Source of the DNA: Malacoraja senta
Lineage: Eukaryota
DNA length: 64,000 bases
NCBI GenBank assembly: GCA_038087875.1
Contig: CM075992.1
Coordinates: 8,620,001-8,684,000 of the forward strand
Direction of reading: 5' to 3'
Shown here in pieces: positions 1 to 64,000 of this stretch; the stretch's first letter is position 1, and every line of letters begins with the position of its first letter. A program made the translations under genes and the position numbers. The notes beneath the pieces are model-generated. The model was not told the DNA's origin. It saw only the letters and a list, made by a program, of their open reading frames with translations, and did no database searches.

Positions 1-129
1 GGGACAGGTTTCCATAGGGCTAGTATGGACATTGTGGGCCGAATAGATACTTGGGCTGGCAGCTCAGTCTGGTGTGCTGGCAGCACTCACTCATGGCTGG
101 TGGGCTGGCAGCTGACTCATGGCTATTCC

Positions 130-3063
130 TTGAAATACCATTTGAAGCAGGATGCCAGGCCACGAAATACAAATGCAGTCTCATACCATTTCAAGCAGGG
201 TGCAAGGCCACCAAATTCAAATGCTCTCATACCATTTCAAGCAGGCTGCAAGGCCACCAAATTCAAATGCAGTCTCATACCATTTCAAGCAGGGTGCAAG
301 GCCACCAAATGAAAATGCAGTCTCATACCATTTCAAGCAGGCTGCAAGGCCACCAAATGTGTCTCATACCATAAAAAGGAGGGTGCAAGGCCACCAAATT
401 GAAATGCAGTCTCATACCATTTCAAACAGGGAGCAAGGCCACCAAATTGAAATGCAGTCTCATACCATTTCAAGCAGGGTGCAATGCCACCAAATTGAAA
501 TGCAGTCTCATACCATTTCAAGCAGGGTGCAAGGCAACCAAATTGAAATGCAGGCTCATACCATTTCAAGCAGGGTGCAAGGCCACCAAATTGAAATGCA
601 GTCTCATACCATTTCAAGCAGGCTGCAAGGCCACCAAATTCAATTCCAGTCTCATACCATTTCAAGCAGGCTTCAAGGCCACCAAATTGAAATGCAGTCT
701 ACCATTTGATGTAGGCTGCAAGGCCAACAAATTCAAATGCAGTCTCATGGCATTTCACGCAGGCTGCAAGGCTACCAAATTCAAATGCAGTCTCATACCA
801 TTTCAAGCAGGCTGCAAGGCCACCAAATTGAAATGGAGTCTCATACCATTTCAAGCAGGTGCAAGGCCACCACATTGTAATGCAGTCTCTTACCATTTCA
901 AGCAGGATGCAAGGCCACCAAATTGAAATGCAGTCTCATACCATTTCAAGCTGGCTGGAAGGCCACCAAATTCAAATGCCGTCTCATACCATTTCAAGCA
1001 GGGTGCAAGGCCACCAAATTCAAATGCAGTCTCATACCATTTCAAGCAGGCTGCAAGGCCACGAAATTCAAATGCAGTCTCATACCATTTCAAGCAGGGT
1101 GTAAGGCCACCAAATTCAAATGCAGCCTCCTACCATTTCAAGCAGGGTGCAAGGCCACCAAATTCAAATACAGTCTCATTCCATTTCAAGCAGGCTGCAA
1201 GGCCACCAAATTCAATTCCAGTCTCATACCATTTCAAGCAGGCTTCAAGGCCACCAAATTGAAATGCAGTCTACCATTTCATGTAGGCTGCAAGGCCACC
1301 AAATTCAAATGCAGTCTCATGGCATTTCACGCAGGCTGCAAGGCTACCAAATTCAAATGCAGTCTCATACCATTTCAAGCAGGCTGGAAGGCCACCAAAT
1401 TCAAATGCCGTCTCATATCATTTCAAGCAGGGTGCAAGGCCACCAAATTCAAATGCAGTCTCATACCATTTCAAGCAGGCTGCAAGGCCACGAAATTCAA
1501 ATGCAGTCTCATACCATTTCAAGCAGGGTGTAAGGCCACCAAATTCAAATGCAGCCTCCTACCATTTCAAGCATGGTGCAAGGCCACCAAATTCAAATAC
1601 AGTCTCATTCCATTTCAAGCAGGCTGCAAGGCCACTAAATTCAATTCCAGTCTCATACCATTTCAAGCAGGCATCAAGGCCACCAAATTGAAATGCACTC
1701 ATACCATTTCATGTAGGCTGCAAGGCCAACAAATTCAAATGCAGTCTCATGCCATTTCATGCAGGCTGCAAGGCTACCAAATTCAAATGCAGTCTCATAC
1801 CATTTCTTGCAGGCTGCAAGGCCACCAAATTCAAATGCAGTCTCATACCATTTCAAGCAGGGTGCAAGGCCACCAAATTCAAATACAGTCTCATACCATT
1901 TCAAGCAGGGTGCACGGCCACCAAATTCAAATGCAGTCTCATACCATTTCAAGCAAGGTGTAAGGCCACCAAATTCAAATGAAGTCTCATAACATTTCAA
2001 GCAGGGTGTAAGGCCACCAAATTCAAATGCAGTCTCATACCATTTCAAGCAGGGTGCAAGTCCACCAAATTCAAATGCAGTCTCATTCCATTTCATGTAG
2101 GCTGCAAGGCCACCTAATTCAAATGCAGTCTCATGCCATTTCATGCAGGATGCAAGGCTACCAAATTCAAATGCAGTCTCATGCCATTTCATGCAGGCTG
2201 CAAGGCTACCAAATTCAAATGCAGTCGCATACCATTTCAAGCAGGGTGTAAGGCCACCAAATTCAAATGCAGCCTCCTACCATTTCAAGCAGGGTGTAAG
2301 GCCACCAAATTCAAATGCAGCCTCCTACCATTTCAAGCAGGGTGCAAGGCCACCAAATTCAAATACAGTGTCATACCATTTCAAGCAGGGTGCAAGGCCA
2401 CCAAATTCAAATGCAGTCTCATACCATTTCAAGCAAGCTGTAAGGCCACCAAATTCAAATGAAGTCTCATAACATTTCAAGCAGGGTGTAAGGCCACCAA
2501 ATTCAAATGCAGTCTCATACCATTTCAAGCAGGGTGCAAGTCCACCAAATTCAAATGCAGTCTCATTCCATTTCATGTAGGCTGCAAGGCCACCTAATTC
2601 AAATGCAGTCTCATGCCATTTCATGCAGGATGCAAGGCTACCAAATTCAAATGCAGTCTCATGCCATTTCATGCAGGCTGCAAGGCTACCAAATTCAAAT
2701 GCAGTCGCATACCATTTCAAGCAGGGTGTAAGGCCACCAAATTCAAATGCAGCCTCCTACCATTTCAAGCAGGGTGTAAGGCCACCAAATTCAAATGCAG
2801 CCTCCTACCATTTCAAGCAGGGTGCAAGGCCACCAAATTCAAATACAGTGTCATACCATTTCAAGCAGGGTGCAAGGCCACCAAATTCAAATGCAGTCTC
2901 ATACCATTTCAAGCAAGCTGCAAGGCCATCAAATTCAAATGTAGTCTCATACCATTTCAAGCAGGGTGCAAGGCCACCAAATTCAAATGCAGTCTCATAC
3001 CATTACAAGCAGGCTGCAAGGCCACCAAATTCAAATGCAGTCTCATACCATTTCAAGCAGGGT
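130..3063. repeat. 48-bp tandem satellite (about 60 units) with higher-order repeats
   Basis: Unit CCATTTCAAGCAGGGTGCAAGGCCACCAAATTCAAATGCAGTCTCATA. Variant blocks recur at about 430 bp (955/1385) and 480 bp (1981/2461). The 48-bp period explains the many repetitive ORFs. Confidence 0.95.
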
Positions 3064-3290
3064 GAAACCACCACAAAACCATACAAAAAACACATAAAAA
3101 CCACACACAGTTCAGTGGACATTTAGTGTGTTCACTTGATTCACTGCTCAGACAGAGAGTCGTGACCTCTCACTCCCCCAACTTGCAGAGACTGAGCCAC
3201 GCCCACACATCCGGGTTTTATAGTCCCTCCCACTGGAAGGGGCATGGCCTTCATGGCATGATTGACAGGAGAGAGAATCTTAACATTTTT
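3064..3290 (-). mobile_element. Helitron-like internal segment abutting the 48-bp satellite
   Basis: Its reverse complement shares ordered motifs (GGGAGGGACTATAAAA, CTCAGTCTCTG, GGTCACG.CTCTCTG) with the Helitron at about 31355-31440. Confidence 0.55.
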
Positions 3291-4230
3291 ATTATTTAAA
3301 TCTTTTTATTTTAATTTCACCAGCAATTTGCATACATACTATGATAACAGACAGTGACAGTCAAAGCATACTTGTGCAACAGTATGTAAGCGACCCAGAA
3401 AGCCCTTACCCTTACCCACCTTCAAACCACCCGAATCAGGTCGGAACCAAACGGGGACAAACAACACTCACATACGTACACATCCATACAAATATGGTAA
3501 GATAAACGAAACAAAAAGTACTAAATTTAAAAAAAAATATTGGGATCACTATTAACAGTAAATAAGTAAGTAATTAAATAAATAAGTGTGGGGAGGGGGG
3601 ATTAAGGGGAAAGCAGCTGCTGTAGAACAAAACAATGGTGGAGAACACTCAGTCCTCTTCCGAGTCCGGGGACAAGTTGAGAGAGTTAACAAGTTCCAAG
3701 AAAGGGTTCCATGTATCTAGGAATGTCTTGGTAGAGCCTTTGAGAGAGAACCTTTAAATTGTAAAGCACCTCCTTAATCCAACGGGCATGTGTCGGGGAC
3801 AGGTGAGCCTCCAGTTAAGCAAGATCAGTCTCCGGGCTAACAAGGTTGTAAAAGCTAGGACACGTTTCACCGCAACAGAGAGGTTGGTGTTGGGAGGGGT
3901 ACCGAAAATGGCTGACATTGGGTTTGGAGGAATAGTCTGGCCGTAGGCTCTGCTTATCAAGTCAAAAGCACTCCTCCAAAAGGCTGCTAGCTTAGGGCAA
4001 GACCAAAACATATGGCTATGGTTGGCAGGGGATTGATTACATCTGTTGCAGGTGTCCCTAACAGCGGGGTAAATTCTAGATAATCTTGCATTTGTGTAGT
4101 GGACTTTGTGAAGGACTTTGCATTGGATTAAGGCCATGACGGGGACATATGGAGGAAGAATGGATCAAATCCAAGGCAGAGTCCATTGCTGGTCTGTTAG
4201 TTTCGTATTCAGCTCGCCCTCCCACGCCGC
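3291..4230 (-). mobile_element. L1 LINE 3' fragment (ORF2 C-terminus with zinc knuckle, plus 3' UTR)
   Basis: ORF 3754-4137 LIQCKVLHKVHYT...CNRC...HMFWSCPKL...FW is typical of the L1 ORF2 C-terminus. A-rich tail at about 3291-3315. Confidence 0.85.
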
Positions 4231-5199
4231 TTTTAATAAGGTATGAAGTTTCAATATGACCGACCCTAGCAAGTTATACAAAATAGAGTTACTCCAGCTT
4301 TTTGTGTCTACCTTCGGTTTAAACCAGCATCTGCAGTTCCTTTCTACACATGGCTGATCTATCTCTCCTTCCTAACCCCTTTCTCCTGCCTTCTCCTCAT
4401 AACCTCTGACACCCATACTGATCAAGAATCTATCTATCTCTGCCTTGAAGATATCCATTGACTTGGCCTCCACCGCCATCTGTGGCAATGAATTCCACAG
4501 ATTCACCACCCTCCACTTTCCTTATTCCCTACACTCCCGTCAGACAGTAGATACAAAAGCTTTTGGTCAGGCAAATGGATGCTGAGGGAATGGAGGGATA
4601 TGGAGCATGCGTAGGTGGATAGGAGGTGGTCTTGGCATCATGTTTGGCATAGACATTGTGGGCCGAAGGGCCTGTTCTTGTGCTGTACTGTGTTCTATGA
4701 AAGCACCTACCACCAGACTCATGAACAGCTTCTTCCCCCTCTGCTATCAGACTAATTAACAGTCTTTCCATAAGCTAGGATACTGTGTGATCTTCCAATC
4801 TCACTCTGGAACTGCTACACTACAATGCTGAGAAAACTATATTCTGCACTCTGGTAGTTTTCTCTTCACTCGTACTGTTATACTTGAGTTTGGCTTGATT
4901 GTATTTATGCACGGTGGCGCAGTGGTAGAGATGCTGCCTTGTAGCGCCAGAGTCCCGGGCTCAAAGCTGACTACGGGTGCTGTCTGTACAGACACCACAC
5001 CTCTGCCTCAGAGGGCGGTGGAGGCTGGTTGTCTGGATACTTTCAAGAGAGAGCTAGATAAGGCTCTTAAAGATAGCGGAGTCATGGGGATATGGGGAGA
5101 AGGCAGGAATGGGGTACCGATTGGGGATGATTAGTCATGATCACAGTGTACCTCGAAGGGCCTAATGGCCAATTCCTGCACCAATTGTCTTTTGACACA

Positions 5200-5573
5200 G
5201 ATACACACACACACACACGCGCACACACACACGCACAAGTACGCACTCACACACACACACTCAGACTCATACACACACACACACACTCAGATTCATACAT
5301 ACTCTCATACACACACACTCAGACTCATACACACTCACACACACTCATACACACACACATGCACACACACATGCACACATACGCACTCACTCAGACTCAG
5401 ATTCATACATACTCTCACACACACACTCATACACATGCACGCACTCGCACACACACACACTCACTCACTCACTCAGACTCATACACATACTCTCACACAC
5501 ACAATCTCATACACACACACATGCACACACTCATACACTTGCATACACACACACACTCATTCACACACACACT
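5200..5573. repeat. (CA)-rich compound microsatellite
   Basis: Seen directly; source of the His/Thr-rich spurious ORFs. Confidence 0.95.
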
Positions 5574-5874
5574 GAGGTACATGGATAGGACAGGTTTGGA
5601 GGGATATGGGCCACACGTGGGCAGGTGGAACTAGTGTAAATGGGACATGTTGGTCAGTGTTGGCAAGTTGGGCTGAAGGGCCTGTTTCCACACTATATCA
5701 CTCTATGACTGTAAACGGACTGAGGAGCAGACAGTCAGCAGCTTGGGCAACCGTGGCCGGTGACATGTCCAGGCAGTGGTCACCCATGGACTGACCAGTC
5801 ACTCGCCATGGGAGGGTCACACACACATGGAGGCACCACGTTCAACTCTCCCACTGCCGTATGGCTTTCCCCTT

Positions 5875-6158
5875 ATTTTAAGAATAAGGGGTAAGCTTTT
5901 TAGAACGGAGGCAAGGAAACACTTTTTCACACAGAGAGTTGTGAGTCTGTGGAATTCTCTGCCTCAGAAGGCGGTGGAGGCCGGTTCCCTGAATACTTTC
6001 AAGAGAGCTGGATTGGGCTCTTGAAGATAGTGGAGTCAGGGGATATGGGGAGAAGGCAGGAACAGGGTACAGATTGGGGATGATCAGCCATGATCACATT
6101 GAATGGCGGTGCTGGCTTGAAGGGCTGAATGGCCTACTCCTGCACTTATTGTCTATTG
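5875..6158 (+). mobile_element. CR1 LINE 3' end
   Basis: Encodes FFTQRVVSLWNSLPQKAVEA, followed by the conserved 3' UTR and TATTGTC tail. Confidence 0.85.
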
Positions 6159-6179
6159 TATCACTCCTTCAAACCTTAC

Positions 6180-6247
6180 CAGGACCACAAAGCACACCGG
6201 AACCTAACAAACTCCAGATAAATCCTTTCTCCAGATTCAGCCAACAC
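6180..6247 (-). pseudogene. Gene 1 exon, ECL2/TM5 start (CWLNLEKGFIWSLLG-PVCFVVL), with +1 frameshift
   Basis: ttgcag acceptor and gtaagg donor; ADGR CWL...GFIWS.LGPV motif. Length is 68 nt where phase 2->0 needs 3n+1 (67); the extra T is in GGTTCCGG. Confidence 0.85.
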
Positions 6248-6909
6248 CTGCAATTAAAGAAACATTCATTCATCTATCAATGAGATTTTCAAAAGTAATA
6301 AGTATTTTTTTTTATCTTCTGGGGCTTCTGTTAAAGTCTTGCATCACAACTTCTCACAGCCAGGGGGATATGGCAATGAAGATAGACACAGAATAACTCA
6401 ACGGGTCAGGCAGCATCTCTGGAGAACATGGAGCGGTGACGTTTCAGGTCGGGATCCTTCTTCAGATGCAGTCTCTGAAGTGGCATTTGAGGCTGAACAA
6501 GGGTCTCGACCCGAAACATCGCCTGTTCCTTCTCTCCAGAGATGCTGCCTGCCCCACTGAGTTACTCCAACTTTTTGTGTCTATCTTCGGTTTAAACCAG
6601 CATCTGCATTTCCTTCCTACATATGATGATATTAGCACCAATCAGGGTGAGTGGACTGATGTACTTCCCACAGGCTACGTCAGCTTGAATGGAGCGTCTG
6701 GGTGGGCATGGAGGAGTTGGGCCTAGTCTGTGGCTCTGGGAAAGCAGAGATTGTAAAGGCAGCACACAGTACAAACAGGTATATGGAGGAAGGAACTGCA
6801 GATGCCTGCTTTAAACTGAAGATAGACACAGAGCTGGAGTAACTCAGCGGGACAAGCAGCATCTCTGGATAGAAGGGAATAGGTGACGTTTCGGGTCGAG
6901 ACCCTTCAG

Positions 6910-7290
6910 TCTGTGTGTGACGATGTGTGTCGGTGTGTGTAACCATGTGTGACAGTGTGTGTCACCGTGTGTGGCGGTGTGTGTCACCGTGTGTGTCACT
7001 GTGTGGATGGTGTGTGTCACTGTGTGTCACCGTGTGTGACGGTGTGTGTCACGGTGTGTGTCATCGTGTGTGGCGGTGTGTGACGGTGTGTGCCACTGTG
7101 TGACGGTGTGTGTCACCGTGTGTGTCACTGTGTGTGACGGTGTGTGTCACTGTGTGGCGGTGTGTGTCACCGTGTGTGTCACTGCGTGTCAGTGTGTGAC
7201 GATGTGTGTCACCGTGTGTGACGGTGTGTGTCACCATGTGTGTGACGGTGTGTGTCACTGTGTGTGTCACAGTGTGTGACGGTTTGTGTC
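6910..7290. repeat. GT-rich compound microsatellite (GTGTGTCAC/GTGTGACG)
   Basis: Seen directly. Confidence 0.9.
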
Positions 7291-7298
7291 ATACTGAC

Positions 7299-7534
7299 CC
7301 GTGTTTTCTCCAGTAGCCGTGGGGGTTGACAGAGGCTGCCACGGCCACCACCAGCGCTGGGCACAGGTAGGCGGCAGGGTACATGTATCGCCGCTTCATC
7401 ACGCGTGTGCGGGTGAAGTTCACCACCTTCAGGTTGAGCACCATCAGCCACAGGTGTACGGCCTCCAGCAGCATCCAGCTGAACGCCACCAGCAGCAGGT
7501 AGTGCAGACTACCCAGCACCAACGCACACACTAT
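7299..7534 (-). CDS. Gene 1 exon TM3-TM4 of ADGRE-like adhesion GPCR
   Basis: IVCALVLGSLHYLLLVAFSWMLLEAVHLWLMV.NLKVVNF...YLCPALVVAVAASVNPHGY; ctgcag acceptor, gtcagt donor, phase 0->2, 236 nt. Confidence 0.95.
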
Positions 7535-7823
7535 CTGCAGAGACAGCAGTGGTTACTGCATGCCCACTGGAGACCACCCAATACCCACCCTTCACCCAAC
7601 CCTCACCTACTCCACCCATCCCACACCCCCACCCAATCAAGGCCACCCACCCAAACAGCCAACCCATCCCCACCCACTTTCACCCCCCCCAACCAACACA
7701 CTCCATGCCCCCTGCCCATCCCTGCCCAACAACTACCCACCCCTCACCCATCCACCCCACACCCATCGCTCACCCGCCTCACCCCACACCCACACCCACC
7801 CCACAACCTCACCCACACGTTAC

Positions 7824-8026
7824 CGATGGCCATTTGATGAACATGGTGATGAGGAGGAGCAGCTCGGCCAGGAAGAGGTTGAGGCAGAGGTGCGCTCGGA
7901 TCAGCGTGTAGGGGCCACGGATGGCCTTGCACCAGAAGAAGGTTGCTACGGACAGCAAGAGGAGGAGGAGAGACACGGGCAGCACCAGCAGATGATCACC
8001 AGAGGGCGGTTACTGTGCACCAGGTC
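7824..8026 (-). pseudogene. Gene 1 exon TM1-TM2, frameshifted
   Basis: DLVHSNRPLVII / LVLPVSLLLLLLSVATFFWCKAIRGPYTLIRAHLCLNLFLAELLLLI. It is 203 nt between two phase-0 junctions; the unshifted frame stops at TAG 7946-7948. Confidence 0.85.
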
Positions 8027-8114
8027 CTGAGGGCAACACAGATCAACGTCAGGCAACCGCAGTGTAAATGGTCCAACTTGCACAAATCACACTAAATTAC
8101 TCAGTACTGTGAGT

Positions 8115-8210
8115 CTGAAGAAGGGTCTCGACCCGAAACGTCGCCTATTTCCTTCGCTCCATAGATGCAGCCTCACCCGCTGAGTTCCTCCAGCATTTTT
8201 GTCTACCTTC
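8115..8210 (+). mobile_element. Penelope-like terminal repeat with minimal hammerhead motif (one of many copies in the window)
   Basis: CTGAAGA-A-GGGTC-TC-GACCC-GAAAC-GTC. The same motif follows a Penelope-like endonuclease C-terminus at 33575-33990. Confidence 0.7.
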
Positions 8211-9534
8211 CAGTACTTTGCGAGGTTATTTTCTAAACCAGTATGAGTTCAGACAAAATATGTAGGAAGGAACTGCAGATGCTGGTTTGCACTGAAGATA
8301 GACACAAAAAGCTGGAGTAACTCAGCGGGACAGGCAGCATCTCAGGAGAGAAGGAATGGGTGATGTTTCGGGTCGAGACGTCTGAAGAAGGGCCTCAACC
8401 CAAAACGTCACCCATTCCTCACCAGAGATGTTGCTTGTCCCGCTGAGTTACTCCGGCATTTTGTGTCTATCTGCAGTTCATCATGTTCTCCTACCTACAT
8501 TGCCACTGTATATTTCCAAAACTGTCAATTCAGAATAAAAGGATGTACCTTTAGAAAGGAGAGGAAGAATTACTTTAGTCAGAGGGTGGTGAATCTGTGG
8601 AATTCTTTACCACAGAAGGCTGTGGAGGCCAAGTCAGTGGATATTTTTACAGCAGAGATAGATAGATTCTTGATTAGTATAGGGTGTCAGGGGTTATGGG
8701 GAGAAGGCAGGAGAATGGGGTTAGGAGGGAGAGATAGATCAGCCAGGATTGAATGGCGGAGTAGACTTGATGGGCCGAATGGCCTAATTCTGCTCCTATC
8801 ACATAAATTCTGTTGTTGGTGAAGGGCGGCATGGTGGCGCAGCGATAGTTACTGCCTCAGAGTGACAGATTTCCGGGTTCGATCCTGACATCGGGTGCTG
8901 TCTGTATGGAGTTTGTACGTTCTCCCTGTGATCGCGTGGGTTTTCCCCGGGTGCTCCAGTTTCCTCCCACGCTCCAAAGACGTGCGGGTTTGTAGGTCAG
9001 TAGAAACAAAGAACTGCAGACAAAATGTGTCGGAAGGAACTGCAGATGCTGGTTTATACTGAAGATATGCACAGAATGCTGGAGTAACTCAGTGGGTCCG
9101 GCGGCATCTCTGGAGAAAAGGAATTGGTGATGTTTCAGGTCGAAATCCTTCCTCAGATGCTGGTTTATATTGGCACAAAGTGGTGGAGTAACTCAACGGG
9201 TCAGGCAGCATCTTCAGAGAAAAAGGATGGGTGACATTTTGGGTCGGGACATCTGAAGAAGGGTCTTCAGAGATGCTGCCTGACCCGCTACTACAGCATT
9301 TTGTGTCTCAGTTTGCAGGTTAAATGGCTTCATCAAAGTGCCCCTAGAGTGTAGGATTTGAAAGTGGGATAACATGGAACTAGTGTACATGTGATCAATG
9401 GTCAGCGTGGACCCGGTGGGCTATGGTCAACTGACTGGATAGCTCGCAACATAAAAGCTTTTCACTGTACCTTGGGTCATGTGACTAAAAGCAACAAAAT
9501 GAAACGAAACAAAATTAAATGAAACTGAACTAAA

Positions 9535-9922
9535 TTGTATACTCTGGAGTTTAGAAGGATGAGTGGATTCTTATTGAAACATATAAAGTTATTAAGGGTT
9601 TGGACACGCTAGAGGCAGGAAACAAGTTCCCGATGTTGGGGGAGTCCAGAACCAGGGGCTACAGTTTAAGAATAAGGGGTAAGATGAGGAAACCTTTTCA
9701 CACAGAGACTTGTGAGTCTGTGGAATTCTCTGGCTCAGAGGGCGGTGGAGGCAGGTTCTCTGGATGCTTTCAAGAGAGAACTAGATAGGGCTCTTAAAGA
9801 TAGCAGAATCAGGGTTTATGGGGAGAAGGCAGGAACGGGGTACTGATTGTGGATGATCAGCCATGATCACATTGAATGGCGGTACTGGCTCGAAGGGCCG
9901 AATGGCTTATTGTCTATTGTCT
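9535..9922 (+). mobile_element. CR1 LINE 3' fragment
   Basis: Encodes LYSLEFRR-like sequence, then FPMLGESRTRG; conserved 3' UTR. Confidence 0.85.
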
Positions 9923-10249
9923 AAATTAAATGAAACTAAGCGGAACAAAACTAATCTAAATGAAACTAATTTAAACTAAACTCCACAGAGCGAGCTTACC
10001 GAGGTCACGATCAAACCTGGCCAACGCTCACCTGTACAATAGTTCTATGTTATCCCATTCTCACATCTCACACACTGGGGGCAATTTACAATTAACCTCC
10101 AAACCCGCACGTCTTTGGGATGTGGGAGAAAACGGGAGCACCCGGAGGAAACCCACGCGGTCACGGGGTGAACGTGCAAACGTTTGTGAAGACTTTCCAC
10201 TGACTGGATAGCAGGCAACAAAAACACTATTCGATGCATGTGACAATAA

Positions 10250-10443
10250 ACAAAACAAAATTAAACTCAACTCAACTAAACTGGAATTAATTAAACGAAA
10301 CAAAACTAAAATAAAATGATTTAAACTAAACTAAAATAAATTAAAATAAACCAAACTAATGTAAAATAAATTAAACTAAACTGAAAGAAATGAAACAAAT
10401 CTAAACTAAAAGAAACTAAACTGAACTAAATTAAACTAAACTG
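10250..10443. repeat. (AAACT/AAATT)n array, expanded SINE tail
   Basis: Pentamer repeat matching the CTAAA tails of local SINEs. Confidence 0.8.
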
Positions 10444-10629
10444 TCTACACAGGGACAGCACCGGAGGTCAGGATTGAACCTGGGTCTCTGGCGCTGTGAG
10501 GCAGCAACTCTACCAGCTACTCCACTGTGTGGCGCCCGTGTTCCTGCTGGCTGTGTTCCTGCGGTGCCGGACCGTGGCCCAAGCGGCTGCCCGATGCCCA
10601 GCCCCATGCCCGCTCTCCACCCTTCTCAC

Positions 10630-10785
10630 CTTCATTTCATACTGAGCCAGCAGCAGGGCAAAGCTGGACAGGGTGTTGTAGGTACAGGTGGCGTGAGTCT
10701 TGTTGCCGCTGCTCTCCTGCTGTGTTACCCAGCCGTTGCCCATCCAGGTGCCACAGAGTCTCTTCCTATTGCCATCATCGCCCGG
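10630..10785 (-). CDS. Gene 1 GPS exon (atypical)
   Basis: PGDDGNRKRLCGTWMGNGWVTQQESSGNKTHATCTYNTLSSFALLLAQYEMK; ttccag acceptor, gtgaga donor, 156 nt, phase 0->0. Confidence 0.92.
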
Positions 10786-11149
10786 CTGGAAGCAAGCACA
10801 CCTGAGTATTACACCTCCCTTATACACATACACACACACACATTCACACACGTACACTCATATACACACTCTCACATGTACACTCGCACACACTCACACA
10901 TGCACACTCACAAACATTCTCACACATGCACACACACATACTCACGCACACTCATACGCACACACACAAACTCACACGCACTCACAAACACACAAACACA
11001 CACACGCTCACACACACACACTCCGACTCTATGACCGTGCGGTGAGGTCCTGGACTCTCCCACCAGTGGAAACATAGAAGATGTTGGAATCGATTTTTTT
11101 GCACAAGTTTCTAAAGCTGGCACCCAACCCAGGCGACGATATTTTAATC

Positions 11150-11540
11150 AAAAATAATTTATCCAATTAAAATTTATTTTACATAACGCACCCAGCACCA
11201 TAATACAAAATCACCAAATTATCTAATTACTGAATTTTCAAGTAACTATCTCACCATCCTTATTAAAGATGCATTCTACCCCCCGCGGTGCCCAGCGGTC
11301 CCGGAACTCCCCCAGGGTGCCCGTGGACAGCGCATAGTCCAGGTATCCGGCTCGGGCAGAGCCCTCTTCCACCTGGTGCCGTGACTCGCGGATGGCCAGC
11401 TTGGCCAGGCCCAGGAGCAACCCAACCAGGACATCTTCAGCCCCCCTACCCTCTCCCCTACACACAGGGTGTCTAAAGATGTGGACGGTGGGTGTGAAGC
11501 ACATTTGAGTGCTGGCCCATAGAAGTAGTTCCACAATCAC
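11150..11540 (-). mobile_element. Tx1/L1-clade LINE 3' fragment
   Basis: LLLGLAKLAIRESR...GTLGEFRDRWAPRGVEC, followed by a short UTR and A-rich end. Confidence 0.7.
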
Positions 11541-11624
11541 ATATTACAATCGCTCCACAATCTTAAATCTCTACACATAAAGCAACATCTCCTTTCTAAA
11601 GGTTCATCCTTTTGTTCTGAAGCT

Positions 11625-11937
11625 TTAGTTTAGTTTTTTTAGTTTAGAGATACAGCGCGGAAACAGGCCCTTCGGCCCACCGGGTCCGCATCAACCAGCG
11701 ATCCCCGCTCATTAACACTATCCTACACACACTAGGGACAATTTTACATTTACCAAGCCTACAAACCTGAAGGTCTTTGGAGTGTGGGAGGAAACCGAAG
11801 ATCTCAGAGAAAACCCACGCAGGTCACGGGGAGAACGTACAAACTCCGTACATACAGCACCCGCAGTCGGGATCGAACCCGGGTGTCCGGCGCTGATTCA
11901 CTGTAAGGCAGCAACTCTACCGCTGCGCCACCGTGAC
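11625..11937 (-). mobile_element. tRNA-derived SINE (HE1/V-SINE-like)
   Basis: A box GGTGGCGCAGCGGTAG, B box GGTTCGATCCC, (CTAAA)n tail. About 20 or more copies in the window, e.g. 14875, 15535, 16915, 22635, 22985, 24955, 29003, 37565, 56023, 61453. Confidence 0.85.
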
Positions 11938-12081
11938 CGCCCAGAAGCTGTGGCCTCTGGTCCTAGACTCCCCCACTGGTGGAAGCATAGATGAAGGTGG
12001 TGGAATGGGTTTATTGGGCAGGGATCTCAGGGTCCGCCACGACTGCCGTCTGCCTTGCCCCACCGCTGAGTGCGGGCTCAC

Positions 12082-12272
12082 CTCCTCCTTCACACTGAAG
12101 GTGATGTTGATGGTTGATGTCAGACCCTGCCCCTGGCCGACCACTTTGGTCACCGTCACCACCTTCGAATTAAACTTCACACTGGAGACGTTTCTGCTTC
12201 CCTCCTGCGCCAACATTGGTTCCACGATGGTCTCCAAGTATCTGTAAGCCAGGAAGATGAGGAGAGCGTTCT
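12082..12272 (-). CDS. Gene 1 GAIN subdomain-B exon
   Basis: ENALLIFLAYRYLETIV...KFNSKVVTVT...INITFSVKEE resembles the ADGRE AFISY..L...LNS.VV...V.LTF pattern. Phase 1->0; alternative acceptor at 12281. Confidence 0.88.
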
Positions 12273-13406
12273 CTGTCCCACCTCGTGTGTGAGAGAGAGG
12301 AAGGTGGACAGTCTGATTGTGCTCCAAGTAGAAAGCACTACCACCTCGAAACTACTCATCCCCACTCACTAACCTCATCCCACCCCATCAAACTTCATCC
12401 CATCCCATCTAACCTCATCCCACCCCATCCCCATCTCACCCCATCCTATCCCACGTCATGCTCAACCCCAGACATCTTCCCACCTCAGCAAACCTCATTA
12501 AACCTCATTCCACCGCATCAAGCCTCATACCCACCTCATCAAATCTCATTAAACCTCATCCCCACCTCATTAAACCTCATCCCACCCCACTTCCATGAAG
12601 TTCCTGCATTTACGTCCAGATCCTCATCGTTCCAGAGCTGTGGGGTCCATCATCCTCCATCCACTATTCAACCCCTCCATAACCTCCCTTCCTGGGCTGT
12701 CATAGCTGTCCCTGGATTCCACCCGGAACCTCTGCCTCCCTCCCACCCTGCTTACCCCCTCCCTAATTCCTTCACTCTGCCTTTGTATCGGGAACAAGCC
12801 GGAGCATCGAGCTGGTGCAGTCCACGGATGTCCAGCGTGGTCAGACCAGGGGCCTGGACATGGGTGAACAGTGAAGGCGGACTCCACTGCTGTGGCCTGC
12901 ACTGGCTCGTCATTATGGGACTTCACGGGGAGCAGAGCAGCTCAGGGCCGTCCCAGGATAGAAGATCATAAGGTCATCAGTGATAGGAGTAGCCCATCAA
13001 GTCTACTCCGCCATTCAATCATGGCTGATCTATCTCTCCCTCCTAATCCCATTCTCCCCATAACCTCTGACACCCGTACTAATCAAGAATCTCTATCTCT
13101 GCCTTAATATCCACTGACGGCCTCCACAGCCTTCTGTGGCAAAGAATTCCACAGATTCACCACCCTCTGACTAAATAAATTCTTCCTCATCTCCTTCCGA
13201 AAAGAACGTCCTTTAATTCTGACCTCTAGTCCTAGACTCTCCCACTAGTGGGAACACCCTCTCCACATCCACTCTATCCTGGCCTTTCACTATTCTGTGT
13301 GTTTCAATGAGGTCCCCCCTCATCTGACTCCCAACAATCCGACCCAGGTGAAGGCTGGCAGGCTGCTCTCCGCCCCGCGGACGGGGTAAGGAGAGCGGGC
13401 AGGTAC

Positions 13407-13526
13407 CGTGATCGTCCTGTCCCAGCAGCGAGAGGGAGCGAGCCACCAAGATGCTGTTGTAGGCGGTCAGGGAGATGATGGATCTCTCCGTCACTTTGTC
13501 CTTCTGTAGAGAAGCCATATCAACCG
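13407..13526 (-). CDS. Gene 1 GAIN exon
   Basis: AVDMASLQKDKVTERSIISLTAYNSILVARSLSLLGQDDH; ccgcag acceptor, gtacct donor, 120 nt, phase 1->1. Confidence 0.8.
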
Positions 13527-13953
13527 CTGCGGGCAAAGGGGACAGGTTACACGTGGTGAGAAGTTGGCAGGTGAGTCAATGGTGAGATGGTGGACAGGTG
13601 AGTCAACGGTGAAGATAGACACAAAACGCTGGAGTAACTCAGCAGGACAGGCAGCATCTCTGGAGAGAAAGAATGGATGACGTTTCGGGTCCAGACCTTT
13701 CTTCAGACTGATGCTGCCTGTCCCGCTGAGTTACTCCAGGATTTTGTGTCTGTCTTCAATTTAAACCAGCATCTGCAGTTCTTTTCTACACATTGCGTCA
13801 ACAGAGAGATGGTGGACAGATGTTGTACAGGTGAACCCAGGTCTCCAGCGCTGCAAGGCAGCAACTCTACCGCTGCGCCACTGTGGCCGTGGGGAGAAGG
13901 CGGGAGAATGGGGTTCGGACGGAGAGAGATGTGGAGTGCGGGGTGTCCCTTAC

Positions 13954-14131
13954 CGATGGTGGATGACAAATAGCGCGTCTTGTTGTTGCGGAGTAGGTTG
14001 AGGGCAACGTCGGCGATGGCAACCTCCATGGCCTGCAGCAAGTGGCCAAGCGCTGCCTGCTGCTGCTTCTTCTCCAGGCGGCCCCATTCCTCCGGGCTGG
14101 CCAACACCGACTGTGAGAAATTACTGAGCGC
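13954..14131 (-). CDS. Gene 1 GAIN subdomain-A helical exon
   Basis: ALSNFSQSVLASPEEWGRLEKKQQQAALGHLLQAMEVAIADVALNL (W..L...Q....LLQ..E pattern of ADGRE GAIN-A); phase 0->1, gtaagg donor. Confidence 0.88.
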
Positions 14132-15362
14132 CTTGAGAGAGGAGGGGCCGTGTTTTAACATGAACATAAAACATTTTATAATCCATCACACTTTGTCTTT
14201 ACGGAATGATTCATATCACAAGGGCAGATATTTTAGAGGAAACAATAATAATGTGGACAAAAATGCTGGAGAAACTCAGCGGGTGAGGCAGCATCTATGG
14301 AGCGAAGGAATAGGTGATGTTTCGGGTCGAGACCCTTCTTCAGGAAACAATGATCAGATTAGATTAGTGTCTTGTGTAAATTATTATTGCAATGAAATTC
14401 ATCAGAATTCTACACCGCATAGAAACATAGACATTAGGTGCAGGAGTAGGCCATTCGGCCCTTCGAGCAAGCACCACCACACAATATGATCATGGCTGAT
14501 CATCCCAAATCATTACCCCGTTCCTGCTTTCTCCCCATATCCCTTGATTCTGTTAGCCCTAAGAGCTAAATCTAACTCTCTTGAAAACTTTGCCCACGCT
14601 TCACTTTCAAATTGTGCCGAGCGCAGAAAGTCTTGGTGCCACAGAGTCACGTGGCCCATCTCGTCCATTAGAACCAAGATGACCCATCATCCTACCCCAG
14701 CCAGAGAGCACTCCTGTACTCTGGTTCAGTCTGAGGAAGGGCCTCGACCCGGAACGTCACCCATTCCTTCTCTCCAGTGATGCTGCCTGTCCCAGCTGAG
14801 TTACTCCAGCATTTTGTGTCAGCCTACTATCTACCTCATTGGTGACCCTCGGACTAAATGTCCAAGACTACGGGTGGTCACGGCGGCGCAGCGGTAGAGT
14901 TGCTGCCTTACAGCGAGGCTGCGTCGGAGACCCTGGTTCGATCCCGACCACCGGTGCTGTCTGTACAGGATTTGTACGTTCTCCACGTTACCTGCGTGGA
15001 TTTTCTCCTAGATCAGCGGTTTCCTCCCACACTCCAAAGATGTCAAGTTTTGAAGGTTAATTGGCTTGGTAAATGTAAAAATTGGCCCGAGTGTGTGTAG
15101 GATAGTGTTAATGTGTTGGGATCGCTGGTCGGCGTGGGCTGAAGGGCCTGTTTCCGCGCTGTATCTCTAACCTAAACTAAACTAGAGGGCATGGCTTTAA
15201 AGTGAGAGGGGCAAAGTTTAAAGGAGGTATAAAGGAGATGATGGTCAGCATGGACTCAATGGGCCGAAGGGCCTGTTTGAATGCTGCATCTCTCACACTA
15301 AATGAATGAAATGGTGCCTGGCCTAAAACTGCTGCAGGATAGTGCGTGCAGAGAGAGCTCAC

Positions 15363-15458
15363 CTCCATTGCAATTCCAGCATCAGAACTGTTGCATGCTT
15401 TGTCCTTGAAGCTTTGAATCTTCTTTACAATGTCTGGGAGCGCAGCCTGCGTGTCCTT
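15363..15458 (-). CDS. Gene 1 stalk/GAIN-A exon (duplicate copy 2)
   Basis: KDTQAALPDIVKKIQSFKDKACNSSDAGIAME; gtgagc donor; phase 0->0; exact acceptor uncertain. Confidence 0.7.
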
Positions 15459-16178
15459 CTTTCGTGTTAGAGGGAACAAAACATGAAACAATTGTAAGAT
15501 TTGTATACAACTTTAAAAATGATAAGGAAGATGGGTGGCACGGAGGCGCAGCGGTAGAGTTGCTGCCTCACAGCGCCGGAGACCCGGGTTCAATCCCGAC
15601 TGCGGGTGCTGTCTGTACAGAGTTTGAACGTTCTCCCTGTGACTTGTGTAAGTTTTGTCCGAAATCTTCGATTTCCACCCACACTCCAAAGACGTACAGG
15701 TTTGCAGGTTAATTGGCTTGGTATTAATGTAAATTGTCTCTAGTGGGTGTAGGGCAGTGCTGGGGATCGCTGGTTAGCGAGGACTCGGTGGGCTGAAGGG
15801 CCTGTTTCCATGCTGTATCTCCAAATTAAACAAAACTAAAATTAAAGGTCTGGTGTAAATTGGCAGCCGGGGAGAGAACACTGATGTCGTGTGTGGGAAG
15901 GAACAGCAGATGCTGGTTTAAACCAAAGGTAGACACAAAATGCTGGAGTAACTCAGCGGGACAGGCAGCATCTCTGGAGAGAAGGAATGGGTGACACTGC
16001 CTGTCCCGCTGAGTTACTCCAGCATTTTGTGTCGAACACTGAAGTTGGTTCACTTATCCTTCCCGTGAAGTTGAAGGATGTTATGGTGATGGTGGTGATG
16101 TTTTTGGCCGATTCAATGTGGCTGAGAATGGAATGTTGCCTCTGTGTAAAGATCCTGCAGGATAGGGTGTCACCTCAC

Positions 16179-16271
16179 CTTGTCCGGTCCTCCTGCGGCA
16201 GATTTGTTGCATGCTTTCTCCTTGAAGCTTCGGGTCTCGTTTACGATGACTTGGATCACGGCCGCATCTAT
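16179..16271 (-). CDS. Gene 1 stalk/GAIN-A exon (duplicate copy 1)
   Basis: IDAAVIQVIVNETRSFKEKACNKSAAGGPDK; catcag acceptor, gtgagg donor, 93 nt, phase 0->0; paralogous to 15363-15458. Confidence 0.7.
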
Positions 16272-18374
16272 CTGATGTTTTAAGGGAAAGGATACATGTA
16301 AGAGGTTTAGACCGAGGATTAGCAGCGAGTCCAAGGATAAGTAGGAGGAGGTGTCTGAGAGTTGTCACGTGGCCCGACCCGAAACGTTAGGAGAAAGGGT
16401 GTCGACCCAAAACGTCACCCATTCCTTCTCTCCAGAGATGCTGCCTGTCCCGCTGAGTTACTCCAGCTGGTTGGGTCCCTTTTGCTGGCCCTGGCATCGG
16501 TTTTGCCCATGCCCATCTTTATCGGCCAGATACATTTGGGCGGCGCGGTGGCGTGGCGGTGGACTCATGGAAACAGACCCTTCGGCCCAACTTGCCCACA
16601 CCGGCCAACATGTCCCAGCTACACTAGTCTCACCTGCCCGCGTTTGGTCCATATCCCTCCAAACCTGTCCTATCCATGTACCTGTCCAACTGTTTCTTAA
16701 ACGTTGGGATAGTCCCAGCCTCAACTACCTGCTCCGCAGCTTGTTCCATACACCCACCACCCCCTGTGTGAAAAAGACACCCCTCAGATTCCCATTAAAT
16801 CTTTTCCCCTTCACCTTGAACTATGTCCTCTGGTCCTCGATTCCCCTATTCTGGGCAAGACACTCTGTGCATCTACCCGATCTATTCCTCTCATGACTTT
16901 GTACACAAACTAGTCACCGTGGAGTTACTGCCTCACAGCACCAGAGATCCAGGTTCGATCCTGACTACGGGTGCTGTCCGTGCGGAGATTGTGCCTTCTC
17001 CCCGTGACCGAGTGGGTTTTCTCCAGGTGCTCTGGTTTCTTCCCACACTCCAAAGACGTGCAGGTTTGAAGGTTAATTGACTTCTGTAACTTATCCCTAG
17101 CGTGTAGGATGGAACGAGTGCATGGGTGATTGTTGGTTGGCCTGGACTCGGTGGGCCGAAGGACCTGTTTCCACAATATATCTCTAAACTAAACTATGCT
17201 AAAGAAGGGAAACACTGAGTGTTAATCACTTCCTTTCTCCCCGTGACCGGCACCCATGCTGCAGATGGTTGCATTGGTGGGGTTTGCATTACAGCACAGG
17301 TCAGAAGCTACTCCTAAAGGTTCAGTACAGCAGCACAGCTGGTAGAGCCTTGCCTCACAGCACCTGAGATCCAGGTTTGATCCTAACCTTGGGCGCTGAC
17401 CATGCGGAGTTTGCATGCTCTCCCTGTGACCGCGTGGATTTTCCCTGGTCTCCTCCCACATCCCAAAGACGTGCGGGTTTGTATGTTAATTGGCCCCCAG
17501 TGTGTAGGGAGTGGATGAGAAAGTGGGATAATGATAACATAGAACTGGTGTGTGAATGAGTGATCGATGGTCGGCACGGAGTCGGTGGGCCGAAGGGCCA
17601 GTTTCCAGGATGTATCTCTGAACTAAATTAAACTAAACTAAAAGGAAGATGAGGGTAGGTGCACAAAGTTGGGGAAGCTCCTGATATTCTGGGCAGAGTA
17701 CCAGATGCTCAAAGCACAATGTGCTGGAAGTACTCAGCAGGTCAGGCAGCATCTGTGGAAGGAATGGATAGATGACGTTTCAGGCCGGGACCCTTCATCA
17801 GACTGGGAGCAGAGAAGATGCTTCAGTCTGAAGAAGCGTCCCGGCTCGAAACGTCACCTGTCCATTCCCTCCACAGATGCTGCCTGACCCGCTGAGTTCC
17901 TCCAGCACTCTGCTTTTTTTCTCCAAATTCCAGCAAATGCAATTCCTTCACTGCTGCTCAATTGGATTAAGAATCAGTGAATTGGTCAGTTGGCATAACA
18001 AGAAGCATGTGTATGTATTCAGGAGAGAGTTGGATTTAGCTCTTAGAGCTAACGGAATCAAGGGCTATGGGGAGAAAGCAGGAACGGGTACTGATTCTGG
18101 ATGATCAGCCATGATGATATTGAATGGCAGTGCTGGCTCGAAGGGCCGAATGGCCTACTCCCATACTTATTGTCTATGTTTCTATGCGTATCGGCGGAGT
18201 GAGCCTTGAGACCGTGAGGAGTGAGTACTGACGGGAGGGGGATCAAATGTTGAGCCGACTGCAACAGGATTCCTTGCACAGCCTCCACTCTAACGGTGGG
18301 GACAGATGCCGGGGCTGTGGGAGGGAAGGATGGGAGCTGGAGAGGTGGTGGGAGAATCGTGGCCATGTTCTCAC

Positions 18375-18442
18375 CTGCCAGGGAGCTTTGGTAGGTTGTT
18401 CCGCAGTGGGATTAATGGTTCCACAGCTGACAGTCGTTTCAT
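18375..18442 (-). CDS. Gene 1 short T/P-rich linker exon
   Basis: DETTVSCGTINPTAEQPTKAPWQ; strong polypyrimidine-ccag acceptor, gtgaga donor. Its phase 1->0 bridges the IgV exon to the GAIN exons. Confidence 0.75.
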
Positions 18443-18509
18443 CTGGAGAACAAAGAAAACATTTTGGATTTAGATTGGGGACGGGATCATTCCCCAGAGC
18501 ACAAACAGA

Positions 18510-18850
18510 GTGGTAAGGGTGGCACAGTGGTTGGGGTGGCACAGTGGTTGGGGTGGCACAGTGGTTGGGGTGGCACAGTGGTAGGGGTGGCACAGTGGTA
18601 GGGGTGGCACAGTGGTAGGGGTGGCACAATGACAGTGGTAGGGTGGCACAGTGGTAGGGGTGGCACAGTGGTAGGGGTGGCACAGTGGTAGGGGTGGCAC
18701 TATGACAGTGGTAGGGGTGGCACAGTGGCAGGGGGCACAGTTACACAGTGGCACAGTGGCATGGTGGTAGGGGTGGCACAGTGACAGTGGTAGGGGTGGA
18801 TCAGTGGCATGGGGCACAATTACAGTGGTAGGGGTGGCACAGTGGCATGG
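18510..18850. repeat. 17-bp G-rich minisatellite (GGGGTGGCACAGTGGTA)n
   Basis: Seen directly. Confidence 0.9.
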
Positions 18851-19111
18851 TGGTCGTGACTGTCAGTGGTCGGAACCAGCTGCGCCACAATGCTGCCCCT
18901 AAAGTTTGAAATTCCGTTGTTAGACCAACCTCCCCTTGGATATCAGGAACGAGGGCAGCATGGTGGCGCAGCGGTAGAGTTGCTGCCTCACAGCGCCACA
19001 GACCCGGGTTCCATCTTGACTACATGTGCTGTCTGTACGGAGTTTGCACGTTCTCCCTGTGACCTGCGCGGGTTTTCTCCGGGTGCTCCGGTTTCCTCCC
19101 ACACTCCAAAG

Positions 19112-19892
19112 ACATAGAAACATAGAAAATAGGTGCAGGTGTAGGCCATTCGGCCCTTCGAGCCTGCACCGCCATTCAATATGATCATGGCTGATCATCC
19201 AACTCAGGATCCTGTACCTGCCTTCTCTCCATACCCGCTGATCCCTTTAGCCACAAGGGCCACATCTAACTCCCTCTTAAATATAGCCAATGAACTGGCC
19301 TCAACTACCTTCTGTGGCAGAGAGTTCCAGAGATTCACCACTCTCTATGTGAAAAATGTTTCTCTCATCTCGGTCCTAAAGGATTTCCCCTTTATCCTTA
19401 AACTGTGACCCCTTGTCCTGGACTTCCCCAACATCGGGAACAATCTTCCTGCATCTAGCCTGTCCAACCCCTTAAGAATTTTGTAAGTTTCTATAAGATC
19501 CCCCCTCAATCTTCTAAATTCTAGCGAGTACAAGCCGAGCCTATCCAGTCTTTCTTCATATGAAAGTCCTGACATCCCAGGAATCAGTCTGGTGAACCTT
19601 CTGGATACTCCCTCTATGGCAAGAATGTCTTTCCTCAGATTTGGAGACCAAAACTGTACGCAATACTCCAGGTGTGGTCTCACCAAGACCCTGTACAACT
19701 GCAGTAGAACCTCCCTGCTCCTATACTCAAATCCTTTTGCTATGAATGCTAACATACCATTCGCTTTCTTCACTGCCTGCTGCACCTGCATGCCTACTTT
19801 TAATGACTGGTGTACCATGACACCCAGGTCTCGTTGCATCTCCCCTTTTCCTAATCGGCCACCATTTAGATAATAGTCTACTTTCCTGTTTT
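19112..19892 (-). mobile_element. Young CR1 LINE 3' portion nested in a SINE
   Basis: ORF 19345-19839 is nearly identical to the C-terminus of the 42324-44024 RT; SINE halves flank it (18955-19110 and 19893 onward). Confidence 0.92.
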
Positions 19893-20186
19893 TACGTACA
19901 GGTTTGTGGGTTAATTGGCTTCAGTAAAATTGTAAATTGTCCCTAGTGTGTGGGATAGTGTGCGGGGATCACTGGTTGGCGCAATTTAGCTGTGGTAAAA
20001 TTGGTGTAGGATTGTGCTCGTGTATGATTGACCGCTGGTCGGCGGAGAACTCGATGGGCCGAAGGGCCCGTTTCCACGCTGTATCTCCACACCCTGTTGT
20101 AAAGGGTGGTTGAGGGGGGGGGGGTGGTGGGGGAGCACGGTAGAAGCTGGGGCACCTTTGCCCCGGAGGTCAAGCATCATACTCAC

Positions 20187-20522
20187 CAGGAGGGGAGACG
20201 GCTATGAGGTTTAGTTCTGTTTTAAGATCATTCCCAAGGCCAGGTACAATGATGCGGCAACAGTATACTCCCTCGTCCTTCTTCTCCAGGTCCTTTATGG
20301 TCAGGGACACATTGCCCTTCCGTAAATCTCCACGCAGTTCATATTTGGAGCTATTTCCAGGGGGGATCGTGCTTGTCGCCTCAAATTGCGGGAAAAGATG
20401 GTTGTAGCAGTCCCACAAAGAGCATTCCCCTCGACCCCAGCAGGTTGTGTACAGTACATTACTGCTGTACGTGCAGGGGAGAGTGACTGAAGACCCCAGT
20501 ACTCCCCTGATCTGTGACTCCT
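20187..20522 (-). CDS. Gene 1 TIM/HAVCR-family IgV domain exon
   Basis: EESQIRGVLGSSVTLPCTYS...TCWGRGECSLWDC...KYELRGDLRKGNVSLTIKDL...DEGVYCCRIIVPGLGNDLK. Six Cys with CWGRG.C and YCCR..PG..ND.K TIM signatures; ttacag/gtgagt, 336 nt, phase 1->1. Confidence 0.95.
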
Positions 20523-22238
20523 CTGTAAAGCAGAAGTGACAGACATTCCCTTCAGTTCAGTTAGAATCATAGAGTCATTACATTACATTGACTTCTCCAA
20601 TTTCAGGTAGTCCTTGCTTTCTCCCTCCTTCCCCTCCCCTTCCCAGCTCACCCAATGCCTACTGTCTCCGCCTCTTCCTTTCTTCTTCCAGCCCCCCACC
20701 ACATCAGTCTGAAGAAGGGTCTCGACCCGAAACGTCACCTATTCCTTCGCTCCACAGATGCTGCCTCACCCGCTGAGTTTCTCCAGCATTTTTATCTACA
20801 TTACATTAAGTGGTTTCACTGCAACCGAGGTTGATTAGTGCCATCTGCATTGTGTAGTTTTACTCAAGGGCAAGCTGGGCGGATGAGCAGTCCTCTCCCA
20901 GCAAGAAAGAAAGAACACAATACACAACAGAAATTAAACATAACACACAAAACATCCACCACAGTGGGACCAGCACTTGCTGCTGTGATGGAAGGCACAA
21001 GCGTTCAGTCAGTCAGTCTTCCTCGTTCTGTGGACCTGTGGTCAGGGCCCTGAACCCTCCGCTGTCGCCACTATGGACGGCCCCATGTACAGGCCCTCTC
21101 GCCGGGACGATGGACACTCCGACGTCGGGACGGATCGGGAACACCCAATGGCTCGGAATTCCCGAATCGACGGCTTCGCGATGCCAAGTCCACAGGCCCA
21201 GCGGTCGGGGCACCTATTCAGGTAATCCTCGTCGAAGGCCGCAGGCAGCTCCACGATGGTAAAGTCTGTGCCGAGATGGCTCAGGTATGATGTGACGATA
21301 ATTGAGATGTGTTTTTTCATCAATGTTTCTAATGTATAGTAAACCCTTGTTATAATGGACCATGGGGGGATGATTGATTGTCCGTTATTGCCGGTTGTCC
21401 GCTATAACAGAGTAAGGGATTACAAAGTGTAGGAAGGAACTGCAGATGCTGGTTTAAACCGAAGATAGACACAAAAAGCTGGAGTAACTCAGCGGGACAG
21501 GCAGCATTACTGGAGAGAAGGAATGGGTGACGTTTCAGCAGTGGCTCCGAGTCGCCAGTCTTCGAGCAGGGCTTGCAGCTGCCCATCTTCAGCAAGATCT
21601 CAGTGTCGGACTGAGGGGAGGGGGGTGGAGGTGGAGGACTGCCGGCCAACCCGGCGAAACAGGCAGAGCCGAGCTGGAACCAGCGGCTACAAGTCCGGGG
21701 CTTCCCCGCCAGCCCAGGGCCACCCCAGACACATCCAGACAGCGACGGGACACCAGGGAGGGGACGGAGACAGCCCAGCTGCAACTCAACAGCTGCCGCA
21801 GCGACGGAGAGCCAACCCCGACCTCCGCAACGCAAACGCAAGCCTGCACACAATGCAGCACCACCGTTGCCAAGACTGTTTTATAGCTAGTGACTATAGT
21901 ATATATTATCTTTTATATTAAATGTATCTTGTATAATCTTGTATTGAAAAGAAGAATCTTAAAAAGTAGTTTGATTAGGCAGTGGGACTTTTTCTCGAGG
22001 CCACAGGCCATTTGCTCTTTCTCGATGTCACATTCCTGTGAAGTGCTGTAAAGACATGGCTCAGGGTTTATGACTGTTTATACTAGTCCAAGACAACAAG
22101 GCTGGAAAGATAATAGATTCTGTGATTCAATCTTTTGTTACGTTTAATTATACTTATGTTGAGATAAGAGATAAGACATGCTAGTGACCAGTATCTTTGC
22201 TAGTGACCTATGACCTGGACATGTGCAGTCGGAATACC

Positions 22239-22376
22239 TTCTTCTTCTTGCGTATGGCGTGCACAGCCTAAAGTTGTAAGACAACTTGTTCTGTTTGATT
22301 TTTTGTTTGTGCACGTCAGGTTGATTGCATTCGTTGAAACAGGGTGGACCACGTGAAGGTTGCAATCTCCCACCCT
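22239..22376 (-). mobile_element. 138-bp non-autonomous retroelement with (GAA)n tail and 12-bp TSD
   Basis: TSD AGTCGGAATACC at 22227-22238 and 22377-22388; 3' stem-loops; no obvious pol III A/B boxes. Confidence 0.85.
22323..22376 (-). ncRNA. Minimal HDV-like self-cleaving ribozyme (predicted)
   Basis: P1 AGGGTGG/CCACCCT, P2 GATTGCA/TGCAATC, P3 ACC/GGT, L3 TTCACGT, very short P4, J4/2 CGAA. All elements are in HDV order. Confidence 0.75.
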
Positions 22377-22489
22377 AGTCGGAATACCCAACTCGCTTAT
22401 TAAAATGATTTAAAACAACCCCAGAATGTTGATCATAGTTTGGCATCGAGGAAGGTTAGCACAGATGTGGGGACAATCATTCAACTCAC

Positions 22490-22534
22490 CAGATTGAAGA
22501 ATGTGTTCAATGCAAATGATCAAATAGAAAATAG
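22490..22534 (-). CDS. Gene 1 signal peptide exon 2
   Basis: AIFYLIICIEHILQS; tttttctag acceptor, gtgagt donor, 45 nt, phase 1->1. Confidence 0.72.
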
Positions 22535-24732
22535 CTAGAAAAATAAATTGATAGTTTAGATCCAAGCTGAATAGTTCACAAACGATAGATTTAAAGTATT
22601 TTAATATTGAATTTAACAATAGAAGATACTCAAGGGCGGCCCAGTGGTGCAGCGGTAGAGTTGCTGCCTCACAGCGCCAGAGACCCGGGTTCGATCCTGG
22701 TTACGGGTGCTGTCTGTACGGAGTTTGTACGTTCTCCCCGTGACCGCACGTGTTTTCTCCAAGATCTTCGGTTTCCTCTCACACTCCAAAGATGTACGGG
22801 TTTGTAGGATAATTGGCTTGGTATAAATGTAAAATTGTCCCTAGTGTGTGTAAGGTAATGCTAATGTACGGGGATTGCTGGTCGGTGTGGACTCGGTGGG
22901 CCAAAGAGCCTTTTTCCGAGCTCTATCTCTAAACTCAACTAACAGCCTAATCAACAAGATCTAGGCCAAAGATTCAGTAATTTTAGACTTTGGAGGTACA
23001 GCATGGAAACAGGCCCTTCGGCCCACCGAGTCCATGCCGACCAGCGATCCCCGCACACTAACACTATCCGACATATACTAGGGACAATTATAATTTTTTA
23101 CCAAAGCCAAGTAACGTACAAACCCGCACGTCTTTGGAGTGTGTGAGGAAACAAGAGCACCCGGGGAAAACCCACACGGTCACAGGGAGGAACGTACAAA
23201 CTCCGTACAGACAGCACCCGTAGTCAGGTTGGAACCCGGGTCTCTGGCGCTGTGAGGCAGCAACTCTACCGCTGCGCCACCATGCTGCTCGTAGTTGGTG
23301 AGCAATAAGGTAGAGGTAGATAGAGAGATACAGCACTGAAACAGGCCCTTCGGTACACTGAGTCCATGCTGACTGACCTAAAGGAGCATCCTTTAATTCT
23401 GAGGCTGTGACCTCTAGTCCTAGACTCTCCCACTAGTGGAAACATCCTCTCCACATCCACTCTATCCAAGCCTTTCACTGTTCCGTACGTTTCAATGAGG
23501 TCTCCCCTCACCCTTCGAAACTCCAGTGATCCTGCTAAACTAAGTTCCTTCCTATCCGTCCTAAAGAGGTGCGTTAAAATGAGGTTTCACTGTATTTTCT
23601 CACTGAGGCTATTTCACAACCGTCACCATGTTTACATCTGACAACACTTCAAAGATTGCATCAAAGGAGGATATCCACAGAGCGCTTGTTGCAAGATTAT
23701 CCTGTGAACAAGACACTGAGCAAAATGAGCTGACCAATCTCACGCTCGATGCAACACAAAGCCTATCCATCACGCCTTGTCTTTGCAGAATGATTCTTAT
23801 CACTAGAGAAAATATTTTAGAGGAAACAATGCTCAAATTAGATTAGTGTATTGTGTTAGTTATTATTGCAATGAAATTCATCAGAATGTTACATCTCATA
23901 GAAACATAGAAATTAGGTGCAGCAGTAGGCCATTCGGCCCTTCGAGCCAGCACCGCCATTCAATATGATCAAGGCTGATCATCCAAAGTCAGTACCCCGT
24001 TCCTGCTTTTCCCCCCGTATCCCTTGATTCCGTTAGCCCTAAGAGCTAAATCTCTCTTGAAAACATCCAGTGAATTAGCCTCCACTGCCTTCTGCGGTAG
24101 AGAATTCCACAGATTCACAATTCTCTGGGTGAAAAAGTTTCTCCTCATCTCAGTCCTGAATAGCCTACCCCTGTGATTCTTAAACTGTGTGGCCCCTGGA
24201 TCTGGACTCCCCCAACATGGGGAACATTTTTCCTGCATCTAGCCCGTCCAATCCTTATGAATTTTATATGTTTCTATAAGATATCCTCTCATCCTTCTAA
24301 ATTCCAGTGAATACAAGCCCAGTTATCTACCTCACTGGTGACCCTCAGACTATCTTTGATCGGACTTTGCTGGCTTTACCTTGCACTAAACGTTATTCCC
24401 TTATCATGTATCTGTACACTGTAAATGGCTCGATTGTAATCATGTTTTGTCTTTCTGCTGACTGGTTAGCACGCAACAAAAGCTTTTCATTGCACCTCAG
24501 TACACGTGACAATAAACTAAAGTGAACACAGGAACAGGCCCTTCGGCCCACAATGTGTGTGCTGAACATAGCTTCAGAACCAACTCTCATCTACCTGCAC
24601 GTGATCCACATCCCTTGATTCCCTGTACATCCATAGTCTTTTAATCACCGTTATCATATCTGTCCCCACCTACACCCCCCTATGTGGATGGTGCCGTGCA
24701 TTGACGGGTGGGTGGGGAAGCAGCTGACTCAC

Positions 24733-24763
24733 CGTGAAGCCGGCGTCCACTCTCCCTCCGCAT
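24733..24763 (-). CDS. Gene 1 first coding exon (MRRESGRRLH)
   Basis: 31 coding nt starting at ATG, then a gtgagt donor in phase 1. Joined to the next exon it gives a basic n-region plus hydrophobic h-region. Confidence 0.6.
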
Positions 24764-26144
24764 CCTCCCCGGCGGCTCCGGCTCTGGATCACCGCGGACC
24801 TGCTGGTGGTTGAGAAGAATTTCAGCAAATCCCATCCCACGGTGATGCCCAACGCCGACACGGCAAAGGTCACGGGGAGGGGGGGGCGGCGGCGTGGATA
24901 CGGCCTTCAACGTGGCCCGGCTACACTGTGGTGGCTCTCCCGTGACTGCACGACACGGTGGCACAGCGGGTAGAGTCACCACCTCACAGCGCCACAGACC
25001 CGGGTTCAATCCCGACCTCAGGTGACCGCGTGGGTTTTCTCCGGGTGCGCCGGTTTCCTCCCACATCCCAAAGACTTACAAGTTTGTAGGTTAATTGCCC
25101 CCTGTAAATTGTACCCTCGTGTGTAGGGGGTGGATGAGAAAGTGGGATTATATGGAATTAGTGTGAACGGGTGATCGATGGTCGGCGAGGACTCGAAGGG
25201 CCGAAGGGCCTGTTTCCGTGCTGTATCTCTAAACTAAACTATAGAAACATAGAAAATAGGTACAGGAGTAGGCCATTCGGCCCTTCGAGCCTGCACCGCC
25301 ATTCAATATGATCATGGCTGATCATCCAACTCAGTATCCTGTACCTGCCTTCTCTCCATCTATCTTTCCATCTCAACCCCATTCTCCTGCTTTCTCCCCA
25401 TAACCTTTGACACCCGTACTAATCAACAACCTATTAATCTCCACTTAAAAAATGTCTTAGCCTCCACAGCCGTCTGTGGCAAAGAATTCCACAGTTTCAC
25501 CACCGTCTGACTAAAGAAATCCCTCCTCATCTCATTACCAAAAGAATGTCCTGGATGCTGGAGTGAAAATTGAGGAAAAAATGCTGGAGTAACTCAATGG
25601 GACAGGACAGGTGAATAAAGAGAAAGAAGATGAAACTTTATTGCAGTGAGGAATGTGCAAAACTGGATTGTGTTACTGCATTCTGTCATTATGTGGGAAA
25701 TAAGAATGGCCCAGGTCGGCAACAAAGCATGTTTACTGGATGTAGAAACCCCCGACATCAGTCTGAAGAAGTGTCTCGACCCGAAATGTCGCCTATTCCT
25801 TCTCTCCAGAGATACTGCCTTACCCGCTGAGTTATTCCGGCATTTTTGTCTACCTTCGATTTTTCCAGCATCTGCAATCCGATTTCTTGGTGACTAACTT
25901 GGTTTCCACCTCTCCCCAGCTCTGAAGCTGGCCCTGAAACTTGAAGTGTGTAGGAAGGAACTGTAGATGCTGGTTTACACCGAAAATAAACACAAAATGC
26001 TGGGGTAACTCAGCGGGACAGGCAGCATCTCTGGAGAAAAGGAATAGGTGATGTTTCTGGTCGAGAACCTTCTTCAGACCCTGAAGCATGATCTCTGTTT
26101 CTCTCTCCATGGAGTCTGCCTGACCTGCTGTGTGTTTCCACCAT

Positions 26145-26842
26145 GTCATAGAGTCATAGAGTGATACAGCATGGAAACAGGCCCTTCGGCCCAACTTGCC
26201 CACACCGACCAACATGTCCCATCTACACTAGTCCCACTTGCCTGCGCTTGGTCCGTATCCCTCCAAACCTGTCCGATCCATGTACCTGTCTAAATGTTTC
26301 TTAAACGTTGCCATAGTTCCTGCCTCAACTACCTCCTCTGGCAGCTTGTTCCATACACCCACCACCTTCTGTGTGAAAAAGTGAACCCCTCAGGTTCCTA
26401 TTAAATATTTCCCCCCCTCACCTTAAACCCATGTCCTCTGGTCCTCGATTCACCTTCTCTGGGCAAGAGACTCTGTGCATCTACCCAATCTATTCCTCTC
26501 ATGATTTTATACACCTCTATAAGATCACCCCTCATCCTCCTGCGCTCCAAGGAATAGAGTCCCAGCCTGCTCAACCTCTCCCTATAGCTCACACCCTCTA
26601 GTCCTGGCAACATACTCGTAAATCTTCTCTGAACCCTTTCCAGCTTGACAACATCTTTCCTGTAACACGGTGCCCAGAACTGAACACAGCACTCTAAATG
26701 CGGCCTCACCAACGTCTTGTACAACTGCAACATGACCTCCCAATTTCCATGCTCAATGCCCTGATGGATAAAGGCCAATGAACCAAAAGGCTTTTTGACC
26801 ACCCTATCTACCTGTGATGCCACTTTCAAGGAACTATGTACC
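26145..26842 (-). mobile_element. CR1 LINE 3' fragment (second subfamily)
   Basis: LYKTLVRPHLECCVQFWAP...LERVQRRFT...LGLYSLERRRMRGDLIEVYKI. Confidence 0.9.
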
Positions 26843-27135
26843 AGTAGCACGCCTGTCAAACAGTCTGAAGAAAGGGTCTCGACACGAAACGTCACCCATT
26901 CCTTCTCTCCAGAGATGCTGCCTGTCCCGCTGAGTTACTCCAACATTTTGTGTCTACCTGCACTACCAGTCCCCCCTGCTCTACACCCTCCCCAGAGCCC
27001 TACCGTTCACTGTGCAGCTTCTGCCCATGTTAGTGCTCTGGGTTTATGCTGGAATTTAGTTTTATAACTGTGGTCAGATCAAGAACTTCAGCATCACCGG
27101 TCAACCAAAACATCGTCACTCATTGAGCGAGTTAC

Positions 27136-27575
27136 CTCAGTGATAACAACTTGAAGCTTTGTGGATGGTACACACTCCAACGAAAGAGGCGACGGGCACT
27201 TTCAGCTTCCAGAAGCTTCCGACGACGGTGTCTTCTCGTTACTTCTGCGGTGGGGTAGGAGTGCAGCTTCTAGATGCTTCTAGAATGATCAAGAAGCAGC
27301 ACATAGTGTGACGGGACGATATCTCTCGAGCCGGACTTCCCTGCGGTGAAATGGTTGGAGATTTGTTCAGGTCTTGCTAACAAAGCAGAAGTGGGCGAGA
27401 GCGTTAATCTAATGAATGCATCAAGCGATAAAGGAAATGGTGAAGCTCTACAAACAACACTTCAACAGGCAGGAGCTAACATGCAGGTTTGTTTAACTGG
27501 AAAGCAGAAATCATGTGCTTCAAGTCTCACGTCAGCCTCGAGCCACCTCTATATCTGCAGAACTGGAGTGGAATA
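27136..27575 (-). promoter_or_regulatory. Candidate non-coding first exon/promoter of gene 1
   Basis: Repeat-free island upstream of the ATG exon with a GAG|gtaact donor at 27135, TGCGGT (RUNX-type) motifs and ETS-like purine motifs. Inference only. Confidence 0.3.
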
Positions 27576-30500
27576 GAGTTATTTTAGTTTTGTTTAGTTT
27601 CGTTCAGAGATACAGCGTGGAAACAGGCCCTTCGGCCCACTGAGTCCGTGCTGACCAGCGATCCCCGCATACTAGTTTAGTTTAGTTTAGAGATACAGCA
27701 TGGAAACGGGCTTCGGCCCACTGAGTCCATGCTGACCAGTGATCCCTGCACACTAGTTTAGTTTAATTTAGTTTAGTTTAGAGATACAGCGTGGAAACAG
27801 GCCCTTCGGCCCACCGAATCCACACCAACCATCAACCAACTCGTACACTAGTTCTATCCTACACGCTTGGGTATTTTACAGAAGTCAATTAACCTATAAC
27901 CCTGAACGTCTTTAGAAACTGGAGCACATGGAGAAAACCTACGCGGTCACAGGGCAATCAAGCAAACTCCATACAGACAGCATCCTGAGTCAGGATCGAA
28001 CCCAGGTCTCTGGCGCTGTGAGGTAGCAACTCTACCGCTGCGCCACCATGCCACCAATATCTCCAATCCCGAGGGAACATGAAATAGTTGGGATGAGAGC
28101 AACAGAGCAAGGGATAGAGTCACAAAGTACTGGAGTAACTCAGCGGGTCAGGCAGCATCACTGGAGAGAAGGGACAGGTGACGTTTCAGGTCCGGAGCCC
28201 TCTTCAGACTGAAGTAGGGTTCCAGCTGATATGTGTCTAGCTTCGGTATAAACCAGCATCTGCAGTTCCTTCCCACACAAGGGGTCGAGTCGGTCTGGGT
28301 GGAGTCAAGAGGCACCAGGGGATGACGGACATTGTTGGAGATGGCCTCGGGTCCCCAAACAGGGGGCACAATACAGCAGGATCTCTACCATGGGCCCTAG
28401 CTGTGCAGGGGAAATGACCAGAGGATATTCAACACAGATAAGCTGAGCAGAAGTGTGATCGTAATCTGATTTACGAAGAAAAGAGAAGTGAGTGATCGCA
28501 ATGCAACAAGTCTGAAGAAGGGTCTTGGTCACATTAATACTAGCAATGCTGGAGTAACTCAGCGGGACAGGCAGCAGCACTGGTGAGAAAGAATGGGTGA
28601 CGTTTCTTTTTTGGACTCGACTTCAAACGTCACCCATTCCTTCTCTGCAGAGATGCCGCCTGTCTCACTGAGTTACTCCAGCATTTTGTGTCTGTCTCTG
28701 AGGATTAAACACTCTTGACTCTCAGTCAGTGAGGGTTTACTGAGCAAAGGGTGTCACAAAGCAAAGACTGGTCTGAAGAAGGGTCTCGACCCGAAACATC
28801 ACCCATCCCTTCTCTCCAGATGCTGCCTGCCCCGCTGAGTTACTCCGGCATTTTATGTCTTATCTTCGGTGTAAACCAGCATCTGCAGTTCCTTCCTCCA
28901 CTGCCCCATGCTTGGCCCTGACTGACCTTCCTTCCCGTGATGGCATCTGCACGGATTTCACTCTAGAATCCCACTGACGCTGTAGACTCTGGTGCAGTAA
29001 TGGGCAGCACGATGGCGCAGCGGGTAGGACTGCTGCCTCACAGCGCCAGAGTCACGGGTTCGATCCTGACCACGGGTGCTGTCTGTACGGAGTTTGCACG
29101 TTCTCTCTAGGTTTTCCCCAGATGCTCTGTTTTCCTCCCACATCCTAAAGGTTTGTAGGTTAATTGGCATCGGTAAAAATTGTAAATTGTCCTGAGTATG
29201 TGTAAGATAGTTCTAGTGTACGGAGATCACTGGTCGATGTGGACTCGGTGGGCTGAAGTTTTCTGCGTTAAACTAAACTAAACTCCGATCACCTCTTGGT
29301 TTTGTCACCGTGGTGGTGAGATCAGAGTCACCTATCCTTGTTCTCCAGAGATGCTGCCTGACCCATTGAGTTACTCCAGCACTTTCTGTCTTTTTATTTG
29401 TACAACCAGTACCTGTAATTCCTTGTGTAGGAAGGAGCTGCAGATGCTGGTTTACACCGAAGATAGACACAAAATGCTGGAGTAACTCGGCAGGACAGGG
29501 CAGCATCTCTGGAGAGAAGGAATGGGCGACGTTTCTGGTCTTTCTACCTGTATTTCCCTGTATCTACCTCTGAACCTTTCCCATCCATGCAGGTGGGGGC
29601 TAACGGAATCAAGGGATATGGGGAGAAGGCAGGCAGGTTACTGATTGTGGATGATCAGCCATGATCACAATGAATGGCAGTGCTGGCTCGAAGGCCTGAA
29701 TGGCCTCGTCCTGCACCTATTGTCTATGTTTCTAAATGTTGTTACTGTATCTGTCTTAACTACTGTATCTCCTCTGGCAGTTTGTTCCACCCACTACACT
29801 TTAACTTGCTCGATTGTAATCACGTATTGTCTTTCTGCTGACTGGATAGCACGTAACAAAAGCTTTTCATTGTACCTCGGTACACGTGACAATAAACTAA
29901 ACTGAACTGGGAATATGTAGTAAGGAACTGCAGATGCTGGTTTAAACTGAAGATAGACACAAAAAGCTAGAGTCACTCAGCGGGACAGGCAGCATCTCTG
30001 GAACAATGGCTTGTTTCCTTTATCATCGTTACTTTTTTGCAGATCTTTCATTCATTTGTTCTATAACTCTCTACATCACCGTCTATATCTCTCGTTTCCC
30101 TCTCCCCTGCCTGTCAATCATCCTGCGCTCCAAGGAATAGATTCCCAGCCTGCTCAACCTCTCCATGTAGCTCAGACCCTCGAGTCCTGGCAACACTGAG
30201 CTATAGGGAGAGGTTGAGTAGACTGGGTCTCTATTTCTTGGAGCGCAGGAGCATGAGGGGTGATCTTATAGAGATGTATAAAATCATGAGAGGAATAGAT
30301 CGGGTAGATGCACAGAATCTCTTGCCCAGCGTTGGGGAATCGAGGACCAGAAGACATAGGTTTAAGGTGAAGGGGAAGCGATTTAATAGAAATCCGAGGG
30401 GTAACTGTTTCAGAGTGTGTTAGGTGTATGGAACGAGCTGCCAGAGGAGGTAGTTGAGGCTGGGACTATCCCAACTGTTTAAGAAACAGGGACATGGATA

Positions 30501-31137
30501 GGACAGGTTTGGAGGGATAAGGACCAAGCTCGAGTAGGTGGGACGAGTTTAGCTGGGACATGTTGGCCGGTGTTGGCAAGTTGGGCCAAAGGGCCTGTTT
30601 CCACGCTGTATCACTCTATGACCCTGTGACATCCTCGTAAATCTTCTCGGCACTCTTTTCACCCTAAACAAAGTTCAGTCCATCGATCTCCATCCTGTAT
30701 TCTGACTCAGGGAATTACCTGCAATTTGTCCATCAATAGTGGTGTCGTCAGTGAATTTAAAGATGAATTTGGAACTGAGTCCGGCTACAAGGTCTTGGGT
30801 ATAGAGGGAGTAGAGCAGGGGCTTGTAGGAAGGAACTGGAGATCCCGGTTTACACCGAAGATAGACCGAAAGTCAAAAGATAATTTGTGAAGGTTTCGAT
30901 CAGCCCCGACACGGGGTTAGATCGCCCGGCGCGGGGAGCTGAGATTCCCCCCCGATGTGGGAATTTGATCGACCCGACGAGGAGGGCCTGACCGCCGGCT
31001 ACGGGAGCCAAGATCGTCCCGTCAACGTAAGGCTCGAGGCCCCCGACCGCGGGAGAACAAAGAAGGGAACAAATTGAACTTTGTTTCGCCTTCCATCACA
31101 GTGAGGAACATGGAGGAGTCACTGTGGTGGATGTTTA

Positions 31138-32599
31138 TCTATATTACTAAAGTAAGATCTTGACTGAATTTGACATACTGTGATGTGATTTCCGAGAGAA
31201 CGCCGCCACTTACGGCCGTCATTTTTGGCCACCTCGCTCAGAGCCCCCTCCGCCGGACTGGACCGGAGGATTTTTACCATCGCTGAAAAATCAGAGAGAT
31301 ATTAATGTTAAAAAAAAATTCGCCATTGTCTCTGCTGCCCCCGCTGGCGGCAGGGGGGAGGGACTATAAAATCCAGAAGTGTCGTGGCTCACTCAGTCTC
31401 TGCCAGACGGAGGAAGCGAGAGGGTCACGGCTCTCTGAGCTGCGAATAACACTGAACGCACGTCTACTCCACGGTGAGTTCCCGGAATGTGGTTTTCAGC
31501 AAATGTGTTTGTTGTTTGCAAAGTGTTTGCCCAATTGGGTTGGCTTTTTAAAGGGCTTTCAGCAAATGTGTTTTGTTGGCTTGCAAAGTGTTTTTGCCCA
31601 ATTGGGTTGGCTTTTTAAAGGGCTTTCATCAAATGTGTTTTGTTGGCTTGCAAAGTGTTTTTGCCCAATTGGGTTGGCCTTTTAAAGGGCTTTCAGCAAA
31701 TGTGTTTTGTTGGCTTGCAAAGTGTTTTTGCCCAATTGGGTTGGCTTTTTAAAGGGCTTTCAACAAATGTGTTTTGTTGGCTTGTAAAGTGTTTTTGCCC
31801 AATTGGGTTGGCTTTTTAAAGGGCTTTCAGCAAACGTGTTTTGTTGGCTTGCAAAGTGTTTTTGCCCAATTGGGTTGGCTTTTTAAAGGGCTTTCAGCAA
31901 ACGTGTTTTGTTGGCTTGCAAAGTGTTTTTGCCCAATTGGGTTGGCTTTTAAAGGGCTTTTTAAAGGGCTTCCAGTTAGCGGCATGCTGGCGCTGATTGC
32001 GTCATTTCCGGTTCGTGGCAAGAAGCGAGAGGGTGACGTCAAGATGGAGCCGAGTGCAGGCGCCGTTGATTAATTCAAGAGAGCTGACTGCTATGTCTAT
32101 GGTGAGTGTGTTTGTTGGATGTTATTTAAAGCATGTTTTTGCTTCAGCACCAGCAGCCTCTACAGGAGGCTTTAAACATTCGTGTTACATACTGTATATT
32201 CAACACATTCTGAAGTTACTTGGCATTTTAGTATTTTGTGAGTGAATGTGTGTGTGTGTGTGTGTGAATGAGTCTGTGTGTGTGTGTGTGTGTGAATGAG
32301 TGTGTGAATGAGTCTGTGTGTGTGTGTGTGAATGAGTCTGAGTGTGAATGAGTCTGTGTGTGTGTGAATTAGTCTGTGTGTGTGTGTCTGTGTGTGTGTG
32401 TGTGTGAGAGAGTCTGTGTGTGAGTGTCTGTGAGGTGGAGGGTGTGTGTGATCAATAAATAGTACAAACTAGCGCAACAGAAAGCCGCCCACCCCCCCAC
32501 TGGCCAGCAATATTGGAATTGGTGGAGAGGTGGAATATTGCGTTGGGTGACCAGCCCTCCCGTGTGATGCTGGGACCCAACGGGTCCCACTTGGTCTAG
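31138..32599 (+). mobile_element. Non-autonomous Helitron
   Basis: 5' TC, 3' CTAG, inserted between A and T with no TSD; subterminal hairpin TGGGACCC-AAC-GGGTCCCA (32571-32589); it appears to interrupt an otherwise continuous repeat 3' end. Confidence 0.9.
31497..31970. repeat. 67-bp minisatellite (about 7 units) inside the Helitron
   Basis: AAAGGGC recurs at 31550, 31617, 31684 and onward; each unit carries the palindrome CCCAATTGGG. Confidence 0.92.
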
Positions 32600-33574
32600 T
32601 GTTATAATGTATTTTGTGTGTTCTGTTGCTTTTTATTGGTATGACTGTATGGCAAATCAAATTCCTCACATGTTGCAAAATATACTTGGCTAATAAAGTA
32701 TGATTATGATGATTATGATAGGAGCAGAATTAGGCCATTCAGCCCTTCAAGTCTACTCTGCCATTCAATCATGGCTGATCTATCTCTCCCTCCCAACCCC
32801 ATTCTCCTGCCTTCTCCCCATAACATCTGACACCCGTACTAATCAAGAATCTATCTATCTCTGCCTTAAATATATCCATCGAGTTGGTCTCCACAGCCGT
32901 CTGTGGTAAAGAATTCCACAGATTCACCACCCTCTGACTAAAGAAATTCCTCCTCATCTTCCCAAAAGAATGTCCAGGATGCTGGAGTGAAAATTGAGAT
33001 AAAGTGCTGGAGTAACTCAACGGGACAGGCAGCATCTCTGGAGAGAAGGAATGGGTGATGTTTCAGGTCGAGACCCTTCTTCAGACTGGCTGAAGGAAGC
33101 TGAACAGAGAGCATCCAGTTGCAGAGGGAATGTGCAGAGACCCACTTCTGTAAGATCATGTGATAGGAGTAGAATTAGGCCATTCGGCCCATCAACTGTA
33201 CTCCACCATTAAATCACGGCTGATCTATCTCTCCCTCCTAACCCCATTCTCCTGCCTTCTCCCCGTAACTCCTGACACCCGTACTAATCAAGAATCTATC
33301 TATCTCTGCCTTAAAAATATCCATTGGCCTCCACAGCTCTCTGTGGCAAAGAATTCCACAGATTCACCACGCTCTGACTAAAGAAATTCCTCCTCATCTC
33401 CTTCCTAAAGGTACGTCCTTTTATTCTGAGGCTGTGCCCTCTGGTCCTAGACTCTCCCACTAGTGGAAACATCCTCTCCACATCCACTCCATCCAGGCCT
33501 TTCATATTATGTTGTTAAGCTGGAAAGGGTTGAGAGGAGATTTACAAGGATGTTGCCAGGACTCGAGGGTCTGT

Positions 33575-34022
33575 AGTCAGAGTGAGGCCAAATGTAAATT
33601 GGGGGAACAGCTCCTCATATTTTGCTTGGGCACTCGCACCTCAGCGGTATGAATCTAGATTTCTCTAACTTCAAGTAACCTTTGCCCTTCCTCTCTCTCT
33701 GTCCCTCCCCCACCCTAGTCATCCTGCTAGTTTGACTGTTCGTATCCCTTCGTAATCACCTCTTCCACAGCCAACAATGGACCATTTTGGGCTCCACCTT
33801 CCCTTGGCCATCGGTGCCGGCTCCAATTTGTTCTTTATACCTTTTCATTCCTCTAGATTCCACTGAGAGTCGGGAGAGATCCCTCTCCCCTGACTCTCAA
33901 TGTGAAGAAGAGTCTCGACCTAAAACGTCACCCATTCCTTCTCTCCAGAGATGCTGCCTGTGTTACTCCAGCATTTTGTGTCTATCTTTGGTGTAAACCA
34001 GCATCTGCAATTCCTTCCTGTA
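33575..34022 (+). mobile_element. Penelope-like element 3' end (degenerate GIY-YIG C-terminus, UTR, hammerhead-like motif)
   Basis: KLGEQLLIFCLG...GMNLDFSNFK* pattern (with a frameshift), followed by the terminal repeat found throughout the window. Confidence 0.65.
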
Positions 34023-34242
34023 CATGATATCAACGGGTCCTCTAATTCTGAGGCTATGACCTCTAGTCCTAGACTCTCCCACGAGTGGAAACATCCTCTC
34101 CACATCCACTTTATCCAGGCCTTTCACTATTCTGTACGTTTCAATGAGGTCCCCCCCTCATTCTTCTAAACTCCAGCGAGTACAGGCCCAGTGCCGACAA
34201 ACACTCATCATAGGTTAACCTACTCATTTCTGGGATCATTCT

Positions 34243-37130
34243 CAGGGCTGCCAACATTGGGTGAGAGTTGAGAATGTGAAATTGCGAGGGAGCGTAGCGA
34301 CCGTGGGGGGGGAGGGGGTGTTCCCCCTCCTATGGTAGGGAGCTTTTGCATTTTTCAGCTTGAAATTGTGCAATCTGGTGCATACTGTAGCGAGTCTTTT
34401 AACTTGCATTTGAGTGCAACATTTATGCTTTAAATTGGATTAGGTATGAATAAGGTTAGGCTAAATTACATTCCTAATTACATTCCACAATAGAGCCAGG
34501 CTCTGATCAACAGGTGCAGCTCATGAATGACTGTATTCATATATGGAAATCAGATTATATTCATGCTGTTATGTATATATATAGAGAAAAACTCAGAGAA
34601 ACAAAGCAAAAGTCGGACTTCCATCACTGTTCTGCACAAATAAATCAATCAATCTTGTTCAAGAAGGAACTACAGATGCTGGAGAATCGAAGGTAGACAG
34701 AATTGCTGGAGAAACTCAGCGGCTGCGGCAGCATCTATGGAGCGAAGGAAATAGGCAATGTTTCGGGCCGAAACCCTTCTTCAGACGGTTTCAACCTTAC
34801 CCTTTGAATATAGAAACAAGACGAAAATAATGCCACATATTCAATCATATATGGTTCAATGAAATTAAGATATAAATGTAAAAATATATATGGAAACAGG
34901 CCCTTCCGCCCACAAAGTCCACACCGACCAGCAATCTATCATACACCAATTCCATCCATCACACCAGGAACAATTTACAGAAGCCAATTAACCTACAAAC
35001 CTGCACTTCTTTCGGATATGGGAGAAACTGGAATATCCAGAGAAAACCCATGTGGTAATAAGGCAGCAACTCTACCACTGCGCCACCGTGCCACCACATT
35101 AAATTATTGTTTCTGTAATATATTTATTATGGTGTCACGTGAATAAAGATGAGCACATGATTATGATTTCTGCCCTTAGTTGGATAAGACACATGTCCAG
35201 TCATTGTGTTTTATGGCTGGTTTTCAACCTCTTCAGGCTGAAGGTCTCGACTCGAAACATCACCCATTCTTTCTCTCCAGAGATGCTGCCTGTCCTGCTG
35301 AGTTTTTCTAGTTTTTAGTGTCTATCTTCAGTTTAAACCAGCATCTGCAATTCCTTCCTACACTATTTGTAAAGCAAAACAGGTCCTATTCTCATTATAT
35401 AATTTTGTGATCAGCTTGAGAGCATGAGAGTTTTGTGAAATGCGCGAGTCTCACGTTCAACGTGTGAGAGTTGGCAGCCCTGCTAATAATGCAAACATTT
35501 TATGCAAGTTCCAATTGTTTGGACAAAAATCACTTATTACTGCTTTATAACAGTTAAGTTACATTAAGACCATTTCAGAAATTATGGCAGTTAACAAAAA
35601 AATCAACTAACAAATTAAAGCAAACTAAAAGAAAATAACATGTTCCCTTTCCTGACTCTACCTCATAAGTACTTTAACGCTGTTAGCAGAGCAAAGGGAT
35701 ATTAATCTCAAGAATCAAAATGGGGAAAGTGAGGGCAATTTTGCTTAAATCGTCATTCTAAGCCCATTCAGATCTGCATAGAGTCAGAGTTATACAACAT
35801 GTACATGGCTGGCCCAATTTGTCCATAATGATCAAGTTGGCATTCTGCGTGCCCAGGGACTGGCTGCCGTTCCCAGATCAGCTCGCGTCCCAGGGACTGG
35901 CTGCAGTTCTCAGGTTGGCTCGCCTGCCCCGACCCCGTGAAAACGAATTGAAAAAACCCCACGGTTTTTCGGGTTACGGGCCGGATTCGGCCCGTGTGCC
36001 ATAGGTTGCCGAACCCTGTCCTAGATGTTTGGCCTCATTGTGGCCCCCCCCCCCATGTTTTACAACCAATTCACCTGGTTAGTTCTATCTCCGGCTGCTT
36101 CATGTTGTCGGCGGCTGCACATCCAACCAAGAAAGAAGAGAAGAGAAGAGACGCGACGTCACTCACAGCCGCCAACTGACGCGCTTCCCCAGACTGCACA
36201 GATCGCTGTGATGTGGCGCAAAAGAGACAAACTGTGCAGGAACTGAAGACAGCGTGAGAATTCTGTCATCAGCGTGAGCATTGGCTGAAATGCGTGACTC
36301 TCACGCTCAGAGCGTGAGAGTTGGCAGCCCTGTCTAAGGCCAGGATGTGACAACAGACAAACAGGGAGACACATATACAAAGGAAGACACACACACACAC
36401 ACACACAGGGAGACAGACACACACACACAGGGAGACACACAGACACGCACACACACACACGGAGACAAACAATAAACACGGGGAGACACACACAGGGAGA
36501 CACAGACGCACACACACACAGGGAGACACATACAAACACACACACACACCTTTTCTTCCTCCTCCCTTCATCCACCCCTTCCTCCCTCCTGCCCCCATCC
36601 TTCCCTCTTTCCTCCCCCTCCCTCTTTCTCCTTTCCTTCCTTCATCCCCTTTCTACATTCCCTTCCCTTGTCTCGCTTTGCCTCCACACCTCCCTCTTTT
36701 TCTTTCCCTCTCTCTCTCTCTCTCTTTCCCCCCTCCCTCTCTCTCCCTGGCCGCCCAATGGGGAGTCTGGCGGGCACGGTGCAGCGTGGATTGGCGGCGC
36801 TGGCGTTGCCGTGTGAGTTGAAGGGCAGGAGGGAGGGAGGGAGCGAGGCTGCAGTGGCGGCCGGCAACGCAGCGCTCACAGCCGGCACAGAGAGCTGCTG
36901 ACATCCGCCCGGCGGCTGCACATCCAACCAAGAGAGAAGAGACGCGACGTCACTCGCAACCGGCAACCGACGCGCTTCGCCAGACCGTGCAGATCCCTGG
37001 CACACGGCGCAAAGGGACAAACTGTGCAGGGACTGAACTCTGCGTGAGAACTCGGGCATGAGCGTGAGGGCGTGACAATTTGCTCCAAGGCGTGGTTTTC
37101 ACGCTGAAAGCGTGAGAGTTGGCAGCCCTG
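34243..37130. mobile_element. Non-autonomous DNA transposon (13-bp TIR CAGGGCTGCCAAC), inserted in CR1
   Basis: Left TIR at 34243; right TIR GTTGGCAGCCCTG ending 37130; CATTCT duplicated on both sides; CR1 resumes at 37131. Two extra internal right ends finish at 35482 and 36332. Confidence 0.8.
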
Positions 37131-38235
37131 CATTCTTGTAAACCTCCTCTGGACCCGCTCCAGAGCCAGCACATCCTTCCTCCGATATCGGATATGGTGC
37201 CCAAAATTGTTCACAATATTTCAAATGCGGTCTTACCAGCACCTTATAGAGCCTCAGCATTACATCCCTGTTTTTGTATACAAGCCCTCTTGAAATAAAT
37301 GCTAGCATTGTGTTTGCTTTCTTTACTACTGATTCGACTTGCAGATTAACTTTTGGGGAATCCTGCACCAGCATTCCCAAGTCTCTTTGCACCTCCGATT
37401 TCTGGATTCTCACCCCATTTAGAAAATAGTCTACGCCTTTATTCCTACGACCAAAATGCATGACTCCACACTTTGCTACACTATATTCTAACTGCCACTT
37501 CTCAGCCCACTCTCCCAACCTGTCACAAATCCTTCAATCTCCTTGTCCAAATCATTAATATACAAGAGACCTGCGTTTGATCCCGATTACAGGTGCTGTC
37601 TGTATGGAGTTTGTACGTTCTCCCCGTGACCTGTGTGGGTTTTCTCCGAGATCTTCGGTTTCCTCCCACACTCCAAAGCCATACAGGCTTGTAGGTTAAT
37701 TGGCTTGGTGTAAATGTTAAAATTGTCCCTAGCGTGTGTTAATGTGCGGGGATCGCTGGTCGGCGCGGACTCGGTGGGCCGAAGGGCCTGTTTCCGCGCT
37801 GTATCTCCAAACTAAACATCCTTCCTGTAATGGGGTGACCACATCTGCACACAAGATTGATGCTGTTGTTAGTCCTTTCGTACAGAGCTGCAGTTTATCA
37901 CTGTCGTCAGTAACACTACAGACCATTCTGCTGCTACATTTATACTGGCCCGTAGATATTAATTACTGAAACTTAATATCTACGGTATTAAGATATTACC
38001 GTATCTTCACCCAAAGTATCAGTGGGGGGTTATGGATTCTGGATGATGGCTCTTGCTGATGTAATATTGAGCAACAAACATCACTGTAGAAACGAGGAAC
38101 TGCGGATGCTGGTTTACAAAAGAAGCCACAAAGGACTGGCGCAGTGGTCGTGGCTGTGTGAGTGAGGCTGTGAACATCACTCACTCAGTACCACTCCTGC
38201 ATCTGGAGTGAAGCCACTGTCAGTTTAGTTTAGTT

Positions 38236-39693
38236 TAGTGACGTGCGATGAGGTCAATGGCTGGGGAGACACTGGCTAGTATTAGTGGCCCGGCCCTTCC
38301 TGTATTGATCACTGCGTCTCCCTGAGGAGAGGGAGGGGTGGAGCCGTGGCTGGGAGGGAGGGATAGAGAAGAGAAGGGAGGGAGAGAGAGAGAGAAGGAG
38401 GGAGAGAGAGAGAGAGAGAGAGAGAGGGGAGGGGGAGAGAGAGAGAAGGGAGGGAGAGAGAGAGAAGGGAGGGGAGAGAGAGAGAAGGGAGAGAGAGAAG
38501 GGAGAGAGAGAGAGGAGGGGAGAGAGAGAGAGAAGGGAGAGAGAGAGAGAAAGGAGAGAATGGGGAGAGAGAGAGAAGGAGAGAATGGGGGAGAGAGAAG
38601 GGAGAGAGAGCGAATATGGAGAGAGAGGAGAGAGAGTGAGAATGGGGAGAGAGAGAGAGAATGGGGATAGAGAGAGAAGGGAGAGAGGAACGATGGCACG
38701 TTATAACCCGCAGCCGTTCCATTCTGATCGCCGCCGAATCCACACCGCACCATTGCACCCTTCTTCACGGTGACCCAGTGATGTCTCGACTCTGACAATT
38801 CGAGGGATCTAACCGGTAACAACATTAAGAGCAGCCCCGGGTCGCCGCGCTCCCCGACTCGAATCTGAGGTTGAAAAATCAGGTGGTGGGCCTGATGTGT
38901 CCCGCGGGCCGTATTTTGGAGACTCCTGCCTTACATGAACTAAACAAAAATGTACAGAAGTACAAAAATTGATGACATTTATTATTGTGATAAGTATAGA
39001 TCTATTTTTTTTTTAATCTAATAACTTTCTAATGTACCGACAAAGTCTACCTTCCCAAGTGGCGTATCTTGTTCCGCTCCATGATCTTTGGTCTGCGCCG
39101 CCGCTGCTGAAACGTGGAGGGAGAGTGAGATAGCATCAATTGTGTGGGCTGAGCCGACGTAATTGACGCTCGCTCTCCCTCCACTAGGCTCAAGACACGC
39201 CCCCTTGTGAGGCAGACGTGATCGCTGCCTCCCCTGGAGCTTTTTCAATGCAGTTTTATGATGAGACCAGGGAGCACAAATTTAATATCTTTATATGTGA
39301 AGTACATTACCTGGACGATGGAAGGTAAGGACATGTAATGAAGGGGTTTACAAACATTACATTGGTGGCATACATAGAGATGGTAACAGGCACAGGCTTA
39401 TTGCCCGCGCTCCATTCAGTTTCTAAGGGGTTGCGCAATCAGAGGGGAGGCTCAGCTCGTCGCTGCCTCACCTCTCATCTCACCCTGTATTTGCAGCGGA
39501 GTTGCGAAAATTTTGCGATTTTTATTATAAAAAATGATTCGATTCATATAGAAATGACATTTATAACACAGATCAGTGGAAAAATCTTTATATTTATTTT
39601 ATTTTGTTATTATTTTTCTTTACTTTTCTTAACAGCTATTTTCATTGGGAGTATGACAGGTGAGGCTCTGCCTCCCCTGACCGCACGTCCCTG
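38236..39693. mobile_element. hAT-like non-autonomous transposon containing a (GA)-rich microsatellite
   Basis: Ends TAGTGACGTGCGAT / ACCGCACGTCCCTG; 8-bp TSD GTTTAGTT/GTTTTGTT; absent from the paralogous site at about 46545. Confidence 0.8.
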
Positions 39694-40189
39694 GTTTTGT
39701 TTAGTTTCATTTAGAGATACCGCGTGGAAACAGGCCCTTCAGCGCACCAAGTCCGCGCCGACCAGCGATCCCCGCACACTAACACTATCCTAGCGACAAT
39801 TTACATCTATACCAAGACAATTAACCTACAAACCTGCACGTCTTTGGAGTGTGGGAGGAAACCGGAGCACCCGGAGAAAACCCACGCAGGTCACGGCGAG
39901 AACGTACAAACTCCACACAGACAGCACCTGTAGTCAGGATTGAACCCGGTCCCTGGCGCTGTCAGGCAGCAACTCTACTGCTGCACCACCGCAGAAATGG
40001 CGTTGCCTGAGACCCGAGTGGCCAGGAGAAGGGGAACTCTCTCTCTCTGTCTCTATGTTTAGTACGGGTGTCAGGGGTTATGGGGAGAAGGCAGGAGAAT
40101 GGGGTTAGGAGGGAGAGATAGATCAGCCATGATTAAATGGCGGAGTTGATTTGATGGGCTGAATGGCCTATTTCTGCTCCAATAAGTAA

Positions 40190-41991
40190 AAGGTCTGTCT
40201 CACTGTGCGAGTTGACCCACGAGTGACCCCGAGTGAAAGACTCGTGGTTGCGTACGATACTACAAGATTATGATCCAGAGTTTAACCGAGTTCCCACGGG
40301 TATGTCTAAGTTTCCCGTTTACTTCTCATTTCTGCGATGTTCCAAGTTCGTCTCCCGAGTGTACCAAGTTCCTCTCCCGTTAATCTTGAGGCAACAATGT
40401 ATATCGAAGTGTTGAAAAATCATCACATGTTAAAAAAATGATGTCATGCCAGCCAAAGAACGTAGAGACTATTGTGTTTGCTGCATGTGTTCTGCACAAC
40501 CTGATCCGTATCAGAGGTGCAGCTTCAGGATCAGCAACAGCCATGCAGGACGGTGACTTAGTGGACAGTCAAACAGGGAGAATAACACTAGGTGCGTGGA
40601 GGAGTGGTACAAACGACGAGACTTTGGTGCCACTGCAGTGTTTTCGAGGTAACACGGGGACCAACAGTGCAAAAGAGCAGAGAGACCATCTCTGCTCCTA
40701 CTATAATTCAGAATTGGGCAGTGTGCCGTGGCAGGACAGCTTATTTTGAGCGGCTGCCGACCACAGGTACATCACTGCATGAGGAGAGCCCACATGCAGA
40801 AAAATCCAGTTAATTTCATGTTTAGTTTAAATCCTGCTGACTTTTCTTTGTTTAACTTTAAGTGTGGATTTTATTTTTATTGTGGTGTAAAAGTAATTTC
40901 ATTGCATCTGTCTTTCCTTTAAAACGTGGTTATCATGCATCTGCTTATCTGATTGTAGATCTCAAAACTTGTCATTTAGCGCATTGCATTGTATCTTTTA
41001 TTGCCTGAATTTAGTGAATTTCTCAGCTGAATTAGTATATAGTGAAAATACTTGTATTTGTGCTTCATTTGTTGATTTTCATGTATGAGAAGCCCTTTTC
41101 AGACAGTGGTGTTTGCTGTAGTGCTACTTTTCTCAATATGCGCAAAAAAGCGTTTTTTATATTGAACAAGAATAAAGACTTTGTTTCACATTCAAGACAT
41201 TTGTTTCACATAAGACTTTGTCTTATTTTCTGATCTACTGAGAGGTGACAATTTAAAACATTTAAAAAGCACAGCATATGAGGCAGCTGAGTCCTTAAAT
41301 CTCACAAATGATTGTGAGAATCAAGATCTGAATATATTTTGCCTTCCTCTATTTTGTGTTTTATGATGAAAGGAATATTACATTCAAGTCATGAGACTTT
41401 GTAGTGATATTAAAATGAAGACTTCCAGACATCAATTTGATCTTGATAGCAAATAACTCTCTTTTATTGTGCAATAAAGTAAACAAACAGTGAGAATCAA
41501 ACGGATCAGCAAAAAGCTTTTCAACACAACACAACACAAATTTATATATAAACTTCAAGCAATTTTTTCTTTTCAACCCACTCTGTCACCTTATCAATAA
41601 CTTGCTTAACTTTGTTAAGCAGAATTTGTCTTTAAAAAGTCTAAATAACTGATATTTCTGTCCCTGATTATTGTTTCTAAAAAGAGTTCCCACGGTAGAA
41701 TCACGAGTCCCAAAGTTAAACGCACGGGCCACTACGTTCTTACAACGAGTTTAAATGTTTCAATTTTTAACCACAAGAGTACATTTTACTCGTGGAAAAG
41801 TTCAAACATGTTTGAACTTTTGCAAGAGTTAACAAGTTTCACGTGTATCTCCCGTTAGCGCTAAGAGTCGCTAAGTTGCGTCCACGAGTTCAGACGTTCC
41901 CGCTACGTTAATTGTACGTGATTACCACGAGTTAAATTTGTTTTAAACTCGGGGTCACTCGTGGGTCAACTCGCACAGTGAGACAGCCCTT
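40190..41991 (+). mobile_element. PIF/Harbinger transposon, internally deleted
   Basis: About 45-bp TIRs with 1 mismatch and TAA TSD; ORF 40438-40749 is a Harbinger transposase C-terminus (ACVLHN...AKEQRD.LC.YY...GSVPWQ). Confidence 0.92.
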
Positions 41992-44828
41992 TAAGTAAGT
42001 AAGTTTATTGGCCAAATATTCACAGACAAGGAATTTGCCTTGGTGCTCCGTGACTGTGGTGTTGTTGATGATGAGTGGGGTGTGGGGAGGGGGAGCTCTC
42101 CTAAAGTCTACAATCAATTCCACTGTCTTAAGAGCATTGAGCTCTAGGTTGTTGCTACGGCACCAGGACACCAGCTGTTACACTTCCTGTCTGCAGGCAG
42201 ATTCCTCCCCATCCTGGATCAGTCCAATCAGGGTTGTGTCATCTGCAAACCTGAGAAGCTTGACAGAGGTGTCTGTGGAGGTGCAGTCGTTGGTGTAGAG
42301 AGAGGAGAGGAGATGTAGGTCCCTTGCAGTCAGAAACAGGTGAATTGATCATGGGGAACAAGGATATGGCGGACCAATTGAATAACTACTTTGGTTCCGT
42401 CTTCAGTAAGGAAGACATAAATAATCTGCCGGAAATATCAGGGGGCCACGGGTCAAAGGAGATGGAGGAACTGAGTGAAATCCAGGTTAGTCGGGAAGTG
42501 GTGTTGGGTAAATTGAATGGATTAAAGGCCGATAAATCACCAGGGCCAGATAGGCTGCATCCCAGAGTACTTAAGGAAGTAGCTCCAGAAATAGTGGATG
42601 CATTAGTGATAATTTTTCAAAACTCTTTAGATTCTGGAGTAGTTCCTGAGGATTGGAGGGTAGCAAACGTAACCCCACTTTTTAAGAAGGGAGGGAGAGA
42701 GAAAACGGGGAATTACAGACCAGTTAGTCTAACATCGGTAGTGGGGAAACTGCTAGAGTCAGTTATTAAAGATGGGATAGCAGCACATTTGGAAAGTGGT
42801 GAAATCATTGGACAAAGTCAGCATGGATTTACGAAAGGTAAATCGTGTCTGACGAATCTTATAGAATTTTTCAAGGATGTAACTAGTAGAGTGGATAGGG
42901 GAGAACCAGTGGATGTGTTGTATCTGGACTTTCAGAAGGCTTTCGACAAGGTGCCACATAAGAGATTAGGATACAAACTTAAATCACACGGTATTGGGGG
43001 TTCAGTATTGATGTGGATAGAGAACTGGCTGGCAAACAGGAAGCAAAGAGTAGGAGTAAACGGGTCCTTTTCACAATGGCAGGCAGTGACTAGTGGGGTA
43101 CCGCAAGGCTCAGTGCTGGGACCCCAGCCATTTACAATTTATATTAATGATCTGGACGAGGGAATTGAAAGCAACATCTCCAAGTTTGCGGATGACACTA
43201 AGCTGGGGGGCAGTGTTAGCTGTGAGGAGGATGCTAGGAGACTGCAAGGTGACTTGGATATGCTGGGTGAGTGGGCAAATGTTTGGCAGATGCAGTATAA
43301 TGTGGATAAAAGTGAGGTTATCCACTTTGGTGGCAAAAACGGGAAGGCAGACTATTATCTAAATGGTGGCCGATTAGGAAATGGGGAGATGCAGCGAGAC
43401 CTGGGTGTCATGGTACACCAGTCATTGAAAGTAGGCATGCATGTGCAGCAGGCAGTGAAGAAAGCGAATGGTATGTTGGCCTTCATAGCAAGAGGATTTG
43501 AGTATAGGAGCAGGGAGGTTCTACTGCAGTTGTACAGGGTCTTGGTGAGACCACACCTGGAGTATTGCGTACAGTTTTGGTCTCCAAATCTGAGGAAGGA
43601 CATTATAGCCATAGAGGGAGTGCAGAGAAGGTTCACCAGACTGATTCCTGGGATGTCAGGACTTTCATATAAAGAAAGACTGGATAGACTTGGCTTATAC
43701 TCGCTAGAATTTAGGAGATTGAGAGGGGATCTTATAGAAACGTACAAAATTCTTATGGGGTTGGACAGGCTAGATGCAGGAAGATTGTTCCCGATGTTGG
43801 GGAAGTCCAGGACAAGGGGTCACAGCTTAAGGATAAGGGGGAAATCCTTTAAGACCGAGATGAGGAAAAACTTTTTCACACAGAGAGTGGTGAATCTCTG
43901 GAACTCTCTGCCACAGAGGGTAGTTGAGGCCAGTTCATTGGCTATGTTTAAGAGGGAGTTAGATGTGGCCCTTGTGGCTAAGGGGATCAGGGGGTATGGA
44001 GAGAAGGCAGGTACGGGATACTGAGTTGGATGATCAGCCATGATCATATTGAATGGCGGTGCAGGCTCGAAGGGCCGAATGGCCTACTCCTGCACCTATT
44101 TTCTATGTATCTATTTATGAGAGAGTACACAGCCTTGCGGTGCTCCTATGCTGAGCGTTTGCGGGTCCGAGATGTGCTTTCCCAGCCTCACATGCTGCTT
44201 CCTGTCTGTCAGGAAGTTGGTGATCCACCGACAGAGGGGTTCAGGCACAGTCAACTCGGAAAGTTTGGAGTGTAGTAGCTCTGGCACAATGGTGTTGAAT
44301 GCAGAGCTAAAATCAACAAACAGGATCTTCGCCTAGGTCCCCTGGCGGTCCAGGTGCTGTAGGATTAAGTGCAGGCCCAGGTTGACTGCATCATCCACAG
44401 ATCTTTTAGCCCAATATGCAAACTGCAGAGGGTTCAGCAGGGAGTTTGTGATATTTTTCAGCTTGGCCAGCACAAGCCATTCGAGTGTCTTCATGACTAC
44501 AGAGCCCTTCCAAACTGAAGAAGAATCACTAGCTGAGAACTTGCTCCTCACTTCTCAGAGTACCTTTCCTTGGCAGCTCTGATTCCTCTTCTCAGCTTGT
44601 ACTTGGCCTGCCTGTAGAGGTCTGCATCCCCGCTCCTGTAGGCCTCCTCTTTAGACTGTCGGAGCTGTCTGAGTTCTGCTGTGAACCAGGGCTTATTGTT
44701 GTTGAACCATGTCCGGGTCTTAGTTGGAATGCAACTGTCCTCGCAAAAGCTGACATATGATGAAACAGTGACCATATACTCATCGAGGCTTGTGGTTGCT
44801 TCCCTGAACACATTCCAATCCGTGCAGT
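41992..44828 (-). mobile_element. Rex1/Babar-type LINE, deleted, split by CR1; tail hit by Harbinger
   Basis: PWFTAELRQL, PLQFAY..RSVDDAV.L.LH.ILQHLD and WCRSNNLELNALKT.ELIVDFRR motifs; (TAAG)n tail at 41992 with a remnant at 40184. Confidence 0.85.
42324..44024 (+). mobile_element. CR1 LINE, 5'-truncated, intact 566-aa RT frame
   Basis: KSPGPD, NYRPVSLTS, QHGF, YLDFQKAFD, GVPQGSVLGP, KFADD; 3' UTR to about 44117. Confidence 0.97.
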
Positions 44829-46360
44829 CAATCACTTATGAACAGGACAAGTTTAGACGTCCAGGGTTGTGAAGCTTGTGGGAGTTCTCTAAAGTCCACA
44901 CTGGGCTGTGGACTGGGGGATACCAGCTGTGGTACAATGGGGACATGGATCTTCAGGTGTTGGTGATGTTGACTCCACTCATGAACCCGCAGAGAACCAG
45001 GCGGGAAGTCTACCCCTTCACAAGTCTCCCCCCGCGGTGACCCTGAGATCATCACTGATCGCCACCTACATGAGATCACACCAGGGGCAAGGACCAGACC
45101 CATGGCACCAGTGCTGAGCACTCTCTCTCTCTCTCTGTCTCTCTCTTCTCTCTCCCTCTCTCTCTCTCTCCCCCCTCTCTCTCTCCCTCTCTCTCTCTCC
45201 CTCTCTCACACACAGCTGGTGTGGACGTCGAGAAGCACCAGGCTATGTGGCCTCTCAGCGTTTCAGGCGCAATTTCCCCCCAACACCAAGAATAGCCTCA
45301 ACACTGGTACTGACCGCAGACTCCCCGGGAAATAGCAAATGACCTCAGTCATCGTTTGCAGAGAGCTGACAGTGGGACGATGTTCAGTTCCACTTCCCGA
45401 AAGCCGGTGACTTTGTGTCATAAACACACGGACAAACAGAGTCAAAAATAGAACCTAGAACGCAACACATGTGTCTGTACGGTGGCGCAGCGGTAGAGTT
45501 GCTGCCTCACAGCGCCAGACACCCGGGTTCCATCCTGACTACGGGTCCTGTCTGTACAGAGTTTGTACTTTCTCCACGTGACCTGCATAGGTTTTCTCCG
45601 AGATCTTCGGTCTCCTCCCACACTCCAAATATATGTAGGTTTGTAGGTTAATTGGCTTCTATAAATAGTTATAGTTACAGCAGGCCCATAGGAAGCTTTT
45701 CAAAAAGAGGGGTGGTATTACAGGATTACAAACATTTTAATGTGAAATAATGTGCGTGCTGCACACATCACGAGCGCGAAGCGTGAAGTCCCTTGATGTC
45801 GGGGTCCAGGGCCTTGGAAGCTCAGGGGTTTTAGATGCTCTCTGATGCATTCTGATGCCTTATTTTGGAGCATTTTTGCACCAAATTTATGACCAATATT
45901 TCAGAAATTAACAGGAATCTGAGAGGTAGCTTTTTCACACAAAGGGTGGTGGGTGTATGGAACAAGCTGCCAGAGGAGGTAGTTAAGGCTGGGACTATCC
46001 TAATGTTTAAGAGACATTTGGACACGTACATGGATAGGGCAGGTTTAGATGGATATGGGCCAAACGCGTGTGAGTGGGACTAGTGTAGATGGGACATGTT
46101 GGTCGGTGTGGGCAAGTTGGGCTGAAGGGCCTGTTTCCACACTGCATCATACTATGATTAAAAAGTTAAGAAGAAAAATGCATGTAGATAAGTAGAGCAG
46201 ATTTGAAAGAGGAATGAAATGTAAAGGCAGAGAGAGGTTTATGGGTGGAAAGGAACATAGGAAAGGAAGGGGGAGAGTGGGCTTGGGCAGATGTGTGAAG
46301 GGAAAATAGACACAAAGTGCTGGAGTAACAGCGGGTCAGGCAACATCTTTGGATAACATG

Positions 46361-48225
46361 GATGGCTCTTGCTGATGGAATTTTAATATTGAGCAACAAA
46401 CATCACTGTAGAAATGAGGAACTGCAGATGCTGGTTTACAAAAGAAGCCACAAAGGACTGGCTCAGTGGTTGTGGCTGTGTGACTGAGGCTGTGAACATC
46501 ACTCACTCAGTACCAGTCCTGCATCCGGAGTGAAGCCACTTCCAGTTTAGTTTAGTTTAGTTTAGTTTAGAGATACCGCGCGGAAACAGGCCCTTTGGCC
46601 CACCGAGTCCGCGCCGACCAGCGATCCCTGCACACTAACACTATCCTAGGGACAATTTACATCTATACCAAGACAATTAACCGACAAACCTGCACGTCTT
46701 TGGAGTGTGGGAGGAGATCGGAGCACCCGGAGAAAACCCAGGCAGGTCACGGGGAAAACGTACAAACTCCACACAGACAGCACCCTTAGTCAGGATTGAA
46801 CCCGGTCCCTGGTGCTGTCAGGCAGCAACTTTACCGCTGCGCCACCACAGAAATGGCATTGCCTAGTGGCCAGGACAAGGGGAACTCTCTCTCTCTCTGT
46901 CTCTATGTTTTGTACGGGTGTCAGGGGTTATGGGGTGAAGGCATGAGAATGGGGTTAGGAGAGATAGATCAGCCATGATTAAATGGCGGAGTAGACTTGA
47001 TGGGCTGAATGGCCTAATTCTGCTCCAATCACTTATGAACAGGACAAGTTTAGACGTCCAGGGTTGTGAAGCTTGTGGGAGTTCTCTAAAGTCCACACTG
47101 GGCTGTGGACTGGGGGATACCAGCTGTGGTACAACGGGGACATGGATCTTCCAACACCAAGAATAGCCTCAACACTGGTGCTGACCGCAGACTCACCGGG
47201 AAATAGCAAACGACCTCAGTCATCGTTTGCGGAGAGCTGACAGTGGGACGATGTTCAGTTCCACTTCCCAAAAGCTGGCGACTTTGTGTCATAAACACAC
47301 GGACAAACAGAGTCAAAAATAGAACCTAGAACGCAACACATGTGTCTGCACGGTGGCGCAGCGGTAGAGTTGCTGCCTCACAGCGCCAGAGACCCGGGTT
47401 CCATCCTGACTATGGGTCCTGTCTGTACAGAATTTGTACGTTTTCCCCGTGACCTGCATAGGTTTTCTCCGAGACCTACGGTCTCCCACACTACAAATAT
47501 ATGTAGGTTTGTATGTTAATTGGCTTCTATAAGTAGTTATAGCTACAGCTGGCCCGTAGGAAGCTTTTCAAAAAGGGGGGTGGCATGACAGGATTACAAA
47601 CATTTTAGTGTGAAATTATGTGCGTGCTGCACACATCACGAGCGCGAAGCGTGAAGTCCCTTGATGCCGGGGTCCAGGGCCCTGGAAGCTCAGGGGTTTT
47701 AGATGCTCTCTGATGCATTCTGAGCCTTATTTTGGAGCATTTTTGCACCAAATTTATGACCAATATTTCAGAAATTAACAGGAATCTGAGAGGTAGCTTT
47801 TTCACACAAAGGGTGGTGGGTGTATGGAACAAGCTGCCAGAGGAGGTAGTTAAGGCTGGGACTATCCTAATGTTTAAGAGACATTTGGACAGGTACATGG
47901 ATAGGACAGGTTTAGATGGATATGGGCCAAACGCGTGTGAGTGGGACTAGTGTAGATGGGACATGTTGGTCGGTGTGGGCAAGTTGGGCTGAAGGGCCTG
48001 TTTCCACACTGCATCATTCTATGACTAAAAAGTTAAGAAGAAGAATGCATGTAGATAAGTAGAGCAGATTTGAAAGAGGAGTGAAATGTAAAGGCAGAGA
48101 GAGGTTTATGGGTGGAAAGGAACGTAGGAAAGGAGGGGGGAGAGTGGGCTTGGGCAGATGGGTGAAGGGAAAATAGACACAAAGTGCTGGAGTAACTCAG
48201 TGGGTCAGGCAGCATCTGTGGAGAA
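46361..48225 (+). repeat. Second copy of local tandem duplication (first copy 38044-46360, expanded by TE insertions)
   Basis: Collinear near-identity of 38044-38235, 39694-40183 and 44829-46345 with 46361-48225. Confidence 0.9.
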
Positions 48226-48425
48226 TATGAATAGGTAACGTTTCACAGAGTGCTGGAGTAACTCAGTGGGTCAGGCAGCATCTGTGGAGAATATGAATAG
48301 GTGACGTTTCACAGAGTGCTGGAGTAACTGAGTGGGTCAGGCAGCATCTCTGGGGAACATGGATTGGTGACATGTCACAGAGTGCTGGAGTAACTCAGTG
48401 AGTCAGGCAGCATCTCTGGAGAAAA
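48178..48425. repeat. About 66-bp tandem repeat (about 4 units) of a Penelope-like end
   Basis: CACAGAGTGCTGGAGTAACTCAGTGGGTCAGGCAGCATC repeated. Confidence 0.85.
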
Positions 48426-49232
48426 GGTATAGAATGGAATGTTCAAGGTCGCAGGCTCTGCGCCAAGTTTTTCAGCCCTGATAATTATTAGACTGTTCTT
48501 TTTTGAATTTAAAACAGTCTTGATGGTCTGCCTTTGTCTCAGTACTATATGATCTATTATTTAGATATACAGCATTTAACTAACCAACTAATTAACTATA
48601 TATACGCAATAAACTTAATTAACGCTAAAGGTTTAATGTATTATACTAACATGACTAACTATATAGTAGGAAGGATGGGGGAGGTTAGACAGATATTCTA
48701 AATACTAATTATGAGTTAACTAACATATAGGCTAATGAAAAGTGTGATTAATGATGAGGTACTTTAACCCATAATAACTCTATTTTATTTTATTTTAAAT
48801 CTTCTAGCTTTTCTATTTTATTTTAAATTTTTTAGCTATTAATCGACCTGACATGATAATTTTGGTTATAAGTGGAGGAAACCGACTAACATTGGATGAT
48901 ACTGTACTAGGGGGGGGGCAAAGCCCAGTGCATAATTCCATCAACGGAGGTCAATTTAAAATTAATCTTAGCCACCATATGTGGCTTTTTTGTAAGATAT
49001 CGCTTTTTTGATAACTTACACTCACTTTTTTTGTTTATTCACTATTATGAGTTGTATGATTTAACAATCTTTATGAACACTTCATTTTATGTTTTTCTCT
49101 TTCCCTTAATTATGTTTAATAGTGCCAGGAGATGTAAAACTAGTGCAGAAATTATGAAGGACAACCTTGGACTCGTGGTTTCGAGATACTTGGCTGCATC
49201 ACATGAATCATACATTCTGGTAATAATAGCCA

Positions 49233-52200
49233 ATGCAAGATAATAGTCGAATAAACACCGGAGGTCTCACTTTCTGTAGTGGGAACATTAGAGGTGCGAA
49301 TGAGCCAATTAAGAGGGGTAAAATTCTGGCACAATTAAAATCATTAAACATGGATATTGCTTTCCTACAAGAAACGCATTTGAAACAACAAACTCAGATC
49401 AGATTAAGGGCAAACTGGATAGGTCAAACCTACTACTCTGCATTCACTTCTAAAGCAAGACGCACGGCCATTATAATTCGGAAAGGTATACCTTTTAAAT
49501 TAAAGAAGTCCATATCTGATAAAGAGGGAAGATACGTTATAGTCACGGGAGAAATTTATAATACACCATTAACTATGATAAATATTTATGCACCTATTTT
49601 GATAACCCCCAATTTTTAAAGAAAATAGTAGATATAATTGCAGAGCATAATTATCAAAATATAATAATGGGGGGAGATTTTAATTGTGTTCTAGACCCAT
49701 ATTTAGATAAATCAATAAAGGTAGGGAAGCGTCTTGTTAAAACTAAGACCTGTGAATTTTTAAATACTTATATAAAAAATAATAACATAACTGATGTTTG
49801 GAGAATAGCAAACCCAATTGGAAGGGAATATTCGTTTTACTCATCGGCTCATAAAACTTATTCACGAATTGACTATTTCTTATTGGATACAAAATTAATC
49901 CCATATATGACTAAACCATCATACCATAATAGTATTATTTCTGATCATTCACCACTGACTTTTATACTTAAAATCGAGGGAATGGCGGGTATAAAACCTT
50001 TTTGGAGATTCAACGCACAAATATTAAATAACCCGCAGGGTTATGAGTATATAAAAGAACAAACAATTTTTTTTTTCGAGATAAATGAGATGCCGGGTAT
50101 TTCTGTATCGCTATTATGGGAAACCTTTAAGGCATACATTCGCGATGCTATAATCTCTTATCAAAGTTTTCAAAATAAAGAAAATAAAAGAGAACTTCAG
50201 AGGATAGAACAGGAAATAAAATCACTAGAACTGGACAATGCAAGTGACCCAACCATAGATAAACATAATAAGATAACCTTATTGAAATATAAACTCAATA
50301 GAATATTATCAGGAAGAGTAATAAGACTATTCCAAATTACAAAACAGGCACACTTCGAATTTGGGGATAAGCCACATAAATTATTAGCGAGGCAACTGAA
50401 GCAACAAGAAAAGGAAAATACTATCACTAAAATTAAATCTGATAAGGGTGAGCTTCTAACATTACCAAAGGATATTAATAAAAGGTTTGCCCAATTTTAT
50501 CATAATTTATACACAACTAAAATAAATACAGATGATAGTAAAATTACAATTTTTTTTGATAATTTCAACCTCCCCAAATTGTATAGTTTAGAACAAGAGG
50601 AATTAGGAGCACGGATTACTAGTGAAGAAATAAAACAAATAATAAACTCATTGAAAAATGGGAAGACCCCAGGACCAGATGGTTTTAGTAATGAATTTTA
50701 TAAACGATTTCAAGAGTCAATTGTACCAAGATTACTCAACTTATACACGCAGGCTTATACCGATAATAAACTACCAGAAACTTTAGCAGAATCAACAATA
50801 ACGCTTATACCAAAAAAAGATAAAGATTTAGATGAACCGGGTTCTTACAGAGCTATATCACTTCTAAATACGGATCAGAAAATCTTAGCAAAGATTCTAG
50901 CAAGAAGACTGAATAATTGTATTAACAAATTGGTAAACCCGGATCAAACGGGATTTATACCCAAAAGACAATCATTTAATAACTTGAGAAGGCTTTTCAA
51001 TATAATGTACTCTCACAAAGAGGACATTGAAGATATTTCAGTCGTTACGCTAGATGCAGAGAAGGCATTTGATCAGGTAGAATGGCAGTATTTATATAAG
51101 ATACTCCAAAAATTTAATACGGGAGAGAATTTTATTAGATGGGTTAAACTACTCTATGATAAACCTATGGCAAGAATATTAACTAATAATATGTTATCTC
51201 CAAAATTTTATTTATCAAAGGGTAATAGGCAGGGTTGTGCCTTATCACCATTGCTATTTGCCCTTATGATAGAACCACTGGCTGAAAGGATTAGAAATCA
51301 TCCGAATATTCACAGATATAATACTAAGGACTCAAAGAATAAAATGTTATTATATGCTGATTCTTTTATATATTACTAATACACAAACGAGTATCCCCAC
51401 CTTATTAACACTAATTGAGGAATTTGGTTCTTTTTCAGGATATAGAATAATTTGGAATAAAAGCGAAATTATGTCTTTAAAACCACAGGATGCGAGAGAC
51501 ATTAAAATTCCCTTTCAAAATTGCAACAGAAAAATTCAAGTATTTAGGTATTCAAATTACGAGAAGACACAAATCATTATTTAGCGCCAATTTTATGCCA
51601 CTATTAAATAAACTGAATGTTATGATTAAATTTTGGAAAACGCTCCCTCTCTCATTGATAGGTAGAATTAACGCTATAAAAATGACTTTCTTACCACAGT
51701 TAATATATTTGTTTCAAGCGATCCCAATATATATTCCGAACTATTTTTTCAAAAAACGAGATTCTAATATCACCAATTTTATATGGGATTATAGAGCACA
51801 CAGAATTCAACGAAAGCATTTGTGTAAACCTAAAGAAGTTGGGGGTTTATCACTACCTAACTTTACGTATTACTACTGGGCAGTGCATATTAAGAACATA
51901 ATGTACTGGTTGGATAGTTCCACTCACCAGTCGGAGTGGATAAGAATGGAGAAAGAGGAGTGTTTCCCATACGATATAGGAACGATCTTGTTCTCACCGA
52001 TAAAATTGAATAGTATAATATATAAGAAGAACCCAATTATTCACAATACAATAAGAATTTGGAAACAAATTAAAATTATCCTTGAAATTAAATAATCTAT
52101 CAGTACTAACCCCAATATTGAACAATCCTGCATTCAAACCATCTCTTATCGACAAAACATATAAACAATGGGATAGACGGGATTAGGAAAGTAGGAGATA

Positions 52201-52761
52201 TGTATGAATTGGGCAAATTGTTATCATTTCAACAATTAAAATTAAAATTTAAACTGAACGATAATCAATATTTTAAATATATACAGATATGTGACTTTAT
52301 GAAGAAATATATACATAGATTTCAAACTATATGTTTAGACCCTTTAGAAGAAGCAATGAATATTAAGGCTGATTCACAAAAACTAATATCATATTTTTAT
52401 AATAGTATATTAAATAGAGAATTACCCTCAACAGAGGCACTAAGAGAAGATTGGGAACATGAACTAATGATAAAGATCCCGAAAGATAGATGGGAAAAGT
52501 ATCTGATGAGCACACATAATTGTTCCATTAATGCAAGACATAATTTAATTCAATTTAAATTATTACATAGACTATATTATTCAAAAACGAGGTTGAATAA
52601 ATTCTACCCAAACGTCTCTCCCAGATGCGATAAATGTTTGTTTCAAAATGCCAATATAACACATTCATTTGTAGGATGTACAAAGTTGAATACATTTTGG
52701 AGCGATATATTTGATATATTTACAAAGCTCTTCAAGTCAAGAATAGAACCTAACACGGAAT
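49233..52761 (+). mobile_element. L1 LINE ORF2 (endonuclease, RT, zinc knuckle), multiply frameshifted, ends at gap
   Basis: FLQETH, GGDFN, YSRID, SDHSP, KTPGPDG, LDAEKAFD, GNRQGC.LSP, LYAD and CDKC...H.FVGC across ORFs 49233, 49667, 51354, 51490 and 52200. Confidence 0.95.
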
Positions 52762-52961
52762 NNNNNNNNNNNNNNNNNNNNNNNNNNNNNNNNNNNNNNN
52801 NNNNNNNNNNNNNNNNNNNNNNNNNNNNNNNNNNNNNNNNNNNNNNNNNNNNNNNNNNNNNNNNNNNNNNNNNNNNNNNNNNNNNNNNNNNNNNNNNNNN
52901 NNNNNNNNNNNNNNNNNNNNNNNNNNNNNNNNNNNNNNNNNNNNNNNNNNNNNNNNNNNNN
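52762..52961. other. Assembly gap (200 N)
   Basis: Run of N. Confidence 1.
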
Positions 52962-53112
52962 CTCGACCCGAAACGTCGCCCGTTCCTTCTCTCCAGAGAT
53001 GCTGCCTGTCCCGCTGAGTTACTCCAGCATTTTGTGTCTACCTTTGATTTAAACCAGCATCTGCAGTTCTTTCTTACAAACTTCAATCTCGTTTTCTTTT
53101 GACTTTTGACAG

Positions 53113-53205
53113 CGCTGTACTTTGGCCATGCTGTGTTGACACTTCTAGTAACAGCTCAGCCCTGCCGACCTGGATTCCTGCTTAAGGCAAACCAAGACTG
53201 CATTG
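53113..53205 (+). CDS. Gene 2 exon: signal peptide end plus partial EGF
   Basis: ALYFGHAVLTLLVTAQPCRPGFLLKANQDCI; ttgacag/gtgagt; 93 nt; phase 1->1, splicing into D-VDEC. Confidence 0.8.
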
Positions 53206-53256
53206 GTGAGTTACAATCAATCTCTTATTAACATGTACATTGGAAGCCAGAGCAGG

Positions 53257-53595
53257 TGGGACGACAGATGGCGCAATGGGCTCGCAACCGGAAGGTAGCC
53301 GGTTCGAATCCCGCTTGGAGTGCATACTGTCGTTGTGTCCTTGGGCAAGACACTTCACCCACCTTTGCCTGCGTGTGAATGTGTGTGAGTGATTGGTGGT
53401 GGTCGGAGGGGCCGTAGGCGCAGATTAGCAGCCACGCTTCCGTCAGTCTGCCCCAGGGCAGCTGTGGCTACAGAAGTAGCTCACCACCACCGAGTGTGAC
53501 TGAGGAGTGAATGAATAATGCGATGTAAAGCGCCTTGAGTATTAGAAAGGCGCTATATAAATCCAATCCATTATTATTATTATTATTATTATTAT
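53257..53595 (+). mobile_element. CORE-type tRNA SINE with L2-like tail and (ATT)n
   Basis: B box GGTTCGAATCC, core GTGTCCTTGGGCAAGACACTT, tail GTAAAGCGCCTTGAG...AAGGCGCTATATAAAT. Confidence 0.75.
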
Positions 53596-54258
53596 AAAGT
53601 CGTAAGTGACAGGAGGAGAATTAGGCCAAGAGGCCCATCACGCCTACCCCGCCATTCAATTTACAGTTTAAAATTTACAGAAGCCAATTAACCTGCAAAC
53701 CCGCACGTCTTTGGAGTGGGGGAGGAAACCGGAGCACCCGGAGAAAACCCACGTAGAACGTGCAATCTCCGTACAGACAGCGCCCGTGGTCAGGATTGAA
53801 CCCGGGCCTCTGGCGCTGTGAGGCAGCAACTCTACTGCTCCGCCACCATGCCGCCACTCACTGAGATCTTTAGGGTGATTGCTGGACTTGGTAACTTGAG
53901 CTGAGAGTACTAGCTCTGTTCAATTGAAGGTACTTATAAGTGATAGGAGCAGAATTAGGCCATTCGGCCCATCAAGTTCAGTTTAGTTTAATGTCACGTG
54001 TACCGAGGTACAGTGAAAAGCTTTTTGTTGCGTGCTAACCAGTCAGCAGAAAGACAATACATGATTACAATCGAGCCATTAACAATGTACAGATACATGA
54101 TAAGGGAATAACGTTTAGTGCAAGGTAAAGCCAGCAAAGTCCGATCAAGGATAGTCTGAGGGTCACCAATGAGGTAGATAGTAGTTCAGCACTGCTCCCT
54201 GGTTATTGTAGGATGATTCAGTTGCCTGATAACAGCTGGGATGAAGGTGTCCCTGAAG

Positions 54259-54777
54259 TAGTGTTGCCAACTGTCCCGTATTAGCCGGGACATCCCGTAT
54301 ATTGGGCTAAATTGGTTAGTCCCGTACGGGACCGCCCTTGTCCCATATTTGACTGCTACTACTCGGGTCGAGGGGACTGTCTGGTCGGAGCGCCGCGTCT
54401 GGCCCCGCCTCACCCGTCCCGATGCAGTGCAGCCCATGGAGTGCAGCAGCAGCTCCTCGCCTGTGGCCCCGTCGGTCGGCAGCCCGGCCAGCTGTCCGAC
54501 CTTCGGACCTTCGCTTACCGCCGACACCACCACCACCCCTCCTTCTCATGGCCGATCATCGGTTGATGAGTTGGATGGGGTGCCGGACTTTGTGCGCGGT
54601 GCGTGCCAAAACTCCTCAGCTGGCCCGCCGGCTGGGCTTTGTGTGCAGTCCAACACCCAGGGCCAACTCATCATTCACCCAGCCACGGCTGAGTCGGGCA
54701 ACGAATTGCCGTCGGGAATTTGTCCCGTATTTTGGCCTTTTGTCCCTTATTGGGGAGTGGGAAAGTTGGCAACCCTA
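54259..54777. mobile_element. hAT-like MITE
   Basis: TIR TAGTGTTGCCAACT / AGTTGGCAACCCTA; near-perfect 8-bp TSD CCCTGAAG/GCCTGAAG. Confidence 0.75.
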
Positions 54778-57542
54778 GCCTGAAGTCTACTCCACCATTC
54801 AATCGTAGCTGATCTATCTCTCCCTCCTAACCCCATTCTCCTGCCTTCTCCCCATAACCCCTGACTGGTGCCTAAAAATGTATTTTTGTTTGGGATTGCG
54901 AAATGATCTAGCTGGTCGTATCTGAGTGTTGTACTCTGCTTCGACTGATGTTGATGACCGTGGACGAGTTTCTGGGTTTATATTTGGTTTTGTTATTTGT
55001 TTCTGTTTCGGATGGGCAGTGCAGTGTTGACATTAACTTTTACATCAGGGACAGGCAGCCTGCTACAATGTCAGGAAGCCGGTCGTTCCAAGAAAAGGGA
55101 AACTGCTGCTTGGAAATTCCATTGGGATGACCTTCCACTGAAAATTCCGGGGCAGGGATTGACGGAGTTCAAAGGTTCAAAGGTTCAAAGGTTCAAAGGT
55201 TATTTATTGGTCACATACACCATAGATGTAGTGAAATGCTTCTTGCCAATGCAGCACATAAAAAAAGAATACAGACGTAACAATAATAAAGAGATTTAAA
55301 CATAAAAAACATCCCCCCACAATGGTTCCCATTATGAGGGAAGGCACAAAGTCCAGTCCCCATCCCATGTCCACCCATTATGGCCTCCGCAGTCGCCTTT
55401 ACGGAGGCCCGATGTTCCAGGCCCTTCTCGCCGGATGATGGTGCTCCGGCGTCGGGAGAATCCTCACAGCGGCTTGGGAAACCTGGAACGGCCCCTTCCT
55501 TACCGGAGACCGCGGCTTCCGAAGCCGACTGGGCGCGCTGGATGGAGCTCCACCACTGGTGATCTCGGCGAGAGGTCCCAGGCTCCCGATGTTAAAGTTC
55601 AGCGCCGCCGCGCGCGGCTGGCCGCTCTACAGACCCGCAGCTCCGCGATGTTCATCGGCGGTCTTCAGCTCAGCGGAGTTCCAGCGCGGCGACCCGGGCA
55701 AGGCATCGCCCACTCCGCGATAGCGCTGCAGTGCTGCGCCGCCGCCGAAGCCGAGGTTCTGGCCGGTCCCGACAGGAAACGCCACTCCAGGCCCGCTGGT
55801 AGGCCGCGAGGTCGGGTCGAAGGTGCTGCCCGGCGAAAAGCTGCCTCTCCATCCAGGTAGGGACCCTGAAAAGCAGTTTCCCCCTTCCCCCCCCCCCACC
55901 CCCCCATCCTCCACATAAAAACGACTAGAGCTCCAGAAAGAAAACACTAAAACTCACTAAAAAAATGAACAGCTGCAGGCTGGGCAGCCATACCATACAG
56001 GACGGCGCCCAGATAAAGCGAGGGGCACGGTGGCGCAGTGGTAGAGTTGCTGCCTCACAGCGCCCGGGTTCAATCCCAACCACGGGCGCTGTCTGTACGG
56101 AGATTGAACGTTCTCCCCGTGACCTCGTGGGTTTTCTCCGGGTGCTCCGGTTTCCTCCCACACTCCAAAGACGTGCAGGTTTGTAGGTTCATTGGCTTCA
56201 TTCAAATTGTAAAATGTCCCCAGTGCGTGTGGTGTTTATGAAGGAACTGCAGAGGCTGGAAAAATCGAGTGTAGACAAAAATGCTGGAGAATGGTGGTCT
56301 CCTATTCCTTCACTCCTAGATGGATCCTAGATCCAGAACCAGGTGGATGGGCCAAATGGCCTGTTCTATCCCACTATCAGATAATGCCTCTGTGGAACAT
56401 TTGCTGCCACCATAGTCCTCTTCTCCAACAATGTGAAGACATCCTTGCTGCCATTCCCTGGTTACTCTCGAGCAAGGAAACTCTCCACATTATCTCTGCC
56501 CAGAGCTGACAGAGATGGTTGTGGCAATGTTGAACCTTACACCATCTGCCAATAGCAGAGGATATAAGTGATAGGAGCAGAATTAGGCCATTCGGCCCAT
56601 CAAGTCTACTCCGCCATTCAATCATGGCCGATCTATCTCTCCCTCCTAACCCCATTCTCCTGCCTTCTCCCCATAACCCCTGGCACCCGTACTAATCAAG
56701 AATCTATCTATCTCTGCCTTTAAAATATCCACTGACTTGGCCTCCACAGCGTTCTGTGGCAAAGAATCCCACAGATTCACCACCCTCTGACTAAAGATAT
56801 TCCTCCTCATCTCCTTCTTAAAGAACGACCTTTAATTCTGAGGCTGTGACCTCTGGTCCTAGACTCTCCCATTAGTGGAAACATCCTCTCCACAATGAGA
56901 ATGGACAGAGAGTGCCGGAGTAACTCAGCGGGACAGGCAGCATCTCTGGAGAGAAGGAATAGGTAATGTTTCGGGTCGAGACCCTTCTTCAGACCGGAAA
57001 ATAGAGGTTAGAGGGAGCGGGGGGAAATGGAGGCGAGAAAAGGCCAAAACAAAACAGGGCCGGCAACAGATGACCTCAGGAAGGGTTGTGCCCACAATGG
57101 TCCATTGTTGGCTGGGGAAGATGTGTTAACGAGAGGGATACTGGGACAGTGGAACTAGTAGGACATCTCAGGTGGGGGAGGGGAGAGAAGGTGGGGGAGG
57201 AATGCAGAAGGCAGACACATAATGCTGGAGTAACTCAGCAGGACAGGCAGCATCTTTAGAGAGAAGGAATGGGGGCCGTTTTGGGTTGAGACCCTTCTTC
57301 AGACTGCAGAAGTTACTGGTGGGTTTTACAAAGGTCACAATGCACAGCGTCGGAGACCCGGGTACGATGCCTGACTTTGTCCCCCCCCCCACATCTCTTC
57401 CAGCTTCCCCCCACCCCTCACTCCATCAGTCAATCAGAAACGTCACCTATGCACGTTCTCCAGTGATGCTGCCTGACCCGCTGAGTTACTCCAGCACTTT
57501 GGGTCTTTCTAGGTTTTCAATGCTGTCTTCTGTTTGTTTCAG

Positions 57543-57674
57543 ACGTGGATGAGTGTGCTGAAGATGCCAATAAATGTGGACCCAACAAACGATGTGCCAA
57601 TGCACCAGGAAGCTACAACTGCATCTGTCTGCCAGGGTTCAAGATGTACATCAACGACCCAACAAGGTGTAAAG
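57543..57674 (+). CDS. Gene 2 calcium-binding EGF exon (ADGRE-like)
   Basis: DVDECAEDANKCGPNKRCANAPGSYNCICLPGFKMYINDPTRCK: six Cys, D.DEC and C.N..GSY.C motifs; tttcag/gtaagg; phase 1->1. Confidence 0.93.
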
Positions 57675-58056
57675 GTAAGGCTTGGGTGTAAGCGGGGGAC
57701 TCACAGAGGGATCACTGCACTTTAACTCCCTGCCCATGGTAGGTGCAAGGTACATGGATAGGACTGGCTTGGAGGGATATGGGCCAAATGTGGGCAGGTG
57801 GGACTAGTGCAGCTGGGGCATGTTGGCCAGTGTGGGCAAGTTGGGCTGAAGGGCCTGTTTCCACCCTGTATCACTCTATGATCTGTGACTCCAGGGCACA
57901 GGTTGACTGAACGTCAACCTCCTCCACCTCCCCTCCCTCTTCCCACATCAACAGGCCAGTAGATTCCAAGCTGGGGAAGGTCACCAAATCTTTCCTAGGC
58001 TCTTACCCTTCATAGACCTGTGGCCCATGTGCCTTCAAGAACTGGTTACTTTGCAT

Positions 58057-58571
58057 TTAGTTGAGTTGTTGAGTTGAGTTGAGTTTTGTTTTTAGTTGTT
58101 TAGTTGAGATTAGTTGAGATTAGTTGAGTTTAGTTGATATTAGTTGAGATTAGTTGAGTTTAGTTGAGATTAGTTGAGTTTAGTTGAGTTTAGTTGAGAT
58201 TAGTTGAGATTAGTTGAGATTAGTTGAGTTTAGTTTAGTTTAGTTAAGATTAGTTGAGATTAGTTGAGATTAGTTGAGATTAGTTGAGTTTAGTTGAGAT
58301 TAGTTGAGATTAGTTGAGATTAGTTGAGTTTAGTTGAGTTTAGTTGAGATAAGGTGAGTTTCGTTTAGTTGAGTTTAGTTGAGTTTAGTTGAGATTAGTT
58401 GAGTTTAGTTGAGATTAGTTGAGTTTCGTTTAGTTTAGTTGAGTTTAGTTGAGTTTAGTTGAGTTTAGTTGAGATTAGTTGAGTTTAGTTGAGTTTAGTT
58501 GAGATTAGTTGAGATTAGTTGAGTTTTGTTTAGTTTAGTTGAGTTTAGTTTAGTTTAGTTTAGTTTAGTTT
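58057..58571. repeat. (TAGTTGAGAT/TAGTT)n satellite
   Basis: Seen directly. Confidence 0.95.
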
Positions 58572-58920
58572 AATAATAATAATAATACATTTTATTTATA
58601 TAGCGCTTTTCAAGGACAAAGTCGCTTTACATGGAGAGTCAAAAACAAAACCAAATAGAGCAGTAAGACAGAGATGCAAATGGGACAGGTACATGGGACT
58701 AAGGGTATGCAGAGGTGAAGAGATGGGTCTTGAGGCGGGACTGGAGGACTCAGAGTTTCGGATCAATTGTGGGAGGGAGTTCCAGAGCCTGGGAGCTGCC
58801 CTGGAGAAGGCTCTGTCTCCAAAAGCGCAGAGGTTGGATTTCGGAGTGGAGAGGAGACCGGCTGATGTGGATCTGAGGGACCGTGAGGGTTGGTAGGGGG
58901 AGAGGAGGTCAGTGAGATAA
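58572..58920 (-). mobile_element. L2-clade LINE 3' end
   Basis: The reverse strand encodes GDRAFSRAAPRLWNSLPQ; tail AAAGCGCTATATAAATAAAATG(TAT)n. Confidence 0.8.
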
Positions 58921-59939
58921 CAGTTGTAGTTTAACAGATAACAGTTTAGTACACAAAACAGTTGTCCTCTCCCCTCACTGCACCCCCTGCCCAGTAGAGC
59001 TGGAACACTACCTCAGGACAGGTGTCCCTGAACTGGACACAGAGGTGTCCCGTGGTGTTACACCAGTCATTACCTGTGTGGCCACAGTTTCAGGGTTCAA
59101 TTTTAGCTTAGTTTAGAGATACAGTGCAGAAACAGACCTTTCGGCCCATCATGGCTGATCAATCTCTCCCTCCTAACCCCGTTCTCCTGCCTTCTCCCCA
59201 TAACTCCTGACACCCGTACTAATCAAGAATCTATCAATCTCCGCCTTAAAAATATCTAAAATATTACAAATTAAAGGGCACTGTCCTTTTTGCTCCAGAG
59301 ATGCTGCCTGTCCCTCCTCTGGATTCTTTCCCTCTCCTCCAACAACCAGCGAGATCGCAAGGGATGATCTTGTTTAGTTTAATTTAGCACGGAAACAGGT
59401 CTATTACCTGGCCCAGGTGTGTGTTCATGACCTGGCCCTGACGTACTTTCAGTGATCGTGTCAAGCCGACCGACCACCGATCCCCGCAAACTGACACTAT
59501 CCCACACACACTAGGGATAATTTACAATGATACCAAGCCAATTAACCAACAATCTTTGGCATGTGGGAGGAAACCGGAGATTCTGGAGAAAACCCACGCA
59601 GGTCACGGGGGAACGTACAAACTCCGTGCAGACAGCCCCCGTAGTCAGGATGGAATCCGGGTCTCTGGTGCTGTGAGGCAGCAACTCTACTGCTGTGCCT
59701 GTGGTTTGTGCAGAATTCCCACCAAAAATGTCCGTGACTGGATCCGATTCCTTCCTGTAAATGGCACAAAGGTCCTCTGCTACCTTGACCAGCGGTTGGC
59801 ATGACCTTGTGGCAGTGTCTAAGGGATGATGTTATCTAACGCCCGGTGTGTCCCAGTGTGGCCGTATGCACTGTGGTCATACACAACCTGCTGAAGGTCC
59901 TCAACTGGGCTGTGGCCTTCTCGTTTTCAACTTCCACAG

Positions 59940-61115
59940 AGGTTCGGAGTGGGAGGCAGGCGAGACTGAGAGAGCGGGCGGCAGCTCACCATGGGGACTC
60001 TCATCTACCGCAGCGAGGGGACTCTGCAGTACTTGCTCATTTGAAGACCACTCTACCCGACAGAGAGAACGCCACTGTACCTGACAATGGCAGCGCCTCT
60101 GTATCTCATCGAGGGGTCTCTACTCTATCTCAACGAGGGGTCTCAGCTCTACCCGACCATGGGAACATCACTGTATCTCATCGAGGGGACACTGCTGTCC
60201 CTCACCAAAGGCACGCCCTTGTATCTCGCCGAGGGTTCACCGCTGTCCCTCGGCAAGGTGACACCGCAGTTCCTGGCCGTTGGAGCACCCCTGTACCTGG
60301 TGGTGGGAACGTGAACATGCCTGGTCACTCAAGCTCACCTGAGTCTGGAAGCGGGAACACGCTTGACACGATCACTGAAAGTACATCAGGGCCAGGTCAT
60401 GAACACACACCTGGGCCAGGTAATAGACATACACCTGGACCAGGTATTGGACGCACGCCTGGATCGGGTATTGAACACACACCTGAATCAGGTCATGAAC
60501 ACACACCTGAACCAGCTAACCGAAACACACCTGGACCAGGTATTGGATACACACCTGGACCAGGTATTGGATACACACCTGGACCAGGTATTGAACACAC
60601 ATCTGGACCACGTATTGGATACACACCTGGACCAGGTATTGAACAAACACTTGGACAAGGTACTGGACACACACCTGGGCCAGGTATTGGATACACACCT
60701 GGACCAGGTATTGAACACACACCTGGACCAGGTATTGGATACACACCTGGACCAGGTATTGAACAAACACTTGGACAAGGTACTGGACGCACACCTGGGC
60801 CAGGTATTGGGGATGCACCTGGACCAGGTATTGGATACACACCTGGACCAGGTATTGGACACACACCTGGGCCAGGTATTGGATACACACCTGGACCAGA
60901 TATTGAACAAACGCTTGGACAAGGTATTGGACGCACACCTGGGCCAGGTATTGGGAACGCACCTGGGCCAGGTATTGAACACACTCCCGTGCCAGGTATT
61001 GGACACACACCTGGGCCAGGTATTGGACACACACCTGGGCCAGGCATTCAACATAAACCTGGGCCAGGCATTGGACATACACCTGGGCCAGGGAATAAAC
61101 ACACACCTGAGCCAG
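59940..61115 (+). CDS. Probable gene 2 mucin-like stalk exon of 8-aa repeats (TPGPGIGH/Y)
   Basis: ttccacag acceptor; 1176-nt open frame; CAG|gtaatg donor in phase 1; 24-bp periodicity throughout. Confidence 0.6.
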
Positions 61116-61797
61116 GTAATGATACTTACTGGAGAAGACCGCACCTTTCCGCTCTCCATCTGCATAATCCCTGCGTGAATAACCTAATTTAATTCACAAA
61201 GGGTGACAGGGAAGGGAAGCAGGTCTGTGCATCTTCCACTGTCACCTCCGTGACCTTGTTGCTCATTTTGGACTGCACTAGTGTATCTTGGAATTGGAGT
61301 TGGATATCTATACCTCACACTACATCCGCCCTTGATCTAATCCCTTCGTTTTAATAATCCCCGAGTAATATTTCTTACCTGTTGGAAGGATAGGGCTTAA
61401 TTGGGATGAAAGTGATGACTGGTGGCCACTGACCAAGAGTTGGTCAGAATTGGGGTGGCACGGTGGCGCAGCGGTAGAGTTGCTGCCTCACAGCGCCAGA
61501 GGGCCGGGTTCCATCCCAACTATGGGTGCTGTCTGTATGGAGTTTGCACGTTCTCACTGTGACTACGTGGGTTTTCAGCGGGTGCTCCGTTTACCTCCCA
61601 CACTCCAAAGACGTGCAGCTTTGTCGGTTAATTGGCTTGGTGTATGTGTAAATTGTCACTAGTTGTGTAGGATAGTGTTAGTGTGCGGGGATCGCTGGTC
61701 GGTACAGACTGAGTGGGCTGAAGGGGCTGTTTCCACGCTGTATCTCTAAACTAAATGAACTAAGCTAAGATTGAACTCTGAGTCTGCAGCCGTACAG

Positions 61798-62841
61798 TAG
61801 CAATGTTACAAAATTTTGAGATTTAAAAAATAAAGTCTGCAATTTATCCCATCAGATAAAGCATAAAAATAAGTTTAATTTGACACCTAATTCACTTTCA
61901 TATCTTCAGTATTAAAAAAGTTATGGCCATGTTCATACTCGGAAATTAGCATCTTGTTCCCTATTGCTTTTCCATTGACTTAACTCAAAAGCTGTGATCG
62001 AGGACAGTTAAAAGCCCATAACTTTCTTAAAAATTAAGAGAACTGAAAGACATTTTCAGTTATTATAGATTGAAGCATTCTGAAACAAATATGAAACAAT
62101 CTTACTTAGATGACATGAAATTAAAGCATATAATTAGTTAGTTACCTAATTGTAGCTAATTACAAAATTCAATTACTATATCTAAACATCTATCAATTTC
62201 TTAAGAATCGATTAACATTTTTAAATAGCCTAAGTGTCCAAATAACATTCACACAAGAATTCACAATATAACATAATTTTAAAATCTCATTGTCATGGAT
62301 TTACAGGCCAAATGGAAGGAATTGAATGTTTAATACCTGTAAATTAATGGGCATCTAAATCATTTTGCGAGTGAGGTTTTCTGGAACGCGATCATATGGA
62401 ACGTTCATTTGCGGTGAATTTAACCCCGTATCGGCATGAAAAATTCTGCCATTAGTTCGGGGAATAAAATTACCGTTTCGCATGAAAAAATGTGAATTAA
62501 AGGCTTCTTAAGAAGCACTTTTATACATTAAAATAAACCACTTTCGTTTACCTGTCCCGTACGTGAAATCCGTCCCCGTTGTCGGCGTTGACGGCTTTAG
62601 GAGCTGCTTTTAAAATGACTCCAGCGCTGACATTGTCGATTTAATAAAAATAAAAAATACACAAAACGCCCCTAGGAACGATTTTTCAGCAAACGCTTGT
62701 ACTCCAACGAAATATAATACAGGACAAGGTAGGAGAAACCCGCGTTTTAACCCCGCCCCCCCCCTCAAAGGCGTTTAAATCGCGCACACGGCCAGTGACA
62801 GAATTACAGCACCACTGAGGGTAAGTATTGTAACATACCTA
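61798..62841. mobile_element. AT-rich non-autonomous DNA transposon
   Basis: Ends TAGCAATGTTACAA / TTGTAACATACCTA; 7-bp TSD CGTACAG (61791-61797, 62842-62848). Confidence 0.75.
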
Positions 62842-63164
62842 CGTACAGGTGAAGAGGTGGCATACCTCCATAGGACATCTGCGTGGAAAGTCCAGGGTCA
62901 CCTGTCGGGAGGTGGTGTTCGAGATCTACAAGGCAGGGAGGTGCAGTGCGAGGAGAGGACAGTTGTTCTGTGTAGTTCACGGGGAATGTTGTGCAGAAGG
63001 GGGGCTCCTCTGAGGGAAGGAGTGGTTTGTGAACCTTGAACTTACGATCTCGTCATGGCCTGCGAGGCCAGGGTTTATTGCCAATCCCCAATTACAAGGG
63101 GCCGTGAACTGCCCACCCAAACCACCCTGACCCTCTGGTGAAGGTGTTTCACCAGAGGGTCACC

Positions 63165-63745
63165 AGAGGAACATAGAACAAACATAGATCATAGAACAGA
63201 ACATAGAACATAGAACATAGAACATAGAATATGGAACATGGAACATGGAACATGGAACATGGAACATAGAACATGGAATGTGGAACATGGAACATAGAAC
63301 ATGGAACATAGAACATGGAACATGGAACATAGAACATGGAACATGGAACATGGAACATAGAACATGGAACATGGAACATGGAACATGGAACATGGAACGT
63401 GGAACATGGAACATGGAACATAGAACATAGAACATAGTTTCTGTTTCAGATTAGTTTATAGAAGGAACATAGATATAGACCATAGTACATAGACCATAGT
63501 ACTTAGACCATAGTACATAGACCATAGTACATAGAGCATAATACATAGACCATAGTACATAGACCATAGTACATAGACCATAGTACATAGACCATAGTAC
63601 ATAGACCATAGTACATAGACTATAGTACATAGACCATAGTACATAGACCATAGTACATGGACCATAGTACATAGACTATAGTACATGGACCATGGTACAT
63701 AGACCATAGAACATGGACAGACCATAGAACATAGCCCATAGAACA
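63165..63745. repeat. 7-bp (GAACATA/G)n and 14-bp (CATAGACCATAGTA)n arrays
   Basis: Seen directly. Confidence 0.95.
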
Positions 63746-64000
63746 ACATTTTACTGAAGCCAATTAGCCTACAAACCTGCACGTCTTTGGAGTGTGGGAG
63801 AAATCCGGAGCACCCGGAGAAAACCCACGCAGTCACGAGGAGAACATACAAACTCCGTACAGACAGGATTGAACCCGGGTCTCCGACGCTGTGAGGCAGC
63901 AACTCTACTGCTGCGCCACCGTGTCGCCCGACAAAAGTTTTTTTAATGAAAATCTCCGCTGGATCACTCCGTGAGGACAGTTGTCCTTGAGTTGGGCCAC

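Follow-up and report, generated by a model that had tools for sequence, protein, structure and literature searches.

We describe a family of adhesion GPCRs in which a TIM-type IgV domain stands N-terminal to an ADGRE-like GAIN-7TM, and which is elasmobranch-wide and not private to one genome. One copy lies on the minus strand of the window, the whole 64,000-nucleotide stretch of Malacoraja senta DNA analysed here. Judging from its sequence, a TIM origin of the IgV and an ADGRE origin of the GAIN-7TM of this copy are both supported, and IgV, GAIN and 7TM very probably belong to one transcript. The overall explanation that we favor, with confidence and doubt in about equal parts, is an elasmobranch adhesion-GPCR family of single origin that works by a phosphatidylserine-tether mechanism and of which the window copy is decaying. 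The chimeric GPCR proposed in a preliminary description of this DNA thus stands as an architecture, but not as an intact receptor encoded by the window copy as assembled.

The phase-compatible chain of ten minus-strand exons given in that description was borne out in its coordinates by the splice-site check, with AG acceptors at 9/9 and GT donors at 10/10 sites, and the spliced chain gives an open frame of 438 aa with leader, TIM-type IgV, GAIN and GPS. The features of the gene are the following.

24733..24763, minus strand: exon 1 (ATG, 31 nt, ends in phase 1), first half of the split leader; GT donor and open frame, 92-95% identical in paralogs
22490..22534, minus strand: exon 2, putative leader h-region (phase 1-1); AG/GT, resembles the N-terminus of sawfish P0001
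20187..20522, minus strand: exon 3, TIM-type IgV (phase 1-1), six Cys, FG loop LGND; Pfam V-set 4.7e-16, best PDB matches TIM-1/3/4/2, in the GPCR-borne IgV clade (95/95)
18375..18442, minus strand: exon 4, linker with Cys (phase 1-0); AG/GT, found in paralogs and an Amblyraja model
16179..16271, minus strand: exon 5, a tandem duplicate of exon 6 that opens GAIN subdomain A; it and exon 6 hit the same stretch of P0001, 77-80% DNA identity to exon-6 counterparts in paralogs
15363..15458, minus strand: exon 6, likewise opening GAIN subdomain A; tblastn to sawfish P0001 389-425
13954..14131, minus strand: exon 7, GAIN subdomain A helices; Pfam GAIN E 0.036, P0001 E 3e-13
13407..13526, minus strand: exon 8, GAIN subdomain B; open frame, P0001 483-517 matched weakly in tblastn (E 0.62)
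12082..12272, minus strand: exon 9, GAIN subdomain B; Pfam GAIN E 0.075, P0001 E 2e-5
10630..10785, minus strand: exon 10, GPS and Stachel, NTL|SSFALLL at the cleavage site (without His) and 2/4 GPS Cys absent in the translation compared with orthologs; Pfam GPS E 5.4e-4
7824..8026, minus strand: exon 11, TM1-TM2, net -1 frameshift and in-frame TAG at about 7946-7948 as assembled; aligned with C5399 and paralog B, codon 465 being the first stop
7299..7534, minus strand: exon 12, TM3-TM4, sequence intact but out of frame after exon 11; 70% identity to P0001 708-785, E 1e-25
6180..6247, minus strand: exon 13, ECL2 and the first part of TM5, with 1 nt inserted (68 nt versus 67) in the paralog alignment
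C16:8616055-8619830, minus strand: the four last exons (TM5-7, tail, stop), beyond the left edge of the window; alignment to paralogs and translation

Taken alone, the GAIN and GPS exons match weakly (Pfam E 0.036, 0.075 and 5e-4), yet they align to sawfish and shark receptors. When 6 TIM and 10 ADGRE proteins were used in tblastn, neither an EGF exon nor a TIM mucin/TM exon was found within the gene, and the two introns 3' of the IgV (best 19-residue hydropathy 1.21 and 1.45) yielded no TM exon. This agrees with the earlier statements that the gene is free of EGF exons and of a TM exon completing a separate TIM gene, and a separate TIM gene with its own TM exon was rejected, as no such exon follows the IgV. 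Nor was a second leader or EGF exon found upstream of the GAIN within the gene. A misassembly at 16.3-20.2 kb, raised earlier as an objection, is unlikely and was rejected because this stretch is gap-free (the sole N gap of the window is 52762-52961) and the exon order of the window gene recurs on an independent contig, C5399.

The IgV exon of the window gene is of phase 1-1 and encodes six Cys, and the best 15 PDB matches of its product were all TIM/HAVCR (E 3e-24 to 6.5e-17), the next family following at 1.7e-7, which upholds its first assignment to the six-Cys TIM/HAVCR type. Six conserved Cys are the criterion for a TIM IgV in the excerpted text of PMC4913284, and 6-7 Cys were counted in 15/15 domains of the family. 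In the true TIM gene of the M. senta genome the IgV exon is also of phase 1-1; the true TIM genes sit on other contigs. In the IgV tree the GPCR-borne IgVs formed one clade (95/95) apart from the single-pass TIMs, with the sawfish and skate copies as a subclade, and the TIM lineage that donated the IgV is an open fork in this tree, which had only two outgroups. Among six orthologs the IgV varies more than the 7TM (60% versus 77%).

The search for this domain architecture found IgV plus GAIN gene models, named for example 'ADGRE3-like', in 11 elasmobranch species, with the whole 7TM in 7 of them. All 20 proteins with IgV plus GAIN and/or 7TM in a set of 334 came from these 11 species, and no such receptor of holocephalans or bony vertebrates was seen in one set of 65 matches or among the best 150 of 2501. 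In several species RefSeq lists more than one isoform (for Mustelus, isoforms with one, two or three IgVs), and the same fusion is contained in a separate annotation of S. torazame (GCB80667.1). The family proteins are already in RefSeq under ordinary ADGRE names. In the Mustelus and Heterodontus members Pfam GAIN, GPS and 7tm_2 were all above the curated cut-offs, and family members had no EGF Pfam match. The predicted structure of the Heterodontus member matched the GAIN and 7TM of CD97 (8ikj, E 2e-34), a fold assignment only; the model is modest (pLDDT 65.7, pTM 0.43, IgV region 45-75). The autoproteolysis consensus CxCxHL|T/S was present in 8/10 species, and there is no His in the sawfish and whale shark sequences or in the window copy (NTL|S).

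The 7TM trees, which did not include vertebrate ADGRL1-4, placed the family as one clade (100/100), again with sawfish and skate copies as a subclade, nested within the ADGRE1-4 group (100/99; 99 in another tree). Thus, the separate trees for IgV and 7TM came out as the preliminary description had expected. It is extremely unlikely that the family is instead related to the Ig-bearing ADGRF receptors: although a language-model feature search put ADGRF5/F3 clusters first (score 0.90), the family 7TM profile gives full-length ADGRE-type 7TMs 227-322 bits and ADGRF 68-76, the structure search ranked ADGRE first, and ADGRF membership was rejected by the AU test of an IgV+ADGRF clade (p-AU 0.003).

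All support for the join of IgV and GAIN comes from predicted models, and predictors may have joined adjacent TIM and ADGRE genes. We consider such an annotation artefact very unlikely: no mucin/TM exon was found downstream of the IgV and no further leader or EGF exon upstream of the GAIN, the true TIM genes are located on other contigs, the fused IgVs form a clade that matches the 7TM tree, and the join is in frame in all 11 species. The junction itself rests on gene models and their conservation, and when short transcript-derived proteins spanning IgV and GAIN were sought, 3 of 3442 candidates matched, all of them single-pass shark TIMs, a result that speaks neither for nor against the junction.

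As to the origin of the family, the congruent IgV and 7TM trees fit a single exon-shuffling event that would predate the shark/ray split. Once, and prior to this divergence, a TIM IgV exon would have displaced the EGF exons of an ADGRE cluster member of the ADGRE1-4 type, both kinds of exon being of phase 1-1. Phase 1-1 exons in both the donor (TIM) and the acceptor (ADGRE) genes support such a swap, and together with the trees they strengthen the proposal that the IgV took the place of the EGF array. The window gene is located among ADGRE-like genes (34/48 genome matches are on C16), and an EGF-type ADGRE neighbor at 53-61 kb of the window has the phase 1-1 EGF and leader exons that had been cited as normal for ADGRE. 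Forms with SRCR and IgGFc-binding domains were also seen, and reshuffling of ADGRE-like N-termini has occurred repeatedly.

In the window copy the TM exons do not continue the receptor as first described: exon 7824-8026 has 203 nt versus 204 in the paralog, with indels of +1, -1 and -1 that lead to the stop at codon 465, and exon 13 is one nucleotide too long. As assembled there is no intact seven-TM reading frame in this copy, whereas paralog B and 7 other species have it unbroken. The window copy belongs to a set of at least five recent duplicates, and we regard it as probably a decaying pseudogene, somewhat likelier than an intact gene with assembly errors because all five copies examined in the M. 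senta genome carry lesions. Assembly error in a multi-copy region is a less probable but serious alternative, according to which the four one-base indels are false and the window copy is intact. These indels are single-base changes, several within short base runs, as in sequencing errors; net -1 is followed by +1 with the frame intact beyond them, they are absent from the other copies that hold these exons, unplaced copies also carry scattered 1-bp indels, and the ectodomain from IgV to GPS is unbroken. However, lesions elsewhere include exon-scale losses too large for base-calling error (copy B has a truncated IgV exon and two copies are without GAIN or TM exons), pN/pS between copies A and B is close to 1 (0.88), the neighboring EGF-type ADGRE is clean, with 4/5 matched TM exons aligning gap-free to Amblyraja, and the search yielded a single skate model, P0222, which is a rearranged fragment. 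This alternative concerns the window copy alone and is compatible with the family-level explanation.

The intact ectodomain followed by a stop within TM1 could also mean that a secreted IgV-GAIN protein of 464 aa, a decoy or opsonin, is made from the window copy. The Heptranchias and Rhincodon models likewise stop after the GPS, but they end in unrelated sequence, like incomplete models, and a stop codon with six exons downstream is generally expected to provoke nonsense-mediated decay, so that we find secretion improbable.

For the intact orthologs, we propose that the IgV tethers a target membrane via the TIM CC'/FG cleft. Phosphatidylserine binding by the family IgV is plausible from the sequence motifs, and exposed phosphatidylserine bound via the metal-binding ND is the most likely tethered ligand, at slightly less than even confidence. 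In the consulted part of PMC9611583 the metal-binding site (MILIBS) is WFND, of which N114/D115 are required. The ND is kept in 12/15 family IgVs and lost in 3/15, and the full WFND is found in 0/15, as the W is absent in all; a Chiloscyllium fragment is also without ND. The FG loop is LGND in the window and sawfish copies and LWND/VWND in the other skate copies. At the position of the WFND of TIM-1/4 the window IgV reads LGND, and phosphatidylserine sensing is therefore something we infer for it, less strongly than for the shark orthologs. An appreciable minority chance is that the receptor is real but its IgV has come to bind protein, glycan or pathogen ligands instead of phosphatidylserine, with tandem IgVs diversifying the specificity. 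The loss of W and in part of ND would fit this, as would the varying number of IgVs (1-3), the clustering of skate-copy differences in loops (mostly at IgV positions 20-23, 32-47, 55-56 and 91-99), pN > pS in 4/6 pairs of skate-copy IgVs (small counts), and the protein partners that the TIM-4 IgV also binds according to the available portion of PMC7408610. In contrast, in all 10 species compared at least one IgV retains the ND, and LFND, the form seen most often in the family, is shared with elasmobranch single-pass TIMs (LFND or PFND). Such a shift would liken the IgV to other fast-evolving myeloid receptors. In the proposed mechanism, tension on the cleaved GAIN, whose HL|S is conserved in 8/10 species, would free the Stachel SSFAVLM. 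The analogy with ADGRE2/E5 suggests that the 7TM would then signal via G proteins, with myeloid cells as the probable site.

Compared with ADGRE1-4 (EMR1-4, EGF-TM7) and ADGRE5/CD97, the family shares GAIN-GPS-7TM and the split leader, and most orthologs share CxCxHL|S and the Stachel core, whereas the EGF domains are replaced by one to three TIM-type IgVs found only in elasmobranchs in these searches, and the window copy carries a frameshift and is without the GPS His and two GPS Cys. TIM/HAVCR proteins (TIM-1, TIM-3, TIM-4) are the closest structural relatives of the IgV, with the same six Cys, a mostly kept ND and a phase 1-1 exon, but they have a mucin stalk, single TM and tail, none of which was found after the IgV exon here, and the family IgVs differ in the missing W, clade and locus. 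TIM-4 is unable to signal alone in the accessible text of PMC8224564; here, the binding domain is carried on a GPCR. BAI1 binds through thrombospondin repeats, both BAI1 (ADGRB1) and GPR56 (ADGRG1) belong outside the ADGRE subfamily, and to our knowledge a TIM IgV is absent from both. These two adhesion GPCRs are reported as phosphatidylserine binders in the parts consulted of PMC9723945 and bioRxiv 10.1101/2020.04.24.059840, and their likeness to the family would be a functional analogy. ADGRA2/3 and ADGRF3/F5 also have an Ig-fold domain N-terminal to the GAIN, but the family 7TM is unrelated to theirs at the subfamily level, and the Ig domains listed in the consulted section of a 2026 review are I-set and C1-set, with no V-set or IgV (PMC13197933).

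No description of a TIM-IgV adhesion GPCR was found in the literature, subscription papers and bioRxiv supplements being outside the scope. In the portions consulted, the words 'shark', 'cartilaginous' and 'immunoglobulin' are absent from the text of PMC8584163 and shark names from its supplement, and the supplements of PMC11788884 contain no V-set/7tm_2 pair. The significance of the finding is tempered by the repeated reshuffling of ADGRE-like N-termini, by a function that is predicted only and by a window copy that is probably broken.

The family adds a ligand-binding module that we did not find described for adhesion GPCRs, and offers a datable case in which an exon was shuffled from one immune receptor family to another, in the most ancient lineage of jawed vertebrates that has adaptive immunity. 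A simple defined ligand is wanting for most adhesion GPCRs, and a natural TIM cleft on a GAIN-7TM could provide a handle on ligand- and force-dependent Stachel activation by means of phosphatidylserine liposomes or beads. Tentatively, we suggest that sharks and rays may have evolved a single-chain efferocytosis receptor, in which a TIM phosphatidylserine tether is combined with a force-gated, Stachel-activated ADGRE GPCR. If true, one polypeptide would do the job that in mammals is done by TIM-4 and a separate signalling partner.

The architecture proposed in the preliminary description, a TIM-type IgV domain on an ADGRE-like adhesion GPCR, was found in other chondrichthyans, all of them elasmobranchs. 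Searches with the IgV exon, and then with the sawshark match, led to full-length proteins with V-set, GPS and 7tm_2 domains. According to domain profiles, the IgV is combined with GAIN and/or 7TM in 20 of 334 collected proteins, originating from 11 species: the 7TM is whole in seven (Pristis pectinata, Pristiophorus japonicus, Mustelus asterias, Cetorhinus maximus, Heterodontus francisci, Scyliorhinus torazame and Carcharodon carcharias), and models are partial in four (S. canicula, Heptranchias perlo, Rhincodon typus and Chiloscyllium punctatum). Their database names are 'ADGRE1/2/3-like', or they are listed as uncharacterized or hypothetical. When 1.84 billion representatives were searched with a profile built on the IgV-GAIN half, 2501 matched, and in the best 150, which were examined, P0155, P0128, P0122 and the sawfish receptor P0001 span both domains in one alignment or rank top with both, while P0202 has both in pieces; all are elasmobranch. 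The IgV was absent from both Callorhinchus matches. Most members have one IgV, S. canicula two, sawfish three and the Mustelus isoforms one to three. Multiple RefSeq isoforms exist for family members, and several isoforms for one gene suggest transcript support. The same fusion is present in an independent S. torazame annotation. IgV-GAIN-7TM is a real, conserved elasmobranch receptor architecture.

In the Malacoraja senta window, the ten exons described from the sequence alone are correctly placed with canonical splice sites, and their joined frame stays open for 438 aa, starting at the ATG and running through the GPS exon. The 336-nt exon encodes a V-set domain (Pfam E 4.7e-16), and its assignment to the TIM/HAVCR type held, as the top 15 matches among solved structures all belong to TIM/HAVCR domains (E 3e-24 to 6.5e-17; next family 1.7e-7). 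After the GPS exon come seven further exons, of which three TM exons are inside the window and four are beyond its left edge, close by. As had been claimed, neither an EGF exon nor a TIM mucin/TM exon was detected within the gene (tblastn, 6 TIM and 10 ADGRE proteins). Misassembly, named earlier as an alternative, is unlikely: the sole N gap is far off, and contig C5399, which is independent, has the order leader-IgV-linker-GAIN-GPS as well. In the skate copies, the first GAIN-A exon occurs twice in tandem (exons 5 and 6, window 15363-16271, minus strand), whereas it is single in sawfish and sharks. A short-period tandem repeat of ~3 kb (window 1-3070) occupies an intron between TM exons, and the same place in paralog B, the second copy on the window's contig C16. 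The neighbouring features are:

42264-44024, plus strand: ORF of 586 aa resembling LINE reverse transcriptase
49230-53100, plus strand: ORF of 605 aa resembling LINE reverse transcriptase
53103-61190, continuing to C16:8.705 Mb, plus strand: conventional EGF-type ADGRE, with a long Pro/Gly/Thr repeat exon at ~59.9-61.1 kb

The two ORFs are probably of CR1/L2 type and L1 type, respectively. Most exons of the EGF-type neighbour are 85-100% identical to Amblyraja P0134.

The TM exons of the proposed chain do not continue it intact: the window copy is broken as assembled, with the first stop at codon 465. In an alignment with paralog B (C16:10.153-10.188 Mb), three indels (+1, -1 and -1) fall in its TM1-2 exon and one (+1) in its TM5 exon. 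At its GPS the sequence is NTL|SSF, and Cys two and four are missing; because these pair with each other, they seem to have been lost together, perhaps before the frameshift arose. Damage was detected in 5/5 copies examined in this genome. Paralog B (C16:10153329-10188108, plus strand) has lost most of the IgV exon, shortened by deletion or repeat insertion, and has an open 636-aa IgV-less GAIN-7TM frame if the exon is skipped, so it could be a receptor without ligand domain. Of the two copies on C5399, one is without the GAIN exons and carries a +1 indel, and the other shows several -1 indels; in the C2755 copy, 4 nt are deleted and exons are missing. The pN/pS between the window copy and paralog B is 0.88 (12.5 synonymous and 35.5 nonsynonymous differences). 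Assembly error instead of decay is a less likely explanation for the window indels; in its favour, each changes a single base, some of them lie in short base runs, and polishing works poorly in multi-copy regions. The EGF-type neighbour aligns cleanly to Amblyraja (4/5 matched TM exons gap-free), which suggests that the scaffold is locally accurate. We consider it somewhat likelier that the window copy is a real pseudogene, and it is probably non-functional. In Amblyraja P0222 (XP_032906736.1, RefSeq), rearranged IgV-type family exons are joined to an EGF-type ADGRE, which suggests rearranged copies in another skate.

The trees agreed with the expected dual ancestry. In the 7TM trees, where paralog B (7TM intact) represented the frameshifted window copy and vertebrate ADGRL1-4 were left out, the receptors with an IgV make up a single clade (100/100). 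It is nested in an ADGRE1-4-like group (100/99), with CD97-like and ADGRF receptors placed elsewhere, and joining it with ADGRF was rejected (p-AU 0.003). The 14 GPCR-borne domains cluster together (95/95) in the IgV tree; their clade falls within the TIM radiation, away from the single-pass TIMs of elasmobranchs, and the tree, which has only two outgroups, does not single out a sister lineage. Sawfish groups with the Malacoraja senta copies in both trees. The locus lies among ADGRE-like genes (34/48 genome matches on C16; the EGF-type neighbour starts at window 53.1 kb, plus strand), in five sharks IgV-type and other ADGRE models were judged, from contigs of equal length, to share a contig, and TIM genes are on contigs other than ADGRE-like ones. 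The proposal that a phase 1-1 IgV exon stands in place of EGF exons fits the phases, since the second leader exon and EGF exon of the neighbour, and the IgV exon of the true TIM gene of Malacoraja senta, are all phase 1-1. The simplest reading is a single phase-compatible exon replacement predating the shark-ray split; the direction and mechanism of the transfer are what we infer. The single-pass TIM gene(s) of this skate lie at C1951:305.4-334.9 kb (IgV with PFND, TM exon 29 kb downstream), with a second IgV at 363.8 kb.

The family is ADGRE by descent but carries the IgV instead of EGF domains, and although the IgV is TIM-derived, the whole receptor is not a TIM protein. An IgV-GAIN-7TM receptor was not found described in the literature within reach of the search, subscription journals lying beyond it; sharks are named neither in the text nor in one supplement of the main vertebrate aGPCR phylogeny (PMC8584163), and the consulted portion of a 2026 review has only I-set and C1-set among Ig domains (PMC13197933). 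P0264, P0136 and P0230 are ADGRE-like GAIN-7TM proteins with an N-terminal SRCR (one axolotl) or IgGFc-binding domain, and represent other swaps at the N-terminus within this subfamily. Because such forms exist, swapping is not unique to the IgV family, though its IgV-bearing product appears undescribed.

The Heterodontus member was modelled, at modest confidence, with an Ig sandwich followed by GAIN and seven helices, and the model matches the GAIN+7TM of CD97. The six IgV Cys are kept in 15/15 family domains, the metal-binding ND pair in 12/15 and the HL|S cleavage site in 8/10 species. In TIMs, WFND is described as the phosphatidylserine (PS) binding site, where N/D substitutions impair binding (PMC9611583, PMC4913284). 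PS is a tentative candidate ligand here, with a chance slightly short of even, and LFND/PFND being common to shark single-pass TIMs and the fused domains counts in its favour. The less probable possibility that the IgV binds another ligand draws on WFND occurring in 144/231 IgV-only matches (44 not parsed) and 0/15 family domains, on LGND in the window copy and sawfish, and on the IgV being less conserved than the 7TM (60% vs 77%), with skate-copy differences concentrated in IgV loops. If PS is the ligand, the IgV would bind exposed PS, and tension would free the Stachel for G-protein activation in phagocytes, in line with reports that GAIN is cleaved at CxCxHL|T, that the Stachel acts as activator and that ADGRE2/E5 are mechanosensors (PMC13197933). 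BAI1 and GPR56 are reported PS binders, and the family may work like them via a different module.
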